Part shown: piece by piece, positions 1-64,000 of the stretch
Layout of the letters: each line of letters begins with the position of its first letter
How positions within the stretch are numbered: position 1 is the first letter of the stretch
Source of the DNA: Bugula neritina
Lineage: Eukaryota > Animalia > Bryozoa
Assembly: GCA_964035545.1 (NCBI GenBank)
Contig: OZ037773.1
Location: 1,827,751-1,891,750 of the forward strand
DNA: 64,000 nt
Direction of reading: 5' to 3'
Program-made: the position numbers and the translations under genes
Notes under the pieces: generated by a model
What the model was told of the DNA's origin: nothing
What the model saw: the letters and a program-made list of their open reading frames with translations, nothing else
Database searches by the model: none

Positions 1-227
1 TATCATCAAATTTAGACATCATTTTTGGTTTTCAGTAACTAAATTTATGAATCATGTAAATGTGCCCCAGGTCTATATCAATGCTCCAACTTGATGACAG
101 GGGTTACATGACTGTCAGAAACTGCTAAATAAAGTTAAACTTTGAAATGTTAGTTATAATTTAAATTTAGGGTAACTAGAGCATCAATGTTAAATACAAA
201 CACTTTAGAATTACCAACATAACTGTA

Positions 228-321
228 AAATGTAAATAATTTAACTTAACTATTGAAGTGCAGTAGAAGAGTATTTACTCTTCTACTGCACTTCAATAGT
301 TAAGTTAAATTATTTACATTT
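228..321. repeat. Perfect 46-bp inverted repeat with a 2-nt loop, upstream of NEMF
   Basis: 228-273 AAATGTAAATAATTTAACTTAACTATTGAAGTGCAGTAGAAGAGTA is the exact reverse complement of 276-321. Confidence 0.95.
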
Positions 322-395
322 CACTGTGTAGCATAATTTACTAATTAACTAACGTAATGCTATGATTACAATTAACTTAGTTTATGTTCTGCCGC

Positions 396-409
396 GTTGC
401 TATAGCAAT
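396..409. promoter_or_regulatory. RFX X-box-like element just upstream of the NEMF ATG
   Basis: GTTGCTATAGCAAT, one mismatch from the palindrome GTTGCTATAGCAAC. Confidence 0.4.
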
Positions 410-438
410 ATCTTGTGTTTATAAGGACTCAAACTGCC

Positions 439-10520
<10,082 letters not shown>

Positions 10521-11076
10521 CGAACGACAGAGGCATGTAGTGCAACTGTGCGGATTGTCCGTGGTGTATATAAATATGTATTAAGTATTGGGCTGTAGAT
10601 ACCAAACGCTGCACATTTTCACTGAAATATAATTTAGGTGAACTTATAATAACATTAGTGTTTGATTTATAGACGAGATAACTGATAATATTTTTGTTAT
10701 TAAATGATTTAAATAAACAGTCAAGGCTTTTATCTATTTGCTAAACAATTGAGTTTTTTTATTCCAGTAAATAAATAGTAATTGTGTTAGGCACAATCAA
10801 CAATGCTGGTGCCACTTCTAGCTGAGTTTGTTTCTACCATTACATCATCAAGTGTTCAACTTGCTTGTTAATAAACTAAACACAACTGTGCTAAGAATTA
10901 CGTAGCTCTTCACATCAGATAATACAAAACACAACTTGAAAAGTTTTTTAAAACTTGAATCCAAGAAGCAGAAAACCAGTGTTAAACCATGCACAATAAT
11001 TTAGTGATAAATTTAATTAGCCTAGACAATGAGTTCCACTACTGGCAGTAGTCAGTCTCTCAGAGGTTGTGGTCCT

Positions 11077-11585
11077 CTAGATTTCACGTGGGAGTCCTGT
11101 CTTTTCACAACTCCATTCCCACAACTTTTTTGCCTCTTTTTCATCCTGTGCCGCTGCACTTGGACTGGAGATTTTGCAGGCCCTAGAAATACGGTAGAAG
11201 GAATATAGAATATGAGCATATTCAGGGAACTGCAGAGAGACTAGTCCAAGTAACAATACTTTACATAGACAATGCAATGCACACATGTGGTCCTACACTA
11301 CATCGCTCAACCCGCACACCCTCCTAGCTCATTACTTGAGATATTTCCCAGAAACCCCTTCCAGCTCCTCAGAAACAGATGCCCAGATGTTAGTCTGAGA
11401 TCCTTCCACCTCTGTCAGCAGCATGTAGTAAAAAGATATGCACAGGATGCTTAGCGTAGTGTTGAGCAGTCGGTAGGGGAAGTAGTTACGGAAGAACTCA
11501 GTCTTAACAGTTCCTGGATGTAGTCCATTAATAGTAATGTTTCTACCTGGAATAAGTGAGCAGCTTTATATAGTAGTAATTTAGC

Positions 11586-11638
<53 letters not shown>

Positions 11639-14351
11639 TGGTAGTAGTAGTAGCAGCAGTAGTAGTAGTAGCAGTAGTAGTATTAGTAGTAGTAGTAGTA
11701 ATAGTAGTAGTAGCAATAACTAGCCATTTATCTACCAATAATAATTTAATACTACTACCACTGCTACTAGTATTGGTAGTAGTACTTACTATTACTAATC
11801 TAGTAGTATTGAGTAAGTATAGTCACTGACAACACAAACTGCATTCGTTAAGTTATAGCAGAATTATTAACTATACACCTACCAGCTAATAGTGAGTCGA
11901 AATATTTCACAAACAGCAAATTAGCGAGTTTACTCTGTCCATACGCATTTCTGCGCATCTCTCCTTTCTACAAACAGAAGTGAGCATTACATCATGCAAA
12001 TAACAGAGAGAGTACTGCATGGTAACAACTATAGTAAATGTAGATATGAATATACAACAATTAAATACCCAAAAACTGAAACAAGGAATACAACCTGGTG
12101 AAGTGTGGGGCCCTTCAAGGAGATGAACTGATTAGAATGGTAACAGTGACAGTCTATCGAAAACCAGTTTAAAAAGTAAATCATGAAATTGAGATGTTGG
12201 ATATGAAGGTAGACTAGTGTCTACACTAGGCGATGGCAATTAAGTTACAAGAAGAGATGAGGAAGGGTAGACAACTGGAGTATCAGCTATAAGTCTGGTT
12301 AGTCTAGGGATAAAGTTGACTCACCTGTATTCTCTCATATTGAATCGGTCCTCCGGGCATTTTGTGAGCTACGGAGGAGACAACAACAATTCTTGACTTA
12401 CTTGCATCAGTTCCTGCCTTTTCTAGGCAGGGGAGCAGAAGTCGAGTCAAGTAGAAATGACCTGAAAATACAGCGCATGCCACAAGTTAGGTTCACAGGC
12501 TATATCTCACTAAAACATTGCACAACTTATCTTTTATAACAAAAATAAAACTGGTGCTCCCCCCTAAAGTTTGTAAAATACCGGTCCAGCCTAATGTTGA
12601 GAATTATCTAGCTTTGAAACTTGTATTCAAGTTGAGAGAAAGGTTTTAACGAAATGAATAAGGTTCTAGAATTGTGAAAAAGGGTTTGATGCTGTGATTA
12701 AGGCAAACATGCCCAACTTAAAGAAAATAATTTCATGTTTAAATGGAAATAATTCACTCAACAGGGTCACTCACCTAAATGGTTGACCCCCAGGTGTGAC
12801 TCAACGCCATCTTCTGTTAGACTGAAGCCCAATGAGCCAAAACCAGCATTGGCTACTAAAACATCTAGTTTCTCTTCCCCTACAATATCCAGTGTAGAGA
12901 TCATGGAGTACCAGGTCAAATCTTTCTTCTTACAATAAACACAGTGTAGAGATCATGAAGTACCCGGTCGAATCTCTCTTTTTACAATAAACACACTGAG
13001 AAGAGATCACGGAAATAGAAATTGATTTTATCTAAAGTTTATTTAAGTGAGAATCTCTATGTATATAAACAAGATTTGACAGCTTACTCTGTTTGAATGC
13101 ATCGGCACAGTCCCTGACAGACCTCAGAGAGCTCAAGTCTAGCTTGAGTAAATTGACTTGAGCCGTTGAGTTTGTGCTGAGTATGTCTCGTTTAGCTGCC
13201 TCTGCCTTTGTAACATCACGGCAAGCTATATACACTACCGCTCCTGTATACACATGTATATAGAAAGGTAAACATAAACACATGTCTATAAAGTATGCTC
13301 ATATCTGTATTGTTAAAGCAGACACTGGTAATGATTTGCGAAATTTCAACATATTGTTTTTATCAACTGATCAGCATATTTATAATAAATAACAAGCACA
13401 ACAAAGGGTTACATTAACATTAGTTTTGAACCAAATATTAATTTACTGCAAAACTGAGATTTCCCCATATTCTCCATAGTGCAATGACTAGCTAGCATTC
13501 TAGCTAGCATGTTGGAGATCTGCGGCCCTATTACCGATGGGAGCAGAAGTTTTTACATTTACATAAGAATTGAAAAAAAGAATACAACTCTCACTGTATA
13601 TCCAGTCTTTTGGAAGTTGGTTTAGAGTTATCTAATCCAAAGAGAAATACCTCTAGACGCCAAGTCCTTTGCTGTGACTTTACCAAGTCCAGTATTGGCT
13701 CCAGTCACCAACACCACTTTACCGTCTAATCTCACAGAGCTCCGGCATTTGGCAGGTTTGAAAACTGTCAGTCTACACGACATAAATGTATTTCAGTCTG
13801 ATAGTAAATTCTACACAGCATATTAACATGTCTACAATAAATACATTAGTACTAGCAACTGCGAAAGCAATGAAGTTAATGATTATATTTAATTTCATAA
13901 TAACTGCCATAGTCATTATGAGTATCATAGTCATAGTGATAGTAGCGATAACTTTGATAGTTGAATAGATGATCTATATTTCGTAATTGTTGTTGTTTAG
14001 AATTAGTTATTGTAAACAAAAACAATTACCATTAGGGAATATAAATCATCAGCTTAACTATCAATATGGTCAAAATTTAAAGTCAAACTTACAGGTAACT
14101 TGTGATTTATAATTTTTATTTTCAAACTTCAACTTTTACTTTAAGTTCTTTACCTTTAGTTCAACTTTAAGTTCAGTTTTACTTTTAGTTTTACTTTAGT
14201 CTTAGACATTCACTGTTTCAGTGTTCGGTGATTCACATTGACATACTAATAGTAATACTAATACTAATAGTAATACTTATACTTACTTTAAAAGCACAGG
14301 AACAACAAACCATGAGACTGTGAGAGAACCAACAATGATTGCCAAACTCAT
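11077..14351 (-). CDS. Retinol dehydrogenase 11/12/13/14-like short-chain dehydrogenase/reductase; 8 exons
   Basis: Minus-strand exons 14351-14287, 13772-13651, 13243-13088, 12879-12775, 12461-12325, 11967-11883, 11546-11336, 11182-11077 (TAG), all phase-consistent. Hydrophobic N-terminus MSLAIIVGSLTVSWFVVPVLLK; Rossmann motif LDGKVVLVTGANTGLGK; IACRD; KLDLSSLRSVR; LDVLVANAG; TEDGVESHLGVNHLGHFYLT; RIVVVSS; catalytic YGQSKLAN; LHPGTVKTE; AKKLWEWS. Confidence 0.93.
11570..11810. repeat. (TAG)n microsatellite in SDR intron 6
   Basis: Read directly. Confidence 0.9.
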
Positions 14352-14869
14352 GACATCAAAAGATTTGACTTTTACCTAATTTCCAGCTATAAAATATAAT
14401 AATATTAATCAGTGTCACTTACTCCTAGTAAGTAAGTAAGTAACCTGATTGTCACACCCACTGTAGCTAATTAATAACGATCGAAAGTGCACTCGCCAAT
14501 ATTTATTTAAAAAGTCCGAGTAATGTTTGTAAGTTAATCAATCAGGATTGGCTCATCGCCGAACGCAACGTAACATGCTCGTTGGTTATGACAGCAACTA
14601 CATTTACTTCGAAATAAAAAATACACACTGCAGAAGTCGAGTGAGCTGACAGGCACCTGCCATTCAAAGTTTGAGCCTGGAATTCTAACTGTACAAAGCT
14701 ATAGATTTTATTTGGAGCTGCTTATAGTTATAAGGCTAATTTGTTAAAAAGCACGCAAATAATTAACTTAATATTTCCTAATACTCATGTACTTGTAGTC
14801 GTACTGATACCCAAGGTAAAACTTAAAAATAAAACTCAAGTACAAATTCAAATTGAAATGCTAAGACTG

Positions 14870-15090
14870 AAATACTAATAGTAATACTAATAAAGTAATA
14901 GTGCTAGTAATAGTAATACTAATACTATTACTAATACTAATACTAATAGTAATACTAGTACTAATAGTAATAGTAATACACTTACAGTAAATTAAAATGT
15001 AATAGTAATACTAATACTAATAGTAATACTAATACTAATAGTAATACTAATAGTAATACTAATAGTAATACTAATAGTAATAGTAATAAT
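14870..15090. repeat. (TAA/TAC/TAG)n microsatellite
   Basis: Read directly. Confidence 0.85.
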
Positions 15091-16407
15091 TTGATCAGTT
15101 ATAAGTAGAGCCAAAGTGTCACTGATTGTGATTACGCATGGTTTAAGTTATATTCATGCTAGTACTGAGAGTGAGACTCATGCCAATATTTAACTTGTAG
15201 CAAAATAATCTTGAGTCTAGCTATAAATTGCCACTGTAAATTGTAGTAAATTTCTGTGAGTATAACTCTAAGTAGAAGTAGAACCCTATGCAAGTTTTGA
15301 GTATGACTATCATTTTACTTATTACTCCTCAGTATGACTATGACTATAAGTATCAGTATTGCTGTTGGTAAAATTTAAATGATAAGTAATAAATAATAAT
15401 CTGGTCGCAATGAATATAGAATTTTTTTGTTTAGTTGAACATATTGATATTGTTAATGTTTTTGATGGTTATACTGATACTCACTTATTATTATAAAAAT
15501 AACAATGTATAAATGTTGCAATATTATAATAAGTGGTAGGTTACAAGTACCGGCAAGTATATGTTAATAATATGCATTTTATTAAAGTTAATGGAAATAT
15601 TCAATTTGCATGTTCTCAACTCCAAATGTTTTTTTAAAATTAGCATCAGTTTTTAGTTAGTTCAGTTTTACTACTCTGGTAAATATTGCTATTGGACAAT
15701 TTTAATCTACTATCCTGCAATTTATTTTTTTTCCGTTTTCTATTGCTACATTTTCTGCTGAAGAATCTCTGTTTACGTCTTAAGCTGCTACTGTTATTAA
15801 AATGATGGACAGTTGGGTTACTGATAGGTTTCCTGTAAGCAAATAACAGCACACGACACGTTTATACTCGTCATATTTACCTTCAATAAACTGACAATCT
15901 AGTATTCTTATCTAATATGACTAGAACAATGTCAGTAAGTAACCTTGGATAATATTTGAGATTCCATAATTTTATACCATCGCGATTGTCCAGCGGTGAG
16001 CCAATATTGTGGACACCAGAAACATCATACACAAGTGGCTGTTGAATTCTCAGTATTTCACTATTTTTTATTTTCTATATTGTTGGTGTTTTATGGACTT
16101 TGTATTTTGCCAAAATTAATATCTAAACACCAAAATGAAGCTATACTCAAACACCAAGAATACTGATAGTTTTGCTAAACAGGAAAATAGTATTTAAATA
16201 CCAGAATACTAGTAACAAACAAGTAACAAAAACAATTGATAGAACAAATATCAAATATTGACATACTGGTTTCTAAAGTAATCTGAATATCAGCATTAGT
16301 ATTACTCTAAAATTTTTGACAGTGAAACATGCAGAGAAGTAGTTCCATAGAGACTCGGAAGAACATATTAACCAATCAGACTGAAGGCAGATAACTCCTA
16401 TGGAACT

Positions 16408-19400
16408 ATGAGTCACATTAAAGTTGCAGTCAGAGTCCGACCTCTCAATGCAAGGTCAGTGGTAGCAGCAGCTGCCACTAAACACTTTAATTTTAATTTC
16501 TTATTAAAAAGCAGCTTCAACTGTAAGAAGGTAACCTGATTGATTTTGGACAAATGCCAATATTGACATAATTTCTTTTTGATAACTTCATAAAATCATT
16601 GCATTTTGTTATAAATCGAATTTATTTGGTGGTGCACAAGAATTTGCATGTTGGATTTTGTGCAGCTGGTGTTGCTGTTGTAGGGAGATAGACTCTCTGG
16701 CTAAAGTGGTAGTAGAAGTGAACAAGGATACTATATCCATTACCAACCCACGGGTATGTTGTGTGAGCAGCTTGCACTCTAATATAGCTCATGTATAGTT
16801 ACAAGGATATGCAGATGTCATTAATTTACTGAGAAAATACAATTTACCAATGACCTCTAACAGCATATAGGGCTGAGGAAGCTGAGGCAGCATGTTGGTC
16901 TCTAAGCTGGAGTCAGCGTTCTTTAAGCTGGAGTCAGCAGGTGGAGTTGTAGAGAATATTGCTGTGTTGCGGTCACACACAAGTCTCTGATAATATTTTA
17001 TCAATAAACTGAGGCACTTGAGCACTGAAGAGATCAAATAGATTTATTATCAGCTGCTGTAGGTTGCTCACCGGTTTGTGTATCTGAATGGTGGGTGCTT
17101 GCAGTTGATCTGGACACACCTTAGACTTGCCTTTCTCCATACAAGTGTGATGTACTTTGTTATAGCTTGTCCAAACACCTTGATGTGTTACTCTGTAAAC
17201 TCAGTGAACTGTTGTTAATATCTACTTGCGTTGGGAGTGTAGAATATAGTCACAGGGTAACGCAAAGGCTCAAAATAATCTGGTTGCATGGGGGTATAAA
17301 GATTTCTATTATCTTTTCAAGACAGATTCTGATTTACCTTGTTTTTCTGTTATGCGATATGTTTTACACCATTATTTAGGGAAAACAAGTTAGTTAACAT
17401 ATCTCTAGAATTTACTATGTTTAATAAAGTAAGTAGTTGTATTGTCATAGTATATTTACTATAAAGTAAGTACTGTATTGTCACAGTATATTTACTATAA
17501 AGTAAGTACTGTATTGTCACAGTATATTTACTATAAAGTAAGTAGTATATTGTCATAGTATATTTACTATAAAGTAAGTAGTGTATTGTCATATATATTT
17601 ACTATAAAGTAAGTAGTGTATTGTCATAGTATATTTACTATAAAGTAAGTAGTGTATTGTCATAGTATATTTACTATAAAGTAAGACTAAGTAGCGTATT
17701 GTCATAGTATATTTATATCCATTACACTAAGTACTATCATTCATTGATTTAGCTGTTATTTATTCTATTGTATTGCTACGCTTGCATTGCCATTGATAGT
17801 AAACTTTACAATACATTAAAGCTGATGCTACAGCTATCAGTTGTTATGCATTTGTTTACACCACGTGCACTTGGTATCTACTAAATTAGCTATATCATGG
17901 ACTAAATCACACACCCACTTGAGCATTTCCTTGGCCATGCAGCCAACTAGTAAAATACTATCTTGTATGTTGTGGGACATTAAAATATGCTATTCACTCT
18001 ATTACTCAATTTTCTTTTCTAAAGAACCCTCGGCCACCTGAAACTTTACCTTCCCTTACTTAAATGTTAAGATAGTACAAGCAGCTAATAGCTGTACCAT
18101 AACAATACCATAACTTAGTTCTACCCTAGACATGTACCGTAACAATACCACCATATGACTCATACGGTTGTGTGGGAGTTTTCTTGTGTAAGTGTTGTTC
18201 CATGTAGGTCACGTAGATCGAGCATGTAGGTCACATATATAAGTCACATGTACAGGTCAAACGTGTGAGTAGCTGATGACAGTATTGAGTAGATCTGCTT
18301 ATCTTTCAGTTGCATTATAATCACTCACTATGCATGTTAAGAGAGAGTCTGCTGTTGAGACAATTTCTGTTCTCTCCACAGCTGGACGGTAACACTGGTC
18401 AGTCAGATGTGGTCGACTCCAGGGAGAGAGTCAAGTCTTTTGTCTTCGATTACGCTTACCTTTCAACTGAAAGAGAGGCTAGCAACTACGCCTCACAATC
18501 ACAGGTCAGTAAAGTATCAGTACTTGAACCTGTAGTTGCTGTAGTAATAGTAGTGGTGGTAGTGGTAGTAGTGGTGGTAGTGGTAGTAGTGGTGGTAGTG
18601 GTGGTAGTGGTAGTAGTAATAGTAGTGGTAGTAGTGGTAGTAGTGATAGTAGTGGTAGTAGTAATAGTAGTGGTAGTAGTGATAATAGTGGTAGTAGTAA
18701 TAGTAGTGGTAGTAGTGATAGTAGTGGTAGTAGTAATAGTAGTGGTAGTAGTGATAGTAGTGGTAGTAGTGATAGTAGTGGTAGTAGTGATAGTAGTGGT
18801 AGTATAATAGTAGTGGTAGTAGTGATAGTAGTGGTAGTAGTAATAGTAGTGGTAGTAGTGATAGTAGTGGTTGTAGCTGCAAGATAGGTGCAGTAGGCCT
18901 AATCGAGCAATTGAGAATAGCCTGTGTTCTAGATCAAAAATGTAGCAAAAGAAGTTATGTTCTCGCAAGAATTTCAACCTGCGCCCCAAACCAAAATTTA
19001 TAAAGAAATTAAAAAAAACTTAAGGCTATCTCATGTTCTCCACTACTGTTCCTGAATGGTATTTGTAAGATATTACGTATAATATATACTGTAGCATTTT
19101 ATAACACATAATATAATATTATATGCAGTAGAGCCTTACATAATGCTATGCTATATAATAACTAGGGTAGTGTAATATTACATAACGCATAATATAATAT
19201 TATAGAGAAAACAATATAGTGCTAGGTTTAATCCAATACAATATTGTATGTTATATAATATTGTATTGGTAACAGATGATACAATGTTATATAGCAGATG
19301 ATATTATATAGCATCTAAAGTAATATAACATTATATAATATGTGATATAATCATATTCTTAGTCTTCTCTCTATCAGATATACTTATCAAATCTGAAAAT

Positions 19401-22400
19401 TGTTGTAAATTTCACCCAGTTCAACTTTTCAAGTGTTATACACATTTGTTTGGTGATTATACTGTTATCATAAGAGTGTGCTGTGTGATTGTTGGAACTT
19501 CTCAAGTGAATTCAACTCGCTCTTCTTTGCCAATTCCGGTGCTGCTGTGAATAAAAAGTTTAGTGGTTGTCTCCCTTGTCTCTGGCTTGCACTCAGCTCT
19601 CAGTGACAGTCTCGGTGTCTGCATTCCATCAGCTATGATCTATTTATCACATTGTTTTAAAGATAAACAGATTATTGATTATAATACATCCGCTTTGATT
19701 GTGGCAGGTAGACTTACCAACCGTCTCAGCGCCGACTTCATTACTCGCCTGTAAAATTAGTTGACTGTCTCTGCGCCGAGTACCGGCTATTCCACCAACA
19801 GACCTCTTTGAGGCATAATTTGATGTAGAATTTCTCAGGTTACTCGCAACGTGAGACAATAACCTAATTGGAAAAACTAAAATTTGAGTTTAGGAAGCAA
19901 AACTTGAAAATTTAAAGGGACTACATTTTTCTCCAACTGTTATAGTAGACATATTCAGCATCAAGTACTTTCATAGCCCAGGTCAAAGGTTAATCTCATG
20001 CAGGTTGCAGCTGAAATCACTTGCTATTGATGAATTATTGATATATAGAATAACAAAGCTGGGATATTTAGCAAGCTCATGTTTGTTGTTTGTATAGTGT
20101 AATATGTACACTTGTGTAGCTGTTGCAAGTTACCCACTACTTTGTTTATACTGTATTACTAGTTAGTAACCCAATACCTGTAAACAAAGTGGACTCTATC
20201 ACCATTTCCACTGATCTTTTGTTGACTTTGTTGTTTAATAGAAGCAATTCAGTTATGGGATACTTTATATAAATAATACTGCTGGCAATCTGTGTCAAGT
20301 AGTCACTTGTATTTCATTATTTCTTTGGGAATTAGCAGACTGCAATTTGAAACTTTTAAGCAGTATTCATCGTCTGTAATATATGCTATGATATAATCTA
20401 CTGGATGATGTATTATATAATCTACAACTGGATTCTGTATAAACTGTAGTTTCTTTTAGCCTCATTTCCAATGTAACTTGGTAATATTCAATTGGGGGAG
20501 GAGGGCTGCAGTCTTAAAACTTCTTTGTAATACGATTTGTTTACAGCCTTGTGGTACACTATTGTACAGGAGTTACCCGCTCGCCATAGACTCCACTACT
20601 ATATAATCATAATATGATATGTTTGATCTATTTAAATGGTTGCAGTTGGTTAGGGACCTGCAGAATCTATTGTTTTGGTGCATATTACACATATGGTCTG
20701 TATCCACAGTACGTGTGTCTACAGTATATATGTATATACAATATATGTGACGTATATACAGTATGTGCGTATATACAGTATATATGTATATACAGTACAT
20801 GTGTATCTATAGTGCATGTAACGTGGTTATACTAATAGAGGTATAAACTGTTGAGTTTAGAGCTGAAAGTATTTTCTTAACACACTCTAACCAGTCTGTG
20901 ATTTGAAGCATAGCTCATCAATTGTCACTAATCAGTAATAAATACCTGATTAGTATTCTTTAAGATTCTATCCAGTTATTACACACTAGTTAGTTCTAGT
21001 ATAGTATTTATATGGTAACAGTGACACTGTATTTATACACTACAGTATTACCCTATGTTGTATTACACAGTATGTTATAGTGTATTATACATTGTAGTAT
21101 TGCCCTATACATTTTGTATTATGCAGTATATTATAGTAATATAGCACACACTGTATTATACACTGTAGTATTACCCTATGTTGTATCACACAAAGTTATG
21201 CCTGTGTAAATATTGATAAGAAATTAGTAATCAATTAAGTTTAAGTAATTACCCATACTAATGTTGGTCAATAATAACCACTATTTATTACAGGCTATTA
21301 GATTGATTATATCTATTGTATTGTACTTTGTCAATGTGTTTGTATTGTCTTTAGTAATTCTTTTCTTTCTACCTGCAGCTGTTGTATAGAGGCAGCTAAG
21401 GTGTGCAACAGAGCCCAATAGGCTGTGGCTAATTGTTATTATAATGCTATTATTTAATGATAATCATATTTAATTCTCTCAATTTATGTCTGTTTACATT
21501 GAGTTAGTCAATATGAAATTTTATTCTACTTAATGGGATGCTATGATTTGTAAGAGAGGTGAATGAACAAGTGACAGAGTGAGTATTTAAACCACCTGGT
21601 AACGGACAACCTTTGTTATGCTGTAGATATTCCAAGATGCCGGGCACGAAGTGTTGGAAGCCGCCTTTGATGGGTACAATGCTTGTATATTTGCCTACGG
21701 ACAGACAGGCTCTGGCAAAACCTACACTATGATGGGTGAGTGGGCATTCTTCTGAATTAGATAGACAACTCCAAAGCCCAAAGCTTGACTTGTATTATAA
21801 TTTGAAAGAGAGGTAGATAACTTCAAGACGTAACACTTGCTTCACTGAAATAGGCGAGTGGTAAGACAGGAAGTATCTGTTGATATGCATACATGGGGAT
21901 AGCTAGTCACTAGTCAGTATACTTATTTAGCAGGGAAAACAACTCCAAACAATGTAGCTGCTATGCTTTTCATTACCGGGTCGGTTTAGAGTTTAGATAG
22001 CCTAGCTGACATCTGCAATTTTCTATTTTAACAGGAAATGGAGAAGAGGAGGCGGGGCTAACTCCCAGAATCCTGCAAGGTCTCTTCTCCCGAGTGAAAG
22101 AAGCTCAAGACCACCCAGAATGCAGCATTTCCTGTCGTGTCGACGTGAGGTTAGCCAACAGCTTTGCGTATTGTGTTATAGTATACAGTAAAAGTTAGAT
22201 ACAGTGCTCTCTACATATCTGACTGAGCTACGGGTCTCGAAATCTTAGTTTGTGACATAGTAGAATACCAGATTTAACTCACAGTCCGTTAAACTCTGCC
22301 ATTTTGTCTTTATATACACATTTATAAACCACAAAACTGGGGGCTTAAGCCCTTCTCCATGATTTTTGGAATTTAGTGAAAATTGGAGTCTTGAGATACA

Positions 22401-25374
22401 GAGGGAGCGCTGTATATCATAGTATACAAATTAATTAGATATATCGATATGTTGATTGTGGTGTTGCGTAGTTACATGGAGATATACAATGAGAAAGTCA
22501 GAGATCTTTTACGACCTTCAATACCAAAGAGAGGTCAAGGAAATGAACGATTTACTCTGAAAGTGAGAGAGCACCCTAAAGATGGGCCATATGTTCAGGG
22601 TTAGTACTACCAGATGGCTATCTTATTATTATTAGCAGTAGTAGTATTACCACATTACTGTTATGTTTAGTACTAGTAGTAGTAGTAGTACTACCGCATG
22701 ACTGTGTTATGTTTTGTGTTAGTATTTTTAATAGTTTTAGTAACACTGATAGTCGTACAGTTACACTGCGATCTGTTGTGTTTGCAGATTTATCCCGGCA
22801 CATAGTGAAAGACAACGAGTCAGTGCAGGCACTGCTAGACAAAGGCAATGAGAAGAGGTATTTATTACACTTATAGGTTTTATATTCTACTAAATCATCT
22901 CAGATTCATTCTTATAAGAAAAGGTTAAACAATTGTGGCTGTATTCTCTGTTGTCTCCAGCTCTATCATTTTTTTAAATTTTCCACTTTTTTGGCCAATT
23001 TCTAGGAAATATTAAATTACTTTTCTCAGCTTAGTACTAGAGTTACTATGAGTATTACGATCTATTTTGGGGTTGTCCCACCTTTTGTACTCATTTGTAT
23101 AACTGAACATTATGAATATTAGGATTTGGTTAGGAGTTATCATACTTCTTTGTACTCTTATTAGAATAACTGCGGCCACTCACTACCATGACCACAGCAG
23201 CAGAAGTCATGCCATATTTACTATAAACTTTACTCAGGCTAAGTTAGACAAGGATCTGCCGTGTGAAACTGTCAGCAAGATCCACCTCGTAGACCTTGCT
23301 GGGAGGTAAGTTACAGTAGATGTAGGTTAGTTACAGTAGATGTAGGTAAGTTGCCGTATATGTGAGAAGGTTACAGTAGATGTGAGAACTGAGAAAGTTA
23401 CAGTAAATGTAAGTAAGTTACAGTAGATGTAGGTAAGTTACAGTAGATGTAGGTAAGTTACAGTAGATGTAGGTAAGTTACCTTAGTAAGTAAGCTGAGG
23501 TAAAGGTAGATATGTTGGGTTCTGCCACATGAAGCAGGCTTTTGCATGTGAGAGCTTATATTGTAAAATCTGCTGCTAGAGCTACTTGCGACACACCGTA
23601 AGTTGCCAGAGGAACGAAACAGGAGTGACCAATTGTATTTGGTCACAGATTTACTGCTCCATATTATAAATTGTATAATTTTAAAATCTCACTCACTATA
23701 AGTTTCATAATGCAAAATTGATTTAAATAAAAGGGTGAAACTGAACTATGAAAAATGGACTTTCCAAATAGTACTCAGTCTATTATTTTGCAGAAAATTT
23801 TTGTTAGCATGTTGACGGCATGGAATCTGTGCAGAGCAGTCATGTTCTCTTTGTACAGAAATTTGCTTCGCGAGCCGTGGGCCCTTTTTAGGTATGTAAG
23901 TTGAAGGCAAGTGGGTCAGTTAGAGCGGAGGTAGGCAAATTGTAGGAAATGTAGGTAAGTTAAAAGTAGATAAGCTACAGTCAAGTAAGTCATACTTGTT
24001 ATTTCAGTGAAAGAGCTAATCTAACAGACTATGACAGAGAAAGACTGAAAGAAGGAGCTAACATAAACAAGTCCCTCGTAACCCTTGGCAACGTCATCAA
24101 ATCTCTGGGTAAACCTTGGCTATATATTATGTAACCATATTCTAGTATATTATGTAATCATATTCTAGAATATTATGTAATCATATTCTAGGATATTATG
24201 TAATCATATTCTGGTATATTATATAACCATATTCTGGTATATTAGGTAATCATATTCTGGTATAATATGTAATCATATTCTAGTATATATTATATAATCA
24301 TATTCTAGTATATTATACAATAATATTCTAGTATATTATATAATCATATTCTAGTATATTATATAATCATATTCTAGTATATTATATAATCATATTATAT
24401 CATATTATGTAACCATATTCTGATATCATATAATCATTTCTGTGTTTTGTGATAGAACTGATACATCTTCGATCATGTCAAGACAGAATGGGTAAATGAC
24501 CGATATTTCCTTGTTGTATAGTGTAGACCTATGATCCTGTTGTATATCTGTTAACTTCCTATTCTATGTGTGCATTTCCTCTGTCCACCAAGTATACTCC
24601 CACACTAACTGCTCCTCGTTGTTGGGACTTAGGCTAGTTTCAACTGTTCATCTGTCTATTCGCTTATATGTTTACTATCACTTATAAGCCCACAATCAAT
24701 CAACAGACATGTTATTAACTCACTTCCTGTTAACTGGCGTAAGAGTTGATAACTTGTGATTTTGTAGCCAGTCATTCAGCAAACTTTGCAACTAGCCGTG
24801 ACAATCTAACAGGCTCTCTGATTGGCTCCTCTCAAGGCCTTCTGTCCAGTAGTGAACTGCTTAACAGAAGCTCTAGTCCTGTCTTCAGGAAGAAATCTTC
24901 AGCCAATCTGTTTGTACCGTACAGAGACAGCGTGCTGACGTGGCTACTCAAGGATAGTCTGGGAGGCAACTCCAAAACTATTATGATAGCCAGTGAGTTG
25001 TGTCAATGTAATATATTATATCCTCTAGTATGTATTATATTATATTATATGCTATTAAAGACTATATTGCATATATTGGCATATAGTATGTAATATATTA
25101 TAATATCTTGTATATATTATGTTATCTTATGTTGTCTAATATATAATGTATAACATTATATAGTTTGCATTATATTATGCTACATTGCATATATATTTTC
25201 ATGTAGTATGTAATATATTATAATATCTTGTATGTATGACAGCATATATTCTGTATCATATTACAATATGTTGTAGATATATCACCATCTAGTCTGTATT
25301 ATGCTGAAACGTTGAATACGTTACGATATGCACAGCGAACCAAAAGTATTATCAACAAACCCACAGTCAATGAG
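16408..25374 (+). CDS. STARD9: Kinesin motor domain exons (1-11) of the STARD9-like gene
   Basis: [16 protein letters not shown]; P-loop [22 protein letters not shown]; [14 protein letters not shown]; [14 protein letters not shown]; SSRSHAIF; switch II LVDLAGSER; [16 protein letters not shown]; [26 protein letters not shown]; [19 protein letters not shown]. Confidence 0.96.
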
Positions 25375-28300
25375 GTGATTTTTGTCTATATAATATTATC
25401 AACACATTTAGAGTATGTAAGCTCATGTCTATATAATATTACTGTCAAAAACATTGTTAGCGGACTGCTTTATTCTCTTCTTTGAAATCTCCTGTTGCCT
25501 CACCTTCTACAATACTCACAATCAACCTGATCTCTTCGTTGTTACAGGACGCACATGTCAAGTTGATACGAGATCTCAGAGGAGAGATAAACAGACTAAG
25601 AGAGCTGCTAGTATCCTCTCATCTGGTCAGTCTATTTTGGAGTTGTCTTCTTACATACTGCTACTGACTGATTACAGCTTCAATGTTCTTTGACTTGGTA
25701 GAAAGCTGTGGCACATTTGATGAAATGTCATGTTGTTTATTGCTAGTTTACTATATCTATCACTTGCTGACACTTGCTGATGCAATCACAAGTACTTGCT
25801 GCCACTTGTCACCTCCACTATTGTCAACCGACTATACTAGTATTCTGCATTACTTCAGGCTCAGTCACCCTCTCTCACCGACATTGACAGTAGCCTAGTA
25901 GAGAAGTTGGAAGAAAACGAGGCTGTAGCCAAATCTATGCTCTCCAACTGGTTAGATAAGTGGCAGGAAGCTCACGATATCATGAAGGTGAAGGTCATAT
26001 TTTGTCCTATGCACACAGTAGCTGTAACTAAAATGTCGGTTTTTGTTGTCTTTAGTGATTACAAATTGGAGTCATACTCCCTGCACAGTCTTTGTTTTGG
26101 TTGTTTGATTCATTTGACTTGCTACATTAAATTATTATGTTTTCTTAAGTTTTCATAGTATGAAATTCAATGTAATAGGTTATATCAGTGTAATATATGT
26201 TGTATAAGATATTATGTTATACATTTTACAACATATATGGTATATATTATATTATATATACGTTGTCAGATGCTATAATAAATATTGTATTACGTACACA
26301 GATGCAATGTTACATTGTATAGTATATTATATATTTTTGTATATAGTATATATTTGTAGTATTATATATGGTGTATAGTAAATATTATATACATATATAT
26401 TATATATATTGCCATATGCAATGCTACAATGTATAGTATATATTATATTATTGTATATATCTCAGGAATCAGATATCATGATCAGACGTGGGAGAAAGAC
26501 AAGCTCCATGGGAGTTATAATAGACTCTCAGTTGCCTCATTTGGTTGGAATGGATGATGATATACTGAGTACCGGAGTCATAATATATCATATCAGAGTA
26601 TGTATTACAGTAATATATCATATCAGAGTATGTATTACAGTTTTATATCATATCAGAGTATGTATTACAGTAATATATCATATCAAAGTATGTATTACAG
26701 TAATATATCATATCAGAGTATGTATTACAGTAATATATCATATCAGAGTATGTATTACAGTAATATATCATATCAGAGTATGTATTACAGTAATATATCA
26801 TATCAGAGTATGTATTACAGTAATATATCATATCAGTGTATGTATTACAGTAATATATCATATCAGAGTATGTATTACAGTAATATATCATATCAGAGTA
26901 TGTATTACAGTAATATATCATATCAGAGTATGTATTACAGTAATATATCATATCAGAGTATGTATTACAGTAATATATCATATCAGAGTATGTATTACAG
27001 TGATATATCATATCAAAGTATGTATTACAGTAATATATATCAGAGTATGTATTACAGTAATATATCATATCAGAGTATGTATTACAGTAACATATCATAT
27101 CAGAGTATGTATTACAGTAATATATATCAGAGTATGTATTACAGTAATACATCATATCAGAGTATGTATTACAGTAATATATCATATCAGAGTATGTATT
27201 ACAGTAATATATCATATCAGAGTATGTATTACAGTAATATATCATATCAGAGTATGTATTACAGTGATATATCATATCAGAATATGTATTACAGTAATAT
27301 ATCATATCAGAATATGTATTACAGTAATATATCATATCAGAATATGTATTACAGTAATATATCATATCAGAATATGTATTACAGTAATATATTATATCAG
27401 AGTATGTATTACAGTAATATATCATATCAGAGTATATATTACAGTAATATATCATATCATGTGTTACTGTAATATATCATCTTGGAGTATGTAACACATC
27501 ACGATATGAAGCTGCAATATATTATATGTAGGTGGGGACAACTACTATTGGAACTGAAAGTTCTGACCGGAGATGTGACATTGTACTGCATGGTCCTGGA
27601 ATAAAGACTGAGCACTGTGTTATCAAGTACACAGATGGGAACGTCTACCTGCTGCCCCACTTTCAAGCTGGTTGCTCAGTGAATGGTGCTGATATAACGG
27701 AAGCTACTAAATTAACTCAGGGTAGGGTGTTGTAGACCTTCCTGCTTTCGTATGACTTTACGTTTTACTTAACAATATTACTAACAATAATCCAGTGCTA
27801 TAATATATTATATATGCTGTATTACTGTAATATATTACAGGTGACGTTATGTTACTGTAATGTGTTACACGCTGCAATGTATTACTATAACATATGACAT
27901 GCGATGTTATATTACTGTAGTATATGACATTCAATGCTATATTAATGTAATATATTACAGGAGATGTTATATTACTGGGCAAGACTAACATGTTTAGATT
28001 CAACAATCCAACAGAAGCTGCGAGACTGAGAAAGAAAAGAAAGGTGAGATATGATATTTTGATGTTTGTATATCATAATCACCTACATGTATCTGTTCAC
28101 AGTATATATTCACAGTATATATTCACAGTATATATTCACAGTAGATATTCACAGTATATATTCACAGTATATATTCACAGTATATACTCACAGTATATAT
28201 TCACAGTATATATTCACAGTATATATTCACAGTATATTATACGCTGTACTTCCAGTAAATTCTCTCACTAATAATAATGTTTGCAGCTAAGACTAAACTG

Positions 28301-31300
28301 TAGTGTGCCTGATGTAAGCCTCTGTGTAGTTTATCTGCATCTTCTTGTCTCTTTATCTGCCTTGCCATCTGCTCCTCTGCCTTGCCATCTGCTCATCTGC
28401 CTTGTCATCTGTCTTGTCATATGCATGTTATGTTGACTATGGTGTTTCAATGAGCTATATGCACTTCACGTTGTATCAGGCAGGTGATTGTTTACTGTTA
28501 ATACTTTGTCAGTTATTGTTGTCAGCATTTAGCACTGATTCCTTTATAAACTTGATAAACATGTGATTGCTTTCACTATTCCAGTCATACAACTTAAGTA
28601 ACTAACCATTTCTGCTGTAATAATGAGTTATGTTTTGTAGCTGAACCACATGAACAAGGTATATCTCTGTTTGTAGTGACACCAACCCAATGTGTCCTTC
28701 AGTTCCAATCCTGTTGTCACATTGTTACATTTAAGAGTTGTTTCCCCTACAAAATTATTTTCCAACTAATTCATTTTTCCATTTTCTAACTACTGATTAA
28801 ACTAAGTTTATTCTCACTATCATTTTTATCCTTAACTGGAGATCTTACTATGTGGTTGTGTCAAGAGTGCTTATACGCTGCCCGCCACTTATTTGTCCAA
28901 TCAGAAAATTGCTGACTTATTGTGCAAACTTTTTCTTCTTTAGTCTCTTAATGACATTGGAGTTGATCGTAAAACAAGCAGCAACCTTGAAATGTTATTC
29001 CGAGCCTCAGTTTCACATGCTAATAGCATGGGCTCTCTTGTGACAAGTAGGATGGATTGTGACACGCCCTCACCATCCCACAAGATGGCGGACCATGAAG
29101 TGTAAGTATCAAAGCATCCCAAATGTGTATTATTAGTGTTCCATGAAATGTCTAATTTAAGAAGTGCTTCTAAAATTATAGAAGTCTCAAAATTGTTGAC
29201 CTCATAATTTCTCATTAAACACTACATTATGAATGAATTGTTATTTGGAGTTGTTCCTTCCCAGTGTAATGTCATCTTTATAACAATTATAGATATCTAT
29301 TCCGGTCTTGCAGGTAAGCATCCTACTATTGTAAAGTTTCTTTGAATTTGTTGTTGTGATTGTGTTGCTATGGTAACAAAAATACGGCATGCAGATTTCA
29401 TTCCTCCTGTTTTTTGGCGTTTTACTCAGTCTATTTACTTCCGTCAGTATCAGAGTGGAGAGGAGAGAGCGATAGTTTGTTATTAACTGTAGCTGGAATT
29501 TCCATCTCCAGCCATTTCAGTAACCTATAAAACCGCCCCTCTCCTGATTCACTTTAATAATTTCCAGCACTCAGGTGTTGGGTATTTCCAATATTCCCAA
29601 CAGCTCACTTGTTCATCTCATATGTTACCAGCAAATGACATTCAACTGTATTAAACTTTAAAGTTTTAAGTCAGCTCAGTGATTAAGCTGTGTGTTGCAG
29701 CAGCTAAAAGAATGGCATGCAATCAAAGTCAGCAATAGTTTCTATTAGTGCTACAGTACCATGGACTACAAAGTCATCAGCATGAGCACAGAATTGTTTG
29801 AGCATACAACTCCCAGTCTGTAGATGGTAGCTAAGATATATAGCAGGGGTGGGCAACTTCTTTTGCATGAGGGCCAAGTTCAGAAGTCGGCCAAAATGAA
29901 GGGTTGCATGATTGTGCACATAATAAATTTTATCATAATAAAGTAATTTGTCACCAAACAAACCAGATTGCTTATAACAATTTTTACTTATCTTAAGCAT
30001 TAAAAAGGCCACTGAAAAAATTGGCAAAGGGCCACAAGTGGCCCTGGGGCCCTTCAGTTGCCCACCCCTCATATATATAAACTCACAAAGGTTTATAGTC
30101 ACCATCCCTGTGAGAAAACCCGTGATGGAAGGGGTTTTTATTAAAGTGGGCTAAAGACTTATTCAGATAAGGCACAGGAGCAAGTATGACTGGATGCACT
30201 TCCTAACATCACCAATGGCCTTTACTGGGGTTCAAACCCATGACTTCGTGTTTACTAGGCAAACGCTCTAACCTCTAGACCACAGCTGCTCCCTGATATA
30301 TATATATGAATAACTTAATACGGCATGCCTGAACTGTGCACTTCTCCAATCCCCAGTTTAAGTTGATTTCTGCATCTTGTGGTTTCCACAGAGTATGATT
30401 TAGATTTATACAGGATAACATAATACTTGCTTGTATCACATATGGGTGTCTTGATTTTCAGTATAATATAAGTGTGGCATACACAGTAAAGAGTGTAGAC
30501 TATATAGTATAGATTGTAGAACACACAGTATAGATTATAGACTACACTATATAGACTGTAGAATACACAGTATAAAGTAGGCTATAGACTATATAGTATA
30601 AATAACAGAATGCACAGTATAAGGTGTGGAATACACACACAGTATAGAAAATAGAGAATAGAATGCACAGTAGAGTGTAAAATAATCTAAAGAACAGAAT
30701 GCACAGTATAGAATACACAGTATAGAGTATAGAATACACAGTATAGATTATACAGTATAGAGTATAGAATACACAGTATAGAATATAGAGTACAGAGTAT
30801 AGAATACATAGTATAGAGTATAGAATACACAGTATAGAGTATAGAATACATAGTATAGAGTATAGAATACACAGTATAGAGGATACAGTGTATATTGATT
30901 CAACTGTTATGCTTGTAGTCAAGACCTGGATGCATTCTATCACTCAGAGGTGGAGAGAATTCAGAATGCAAAGTAAGTTGTCCTATAAATAATATATTAT
31001 ATATCTGTATATATTCTTATATCATACATCTCAACATATTATATATATGTATATATTCTTATATCATACATCTCTATATACTCGTATTATATATCTGTAT
31101 ATATTCTTATATCATACATCTCAACATATTATATATCTGTATGTATTATTATATCATACATCTCAACATATTATATATCTGTATATATTCTTATATCATA
31201 CATCTCAACATATTATATATCTGTATATATTCTTATATCATACAACTCAACATATTATATATCTGTATATATTCTTATATCATACATCTCAACATATTAT

Positions 31301-34300
31301 ATATCTGTATATATTCTTATATCATACATCTCAACATATTATATATATGTATATATTCTTATATCATACATCTCAACATATTCTATATCTGTATATATTC
31401 TTATATCATACATCTCAACATATTATATATATGTATATATTCTTATATCATACATCTCAACATATTATATATCTGTATATATATTATTATATCATACGTC
31501 TCAACATATTATATATCTGTATATATTCTTATATCATACATCTCAACATATTATATATATGTATATATTCTTATATCATACATCTCAACATATTCTATAT
31601 CTGTATATATTCTTATATCATACATCTCAACATAAGCAAATATTATCTGGTCATGCAGTACTCTGTATAATTATGATAAAATGACTACATGTAGTTAGGC
31701 TGTTACAAAACTCAGGGAGAGTAGTTCTACAGGCTAAACCTTGTGGAGAAGTTTGAGATTTTGATATTTCTATCAACCAGGGGGTGTTTGTAATCGATGT
31801 TACACATGTGCATTGTACACTTGTGCACACATTATGTAAGGAAGATACGATTATGCAGGCAATCATTATGTGTTTCAATAAGAAAGTAGAATGTTAAATT
31901 AATAGAATTATTGTCGTCACTTAAAATGAAGTTTTCTGTTATTACTTTGTGTTTTGGTTAGCTGATACTTCAAATGATTTACAAAGTACATTAAGAATAA
32001 GTTTTTGGTGCAATATAATATATTTTCCCTTTTGGAATATGTTTTGCATTCTCCTTGCAATATTTGGAATGGAAGTAGGCTTAGCAGTGGTGGATGAAAG
32101 GCATTTAGATGGGGGGATTCCTCATTGCACTCTTTTCGCTGCACGAGGCCACATGGTCTTGCAGTAAACATCAACACTCAAATCAGCATAAATCAGTTCT
32201 AACATTAATAAGCTACCTCTGATTAAGTTTTCTTTAAGATCTCTTGTCAATTAAATTGTTGTGTGATGCTAATTAAATGTAGGATTAAAAGTGTCACTTT
32301 GTAACATTACACTAGCCCAGCACATTCATTATTGTAAATACAAATGCTGTCTTTAGTCTATTCAACTCTTGCTCAGTCCACTGGCTCTGCTGCTGCTGCT
32401 GCTGCTGCCTCTTGTATAATCAACAGGTAACAAAGCCTTATCAAAACACCTTACCTATCTGGTATTGTGTCATTAGCAAACAGTATTGCTGTGTGTTAAC
32501 TCAGCGCTGCCTTGATAAAACTGCTGCTGGCTATTAATTGATATTTACTGTAAACACTAGCAGTATGTGTTTGCTCTGAGTTATTAATGTTGGTCGTCAT
32601 ATTTATCCTGCTGAGTTGGATCAAGTCAAAATCTGTAGTTGCATTCAATTGGTGGAGATCCTCTCTGGGCAGGAAGGTCCTATCATCTGCTGGGTGAGTA
32701 TTTCTGCGGAACTACATTGTTGTCATTGGTTACCACTTTCTTCTTTCTATATTCCTCAGGATTGCCTGGTTTTCAACTTTTAGTCCTTTTCCGCAGTTCA
32801 ACTCCCAAATAGTCTGATGTTCCAGCCCTTTTCTTATCAGCTACTGTCGTGAGGCTATCAACAAGGAATATTGCTTGTATTGATAGAACTATTAATAATT
32901 TAATATCTAGTCAGCTGTATGATACTCAGTGACACGAGTCTTATCATGCTAGTTTAGTTGTCAATATTGACTTTCATTGCTTTCTCTATTCAGTTACTTC
33001 TCAGCTTCTGCTTGATTTGCATTAGTTGACTACAATTTATTTACCATTTCTACTCCCCTTTGGTAAGCTGAGAAATCAGTCGGTATATAACACTCATAGA
33101 CTCATTCTACCATGGCGCACTCTCCCCCTCCCCTACCACAGCAGCTATGAAACATGGAATCTAGCCAAGGACTGTACACTATCCTCACAGTATCTCTGGA
33201 TGGTGTACTCTCTACTGTACAGCATATATCCAGCTTTGTTGTGTTCAGGTTTGCTGTTTCAACTTTCTCTGTTTGTATTATAAACTTTTGGTATTGAGTA
33301 GATGAATGGGTCTTTTGTCCTTTCTTTGCTAAGAACTACTCATTAGTTTAATGACTTGAGACTTGGATCTTGTATGCTAGTTATGTAATGTGGCAGCAAC
33401 AGCAGCAGCACCTTATTGCCAGTTTTTATCCAACGAAGAAAGGGGTGGAGAGGTGGAGGGAAAGGCTATATAACTCACTCCATTGTGTGGTGGCTGTGCA
33501 TTTCAACAAGCCTTTAGTCAAGCAGTTAATGCCGGTCTCTTTCCTCTCTCTCCATTTCTATCTATCCATCCATCCATCCATCCATTTATCCATCCATCTA
33601 TCCATCTATTCATATCTCTGTCTCTATCTCCAATACCTAGGCACATATTATTACTGTGCTGTAGTCATTCAATAGCAATGATGTGTAATAATTGAGTTGG
33701 TGAATTTTTCAACTTTCAGTGAAATGGACCCCCTATCTCGTATGTTTCAAACAGCCAGGTAACTCTGTTCCCTCTTTCCCTCTAAAACACTGTACCCTAT
33801 GTATCGGCATGGTATAGTGTTGATGTATATACTACAGTGCAATACTGTGTATTTATCAACATGGCTAATACATATAGTACTATGTATTACTGTGTAATAT
33901 GTATTAACATTATACAGTGTTGATACATATAGTACAGTGTACTACAGTGTATATATGCATGTATTAACCTGATATAATACTCATAGAGTACTGATAATCT
34001 AATAATGTAGAGTTTGTAGTTTCAACTAAAGAGAAAGCAATTCCTTGTCTGTCTATGCGTTGCTTGTATTGTAGTAAGTTTATCACATAGTCCAACATTT
34101 GAGTGTTTGCACATAAATTGTAGTGAGTGCTACATATAAGGTACAAAGTACAGGCTGTTGTAAATACGGTATAAGCTACACTAAGGCGTAAAATAAACAC
34201 TGTAGCTACTGACACTACAATGCTTGCTGTAGAACTAGAAAATACCTAATGGATTATTTTAGCCTGTTATTTCATTAAATGTGAGAGTTATCTTATCATT

Positions 34301-37300
34301 AGTATTTCCATCCCTTTTATCTATACATATGTACATCATTTTAACCGTTTGATATTTGGGAGTTGTTTGATCAATGTGAAGCCTGTTTCCCATAATTCAT
34401 GTGAAGTGTTGAATACTGTGGGACTTAACCAACCATGCACAATATTTTCATGTCTCTGAAAAGTGTGGTTGTGTAGCCAATCACCCTGTTTTTCAATGAT
34501 AAAAGCCGTTTGAGTGGCTTAGCAGCCATAACTTCTATGCATGGACAGTTGATGATAGTAATATATGCATATAGTAGAACACTAGCTTGTAGCATATCAG
34601 TTTTCATATATAGTTTCAGATAGGAGTGTGACCAGAGGTCATTGTATTAGCACTACTAGTACTAACATTTCTGTTTCAGTCACATTTGCAGTTTTATCCA
34701 TGTGAAATGTGGTTTTGTGACATACATGATTGGCTAACTAGTGTATTTCTGTGACATGATTGACCGTTTAGTGTATTTCTGTGATGTGACTGGCTAATAT
34801 TTTTGTGACATGATTGGCTAATGAGTATATTTCAGTGACGTGATTGGCTGCTGTCTGTTAACAGGGAGGAGTTGGAGCGGCTGCAGGAAGAGCATGCTGC
34901 CGCGGAGGAGGAAAGAGCTCGGAAAGAAGAACAGCTCATGCTGACTCATGAAAGGAAAGTTCTGGAAATGGAGCGATTGGAGCGCCATCTGCAGGTAGTT
35001 TTTGTGTTGGGAGAGGCAACTCCAGTTAGTCACATTTTGGAGAGAAATAATTATTGTCACTTCTATAATTAAACTAAATCATTGGTGTTTATTCTTTCTA
35101 TAAGAGAAGTCAACTCTTTCTAACATCATTGGTCATCTCATAGTGTGACTAAGGATATCTCATTATACTGTTAGTAGTCAATGTCAAAGTTAACTTAATA
35201 TTCCACAAGGCATTCTGTGTCTACTGTTTAGTTTTATCTAATTTATGATATGCTGTCAGTATCTATTTTATTCTAATATCTAATTCTTTTCCAACTGTCC
35301 TTAGCTCCTAATATTTTAAAACCCTGTAACGTCATCAATACCAGAGCTTTCATAAACCATGTAGTCCAGATTTGAAAGAATAAAAATATATTTCTAGAGC
35401 TTATCTCAAGTCTTGATGATAATAACATTATTAAATAACATATCAACACCAACGCATGACTCATTAATGTGTGACTCATCTAAATATTTTCAGTTAATGA
35501 TCACAGAGAATGATGCAATGAGAGTTCGGGCTGAAGAGGAGATACAGCAGGCAAGGCAGCAGCTGGAAAAAGAGCGGCAGCAACGTGAGTATTATTTGTA
35601 ACTTCTCAACTGCGTTGAGTATATGAGGTGTTTGCTAATGTAACAGTTGTATGTTGAATCCTTCTATAAGCAGCTCTGATTTGGGGGTGACTGAGTGCAA
35701 TAGTTTAGATTCTTGAGTTTTGGAGTTGGGGGGGTCCATGTTTGAACTTGTCATTTCAAACTATGGCACTCAGTCACCTCCAACTCGGAGCTGCTTATAG
35801 GATAATTCTTAAATATTGGTGTCATCCATTTAGACCAAGAGCAGTTAGCCTGTGATCTAGCAGAACTGTCAGCTTTACGGGAAGCACAGCTGACTCGCCC
35901 TACTGACTCTGCCGATGGCCCTGGAAACGTGACTACGCAGACGGATGACTCACTGCAGGAATGTTCTGGAACTCAAACCGGAGCTGTGGAAGTGCTGAGT
36001 GAGTGTTTCTACTTCACTTACTAAGAGCTTGTGTATCTTCTCGTAGCTATAATCTGTGTAGCATGTTACTAGTATGTGTCTTCACTCATAGATCTGTACT
36101 CAGTGTATTGCGAGTGATACGCAGCATATTACTAGTATATTTTTCCACTCATAGCTATACTCTGTGTATTGCGAGTTTGTGGTGACTTATTAGTCTGAAT
36201 GGAGGCGCTACAAGTAACTGTTTACATTTATGTATTCTGGGAAATGCTTTGTTATAGTGTCTGAAGCTACTAGCTATACACTATGACAACTGCTGGTTGT
36301 GTATTCTGAGCTTTTCTTATATTGTGAAGAAACATAATTTCCACATATATTATTTGCCGACGATACGAACCTCTTCCTTGAATCAAAAAATCTATTAAAC
36401 AATATGGACATCATAAACTGTGAATTAAAGAAAATTGAAAATTGGTGCAATAAAAATAAATTAACTGTAAATATGAGTAAAACAAACTATATGATAATCA
36501 AAACAGCGCAAAATAAACAAGATTTAAATGGCTTTGCATTAGAAATGTTTAACAAAAAATTAGTGGAAGTAAAATCAACTACCTTCTTAGGTATTATAAT
36601 AGATTCACATCTTTCTTGGCAACAACATTGCAGCAAACTTTGTCAAAACCTAAGGCCCTTAGTAGGCTTGATAAGTAAATGTTCCAATCACCTACCTAGA
36701 AAAATTCTAATACAAATATATAACTCTTTTGTAAATTCTAAATTAACATATTGCCTAGAATCGTGGGGTAATGCAGCAAACATTTATCTTGAACCACTAC
36801 ATTTACTGCAAAAGAAAATACTGAGAATTATATATAAAAAGCATCACCTTTCCCCATCTAAACCACTGTTTCTTAGTTCTTCAATCATGCCTATTCACAC
36901 TCTACACAAATTCAAACTAATACTGCTCTCACATATAAACTTTACTATTCTCAACTAACACATCTCACACATAACTATCCCACAAGATTTTCAGAGTTCA
37001 GCCTACAAACTCCTCCATCATCAACTGCTGCAGGTCAACGAAGAGTGGAATTCCAATGTTCGACGCTATGGAATAAATTGCCTAGTTCTATTCGTGCTGT
37101 GGGGAGGGAGGCTGGTTTCAAACTTGCCCTGAGAGACCATCTAATGGCAAATTTCCAGATAAAAAAATAATACTTTTTAAGTTGCTAAAACTTCCAAAAA
37201 CCTAAACAAAAATCTTATATAACTGTCAACCATCGGCTCGGTGCCTCGACTAGCTACAGTGCTATTGCGCCATAGGCCCTGTCATTTTGTTTATTTTTTT

Positions 37301-40300
37301 CTCAATTAATTTTTTCCCTACTATGACAAAATAAAAACAAACAAACAAACAAACATACATAAATATATCAACAATGGAATGAATTGTAGTTGCGGTTTCA
37401 TTGACACTGTCCCCATGAAAAGTCCATTTGCATATAAGGGATTGTAGTGTTTTAATCATCCAATTGCTTTTCTGCAGCTGAACTGAGTCAGCAAAGGTCA
37501 ACAGTTCAAGGTCGTCTCAAGGAGTTGACCCAGAAAGAGCTGATGTTTACTCTGCAGGAGTTCGAGGAGGAACAGGAAATCACTAATAAAGCTCTGGAGT
37601 ACGAGTTACAAATTACAGATGCTCAGGTAAAGGATGTTTCGTGATTTAAATCGTGTATATCAACTGGCAAGCAATCCTCTTAGTCTAACTTCATCATGTG
37701 TGTTTAGATGGAAGATAGTTTCTAAAAACTTGTGCATTGTGTTGAGAAAAAAATGATGTGTTGTTTGTACAATGATGTGTTGATAGTATACAGGTGTGTT
37801 GACAGTATAATTATCTGTTGATAGTATAATTATCTGTTGACAATACGACATGCTGACAGTACAATGATGTGCTGACAGTACAATGATGTGTTGACAGTAC
37901 AATGATGTGTTGACAGTACAATGATGTGCTGACAGTACAATGATGTGTTGACAGTACAATGATGTGTTGACAGTACAATGATGTGCTGACAGTACAATGA
38001 TGTGCTGACAGTACAATGATGTGTTGACAGTACAATGATGTGTTGACAGTACAATGACGTGTTCTCTAGGATGAAATCTGTGACGTCAAGTACCACCTCA
38101 ACGAACTCAAGCACTCCATATCCTTCAATAACTTTGATGAAGTCAGCGTGCCGAAAGGTAGGTCTGACCTCCAGTCAGCTGACTCAGAGAGTGAAGGGTT
38201 TGACAGTGACCTTGACCAGTCACATGACCTGTCTGAGTATATAGCCAATGAGCAGCTAGCTAACAACAATGAGTTGCCTGCCTCAGCCAATGATATCTCT
38301 GCTCACACACCAGCACAGTCCAGTGAAGAACTCACTCAAAGTCAGCCAGGTTCTATGCAAAATGTTGACCTTCATGCGCTGGTGAGTTTTGTCTTTATGT
38401 CATTCTCATATCATGATATAACACTGTATGTTATTTCCATATTGTAACTGAAATAAAAGATGCTGCAAGGCATTAATATTTGGTAAATTGACTAATGCCA
38501 TTTTGACTAACATCACATTGACTAACATCATACTGATAAATGATGATGTTCATACAGAGACTGAGTAAAGGTCAAAGGGCACACCACAACTTTTCTCCAG
38601 ATCGATTTAAAGTGTCGAGGAGTGCCGAGTCTGTAACATCCAGGTTATTCCCTCAGTATAAAGTGAAATTTGAGTATAAAGCTTCGCAAAGGGAGAATAC
38701 ACCGTCACCTGTAAGAGAAGCTCATCAGAGAAGGCAAGTAGATTTCTAAAATAAGCTTTTTTGGAAGTTGACCTATATTTGGCACTTTCCTGTTTTGGAG
38801 TTTTCCCATTATCTGGTTTGAGCTAGTAACATGTCACATGTTAGTGACATTGCTGATCATGATTCAATATTTTTACTATTCCCATTAAATTCAAAGATGA
38901 AAAATTTCAAACAGCATTCCGTGTTTTAGGAATACTCTTCCTTGAACAGTGGTCATAGAAGTTTTTGAGTAGATTTGAATTTGACTTGTTTACATTGTAG
39001 AAACTCCGAGCCACGACGTAGAGTTGGGTTTGGAGAGTTGAATCGTAACGCACGCTCTCTTAGCTACTCTCGTATCAAAACCCCGCCTCCAAACTCGTTT
39101 TCTGCTAAATCTCCACGTCAGTCAACTGATGGGAGGAGACGGAAAGTGCGCAGAGCTCAGCCTGTCGACCAATCAGATGAAGGCAGCAGGTCACAGTCTC
39201 AACCTAACTTCTCCACCAGACCGAGGAAGACCTGGGAGAAACCCGACACACATACCAGATCTCGGAGTGTACCTGAAGATCTCACTCGTCTTGCCCGACC
39301 TCGTAACCCACTTCCTCCGGTCAAGGTCAAGTAGTATTTGTTATGGTCACGTCACAGTGAATACTAAGTCAAGTGTTCAGATACTGATTGTAATATTTTA
39401 TCAGTAACAGCTATTGTGTTGTATAAGTGTTATATCAAATTACATATATACAGTATGAGCTTATTATATACCCACTAGAGTAACTTACAGCTATTTCATA
39501 ATATACACATATATCTAGCGACTTCAACTCTTATCATATCACGCCGAGTAACTTCATGTATATTATGTCGTACCTAGTAACTTTAATTTACAATGTCACA
39601 ATCGTCTCGGTTACAGAGAACTCTAGTAATGAGTGATAAGTATCGAGTGCCATTACCAAGTGAACTCAAGCGCTCTTCGGCTCGGAAGGTGAAAAAGGCC
39701 ACCAGTTTGTCCCGCATCCCGGAGACTCACTCTGAAGACGAGAAGAGTAAAAGTTACATGAACATAGGCAGTCTGTGAGTGACAAGTTATGTTGTTCGAG
39801 TTTAAAGTTGCGTTTATACCTTTGCGATTTTCAGCCAGAAATTCAATTTGGCCGAGTTGAAATTTCTCCCAGTTGCCTTGCATTGTAAAAGCCACTCGTA
39901 AAAATTTTTGTACTGTGATAACTTAATTAGCCAAATTGACCAATGATGTTGCTTGCATGATTACCTGCGAGTTGCACATTTACATTTGTACTAGTTTTCC
40001 TGTAGTTTCAGCGGTTTTCATTTTGACTATAAAGTGGTATAAAGGCATATTAACTGAAACTCAGAACTTTTTCCAGTCGAGGTATAAGCGCAACATTAGG
40101 GTCTGTGATTAGTTCATACTTTTCAAACTGACCAACTGATGTACAGTATACAAATGTCTTGTTGTTTTAACCTCTCATTTCTAGTGAATAGATTACACAC
40201 TCTGCTCATGTGATGAAAATATTCAGGGAATTTTTTGATGTCAAAATATGCATAGAAGAGTGAGGGGTTGAGGGGTGGTGACAGTTGGGGGTTGAACCTA

Positions 40301-43300
40301 AGTACTGAGTTATTCAAATTGTTACATTATATTTAATATGATTTACCAAAGAAGATTCTAGACTTGCTGCAGGTTTCTCATTATTTTAGTTGGATACAAC
40401 ACATTTTCAGTTAATTAATGCCCTCTGCTACCAGCTGAGACAGTAATTTGCCAACACCAAACACAGTCTAAACTACCTGTAGTATCATTTGGTGATTTGC
40501 AGCTAACAGAAATCATGCTTCTTATGTTGCAGCCCCGCCTTTGCAACTTGTAACATCTCCGATAACCCGGCCTACACCGAGTCCCTCACTCACAGTCTTG
40601 ATTTCTCTGACTCACTGCCTTTTAAACAACTTCAACCTAAACTCGCAATCCTTCCTTCAACAGACGAGATCAATGCGGAAGAGGCACCAGGAAATGCACT
40701 TGCCGAGAGTAGTCCTCGACCGTCTAGTAGTAAACCTTCTGCCAGAGGTAGCATCAAGTCTAAACGTACGTGTTGAATATATAGTCAGTATACTGTGTGG
40801 TGAATATATAGTCAGTATACTGTGTGTTGAATATATAGTCAGTATACTGTGTGTTGAATATATAGTCAGTATACTGTGTGTTGAATATATAGTCAGTATA
40901 CTGTGTGTTGAATATATAATCAGTATACTGTGTGGTGAATATATAGTCAGTATACTGTGTGGTGAATATATAGTCAGTATACTGTGTGTTGAATATATAG
41001 TTAGTATACTGTGTGGTGAATATATAGTCAGTATACTGTGTGTTGAATATATAGTCAGTATACTGTGTGGTGAATATATAGTCAGTATACTGTGTGTTGA
41101 ATATATAGTTAGTATACTGTGTGGTGAATATATAGTCAGTATACTGTGTGTTGAATATATAGTTAGTATACTGTGTGGTGAATATATAGTCAGTATACTG
41201 TGTGTTGAATATATAATCAGTATACTGTGTGGTGAATATATAGTCAGTATACTGTGTGGTGAATATATAGTCAGTATACTGTGTGTTGAATATATAGTTA
41301 GTATACTGTGTGGTGAATATATAGTCAGTATACTGTGTGTTGAATATATAGTCAGTATACTGTGTGGTGAATATATAGTCAGTATACTGTGTGTTGAATA
41401 TATAGTTAGTATACTGTGTGGTGAATATATAGTCAGTATACTGTGTGTTGAATATATAGTTAGTATACTGTGTGTTGAATATATAGTCAGTATACTGTGT
41501 GTTGAATATATAGTCAGTATACTGTGTGGTGAATATATAGTCAGTATACTGTGTGGTGAATATATAGTCAGTATACTGTGTGGTGAATATATAGTCAGTA
41601 TACTGTGTGTTGAATATATAGTTAGTATACTGTGTGGTGAATATATAGTTAGTATACTGTGTGGTGAATATATAGTCAGTATACTGTGTGTTGAATATAT
41701 AGTTAGTATACTGTGTGGTGAATATATAGTCAGTATACTGTGTGTTGAATATATAGTCAGTATACTGTGTGGTGAATATATAGTCAGTATACTGTGTGTT
41801 GAATATATAGTTAGTATACTGTGTGGTGAATATATAGTCAGTATACTGTGTGTTGAATATATAGTTAGTATACTGTGTGGTGAATATATAGTCAGTATAC
41901 TGTGTGTTGAATATATAATCAGTATACTGTGTGGTGAATATATAGTCAGTATACTGTGTGGTGAATATATAGTCAGTATACTGTGTGTTGAATATATAGT
42001 TAGTATACTGTGTGGTGAATATATAGTCAGTATACTGTGTGTTGAATATATAGTCAGTATACTGTGTGGTGAATATATAGTCAGTATACTGTGTGTTGAA
42101 TATATAGTTAGTATACTGTGTGGTGAATATATAGTCAGTATACTGTGTGTTGAATATATAGTTAGTATACTGTGTGTTGAATATATAGTCAGTATACTGT
42201 GTGTTGAATATATAGTCAGTATACTGTGTGGTGAATATATAGTCAGTATACTGTGTGGTGAATATATAGTCAGTATACTGTGTGGTGAATATATAGTCAG
42301 TATACTGTGTGTTGAATATATAGTTAGTATACTGTGTGGTGAATATATAGTTAGTATACTGTGTGGTGAATATATAGTCAGTATACTGTGTGGTGAATAT
42401 ATAGTCAGTATACTGTGTGTTGAATATATAGTTAGTATACTGTGTGGTGAATATATAGTCAGTATACTGTGTGTTGAATATATAGTTAGTATACTGTGTG
42501 GTGAATATATAGTCAGTATACTGTGTGTTGAATATATAGTTAGTATACTGTGTGTTGAATATATAGTCAGTATACTGTGTGTTGAATATATAGTCAGTAT
42601 ACTGTGTGTTGAATATAGAGTCAGTACAGTGTATGTTGAGCTACTGGTTGTTTTATTATATACAGCTTGTCGTCTGCTAAATGCTTGTCTGCTCTGTCGG
42701 CCACATTGTTTGCAATAATCTACCTATAAATCTGTATTACAGGGGCCCCTTCTACGACGTCTCGCTCCATAATACTAGGAATCAAGGCTAAGTACGGCAA
42801 CAAACGATCTCGTAGAGCTGATATACCCATAGAGATCTTCCTTCCTCCATCTCCACTTTCGTCTAGAGATATTTGCAGTGGTGGTAGTGGAGGAGGGGGA
42901 GGGGGCGGTGTCAGTCCCACCCTTACATCTGGTGAGTGGAATAGTGCATGTTCACAGTCTCTTTAGGTTTGAATAACCTAATGTGCTGAAGTAATTTTAT
43001 TATACTAACAAATTCTAATAGCCTATTGGATAGTGTTAACTATAACTGTCTCTGATTGGCTGATATGTTGTGTGGCTAACATATCCTCGCTGTGATTGGC
43101 TAACACAATATAACCTATACTGTAACTAGCTGATGAAGACATTCTGTTTTTGTCGGATTTTGTACATCTTGCTTATATAAATGAATGCTGTGCGCCTTTG
43201 CAGGACGTTCTAGGAGTTACGGTGAGCAACTGGGGGTACTATGCCCACCAGGAAACTGTATTCTATATCTTGTTGTCTACCCTGTCTGTCATCTCCCCTT

Positions 43301-46300
43301 GGTATAGCAGGTCCACACATGCTTGTTGCGGGCTTTAAATGTTTGTAACGGCGACTATGCTCAACTCCAAATTGAGTGTTCTCTGTGCAGTCTCAGCAGA
43401 AATTCAATCACGCTCATCACCAAACTGTTAGTCTATACTAGCCATTAGAAATGCTATATTCTGCCAAATTAGCTGCTTAATCAAAATTTAATACTTTATA
43501 ACATAACATAGTGTACTTGAGTACATCAACAAGTAAATGTGAGACTTGAGCACATCAACAAGTATGTGTGGGTCTAAATTGACCCAAACTGTCTGGTAGT
43601 GACTGTAGCTTTCCATTTTATTCGCTCTGTTTGTTTCTCGTTTCTCGATGTTATGTCTTGTATTGGTCAAATTTTCCACGGGGATTAATAGTGTCATCAC
43701 GTAGTGTGAGCACGTAGTGTGAGCACGTATGAGGTGTAGACCTAGTCATCAGACTCTAGATATATACCTGGTGCTCATGCTATGAGGTTTGGGCTATAGG
43801 GCTAAGGCTATGAGGTTTGGGCTATGGGGCTAAGGCTATGAGGTTTGGGCTATGGGGCTAAGGCTATGAGGCTTGGAGTTCAAGTTTTGGAGTGTAGACT
43901 TAGTGCTCAGGTTGTAGGGTGTTAGCTTTAGGGCGGTGTCAAAATCTCTCCAACCGTAATGTTTATGCCCCAATTGCTCTGATTGCTTTTAAACAAAATG
44001 AATGTTCTTTTTTAGCTGACAAAGAGATTTTCATACCCTTTGATAAGAACACGATGTTGTTCGCCAAGTCCCTGAGGGATCAGCAACGGTAACGTACTTT
44101 ACTAAATATAAGTCAGTGTATATATACTAGTGTATATATGTTAGTGTATATATGCTAGTGTATACATTTCACTGTAGACATGTTATTGTAGATATGTCAG
44201 TGTAGATATGTCAGTGTATATATGTTAGTGTAGATATGTCAGCGTAGATATGTGAGTGTATATATGTTTATGTAGATATGCTAGTGTATATATGTCAGTA
44301 TATATATGTCAGTGTATATTTGCGAGTGTATATATTCGAGTGTAAATATGTGTATATATATATATGTGTGTGTGTGTGTGTATATATGTATATATGTTAG
44401 TGTATATATATGTTGGTGTATATGTGTATGTATATATGTGAGTGTAGATATGCCAGTGCGCCAACTTTTATATTCTATAATATGAACATGTATGCAGACT
44501 TTCTATTTTGTAATATTTCAGTAAATCCAGCCAATCAGATTCAGTCGGCAGTTCCTCTCGAAAAGGTTCCACAACCAGCAGTACCTCTAAAAGAGGGGAC
44601 GGTTCACGCCGTGCAAGTAAATCTCCTTTAAGTCAGCATGCCACCTTAGAAGGTTTGTCAGTCTTCCTTTACAGTAAAACTGCTGTATGATATGGGGGTG
44701 TAAAGGTGTTGGAGAAGAAGTGTGGGGTGTTGGAGAGAATGGTAGTAGGGGTGTTGGGGGTAGAGGTGTTGGGGATAGAGTTGTTGGAGAGAGTGGTAGA
44801 GGGAGTGTTGGGAGTAGAGGTGTTGGAGAGAGTGGTAGTGGAGGTGTTGGGGGTAGAGGTGTTGGGGGGTAGAGTTGTTGGAGAGAGTGGTAGTGGAGGT
44901 GTTGGGGGTAGAGGTGTTGGGGGTAGAGGTGTTAGGGGTGTTGGAAAAGGTGGGGGTGTTGGCAGGGGTTGAGGTGTCTGTTTAGATTACCTCTGGGACT
45001 GCTGAGTAAAATAGAACACTCTATTAGTAACTGTAAGTCAATCAACTAGAATGTTATTTCATTGTTCCATTGTTATCTAACTTGTAGATACTTACAGTGT
45101 AAGTCAGTTCCACAGAGCACAGAGTGAAACAGACCTCCGCAATGCTAAGGTACATGTCATATATCTATAATATTATATAATGTGGTTCATTTCTCTATAT
45201 TATATAATGTATTTAATATTTTATATTATATAATAACTTCATTTCTATATATTATTATATTACATAATTCACATTTATATATTATATACTGTAACTGATA
45301 TATATATATAATATAATGTAATGTAATTTATGTCTCTATGTTATTTATTGTAGTTCATATTTTTATATTATATTATAATTATATATGCTATACTGAAATG
45401 TAGGAAAACTCCGACTGCACAGAAATGAACCAGCTGGAACAGCAATACCAACACATTTTGGATACGCACAGCGTTACAGATATCAGCTCTGCAGCGAATA
45501 GACTGCCAGGTCAGCTACAGTTTGAGTCACTTTAGTAACATGAATGCTGATTATGTTCAATTATTTTCTAATTTCATGGCTGTTTTAAAAAGTTCAAACT
45601 ATTCAATTTCTGCGCATTAAAAATCACTTTTTACACCCTTTCACAGCAAGTGGTTTTGTATACTCGTAATGTTTATCTCACAGTAATGTTTTCGTAAAAT
45701 AGTCTGTGTTCTAAAATTTATCAATTTTTAGTTTGATTAAACATCATTCTAGTCACTATTCTCCGTTATATTTTCATATGTGATCTCCTGTAGCGGACAG
45801 TATGGATGTCACCACCACTACACAAATGCTTCCCTCAGAAAGTGTCTTGGAGCTACACAGCTCTAACTCATTCGCTAGCATACAGGAAGTAGATGTTACT
45901 ATGGCAACTCAGGTAATTATTTTTAAAGCTAGCTAATATAGCTGTTTCTCATCTCACTGTAGTAAGTAAGTAATATGTTGGTATATAAACAATTCCCTTT
46001 ATATTACTCACATGTCACTCTATTACTCACGTGTCACTCTACTACTCACATGTCACTCTATGACTCTACTACTCATATGTCACTCTACTACTCACATGTC
46101 ACTCTATGACTCTATTACTCACATGTCACTCTACTACTCACATGTCACTCTATTACTCACATGTCACTCTACTACTCACATGTCACTCTATGACTCTACT
46201 ACTCACCTGTCACTCTACTACTCACATGTCACTCTACTACTCACATGTTACTCTACTACTCACATGTCACTCTACTACTCACATGTCACTCTACTACTCA

Positions 46301-49300
46301 CATGTCACTCTAATACTCACATGTCACTCTACTACTCACATGTCACTCTACTACTCACATGTCACTCTATGACTCACATGTCACTCTATGACTCACATGT
46401 CACTCTACTACTCACATGTTACTCTACTACTCACATGTCACTCTACTACTCACATGTCACTCTACTACTCACATGTCACTCTACTACTCACATGTCACTC
46501 TACTACTCACATGTCACTATACTACTCACACGTCACTAATACTCACATGTCACTCTACTATTCACATGTCACTCTACTACTCACGTGTCACTCTAATACT
46601 CACCTGTCACTCTGTTACTCACATGTCACTCTACTACTCACATGTCACTCTACTACTCACATGTCACTCTATGACTCACATGTCACTCTATGACTCACAT
46701 GTCACTCTACTACTCACATGTCACTCTACTACTCACATGTCACTCTATGACTCACATGTCACTCTATGACTCACATGTCACTCTACTACTCACATGTCAC
46801 TCTACTACTCACGTGTCACTCTAATACTCACCTGTCACTCTGTTACTCACATGTCACTCTACTACTCACATGTTACTATACTACTCACTTGTCACTATAC
46901 TACTCACATGTTACTCTATTACTCACATGTCACTCTACTACTCACTTGTCACTCTACTACTCACGTGTCACTCTACTACTCACTTGTCACTCTACTACTC
47001 ACATGTCACTCTACTACTCACATGTTACTCTAAGACTCACATGTCACTCTACTACTCACATGTCACTCTATTACTCACATGTCACTCTACTACTCACATG
47101 TCACTCTAATACTCACATGTCACTCTATTACTCACATGTCACTCTACTACTCACATCTTACTCTACATGACACCCGATCAGTGCTTTCAATATAGACTTA
47201 GAACTTCGAATCTATAGTTTCACTACTGTTAGCAGGCAGAAGAAGTGCCCCCAGTTGTGCAGTTCTATGAAGATGGTGAACCTGTGACCCCAGAAAGTTT
47301 AGCAAAGCGTCAACAACTGACCAAGAAAGCTCTGAAAGCGACGCAAGTAAAATACCGAGAACTGGAAGATGCTGTTATCAGGTAGGCAGCATTGTGAACA
47401 TGTTAATTCCTTCCTCTGAACAGACACTCTGTCTCACCTTGTCTATATCCTGTGAATTCTCACTGAGGTTGAGAAGTTTTATCATGTTGTTAGTGTTAGT
47501 TATCCTTTTCCCTGCCAGTTGTCTCCACTATGTCGGTTGTCATGACAACCATTGCCGGCTTGTCTGTTGCTATGAACTTTACAATTCATTGTTATTACTG
47601 TATGTTAGTTTATCTTAACGCAAGCTACTTTTTTGAAAGTAATATTTTTGCACCCCGTGGTTCTTGCCAGAGTTGAGGCTCCAATTATGATATTATTGAA
47701 ATCATGTGCTTGGAGATAGTACTTCCTTTAGTGCACATAATGATAGCTATAATGCAGCATTGTATCAACAGGTTTCCATATAGTATAAAAGTAATAGTTT
47801 TATATAATGCAGTATATAACAATAGTTTCTTTATAGAAGCTTAAAGTGTAATCAATCCAGAAAGGGAAAATCTTCGACTAAAATATAATTTGCACCTCAT
47901 TGGCTGATCATAGAAAAGTGGTAGCTCTCTTTATAAGTGAATTCTATTATTTTCAATTTCAAGTTCAAACTTGATACAAGATGTGACAAGTGCTTTATGC
48001 ATACTGATATCACATGTATGTGACATTAGCCATTACTTGATCTTTACTGCTTTGACATTAATCATCAGGTGTTCCCCTCTGATGTGACATTTGTCACTAG
48101 GTGCTCTCGTCTGATGTGACATTAGTCACTAAGTGCTCTCTTCTGATGTGACATTTGTCACTAGGTGCTTTCCTCTGATGTGACATTAATCACCAGGTGC
48201 TCTTCTATTGTGACATTTGTCACTAAGTGCTCTCTTCTGATGTGACATTTGTCACTAGGTGTTTTCCTCTGATGTGACATTTGTCACTAGGTGCTCTCTT
48301 CTCATGTGAAACGTGTTACAAAGTGCTACACATGAATGCAGGAGAGCTTATTATTGTAAACATGTGTAAAAATATTGAATATTTTGATCATCAATTATCT
48401 TCATGCTAATAACCAATCAATACGAGACAATAGAGTGGAATATTGATTGTACAAATTGTGTGCTGTAAGTATGGCACCCTGCAGACATTCGCCCTGCATT
48501 GAGTTCGCTGCCGTCAGCTATGTTACCCTCATGAGACTAGAAATGTGATCATCTAGTGTCAGAAATGGGCCATAGCTGGAAGTACTACTTTAATTTATTG
48601 TCTTGTAAGCCTCTCCCATCTTCTCACAGGAAAAAGAGAAGTCGGAGGAAGAAACGGTGAGTTTCGTTGTTTTGGATGTCAGCTTTGTTAATCCTATCAG
48701 AGCAGCCAGCTGTTGTAGCCAGCTTCTAATAATAGCAGTAGAGGCAGCACGTGTGTTGTACTTATGTGCTGTATAATATACTAGTATATACAGAGTATGT
48801 GTTATATACTGTATAATATACTAGTATATACAGAGTGTGTGTTATATACTGTATAATAGAGTAGTATATACAGAGTATGTGTTATATACTGTATAATATG
48901 CTAGTATATACAGAGTATGTGTTATATACTGTATAATATACTAGTACATACAGAGTGTGTGTTATATACTGTATAATATACTAGTATATACAGAGTATGT
49001 GTTATATACTGTATAATATACTAGTATATACAGAGTATGTGTTATATACTGTATAATATACTAGTATATACAGAGTATATGTTATATACTGTATAATATA
49101 CTAGTATATACAGAGTATGTGTTATATACTGTATAATATACTAGTATATAAGCGTACACAGTAAATATATTGTTGCACTGTACTTTTTGTGTGTTGTCAG
49201 TGCATGGCTCAGTAACACTTAGTATCATGGGGAACTGCCACATGGTAGCCTATAACTCTTTTTGGAGTTATCTTATTATTTAATGATATTTAGCTATGTG

Positions 49301-52300
49301 GTTATCAATCAAGTATCAAATTCAACACTAGAGGGCATACAATCTGTCATTTACTGTATTTAGAATTAGACTTAATTTATAGTGAAGTACTAATCTATTT
49401 GATGTGTTAAATTTATATTTCTGTTATTTTTCATCTGATTGCTTAATGTATTCGATTACATTAGCTGTCTACAATTCTATTAATTTAGTATTGTGTTGTT
49501 TGACTGGAATCTCAAGTCTGTAATTTAGTTTGAATTGTTGGTATGATTTTCTAGAAGAAAAAAACACATTGAAAATCTGAAAAGGGGAGGGGGTTAAGAG
49601 CATCACACTTTAACTTACACCGCTTTTGATTTCTAGAGCTGCATTTAGACTTTTCTTGAACATAATATTGCCTGAGTTGTTTGATAAACTCATCCTTCAC
49701 TTTTGCAGTTTGTGCATTTTACAATTTTCTTCAAGCTTTATTTAATGTGTGTGCAGTTTAGAGGTAATTGTGGTGTTTCAGCTGCGTTGGAATGCACTGC
49801 TTCATACTAACATTAAATGTAGAGTTTGTATAAGAAACATACTTGTATACTATAATATACTGTATACTATATACTGCATACTATAATACACTGTATACTA
49901 TATTATACTGTATACTATAATATACTGTATACTATATACTGCATACTATAATATACTATATACTATATTATACTGTATACTATATTATACTGCATACTAT
50001 AATATACTATATACTATATACTATAATATACTGTATACTATATACTGCATACTATAATATACTATATACTATATTATACTGTATACTATATTATACTGCA
50101 TACTATAATATACTATATACTATATACTATAATATACTGTATACTATATACTGCATACTATAATATACTATAATATACTGTATACTATATACTGTATACT
50201 ATAATATACTGTATACTATAATATACTGTATACTATATACTGCATACTATAATATACTGTATACTATAATATACTGTATACTATATACTGCATACTATAA
50301 TATACTATATACTATATTATACTGTATACTATATTATACTGCATACTATAATATACTATATACTATATACTATAATATACTGTATACTATATACTGCATA
50401 CTATAATATACTATATTATACTGTATACTATATTATACTGCATACTATAATATACTATATACTATATACTATAATATACTGTATACTATATACTGCATAC
50501 TATAATATACTATATACTATATACTATAATATACTGTATACTATATACTGCATACTATAATATACTGTATACTATAATATACTGTATACTATATACTGCA
50601 TACTATAATACACTGTATACTATATTATACTGTATACTATAATACTGTATACTATATACTGTATACTATATTATACTGTATACTATATTATACTGTATAC
50701 TATATTATACTGTATACTATAATACTATATACTGTATACTGTATACTATATACTGTATACTATATACTGTATACTGTATACTATATTATACTGTATACTA
50801 TATTATACTGTATACTATAATACTGTATACTATATACTGTATACTGTATACTATATACTGTATACTATATTATACTGTATACTATATTATACTGTATACT
50901 ATAATACTATATACTGTATACTATATACTGTATACTATATACTGTATACTATATTATACTGTATACTATAATACTATATACTGTATACTATATACTGTAT
51001 ACTATATACTGTATTCTATATAACTAGTTGGTTAACACATTGAGCATTACATTTAAGTATTAATTACAAGCTGGGTGTAGTTGCTGTGATTACATTTAAA
51101 TGCTGTTTTCCACTTCAAGTCTACAGTTCATTGCCTTGTCTCGTAGTTAATTAGTTTTTCTAAAATTGAATGTGCTAAGAAAATGAGTGGAGCTGGTGAT
51201 TTATTCTTCACATATATTTTATTATTAGAAATGTTGGACGAAGCTGATGAAACATGTAGCTGCCAATGTTGTCCTCTAGGCAGCATTGTTTTAGTTTGTA
51301 TTATTTACATTAGTTTCAAGTTGCTATAAATCAATGTTACACACACATCAATCTGGCCACTAGAACTAGTGTGTTGCAGGTTTAAAAGTTTCATGCATTA
51401 CTGCTCTGACACACATAAATATGTGCACAACACTTCGCATCTAATAACTATTTAGTCTTAATATTGTAAAGCATAATATGTTATATAGAGTATACTATTA
51501 CTTATTTTGTAATATTATCCCTATATAATATAAGGCATTATGTTTTATAGTGTTATATTTGTATGGTATTCTTTATATGGTATATTGTCTATATACTCTA
51601 TAATATTATATATTGTATAATATATGATGTGGCATAACATTATGATTTAATGGTGCAGCCAACTTGAATTGAGTTAGATATGGGAATTTTCTGCTCGATT
51701 CAGGATCATCATTCACATGGTTAGAAGATGAATGCCTGTATGGGAGTGCATGCTGTGCAAGCATTGTAATCTCAACTCTACTAAATTTATATTATTGCGT
51801 GTATTGTTTGAGTTTATTTGTTTAAACATGTTGATGAATGCAAACATTGCTTGGAAGTGTATGGGAACATTATTGTAATATTATTACAGATGGATATGAT
51901 GTATAAAATAAGCAATTACATGAGCTTAGTGTTTTATCTTATACATTGATATACGACTTCTCCTGATTGGTCAATCTACTGCTGCCAGCTACGTACTAGT
52001 GCAGTCTATGTTGAATCAGAACAGTTAAATGTCAGTTGACAATTCACTGCAGTACAGAAGCTGTTAGTCTCGCTTTTTGGATTTATACTGGTTGCTCATA
52101 TATCTGCTGATACCTTTACTGGCTGCTGATACCTTAATGGTTGCTGATACTTTTACTGGCTGCTGATACATAAATCTGCTGTCTGCTGATACTTTTACTG
52201 ACTGTAAATATTTTGCTAGTGCAGGTTATGCTATCTTCCACACATTTTTATGGACTCTCACGCTCTGTATAATGGATTATAAAAGTCAAGTCAACAAACT

Positions 52301-55300
52301 ATAGAAGCAATTTATTCAATCCCCTGAGAGGGTGTTTGCCTCTGGTAGGCAGCGCATTGACTCTGTATGCACTGAGGCAGCAGTGAGGCAGCAGTGAGGG
52401 GTGTGAATTCGTGTAGCTCCATACGCAGGTGGTGTAGGTGCCACCCTATACAAAGCTAACAAGAGAGGCATGGTCATACACCTTTAGCTGTCCTATAAAT
52501 GGCAGCAGGGTAGAGCACTTCACAGTATAATCTCGGATTGTATAGGATGGGGGGCTGTCAGGGCAAATCTCCCAGCAGGAGGAAGAGAAAACGGAGGAAG
52601 ATAAAGTTGTAAGAATAGTTTATAAAGCTATATCACTGTGTTTGTGTTGGTGGTGATAACCTTTCGGTTTTAGAGTGTGTTATGTTCATTTGGGGAATTT
52701 ATCAGTTAGTTTAGCTGCAAGCTCTTACCAACTGAAAGTCTAGTATGATATAGCTAGTAATATTGACACCATGTCGTGTGTATTTACTTCTCTTAAAGTG
52801 CTGTGATGATTGTGGGGTAAAAGTGTGAAAGCTGCATAACCGAAAAGTAGATATTTTTAAAATAAAGGGACAACTCCAACATTTTGGGTTCACTTGTTTG
52901 TATCTTTCCTTCAAAACACAGTTAATATGGTAGTTAATATGGTAGTTGACATGATGTATAGCAGTGTTAAAGTAGAGTCATAGTACAATATGCTAGTTGT
53001 ATTCAACTTATTCTAAAGTCTCTCTCGTAGCATTTTTCAAATTGATGAATTAATGCTTGCATTTAGTATGCTTGACAATTTAACTGTATGATTTTTTACC
53101 ACTTGATATTCTATTATTAACACAAAAAGTTTTAGTGTTTTGAGCCTCTTTTACTATTGAATTCACCATTTCTTATAGATTGCTGATAATTATTCTATTG
53201 GACCACTATGTTTATTATTGTGTAGCTATTCTATATTTACCCACTTTGTTGGTTTTTACCAACTTAGCAGCACTAGATGTACAGAAAGGCTGTTTTGCAT
53301 GTTAGAAAGTGTTGCACCACTCAACTTACTAACTATCTTATACAGCTTGTCATGTTCATTACTAACTGAAATGTTACACTGTGTGTATGCAGGCCTTTTA
53401 TTATAGCAACCATACAAATACTTCTACTATTCCTATTAATATTTTAACATCTGGGCTGCGTTCAATTGGCCATATATTGCATGCCCTGCTATATATTCAA
53501 TTTACTGCTATATATTCAATTTACTGCTGTGTATTCAATATGCTGCTGTATAATATTCAGGTTATCCTTATTACTAGTTCCATCACTGAGAGAAGACAAC
53601 TCTGCATTATGAATATATATTATTCTTATTGTTAAGTGCACACGACCTTGTTATTTCCACAGGGTGTGCATAGCTTGTGAATTTGCTCTATAATTCTGGC
53701 TGTATCTTGTACAATGTAATACAACATGTATTAGTACATTTACTACAACATGTATTAATACATGTAATACAACATGTACTGCAACATGTATTAGTACATG
53801 TAATTATACAACATGTATTAGTACATGTAATTATACAACATGTATTAGTACATGTAATTATACAACATGTATTAGTACATGTACTACAAAATGTATTACA
53901 GTTGTGTGTTGTGTTTTTAGAGCCACTAAAGCCCGGCAGCAGAACTTAAACAGACCTAGAGATGACTCATTCTCCGAAGATTCACTGAAAGGTCTGTCAA
54001 CACTTTTAGAATAATATGTATTACTATTACAGCATATTACTATATTATTACATTGTTATATTATTGTTATACCGTATTATCGTATTGTGATATTAAATTG
54101 TTGTATATAACTATATCATATATGATATTGCTATAGCATATATAAACTCAGGCAAGTTTATATATGCTATAACTATATCATATGATATTGCTATAGCATA
54201 TATAAACTCAGGCAAGTTTATAGTCACCATTCCTGGGAGAAACCCTGATGAGAAGGTTTTTACTAAATTGAGCTAAGGACTTATTCATCTATGTGGCACA
54301 GGAGCAATTATTACTGGATACTCTTCCTAGCATCACCAATGGTCTTTACTGGGGTTCAACCCCATGACTACTGTGCTTACTAAACCAACACTCTTATTCC
54401 TGGACCACAACTGCTCCCTTATTGCTATAGCATATAGTAGTACTCTATTATCGCATTACTATATATTTGTATTACTATGTTACTATATTACTATATTACT
54501 ATATAGTATGGTATTACTATATTACTGTATTACTATATTACTATATAGTATGGTATTACTATATTACTATATAGTATGGTATTACTATATTACTGTATTA
54601 CTATATATTATGGTATTACTATACTATATTAATGTATATCACATGGTATTATTATGTAACTTGGCAGGTGAACAGCAAGCAGCAAGACTTGATAGGAGAA
54701 AGCGAAGGATTTCCTCAACACTCAAGGCAGCCAATAAGGAATCAGATAACTTTAGTGAGAGTGATGCCGCGCTGTCAGATGACAGTCTGGCTGAGCCAGT
54801 CATCAAGCGCAGGTCAGTTTATCTCTTTTAAATGTCAGCTGATAGAGTAACCTTGTAACGCTATTGTTTGCTTCTCCTTATACTTGTAGTTTCACTTTAG
54901 TTTTTCTTTATATAATTGCAGTTTAGTCGTTCTCCATATATATGTACTTTTACTTTAGTCTTCATGTAACTGTAGTTTCGCTTTATTTATTCTTCATATA
55001 AATGCAGTTTCACTTTAGTTATTCTCCTTATAATTGTAGTTCATCTGCTCAAAGGCAAGCAGAAGAATTGTTCAGACTGAGAGAAGAGTTTATGGATGCA
55101 AAGTTCAGTGTTAAGAAGGACCTCGTTGTTCAGGCACATCCTTCCTGGGACTGTCTGAGCGCTGCCGCAGTAGTAGAGCTTCCGACAGTAGTTTCATGTT
55201 GTACGTCACTCTGTACTATACTCTGTACTATACTCTGTACTATACTCTGTACTATACTCTGTACTATACTCTGTACTATACTCTGTACTATACTCTGTAC

Positions 55301-58300
55301 TATACTCTGTACTATACTCTGTACTATACTCTGTACTATACTCTGTACTATACTCTGTACTATACTCTGTACTATACTCTGTACTATACTCTGTACTATA
55401 CTCTGTACTATACTCTGTACTATACTCTGTACTATACTCTGTACTATACTCTGTACTATACTCTGTGCTATACTCTGTGCTATACTCTGTGTACTATACT
55501 CTGTGTACTATACTCTGTACTATACTCTGTACTATACAGAGTATAGTATAGTATAGTATAGTTTAGCACTATACTCTGTGCTAAACACTGTATTATACTC
55601 TGTGCTAAACACTGTATTATACTCTATAGTATACTCTGTACTATACTCTGTATTATACTCTGTATTATGCTGTGCATTATAATGTATTACACACTGCACT
55701 ATACCGCAATGTGCGCTGTTTTATATATTATATTGTACTCTGCACCTTATAGGGTTTATACTATTATTATATTATGTTACACTCCTCATCATATACTATT
55801 ATACAGATCACGCCGCTCCAGCTATCAGAAAACCTATTTTAAATTTGGATATCCATAGACTGAGCTCTACACCTGTGGATGTCTGGAGCTCAGTCTATTC
55901 TCAATCTACATCCGCCGACAAGTTCATGGTCACTGCTAGACCTACCAACAGCAACGCCAAGCGTAAGTTATTTTCCTTTTCAGCTTTTCTATGACATCAC
56001 ATCCTGTTATTAGTGCATGTGTTCTCTACTCACCTATCTACTCTATGATATCACATCCTGTTGCTAGTCAGTGTGATTTGCTTTTTCTTTTCCATTTTAA
56101 ATTCATGGAGAATAATTAAAACATTGAGTTTTTGTAACAATCTCGTGGTCTGTAGGTGGGATGTGTACCCAGTCAAGGACTGATGTGTGGGGCTCTATTC
56201 ACCCGTCACATCTATCAGATACAGGTCTTCGGGCTATAGTTGTTGATGAAGTTCATTGCCAATGTTCTGAAGAAGGATTAGAGTTTAAGGGTGGGCTAGG
56301 CAGTAACCCTCTAGCAAGATCTACTGTTTCTATTGTTAGCTATGATGGTAAGTAGTTGACGACTTCTGATGTCCTCAAGTCACACTTGAGGTCTGAATAA
56401 AAACACCAGAATATTATATAATTTCTTAAAAAGAAACAAAAAATAATATACAAGATCTACCAAAACTGCAAGGTCATAATTTCTTGTCTCATTCGTATAA
56501 ACATTGAACAACACTTCAACATTCTTCACATTTTAATTTATTTTGCTTGTAATAGTCAACTGTTTGAAGAAAAATCTCGTGATTTTCTTATAGATTCCGA
56601 GTCGTTGGCCAAAGCTAGCACAGCTACCAGTGCTCTTTTACTTGGAGCACCGAGTGACACCTGTTCTACTAACACCAATGACCTGCTGGCAGATGTCACA
56701 GTTGTCAACTCAACTTTATCTGACTCATTCACTGCCACTAAACAAGTGCCTGCAGCTAATGAAGCACCTGCCTCTGAGACCTATATGACTGTCGACTTGT
56801 TGACAGCTGAACAAGAACTTGATCAGGTTGATGGAAATGGTCATACGAAAGCAGATTATTTTCTCTCTTCTCACCGAACACCTGTCTCTACCTGTCACCA
56901 ACCCAGTCTCTCACTCAACATTAAAGGTAGATTAGAGAGTCAGTGCTGTAGATCTGTCTGTAAACATACATGTATAATCAGCAAATGAAACTGTAAATCT
57001 CTGGAAAGTGTTTTAGTAGACTGTAAACTTCTCTTCAACACTTGCAACGTTTCTCTGCATTATTTCTTCTTCCTGTTTCAGATGCTGACTCAGATGACAC
57101 GGATGAACTTCTAGCTTGTCGTCCAATCAATACAGCTCAAGAACTAAAAGCCAATGAAATGTATGTTTACACTTGACGTACTGAGTGTTGGATGTATTTT
57201 ATCTGTTTCCTTTTGCACTTGCTGCTTGATGCCTTGTTTATTACAAGTTTCCCATTTTGTTTTGCTACTCATTATTTTTTATGCCAATTTATGTCCAAAC
57301 TAATATTTTGTTATATTTTGTTGTTATTGTTACATTATTTTGCTGGTCTGTCTAGATTAGCACATGTTACTCACCAGTCACCTGTTGTCACATGCCAGCT
57401 CAATAATGACACTCATGACTCACCTGCTGTCACTTGTCAACTTGACACTGACACCTGTGACTCACCTGCTGATTCACCGCTATCTATACAACAAATAGCC
57501 CAGCTTTTAGTTGATGAGGTCCTTAAAAAGAGTGTGGCGTTGGTGTCAGCTACAGCTCTTGCTTCTAGTGTCACGGAGGATGTTGTTGTGACGGAAGTTT
57601 ATTTTAGTGACTCCAGCTCTGAGAAAAGGTGCTTTTTGTGAAACATTGGAATTGTAGTTAGAGTTCTCTATCTATCTCTAAACCTTGCAGTGTAGTACTA
57701 ATGTTGTGTAACATAATATATTCAGTTATGAGAAGCTTATCTGTCCACTGAACTTGATTTGAACTAAGATTGATGCTCAGTTTGTCTTCCAAGCAAATTC
57801 CTGCTTACTTTTTTTTAACATTTTTAAAATACAAGGATTCATTCTTGTGTTGACAAACTAATATTAATTTTCATACCATGATAATCAGTTCGGTTCCTAA
57901 TTCACGTCAAAGTTTAACCCTCACTTTATGACATTGTAGCGTGAAAAAACGGTATGATTTCAACTCCCTAGTATACCAGTGTGCATCACTTCATTCCACT
58001 GCTTTCTTTTGATGCCATCAATCAGCTGTTTGCTTCTCATGCGTTGGTTTCTTCTTCTGTTTGTTACAAGTTTCTGCTGCTGTTTCTTTCCTCTTTCTAT
58101 TTTTTGTGATGAGACTTAGGGAACGAATAATTGAACATTCCGTATTGGTATTTTTAATATTGTCTGTGAGGCTAATTATGTGGCTACTATATCAATTGGT
58201 GACTGAAAGGCAAGAGTGACTGTGTAGTAAGAGTGACTGTGTAGTAAGCGTGACTGTGTAGTGAGAGTTGTTGTATAGTCAGAGTGACTGCGTAGTGAAA

Positions 58301-61300
58301 GTTTCTGTGTAGTGAAAGTGACTGGCAGATGCACACTATTTATATATGCATGCTCTCTGTAGTGTCTTGCTCTAATACTCACTGTTATTTTAGCAGCTCT
58401 CAGCTGAGTTGTGTTGCTATGCTGTAGTTGCACTGATTTGCTGTAGAACTGTGCTGAGTGAGCTTATTGTAAGGCACCACTTGTGCACCACACTTGTAGT
58501 TATATTCCTTTAGCCTCAGGCAACAGCTTGCATTCAAGTGATGCTTATGCTATGCTGTAGTTACCATGAGTTGGTTGGAGTGAGCTCAAAGATATTTTCT
58601 CCTGATGGTACGGCACTCAAGGATGAGCCCCTGTACTTTGATGATCCTCCTGTGAGTGCCCCTCAGTCTATATATTATGTATATTAGTACAGTGACTTGT
58701 TGGAAAGTTTATTAGAGCTGTGTGTGTTGTAAGCCGTTAGTGTGATCTGATGTTGTACAGTTTCAGGGACGTTCTTTGTCAGCTCAGTCTGAGACTGTGC
58801 AACTCAACGGCTCTGGTGTCCAGGTCATAGCAGTGCCTTGGGACGTTGGAACTACCCCCTTACCAAAAGCCTACAAAACTGAAGTAATTGAAGCTAACAG
58901 ATGTGAAATAATGAACGATTCTAATCAAGATCCCAATCACCATAAAGATTGCTTGGAAAAGCCACTAGAAAGTCACATAACTGATAGCAAAGGCGAAAGT
59001 TGTGATACAGACCTGTACTCCGTGGATCAGCCAATCCCAATTGCTGTTTTATCTCAGATAGTAAAAGAAGATTATAGAGGATTTGAACAAACTGGTTCTT
59101 CGATTCAATTTTATGAAAACAAGACCAAAGATGAGCCAGGTGAGTGGATAATTGTAAACTGGCTGCAGTTACTCTACAGAGTGAATCTGCTGCAGTTACT
59201 CTACAGAGTGAATCTGCTGCAGTTACTCTACAGAGTGAATATACTGCAGTTACTCTACAGTCTACAGAGTGAATCTGCTGCAATTACTCTACAGAGTGAA
59301 TCTGCTGCAGTTACTCTGCAGAGTGAATCTGCTGCAGTTACTCTACAGAGTGAATCTGCTGCAGTTATTCTACAGTCTACAGAGTGAATCTGCTGCAGTT
59401 ACTCTACAGAGTGAATCTGCTGCAGTTACTCTACAGAGTGAATCTGCTGCAGTTACTCTACAAAGTCAATCTGCTCTAGTTTTTCTACAAGCTAAATCTG
59501 CTGCAAGTTTCTACTATTCTAGTCTGTCATGTTTTCAGCTGATGCAATGCTAAAGACGTCTGCAGAGTCCATGTGCTCGGAGAGTGATGAAACTGAGAGT
59601 GAGTCACGATCAGCTGGCAGTTACCTTCTTGAAAATAATACTGAGATGAAGGACCTAGCAGAAAGCCAAGTGTCCCAGTCTCATATTATATCCAGTATTG
59701 CAGAAGAAAAGGGTGTGTTTACTGTTGATGATTTAGACTAGTAGTAGATTTGCTGCTTGCTGTTTTTTCTAGAAAGTTCATTGGCTTTGGTGCACAGTTT
59801 GTCAGTTAAGCCGACTGCGAGTTTGGTTCATAGGTTATTGAAATATGTTTTAGAACCAATCATACTAAAAAGGAAGTCACATGACAAATTAGGAGACTCG
59901 GCCATTGGCTCTGATTTGACAGAAGATGTTGAGTTGAATAATCAAAAACTGCATCAGGAAAGACGTATGTACATATAGCATACTGATATTATTAGCTTTC
60001 ATTTCTTGTACCACCAGAGCTTTCTCTTAGTGGTACCAAGGTTCGAATCGCTGTGAGAATCCCTGATGGGTGATGTTTTTTTAACAGAATAGATGATGTC
60101 TTTTTTTTAAAATTAGGCTAGGGACTGTATAGGCTGTGGCACAAGAGTAATTATGACCAGATACTCTTTTTAACATTACCAATAACTTTGGCGGGATTCG
60201 AACCCTTGACTAATATTTTAGCCATTTGATTATACTAGGGCTGCTAAGAATTCAAGTCTCATTATCAGCACGCTATTCTTTTCATTATAGAGCATACTCT
60301 ATTTATTTATAACTGAAATTAATTTGTTGTGTTTATTGAAATAGCCTTTGGTCCTTTATTATAGCCGGGTCATATGCTGCCACTAGAGAACAGCTCCTTC
60401 TCTCTGACTCTGGTGAGTGACTCATTATCTGTCCATGTGCTGCTCTGTGTTTGTCTGTCATTCCGTCTGCTGCTGTGTCTGTGTAGTGTGGTTCTCACAT
60501 TCACGTCTCGTTTGTTTAGGGAACGGTTCTGATAAAGCCGATACTCCCCCTCCTCCGTCTGACTCCGAATTCCCAACTAACCCTGAGAGCGGTCTCGCAG
60601 AGACTGGTGATGAAGATACGTGTGATCGTACCCAGTCTCTCCGTTCTTCTTCTCTCTCTAGTAAGATGTGTTCCTCTGTATTTCTGTGTAACTCTGTGGG
60701 TGTCTGTCTTGGTCTTCGTAGCCTAGCTGTATCGGGTATATGTACATACAGTGTAGATGTATAGTGTATAGGTAAGTGTATAGTGTAGATGTATAGTGTA
60801 CAGTGTATAGGGTGTATGTATAGTATATAGTGCATATGTATGTGTAGTGTTTAGGTATAGTGTACAGTGTAGATGTATAGTGTATAGGTAAGTGTATAGT
60901 ATATAAGGTAGGTGTATAGGGTATATGTATAATATATACTGAATATGTATGTATAGTGTATAAAGTAAGTGTATAGTCTATAGTGTAGATGTATGTATAG
61001 TGTATAGGTAAGTGTGCAAGGTATATACATGTATAGTATATAAGGTTGATGAATAGTATATAAAGTATATAGTATACAAAGTATATAGTATATAAAGTAT
61101 ATAGTATATATAGTATATAAAGTATATAAAGTATATAGTATGTAAAGTATATAGTATGTAAAGTATATAGTATATAAAGTATATAGTATATAAAGTATAT
61201 AGTATATATAGTATATAGTATATAAAGTATATAGTATATATAGTATATAGTATATATAGTATATATAGTATATAAGGTTGATGAATAGTATATAAAGTAT

Positions 61301-64000
61301 ATAGTATGTAAAGTATATAGTATATATAGTATATAGTATATAAAGTATATAGTATATAAAGTATACAGTATATATAGTATATAGTATATATAGTATATAA
61401 AGTATATAGTATATAAAGTATATACTATATAAAGTATATAGTATATAAAGTATATAGTATATAAAGTATATAGTATGTAAAGTATATAGTATATAAAGTA
61501 TATAGTATATAAAGTATATAGTATATAAAGTATATAGTATATAAAGTATATAGTATATAAAGTATATAGTATATAAAGTATATAGTATATAAAGTATATA
61601 CTATATAAAGTATATAGTATATAAAGTATATAGTATATAAAGTATATAGTATGTAAAGTATATAGTATATAAAGTATATAGTATATAAAGTATATAGTAT
61701 ATAAAGTATATAGTATATAAAGTATATAGCATACAAAGTATATAGTATATAAAGTATATAGTATATATAGTATATAGTATATAAAGTATATAGTATATAA
61801 AGTATATAGTATATAAATTATAAAGTATATAGTATATAAAGTATATAGTATATAAAGTATATAGTATATAAAGTATATAGTATATATAGTATATACTATA
61901 TAAAGTATATAGTATATAAAGTATATAGTATACAGTATATAAAGTATATAGTATATAAAGTATATAGTATATGAAGTATATAGTATATAAAGTATATAGT
62001 ATATAAAGTATATAGTATACAGTATATAAAGTATATAGTATATAAAGTATATAGTATATAAAGTATATAGTATATAAAGTATATAGTATATAAAGTATAT
62101 AGTATATAAAGTATATAGTATATATAGTATATAGTATATATAGTATATAAAGTATATAGTATATAAAGTATATAGTATATAAAGTATATAGTATATAAAG
62201 TATATAGTATATAAAATATATAGTATATATAGTATATAGTATATAAAGTATATAGTATATAAAGTATATAGTATATAAATTATAAAGTATATAGTATATA
62301 AAGTATATAGTATATAAAGTATATAGTATATAAAGTATATAGTATATAAAGTATATAGTATATATAGTATATACTATATAAAGTATATAGTATATAAAGT
62401 ATATAGTATACAGTATATAAAGTATATAGTATATAAAGTATATAGTATATGAAGTATATAGTATATAAAGTATATAGTATATAAAGTATATAGTATACAG
62501 TATATAAAGTATATAGTATATAAAGTATATAGTATATAAAGTATATAGTATATAAAGTATATACTATATAAAGTATATAGTATATAAAGTATATAGTATA
62601 TAAAGTATATAGTATATAAAGTATATAGTATATAAAGTATATACTATATAAAGTATATAGTATATAAAGTATATAGTATATAAAGTATATAGTATATAAA
62701 GTATATAGTATATAAAGTATATAGTATATATAGTATATAGTATATATAGTATATAAAGTATATAGTATATAAAGTATATAGTATATAAAGTATATAGTAT
62801 ATAAAGTATATAGTATATAAAGTATATAGTATATATAGTATATACTATATAAAGTATATAGTATATAAAGTATATAGTATATAAAGTATATAGTATATAT
62901 AGTATATACTATATAAAGTATATAGTATATAAAGTATATAGTATACAGTATATAAAGTATATAGTATATAAAGTATATAGTATATGAAGTATATAGTATA
63001 TGAAGTATATAGTATATAAAGTATATAGTATATAAAGTATATAGTATACAGTATATAAAGTATATAGTATATAAAGTATATAGTATATGAAGTATATAGT
63101 ATATAAAGTATATAGTATATAAAGTATATAGTATATAAAGTATATAGTATATAAAGTATATAGTATATAAAGTATATAGTATATAAAGTATATAGTATAT
63201 AAAGTATATAGTATATAAAGTATGTAGTATATAAAGTATATAGTATATAAAGTATATAGTATGTAAAGTATATAGTATATAAAGTATATAGTATATAAAG
63301 TATATAGTATGTAAAGTATATAGTATATGAACACAATGGTATGATGCAGGCGGAGAAAGCATCACGTTTGTTTTCATGACTCGCTCGCACAGTGCTGATG
63401 AAATTAACGCAGACGACACAGTTTCTGAAGATCTAGACATTAATGAAGTGTTTGGTAGAAGTTCTTGTGATGTAGACAGCACTTTAGGGTCAAAGGTCAG
63501 ACATATATGTTATCTGTATCTGTTTATTTTACAGCTGGAGTTACTGCTCACCAACCGGTAGGGAAAAACCTCACTATGATTGGCTAATCACATTTATTAA
63601 ATAATCGTGCAAACTACACAAAGCAATATTTCCTGACCACGCTGTTTATGATTTGCGATAAGGCACCATCTGAATGAAGCTTTCAAAATGCTGATTTGTG
63701 TTTATTTTGTCCTGACTGGTACATTCTAAGTTCTTTTATCCGTGGGTAAGCGATAGACCAGGCTCCATGTCTAATTAGGCTATTCTAGTGACCGCAGTTG
63801 TTTACTTTTCACTTTTTATCACTGTTGCTGTATTTACTTGCAGGCTGATGTCCAGGTTGTAAGATATACATCAGAGCCAAACCTCCGCTCCAGGTCGCCC
63901 AATGAGGTCTCTCCTAGAGTCTGTACCAGTCCACGCTCTCTCACTCTGTTTGCTGACAGCGTGGACATCAATGACAGTGGTGAATTATCTCCTCACCTAC
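16408..64000 (+). CDS. STARD9: Kinesin-3 STARD9/KIF16A-like protein (motor, FHA, coiled coil, long Ser-rich tail); runs off the window end
   Basis: Phase-consistent exon chain: 16408-16454, 16684-16753, 18382-18504, 21627-21735, 22035-22149, 22472-22599, 22788-22857, 23165-23305, 24008-24108, 24768-24992, 25277-25374, 25548-25625, 25859-25987, 26466-26597, 27532-27721, 27961-28043, 28944-29101, 29293-29313, 30919-30972, 33720-33758, 34865-34994, 35494-35584, 35834-35998, 37478-37626, 38070-38381, 38558-38733, 39001-39325, 39617-39774, 40533-40765, 42743-42931, 44016-44088, 44522-44652, 45088-45149, 45404-45509, 45794-45912, 47236-47381, 48630-48656, 53921-53991, 54668-54812, 55040-55200, 55807-55962, 56156-56347, 56594-56926, 57082-57160, 57356-57628, 58561-58651, 58761-59139, 59539-59712, 59854-59964, 60365-60412, 60520-60660, 63350-63495, 63844->64000. 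STARD9 is favoured over KIF16B by [27 protein letters not shown], the Ser-rich loop-12 insert and the very long tail. Tail exons rest on splice signals and frame only. Confidence 0.8.
17424..17715. repeat. 36-bp minisatellite containing AAGTAAGT
   Basis: About 8 units of ATAAAGTAAGTAGTGTATTGTCATAGTATATTTACT. Confidence 0.9.
18540..18872. repeat. (GTA/GTG/ATA)n compound trinucleotide repeat
   Basis: Read directly. Confidence 0.95.
22202..22412. mobile_element. Tc1/mariner-superfamily (Tigger-like) MITE
   Basis: TA|CAGTGCTCTCTACATATCT ... AGATACAGAGGGAGCGCTG|TA: imperfect inverted ends flanked by TA. Confidence 0.5.
23304..23482. repeat. 20-bp minisatellite AGGTAAGTTACAGTAGATGT spanning the donor of kinesin exon 8
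   Basis: About 8 units, some degenerate. Confidence 0.9.
24121..24435. repeat. 23-bp minisatellite TATATTATGTAATCATATTCTAG
   Basis: Read directly. Confidence 0.85.
26466..28043 (+). CDS. STARD9: Kinesin-3 FHA-domain exons
   Basis: [22 protein letters not shown] | VGTTTIG...[16 protein letters not shown]...[14 protein letters not shown] | [24 protein letters not shown], the KIF16-type FHA region. Confidence 0.92.
26581..27492. repeat. 30-bp minisatellite TAATATATCATATCAGA|GTATGTATTACAG (about 30 copies) spanning the exon-14 donor
   Basis: The first unit comprises the last 17 nt of exon 14 plus the 5' splice site. Confidence 0.97.
28096..28238. repeat. 13-bp minisatellite CACAGTATATATT
   Basis: Read directly. 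Confidence 0.9.
29364..29377. promoter_or_regulatory. RFX X-box motif in a kinesin intron
   Basis: GTTGCTATGGTAAC matches the X-box consensus GTTRCYATGGNAAC. Confidence 0.5.
29844..30070. mobile_element. hAT (Charlie-like) MITE
   Basis: Terminal inverted repeats CAGGGGTGGGCAACT / AGTTGCCCACCCCTC, internal GGGCC motifs, and 8-bp flanks ATATATAG / ATATATAT. Confidence 0.8.
30076..30293 (-). mobile_element. tRNA-derived SINE, copy 2
   Basis: Minus strand reads GGGAGCAGCTGTGGTCTAGAGGTTAGAGCG...GGGTTTGAACCCC, then AGGAAGTGCATCCAG...TGTGCC. Homologous to copy 1. Confidence 0.87.
30480..30890. repeat. 21-bp minisatellite AGTATAGAGTATAGAATACAC
   Basis: Read directly. Confidence 0.85.
30993..31633. 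repeat. 42-bp minisatellite (about 15 copies)
   Basis: Unit ATTATATATCTGTATATATTCTTATATCATACATCTCAACAT; the ORF track shows the matching 14-aa period. Confidence 0.93.
35664..35800. mobile_element. Short foldback/MITE with ~43-bp imperfect terminal inverted repeats
   Basis: Left end CTATAAGCAGCTCTGATTTGGGGGTGACTGAGTGCAATAGTTT versus the reverse complement of the right end, CTATAAGCAGCTCCGAGTTGGAGGTGACTGAGTGCCATAGTTT. The end GGAGCTGCTTATAG recurs at 14714-14727. Confidence 0.75.
36345..37360 (+). mobile_element. 5'-truncated LINE (CR1/L2/Crack-type reverse transcriptase C-terminus)
   Basis: [10 protein letters not shown] (FADD at 36353-36364) is in frame with ORF 36404-36958 ([49 protein letters not shown]). 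A frameshifted [10 protein letters not shown] follows, then a (CAAA)n tail near 37340-37355. Confidence 0.9.
37850..38069. repeat. 19-bp minisatellite TGTG(T/C)TGACAGTACAATGA ending at a 3' splice site
   Basis: About 11 units, running into GTGTTCTCTAG|exon 38070. Confidence 0.92.
40770..42625. repeat. 27-bp minisatellite (about 68 copies) with higher-order structure
   Basis: Unit TGAATATATAGT(C/T)AGTATACTGTGTG(G/T); a marker variant recurs at 40911, 41208 and 41910. Confidence 0.97.
44695..44972. repeat. G-rich degenerate repeat (GTGTTGGGGGTAGAG)
   Basis: Read directly; multiple G4-G6 runs. Confidence 0.8.
46003..47165. repeat. 19-bp minisatellite ACTCACATGTCACTCTACT (about 60 copies)
   Basis: Read directly. 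Confidence 0.96.
47536..47549. promoter_or_regulatory. Palindromic RFX X-box motif
   Basis: GTTGTCATGACAAC is a perfect 14-bp palindrome. Confidence 0.45.
48050..48308. repeat. 32-bp minisatellite with internal palindrome GTGACA-TT-TGTCAC
   Basis: About 8 units of TCTGATGTGACATTTGTCACTAGGTGCTCTCT. Confidence 0.88.
48769..49150. repeat. 40-bp minisatellite (about 9 copies)
   Basis: Unit GTATAATATACTAGTATATACAGAGTATGTGTTATATACT. Confidence 0.93.
49843..51020. repeat. Compound (TATAC/ACTGT) satellite
   Basis: Read directly. Confidence 0.93.
52494..52500 (+). promoter_or_regulatory. TATA box of a candidate internal promoter
   Basis: TATAAAT, followed about 25-30 nt later by an Inr-like CTTCACAGT; it lies 53 nt before the MGGC ATG. 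Confidence 0.45.
52547..52608 (+). CDS. Candidate alternative first (or cassette) coding exon [20 protein letters not shown](L) of the kinesin locus
   Basis: ATG at 52547 and a GTAAGA donor at 52609 in phase 2, matching the phase-2 acceptor at 53921. TATAAAT lies at 52494. An AG at 52544-45 would also allow in-frame internal use. Confidence 0.6.
54203..54418 (-). mobile_element. tRNA-derived SINE, copy 3, with a 17-bp target-site duplication
   Basis: Homologous to copies 1 and 2; TATTGCTATAGCATATA occurs at 54186-54202 and 54420-54436. Confidence 0.87.
55201..55540. repeat. 12-bp minisatellite GTACTATACTCT, starting at the donor GTACGT
   Basis: Read directly. Confidence 0.95.
59163..59465. 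repeat. 27-bp minisatellite CTGCAGTTACTCTACAGAGTGAATCTG
   Basis: Read directly. Confidence 0.92.
60047..60211 (-). mobile_element. tRNA-derived SINE, copy 4 (diverged, partial)
   Basis: CCCTGATGG...TGTGGCACAAGAGTAATTATGACCAGATACTC...GGGATTCGAACCC; the minus strand gives a perfect B box GGGTTCGAATCCC. Confidence 0.75.
60750..63330. repeat. 16-bp satellite GTATATAAAGTATATA (about 2.3 kb) with a degenerate 5' part
   Basis: Read directly. The variant AAATT at 61815 and 62277 marks an internal ~462-bp duplication. Confidence 0.96.

Follow-up and report, generated by a model that had tools for sequence, protein, structure and literature searches.

Can a gene that encodes a giant kinesin also produce a protein without a motor? 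This question is raised by a stretch of Bugula neritina contig OZ037773.1, all 64,000 nucleotides of which make up the window analysed here. A sequence-only reading had placed a TATA box at 52494, an ATG at 52547 and a GTAAGA donor at 52609 inside an intron of a STARD9 kinesin gene, and had proposed that they open a motor-less, lipid-anchored, PKA-binding isoform. The three elements are all present in the assembly. The features on which our analysis rests are as follows.

21627-24991, + strand: motor exons of the host kinesin (PF00225)
27541-27732, + strand: FHA-domain exon of the host gene (PF00498)
47236-47381, + strand: predicted long-form exon ending in YRELEDAVI, phase-compatible with the next exon
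48630-48656, + strand: predicted basic microexon of the long form (27 nt), ending in phase 2 and fitting exon 53921
52494 to about 52500, + strand: TATA box (TATAAA) of the internal promoter, from the sequence, 24 nt upstream of the X4 contig end
52518-52546, + strand: 5' UTR of the alternative first exon, minimum extent (X4 RNA contig)
52547-52608, + strand: coding part of the alternative first exon, 20 residues plus 2 nt (RNA contigs X2 and X4)
52567-52601, + strand: probable microexon duplicate within the new exon, aligning with 48618-48652
52609-52614, + strand: GTAAGA donor of the alternative first exon, its junction used in RNA contigs
53921-53991, + strand: first shared exon (joints 52607/8 to 53921 and 53991 to 54668)
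54668-54812, + strand: shared exon with RRKRRISS, its joints seen in all four RNA runs
55040-55200, + strand: shared exon (joint 54812 to 55040; the loose end at 55200 continues into the 55807 sequence)
55807-55962, + strand: shared exon, confirmed by the loose-end RNA sequence
56156-56347, 56594-56926 and 57082-57160, + strand: shared exons predicted from splice sites and open frame
57356-57628, + strand: shared exon with the amphipathic helix (57486-57536), in the open nine-exon frame

Identity of the host gene

The kinesin motor is represented by four exon-level Pfam Kinesin (PF00225) matches between window positions 21627 and 24991 (contig 1849377-1852741), with the frame 24746-24994 scoring 41.8 bits, and is followed by an FHA domain (PF00498; 42.4 bits, E 1.9e-8) at 27541-27732. 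The best full-length matches to the FHA exon are kinesins of 4,000-6,500 aa from scallop, oyster, hemichordate and echinoderms and named vertebrate STARD9, and these giant kinesins rank ahead of or level with KIF16B. A tail-block profile built from 12 STARD9-family members matches the + strand frame 71017-71229 (window numbering, in the extended sequence) with an E value of 3.5e-7 among 2,660 frames, and three weaker exon matches at 69.6, 73.2 and 73.4 kb are colinear with it. The STARD9 tail block is located 17-21 kb downstream of the new first exon. Its core reads LAEAKLNYGIGETDALL in vertebrates and LAEAQLNYAFGQTDTLL in the host gene, with the letters GQTDTLL the same in the scallop protein. 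Only the conserved-block profile succeeded in the tail, where tblastn of 32 giant relatives gave no match at E<=1e-3; a Pfam search of ten motor, FHA and tail frames returned the Kinesin match alone, with none in the tail.

A START domain had been thought possible downstream, but PF01852 finds no match on the host contig, even at E<=10. Among the family members, those of sea urchin, starfish and hamster have the domain, whereas the scallop, oyster and hemichordate models lack it, so that its absence from the host gene is consistent with a branch of the family devoid of START. Judged from these sequence matches, the locus is a STARD9/KIF16A-family kinesin-3 gene, as had been proposed, and its product joins motor and FHA domain to a very long disordered tail with a conserved block at the C-terminal end, but lacks START.

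Homology of the junction region (exon 47236, the microexon and exons 53921 and 54668) to the mollusc giants was also considered. A weak BLAST match to scallop residues 2376-2414 appeared colinear, but this candidate was rejected, with a two-sequence profile scoring -3.9 bits and 1,752 of 2,000 shuffles scoring equally well or better. A homologue search with exon 55040-55200 returned no candidates under a length filter that kept full-length relatives out. Scanning 51-58 kb for Rfam families and tRNAs gave nothing. A tandem repeat is present at 55208-55466.

A transcript that starts within the kinesin intron

Assembled RNA contigs were compared with the genome over 51100-55205. Spliced contigs from run X2 (study P2) and run X4 (study P3) follow the path 52607/8 to 53921, 54668, 55040 and 55807 without gaps, and the junction from 52608 to 53921, central to the sequence-only reading, is therefore carried by RNA of two independent studies. 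The terminal 90 letters of the X4 contig correspond to 52518-52607 without a gap, running unspliced through the AG at 52544-52545. Passage through this AG and the end at 52518 identify a first exon and not only a cassette. Position 52518 is located 24 nt after TATAAA, although a contig end proves neither a cap site nor a level of expression. The X2 contig passes the CAG at 52578 and reaches 52562, from where adapter sequence begins, while a contig from run X1 begins exactly at 53922. The internal promoter and the alternative first exon are real: a spliced transcript arises from within the kinesin intron.

The intron harbouring the new first exon spans 5,264 nt (48657-53920). RNA contigs also lie on it upstream of the new start, at 51634-52059 (X1) and 52179-52352 (X4), in line with a longer pre-mRNA that crosses the intron. 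Phase, orthology and this intronic RNA suggest that the long form does so through a joint from 48656 to 53921, using the microexon 48630-48656, which has a strong pyrimidine tract, a CAG acceptor, a GTGAGT donor and no stop. The short form omits this microexon. RNA contigs and assembly diverge by about 3-5% in exon and intron alike, which is thus uninformative on constraint of the new exon; Gly2 and Cys4 are read from the assembly.

The new exon and its promoter are single copy in the genome, and the chance of finding TATAAA 20-34 nt upstream of a window position is 3.8%. The ATG at 52547 is in a strong context (A at -3, G at +4), is preceded by an in-frame TAG at 52511 and is the first in the transcript, with no further ATG in 52500-52547. 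From it, 62 nt of coding sequence end in phase 2 and join exon 53921-53991 in frame. The frame remains open over a chain of nine exons through the 17-residue helix (residues 444-460), located in the seventh exon after exon 53921, in agreement with the in-phase splice and in-frame helix read earlier from the letters.

A predicted lipid anchor and a probably copied basic patch

N-myristoylation follows the pattern G-{EDRKHPFYW}-x(2)-[STAGCN]-{P}. The new N-terminus, MGGCQGK, fits this pattern, carries a cysteine at residue 4 and is followed by a polybasic run, with 10 Lys/Arg in residues 7-21. Gly2 context, Cys4 and basic run thus all agree, as a sequence pattern, with the SH4-type N-terminus that had been suggested. 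Among + strand ATGs of the 64-kb window that open at least 20 codons, it alone has both a Cys within residues 3-6 and a match to the N-myristoylation pattern. The most likely role of the 20 new residues is that of a membrane anchor, in which Gly2 would be myristoylated, Cys4 palmitoylated and the polybasic patch would contribute electrostatically.

The basic half of the new exon probably descends from a duplicate of the 27-nt microexon. The stretch 52567-52601 aligns with the acceptor and body of the microexon (48618-48652) with a local score of 33, a marginal excess over 30, the highest value among 300 shuffled sequences and some 640 further segments of the window, and a relic CAG acceptor (52576-52578) is located inside the new exon. 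Because the basic half appears to be copied in this way, a basic patch would directly precede ATKARQQ in both isoforms.

Interpretation of the short form

The explanation that we favour, and consider rather probable though well short of certain, is that a TATA-promoted short transcript yields a motor-less STARD9 tail with a lipid-type N-terminal anchor. A TATA-type promoter in the 5.3-kb intron would start a second transcript at about 52518, whose first exon, ending at 52608, is spliced to exon 53921. The first AUG opens the frame of the long form, so that the product would be the tail minus motor and FHA domain. Since the motor and FHA exons lie upstream and the tail block downstream, the transcript would encode a motor-less protein sharing the tail, which bears out that part of the sequence-only reading. 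The short-form protein would then be made, lipidated and bound to a membrane.

With the transcript real, its N-terminus could still be something other than a lipid anchor, a reading less probable than not but deserving appreciable weight. The basic run of the new exon is also a good nuclear localisation signal, and it may serve as such or as a patch for nucleic acids or an acidic partner, in the way that the microexon patch would in the long form, the product being a soluble or nuclear fragment or a poorly translated by-product. A similar patch before ATKARQQ in both isoforms, apparently microexon-derived in the new exon, points to a role that needs no lipid; moreover, residue 6 is Gly rather than the preferred Ser/Thr, and the anchor is read from sequence alone. 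However, within 64 kb no other start shows the myristoylation fit with an adjacent Cys, this AUG comes first in the transcript and in strong context, and MGGCQGKSP is new sequence placed 5' of the copied patch, which suggests retention for a purpose.

We regard it as unlikely that the locus comprises two genes, with the kinesin gene finishing before 52.5 kb and an independent tail gene opening with the MGGC exon. Where a run reaches the exon, as two do, its contig follows the MGGC path and not the kinesin path, and the long-form joint from 48656 to 53921 is a predicted one, the RNA comparison spanning 51100-55205. Against a division of the locus, the motor/FHA part and the tail block belong to one protein in the scallop, oyster, echinoderm and vertebrate relatives, the microexon is free of stops, matches the new exon in phase and is flanked by strong splice sites, and RNA contigs contain intron sequence upstream of the new start, while the X1 contig start at 53922 is what is expected at a branch of the assembly graph. 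It is very unlikely that the new exon serves chiefly as an internal part of the long form, reached via AG 52545 (63 nt) or CAG 52578 (30 nt) as a cassette or in mutual exclusion with the microexon, in which case Gly2 would rarely be N-terminal. Both acceptors keep the frame and the exon resembles a tandem copy of the microexon and its acceptor; however, the X4 contig runs straight through both acceptors to 52518, the X2 contig runs through CAG 52578 to 52562, and only a poor pyrimidine tract precedes AG 52545. Purely internal use of the exon via AG 52545 is contradicted by the X4 contig; some internal use may occur in parallel with use as a first exon.

The anchored short form had further been proposed as an AKAP. 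AKAP7-alpha/AKAP18-alpha and smAKAP use Met-Gly with a nearby Cys as a lipid anchor, and are small proteins with an experimentally defined RII- or RI-binding helix. By analogy, the short form would be a membrane-tethered AKAP that binds the PKA RII dimer through its 17-residue helix. This helix fits the RII-binding hydrophobic pattern at two positions, residues 444 and 448, the PKA regulatory subunits encoded in the genome comprise one RI-like and three RII-like proteins, and exon 54668 contains a PKA-type site, RRKRRIS. However, at least one match to the RII pattern occurs in 60% of composition-matched shuffles of the same 490 residues, the match is not significant, and another segment of the protein is more amphipathic than the helix. 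Nor is the helix detectably conserved in 16 family members, whose best local matches score 24-31 against means of 29-31 for the shuffled helix. The small acylated AKAPs are also compact, whereas in the short form some 440 residues separate the helix from the anchor, and the whole protein is probably thousands of residues long. The AKAP proposal is therefore left without support from these comparisons, and we consider it quite unlikely.

Comparison with known systems and possible significance

A motor-less, anchored tail would be closest in kind to the membrane-anchored truncated isoforms that other genes produce from internal promoters, such as alphaKAP and the short nesprins. AlphaKAP is transcribed from an intronic promoter of the CaMKII-alpha gene. 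It has no catalytic domain and combines a membrane-targeting N-terminus of its own and an NLS with the C-terminal part of the enzyme, and it anchors full-length subunits at membranes (PMC6288437). AlphaKAP lacks the catalytic domain and the short form the motor; both keep the C-terminal part of the host protein and have an N-terminus of their own, which in the short form is a predicted membrane anchor. However, the anchor of alphaKAP is hydrophobic whereas that of the short form is predicted to be myristoyl/palmitoyl/polybasic, and the host of alphaKAP is a kinase whereas that of the short form is a motor; hetero-oligomerisation of the long and short forms is hypothetical.

The short nesprins are reported to come from internal promoters of giant genes and to lack the N-terminal cytoskeleton-binding domains while keeping the C-terminal part (PMC3981789, PMC4924313). 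Their anchor is the C-terminal KASH transmembrane segment present in all forms, in contrast to the isoform-specific N-terminal anchor predicted here. In sperm hexokinase HK1S, a variant-specific acylated N-terminus is reported to redirect the isoform to a membrane (PMC4736023); HK1S retains its catalytic domains and its acylation is experimentally demonstrated, whereas that of the short form is predicted. Our literature search, of partial coverage, found no natural motor-less or acylated kinesin or STARD9 isoform.

Vertebrate STARD9/KIF16A and the host gene have in common the kinesin-3 motor, the FHA domain, the giant disordered tail and the tail block; the host gene lacks START, as do its mollusc orthologues. 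Vertebrate StARD9 is tightly membrane-bound and withstands salt and carbonate (PMC10203878). By analogy with alphaKAP and CaMKII, one may speculate that in the START-less (lophotrochozoan-type) branch the lipid-anchored tail is the membrane receptor of the motor, recruiting or regulating the full-length kinesin via the shared tail block, though we hold this to be improbable on present grounds. If true, the receptor tail would sit on an organelle or on the plasma membrane via myristate, palmitate and the basic patch, and would thereby provide the tight attachment to membranes for which vertebrate StARD9 uses other means. Kinesin genes are usually seen as makers of motors; a separately promoted, anchored tail, supplied by the motor gene itself, would act on the cargo site of the motor as its regulator or receptor. 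Such a role would also bear on vertebrate StARD9, whose carbonate-resistant membrane association remains unexplained (PMC10203878). The short form offers defined targets, namely a 20-residue signal, a promoter and a junction. The STARD9 family itself, called vertebrate-limited in 2012 (PMC3383713), extends beyond the vertebrates by the matches described above, and some of its branches are without START.

The internal first exon and its transcripts

Direct reading of the window bears out the start signals proposed earlier, namely TATAAA at 52494, an ATG at 52547 and a GTAAGA donor at 52609, all within one intron of a predicted full kinesin with motor and FHA domains (long form). The ATG is flanked by A at -3 and G at +4, an in-frame TAG precedes it at 52511 and no other ATG is present within 52500-52547. 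The coding piece is 62 nt long, closes in phase 2 and is, as claimed, compatible with exon 53921-53991; the frame from the ATG stays open through a nine-exon chain of 490 codons, which describes a motor-less tail isoform (short form). Features of the host gene around this exon are as follows.

Exons of the host gene and the intron holding the new exon
21627-24991, + strand, kinesin motor exons (domain matches)
27541-27732, + strand, FHA exon (domain match)
47236-47381, + strand, predicted long-form exon upstream of the host intron
48630-48656, + strand, predicted long-form 27-nt microexon, encoding a basic patch; ends in phase 2 and is compatible with exon 53921
48657-53920, + strand, host intron of the new exon (5,264 nt)

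RNA alignment covered 51100-55205. All runs consist of assembled contigs and none is on record as RNA, the sources being same-organism runs and one RNA-Seq sample labelled 'symbiont metagenome'. The junction expected between 52608 and 53921 is present (52607/8 to 53921) in contigs of runs X2 (study P2) and X4 (study P3). These single contigs, of 1,038 and 1,060 letters, also join 53991 to 54668 and 54812 to 55040 in gap-free pieces and continue past 55200 into sequence beginning at 55807. The skipped stretches are bounded by GT..AG on the + strand, so the contigs represent spliced + strand RNAs.

The final 90 letters of the X4 contig correspond to 52518-52607, and its end lies 24 nt beyond the initial T of the TATA box. 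Spacing of this kind, with a TATAAA 20-34 nt upstream, is found for only 3.8% of window positions. The X2 contig ends at 52562, where Illumina adapter begins. On paper, as the sequence-only reading had itself allowed for, the same piece could be an in-frame internal exon of 63 nt entered via the AG at 52544-52545. However, the X4 contig reads unspliced through AG 52545, and it is also colinear with the genome through a possible acceptor at 52578. Because of this colinearity, the contig end and the TATA spacing, the new exon is a 5'-terminal exon in the X2 and X4 transcripts, the contig end being no mapped cap site. The motor-less transcript from an internal promoter, as put forward by the sequence-only reading, is real.

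The junction codon is TCA or TCG (Ser) in the contigs versus TTA (Leu) in the assembly. Over 51100-55205, contigs of X1, X2, X4 and X10 show 3-5% divergence from the assembly in both exons and introns. They therefore stem from a haplotype, population or sibling form that has diverged. The RNA contigs carry the organism label of the assembly, which points to very high heterozygosity or to a complex of sibling forms that go by one name. In the 216-Mb assembly, the exon with its promoter occurs once. Some 130 nt before the TATA box, at 52359-52395, stands a direct repeat of 11 nt (GCAGCAGTGAG-type), of which the X1 contig lacks one copy (11 letters missing at 52373); the length of the promoter is therefore polymorphic.

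The host gene is a STARD9-family kinesin

The FHA exon of the locus (window: G000:C9:1827751-1891750) was searched against 1.84 billion representative proteins. The full-length proteins that match it best are giant kinesins, 3,600-6,450 residues long, from scallop, oyster, hemichordate, starfish, sea urchin and many vertebrates. Those of vertebrates bear the name stAR-related lipid transfer protein 9, and in this comparison KIF16B proteins score level with the giants. In the extended sequence (the window and 30 kb beyond), open frames reach about 74.3 kb and the next gene downstream, a kinesin light chain, begins near 88.6 kb. The scallop protein and vertebrate STARD9 have in common a block some 220 residues long that lies a few hundred residues from the C-terminus. 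A 12-protein profile of this block has its best match in the extended sequence at 71017-71229 on the + strand (E 3.5e-7 among 2,660 frames); the frames ranking second to fourth are colinear exons on the same strand, at 69.6, 73.2 and 73.4 kb. The core of the block reads LAEAQLNYAFGQTDTLL in B. neritina, LLEAKLNYCIGQTDTLL in scallop and LAEAKLNYGIGETDALL in vertebrates. With motor and FHA exons upstream and the family tail block downstream, the assignment of the host to the STARD9 family stands. The tail block falls within 69631-73638 of the extended sequence (L008:5631-9638).

Vertebrate StARD9 contains motor, FHA and START domains and has been described as vertebrate-only (PMC3383713). Contrary to that description, the family is not confined to vertebrates: giant motor and FHA proteins with the same distal tail block are present in molluscs (proteins compared: P0015, P0033, P0023, P0031 and P0083).

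The new exon is located between the motor/FHA end and the tail-block end of the locus. Our main argument that the promoter would be internal to the kinesin gene, and not the start of a separate gene, is that in other animals a single protein has counterparts of both ends; the long form is predicted to cross the host intron. This reading is also favoured because the phase of the microexon is compatible with exon 53921, because RNA contigs include intron sequence ahead of the new start (51634-52059 in X1 and 52179-52352 in X4) and because an X1 contig begins exactly at 53922, as at an assembly-graph branch.

A START domain had been envisaged downstream. None is detected on contig C9, even at E<=10, and a Pfam search of the tail frames gives zero matches. 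START matches occur in the sea urchin, starfish and hamster members, and none in the models of scallop, oyster and hemichordate. The gene is best called a START-less STARD9-family member. Vertebrate StARD9 has been reported as a lysosomal kinesin, resistant to salt and carbonate extraction, with a conserved dileucine signal near the C-terminus (PMC10203878). The most conserved motif of the family tail is located past the window's end, at 71068-71130 of the extended sequence (L008:7068-7130). Its vertebrate core, ETDALL, fits the [DE]xxxL[LI] dileucine form, so that it may correspond to the signal for lysosomal targeting described in PMC10203878. Gln replaces the acidic residue at -4 of this motif in B. 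neritina and molluscs.

The new N-terminus and the proposed PKA-binding helix

The N-terminal MGGCQGK fits the N-myristoylation pattern (PROSITE-type), Cys4 is a candidate palmitoylation site and 10 of the 15 residues that follow are Lys or Arg. No other + strand ATG in the window combines at least 20 open codons, a fit to the pattern and a Cys at residues 3-6. By prediction, the N-terminus is a good candidate for a lipid anchor. Within the exon, the basic half (52567-52601) can be aligned to the 27-nt microexon together with its acceptor (48618-48652), with a score of 33, against a background maximum of 30 (300 shuffles and about 640 other window segments), and the alignment takes in a relic pyrimidine tract and CAG. 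It is likely that the microexon was tandemly copied and that a promoter, an AUG and the MGGCQGKSP extension would later have been added 5' of the copy. The basic patch stands directly before ATKARQQ in both the short form and the predicted long form and, being present in both, would have a role of its own. It is therefore possible, as the main rival to a pure membrane anchor, that the patch serves another role such as nuclear import.

The 17-residue amphipathic helix proposed to bind PKA RII lies where it was placed, at residues 444-460 in shared exon 57356-57628, in frame and seven exons past exon 53921. It matches the usual RII-binding spacing twice. The role as an AKAP built on it finds no support: at least one such match occurs in 60% of composition-matched shuffles of the same 490 residues, and the best local match of the helix in 16 family members is no better than that of shuffled helices. 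Another 18-residue segment of the protein is more amphipathic. That the short form functions as an AKAP is thus improbable. The genome contains three RII-like PKA regulatory subunit genes (L012, L014 and L016) and one RI-like gene (L013), each with an RIIa docking exon and cyclic-nucleotide-binding exons within about 4-13 kb. Other RIIa proteins are SPA17-like (L011) and ROPN1-like (L018).

Comparison with known systems

Internal promoters giving truncated, differently targeted products are well known, and alphaKAP is the product of an intronic promoter. AlphaKAP of CaMKII-alpha is without the catalytic domain, carries its own membrane-targeting sequence and NLS and tethers the enzyme to membranes (PMC6288437). 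Giant genes yield short nesprins from internal promoters (PMC3981789), and these products, like alphaKAP, resemble the short form in being truncated. HK1S is described in PMC4736023 as N-myristoylated in an isoform-specific manner via its variant N-terminus, whereas acylation of the short form is predicted. A natural motor-less or acylated kinesin/STARD9 isoform was not found in the literature searched, which is no proof of absence.

Surroundings and assembly

Neighbouring genes were judged by eye from open frames, and long minisatellites crowd the introns of the gene, producing long spurious open frames.

Neighbouring genes and repeats (extended sequence where stated)
900-9500, + strand, NEMF/Tae2-like gene, upstream neighbour
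36404-36958, + strand, reverse-transcriptase fragment of a non-LTR retrotransposon within a kinesin intron
88611-90600 of the extended sequence, + strand, kinesin light chain gene, downstream neighbour
26581-27492, 40700-42700, 46000-47170 and 48760-49140, minisatellites
49830-51010, 53680-53900, 55208-55550 (tandem repeat 55208-55466) and 61400-63500, further minisatellites

The repeat family of 62-64 kb recurs across many chromosomes. Hundreds of divergent RNA contigs match an intronic interspersed element at 54114-54387, their summed depth reaching up to about 110,000 (X1). ARAGORN finds no tRNA gene and Rfam no family in this element; a SINE-like repeat, either highly expressed or very abundant, is probable. 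Many small contigs of the assembly (for example C58:1258-2193, C233:4822-5826, C148:4225-5142, C166 and C132) contain intron-less kinesin, FHA and cyclic-nucleotide-binding matches with several in-frame TAA/TAG and almost no TGA, a pattern of the ciliate-type genetic code. Because of this pattern, an associated or contaminating protist is probably present in the assembly.

Follow-up and report, generated by a model that had tools for sequence, protein, structure and literature searches.

The locus analyzed here raises the question of whether the tail of a kinesin can carry a docking site for PKA. The window, that is, the whole 64,000-nucleotide stretch of DNA under analysis, corresponds to C9:1827751-1891750 in a 216-Mb assembly and includes much of a kinesin gene, in the tail of which a first-pass annotation had described a short amphipathic helix of the AKAP type. 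The reading that accounts best for the data, and that appears somewhat probable, is that this segment is a splice-regulated, isoform-specific docking helix in the tail of a kinesin-3. The observations behind it are the coding sequence, the exon borders, RNA for both inclusion and skipping of the exon, purifying selection and the PKA regulatory subunits encoded in the genome.

A kinesin-3 gene with a low-complexity tail

The ORF pieces with matches to the kinesin motor domain are followed by an exon encoding an FHA domain, a hallmark of kinesin-3 (Table 1). Given this succession of motor and FHA exons, and that the best solved-structure match of one of the motor exons is KIF1A, the gene is assigned by its sequence to kinesin-3, with the subfamily left broad. 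It is located on the + strand and extends from about 18.3 kb to past the end of the window; RNA support for the tail spans 55807-59143, and the motor and FHA exons are placed upstream of this span by ORFs and Pfam matches. In the RNA-supported tail piece of 501 aa, Ser (12%), Asp (9%) and Thr (9%) are abundant, and no Pfam domain was detected in the ORFs of the tail as far as the next gene, including about 10 kb beyond the window (L025). The N-terminal motor, the FHA domain and the very long, low-complexity tail are shared with kinesin-3 of the KIF16/STARD9 type but, in contrast to the latter, the tail of this kinesin-3 gave no match to START, PX, PH or any other Pfam domain. An identification as STARD9 was considered and rejected: the label is unsupported because the 11 START matches in the genome are all on contigs other than C9.

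Two genes upstream of the kinesin, one of them on the opposite strand, were recognized from ORF translations, and an ORF within an intron resembles a mobile element (Table 1). The next gene downstream appears, by eye, to encode a kinesin light chain, with TPR-like ORFs at L026:4600-6600 and L028:1-2000, about 24-32 kb beyond the end of the window (G000:C9). The kinesin-3 motor gene and a light-chain gene would thus appear to adjoin on the same strand.

Table 1. Features of the window (positions in the 64,000-nucleotide stretch; identities are to the sister lineage discussed in the text)
Feature	Position	Strand	Evidence or remarks
NEMF/Caliban-like gene, upstream neighbour	900-10500	+	NFACT-type exon sequences; ORF translations
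Short-chain dehydrogenase/retinol-dehydrogenase-like gene, upstream neighbour	12000-13800	-	ORF translations
Kinesin motor-domain ORF pieces	22449-22604, 23112-23309, 24746-25093	+	Pfam PF00225, E 1e-7 to 5e-11
FHA-domain exon	27532-27735	+	Pfam PF00498, E 4.9e-11
Intronic 184-aa ORF	36404-36958	+	Resembles a fragment of a non-LTR retrotransposon reverse transcriptase, by eye
Long intronic minisatellites	26581-27492, 40541-42718, 46012-47170, 55208-55668, 59162-59505, 61400-63500		Open in several frames
ORF piece with RRKRRIS and KRRS	54364-54831	+	Basophilic (PKA-type) phosphorylation consensus; about 2.7 kb upstream of the helix exon
Small RNA-defined exon	55807-55962	+	RNA contigs, AG/GT borders
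Small RNA-defined exon	56156-56347	+	RNA contigs, AG/GT borders
Large, disordered RNA-defined exon	56594-56926	+	RNA contigs, AG/GT borders
Small constitutive exon upstream of the cassette	57082-57160	+	RNA contigs/joints, AG/GT borders; 98.7% identity
Upstream flanking intron	57161-57355	+	92.3% identity vs 85-87% in other introns
In-frame cassette exon, 273 nt (91 codons), kinesin-3 tail	57356-57628	+	AG/GT borders, RNA joints
42-bp tandem repeat, 2.2 copies	57378-57471	+	Tandem Repeats Finder
AKAP-pattern peptide, 17 residues	57486-57536	+	Translation
Predicted alpha-helix, exon residues 44-65	57486-57551	+	AlphaFold2, single sequence; Ser-Pro-Leu-Ser just before
Start of the downstream intron, first 120 nt	57629-57748	+	98.3% and 93.3% identity (60-nt bins), then 58-70%
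Small constitutive exon downstream of the cassette	58561-58651	+	RNA contigs/joints, AG/GT borders
Large, disordered RNA-defined exon	58761-59143	+	RNA contigs, AG/GT borders

An optional, in-frame exon

The exon structure of the tail was derived from the alignment to 55800-59150 of RNA contigs from three RNA-derived runs, each from a different study, together with the run that is probably behind the assembly. The RNA contigs cover exons alone, with GT..AG joints, and therefore originate from spliced RNA; all of them come from a sister lineage, not from the individual that supplied the window. The exon that encodes the peptide had been proposed in the first-pass annotation, which named RNA support as a check, and its limits proved exact to the base, being defined by AG at 57354-57355, GT at 57629-57630 and the joints 57160>57356 and 57628>58561, both GT..AG, in RNA contigs from the three studies. 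The exon is thus expressed and spliced in. New relative to that annotation is its optional nature: the joint 57160>58561, which skips the exon, is present in all three RNA runs (X1, X3 and X4). The contig depths for inclusion and skipping are, respectively, 123 and 182 in X1, 4 and 172 in X3, and about 6 and 41 in X4, so skipping is usually found at the greater depth and in X1 inclusion is comparable to skipping. Contig depth is a crude measure and a poor gauge of isoform ratios, and the claim is therefore confined to the existence of both splice forms and to the difference in inclusion among the samples.

The frame remains open either way, over 501 codons with the 273-nt exon and 410 codons without it, and the exon is therefore an in-frame cassette. 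Because it is optional, the predicted helix would be present in some isoforms only. The cassette is single copy in the genome, and its N-terminal half consists of 14-residue units encoded by the 42-bp tandem repeat. Within the intron 3' of the cassette, there is a low-depth RNA contig (X3, depth 3.4) at 57925-58096, and the block 57929-58048 of the same intron shows 93-95% identity to the sister lineage vs 58-70% in the adjoining intron sequence. The region 57925-58096 may contain an additional, rarely used exon or a conserved element that acts in splicing; alternatively, the contig may come from unspliced RNA.

The predicted helix and its candidate partners

Translation of the exon yields exactly the 17-residue peptide of the first-pass annotation, with hydrophobic residues in positions 1, 4/5, 8/9 and 12/13 and a small residue, Ser, in position 16. 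AlphaFold2, run without an alignment, predicts one helix in the exon with low confidence (pLDDT about 57); the rest of the exon is non-helical, with two weak strand segments, both in the tandem-repeat half. The prediction agrees with the earlier description of an isolated helix amid Ser/Asp-rich low complexity, as does the Ser/Asp/Thr-rich composition of the tail piece. On a helical wheel, the hydrophobic face covers about 180 degrees, with Leu7 on the polar side; the helical hydrophobic moment is moderate (0.32-0.35), and higher values occur elsewhere in the tail piece. The hydrophobic run continues for about 12 residues beyond the AKAP-pattern motif, and the sequence C-terminal to the motif is rich in Ser, Thr, Ala, Val and Leu, with two Lys at the boundary. 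The flanks of the predicted helix are disordered and acidic, and the 25-mer centred on the motif is acidic to neutral, with a pI of 5.8. A coiled-coil reading was dropped because the hydrophobic residues are spaced 3-1-3-1 instead of forming a heptad.

A docking helix would work as follows. The long tail of the kinesin-3 motor, disordered and rich in Ser, Asp and Thr, would receive a single amphipathic alpha-helix of about 22 residues from an alternatively spliced, in-frame cassette that is kept by selection. In isoforms with the exon, a broad hydrophobic face (I1, I4, A5, L8, V9, V12, L13, S16) would bury in the groove of a partner; in those without it, the docking site would be missing from the tail. 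Formation of the helix, docking as such and the identity of the partner are inferred. Within this reading, PKA regulatory subunits, or related proteins with the RIIa/DPY-30 fold, provide the most specific candidate partner in their docking/dimerisation domain, although it is an unlikely one.

Potential partners of this kind are encoded in the genome. RIIa exons followed by cNMP-binding exons on the same strand are present at three to four loci; in comparisons with solved structures, the docking domain at one of these (L008) is RI-like (E 2.5e-19) and that at another (L009) is RII-like (E 2.7e-9). Judging by these matches, the genome encodes one RI-like and at least one RII-like PKA regulatory subunit with a docking domain. 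Other RIIa-domain loci, such as L006, have no cNMP-binding exons nearby and are alternative partner candidates, given that docking domains of the RIIa/DPY-30 fold recognize amphipathic helices of the same type (PMC12203939). The proteins bound by ropporin, SP17 and DPY-30 employ this kind of helix as well (PMC12203939); if the kinesin resembles these, the partner would not be PKA, and the two cases are indistinguishable by sequence. RIIa and cNMP-binding matches were also found on the small contigs C102, C172, C166, C144, C66, C53, C315 and C121 (G000). These matches contain many in-frame TAA and TAG codons and no TGA, which suggests that they are DNA of an organism with a reassigned, ciliate-like code that is present in the assembly or, alternatively, pseudogenes.

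The alternative that survives best, unlikely as it is, is that of an A-kinase anchoring helix in the strict sense, which would bind the docking/dimerisation dimer of RII-type rather than RI-type regulatory subunits, so that the exon-including isoform would move the PKA holoenzyme on microtubules or be locally regulated by PKA. AKAP-IS, Ht31 and AKAP18 share the hydrophobic-pair register of the peptide. Like these canonical helices (Ht31 being that of AKAP-Lbc), the candidate occupies each core position, with Ala in position 5, Val-Asp in positions 9-10 and the small residue in position 16. AKAP anchoring helices are amphipathic helices of 14-18 residues, with a hydrophobic pair per turn, in a disordered, acidic context (PMC12083921), and the pI and the flanks of the candidate are consistent with this description. 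The purifying selection on the helix (see below), the RI-like and RII-like subunits encoded in the genome and, if it is part of the transcript, the basophilic sites in the upstream ORF piece (Table 1) also point in this direction, and there is precedent for the origin of AKAP helices within unrelated scaffolds (PMC12203939).

Against this possibility stands, above all, the generality of the pattern, which would be matched by any four-turn amphipathic helix. For a generic residue composition, one match to the 16-position pattern is expected in about every 2,336 residues, and one to a looser 12-mer RII-binding consensus in about every 456; a 12-mer consensus of this kind was reportedly published by Hundsrucker et al. 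in 2010. The peptide fits both, and in shuffled versions of the 501-aa piece the 16-position pattern occurs at least once with a probability of 0.058 and the 12-mer with one of 0.52. Real helices are periodic, so that the actual match rate would be above the random figure. By chance, a tail with a few thousand residues should contain about one match, and finding one here is therefore unremarkable. Among the confirmed exons of the kinesin-3 gene, no second match was found; the others are located in intronic tandem repeats. The long intronic minisatellites (Table 1) produce long false ORFs and account for the majority of spurious hits to the amphipathic pattern.

Database searches, too, speak against anchoring. 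The HMM check named in the first-pass annotation came out negative: neither RII_binding_1 nor any other AKAP family of Pfam matched the exon or the 32-aa and 22-aa helix pieces at E<=10, in searches in which the HMMER filters lose most weak matches and models this short have little power. AKAP peptides among solved structures were not matched by the helix region either (phmmer, E<=10). The RI-selective determinant, an aromatic residue followed by Ala in helix positions 1-2 (PMC12083921), is absent from the predicted helix, which begins with Ser-Ile-Gln-Gln; therefore, if this is a PKA anchor at all, it would be of the RII type. The position of Leu7 and the extension of the hydrophobic run past the motif are unfavourable as well, and an invertebrate origin has been traced for only a handful of AKAP families (PMC12083921). 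Altogether, the earlier reading of a PKA docking site finds partial support: the core positions are filled, but the pattern is generic for amphipathic helices and Pfam is negative. Since this is a frequent kind of pattern match, the PKA claim makes the peptide a reasonable candidate for experiment and not a discovery.

Comparison with known systems leads to a similar picture. Unlike canonical AKAP helices, the candidate is Pfam-negative, has a hydrophobic run longer than the motif and is encoded by an optional exon, restricted to one lineage, in the gene of a motor protein. Merlin and the vertebrate ERM proteins are described as scaffolds with secondarily gained AKAP helices, and talin and MYPT1 have been proposed as further cases (PMC12203939; 10.1101/2023.08.20.554038; 10.1101/2023.04.27.538407). 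As in merlin and ERM, the candidate anchoring helix lies inside a protein with another main job; however, the merlin and ERM cases are supported by binding experiments and the kinesin candidate by the pattern and selection. Costal2/KIF7, also of the kinesin type, serves as a scaffold on which PKA meets its substrates but belongs to a different kinesin family, and we are aware of no report of an AKAP-type helix or a docking-domain contact in it. No paper describing a kinesin as an AKAP was found in the literature searched and, to our knowledge, no kinesin is known to use a classical AKAP helix.

A kinesin-3 that turns into an AKAP when the lineage-specific cassette is spliced in, and not otherwise, is an unlikely reading. 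If true, transport of the PKA holoenzyme by the motor, or local control of the motor by PKA, would depend on alternative splicing, and the protein would be an invertebrate AKAP of independent origin on a microtubule motor; outside vertebrates, few AKAP families have been traced (PMC12083921). If the helix docks PKA, this would be the first known kinesin with a classical AKAP helix, and one in which anchoring is switched by splicing. Even if PKA is not the partner, the exon would still be a clear example of an interaction module, at once optional and constrained, in a fast-evolving, disordered motor tail. The module has defined borders and contains a short peptide that is open to direct experiment.

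Conservation of the exon and the remaining alternatives

A HMMER search of 1.84 billion protein representatives with the exon yielded one relative, P0001, an ORF fragment with 98% identity that was called on genomic contigs from metagenome samples (L029-L033). From their overall identity to the window of 86-88%, these contigs are assigned to a divergent sister lineage. The same variants occur in the RNA contigs, so that the RNA evidence belongs to this lineage as well. Two other proteins, P0002 and P0003, were rejected as homologues, being chance matches to the tandem-repeat half of the cassette alone. No relative beyond the sister lineage was found among JGI metagenome contigs, with the cassette exon and one conserved neighbour exon as queries, and an ESM Atlas feature search with the helix region returned nothing usable. 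All homologue searches were performed exon by exon, and exons were joined solely for frame checks and substitution counts.

This narrow distribution agrees with the possibility, in itself quite improbable, that the exon has no specific function, being a young, lineage-restricted exon subject to noisy splicing and bearing a chance pattern match. The tandem repeat resulting from a 42-bp duplication, which makes up a third of the exon, the low inclusion depth in two of the three RNA runs and the chance expectation for the pattern fit this possibility as well. The substitutions do not. Introns are 85-92% identical to those of the sister lineage, with a divergence of about 13%, whereas the cassette is 97.8% identical, with 6 differences in 273 nt vs about 34 at intron-like divergence; the two large disordered exons are 89.5% and 93.5% identical. 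Four of the cassette differences are synonymous and two are conservative replacements (V>A in the half with the tandem repeat and V>I close to the exon end). By the Nei-Gojobori method, dN is 0.010, dS 0.064 and dN/dS 0.15 for the cassette, compared to 0.052-0.088, 0.13-0.20 and 0.40-0.44 for the large neighbour exons and 0-0.021, 0.06-0.17 and 0-0.14 for the small exons. The helix and about 70 residues around it show no amino acid change, and the sole difference within the 17-residue peptide, seen in RNA and in sister-lineage DNA, is 57503 G>A, which is synonymous in a Gln codon. The hydrophobic face, the conservation of which in orthologues was a point on which the first-pass annotation made its proposal depend, is thus unchanged in one sister lineage at about 13% intron divergence, a shallow comparison.

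The splice sites of the cassette are the same in the window and in the sister lineage, and both the upstream flanking intron and the start of the downstream intron, in particular its first 60 nt, are better conserved than other intron sequence (Table 1). Alternative exons under regulation usually combine a low dS with conservation of splice sites and flanking intron sequence, and this combination points to regulated splicing here; the comparable depths of inclusion and skipping in X1 likewise argue against mere splicing noise. The identity of the cassette, its dN/dS and the conserved flanks together indicate that the exon is kept by selection. In terms of these sequence comparisons, the exon is under purifying selection, in a test of small evolutionary depth that involves one sister lineage.

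Least likely of all, and very improbable, is a membrane-binding amphipathic helix that, in the isoform with the exon, would rest on cargo membranes together with the sequence that follows it, in place of the PH, PX or START lipid-binding domains of other kinesin-3 tails: the dearth of Pfam domains in the tail ORFs and of START on the contig, the Ser/Thr/Ala/Val/Leu-rich stretch after the motif and the two Lys at its boundary are in its favour, but the helix is without bulky aromatic residues, has Asp-Glu in the middle and carries a slightly negative net charge along with its moderate hydrophobic moment.

Finally, in 55570-59400 (compared with L029-L033), the introns of the window diverge by 12-15% from those in public samples, metagenome and RNA, that bear the label of the same organism. 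This difference points to very divergent haplotypes or to cryptic sibling species.
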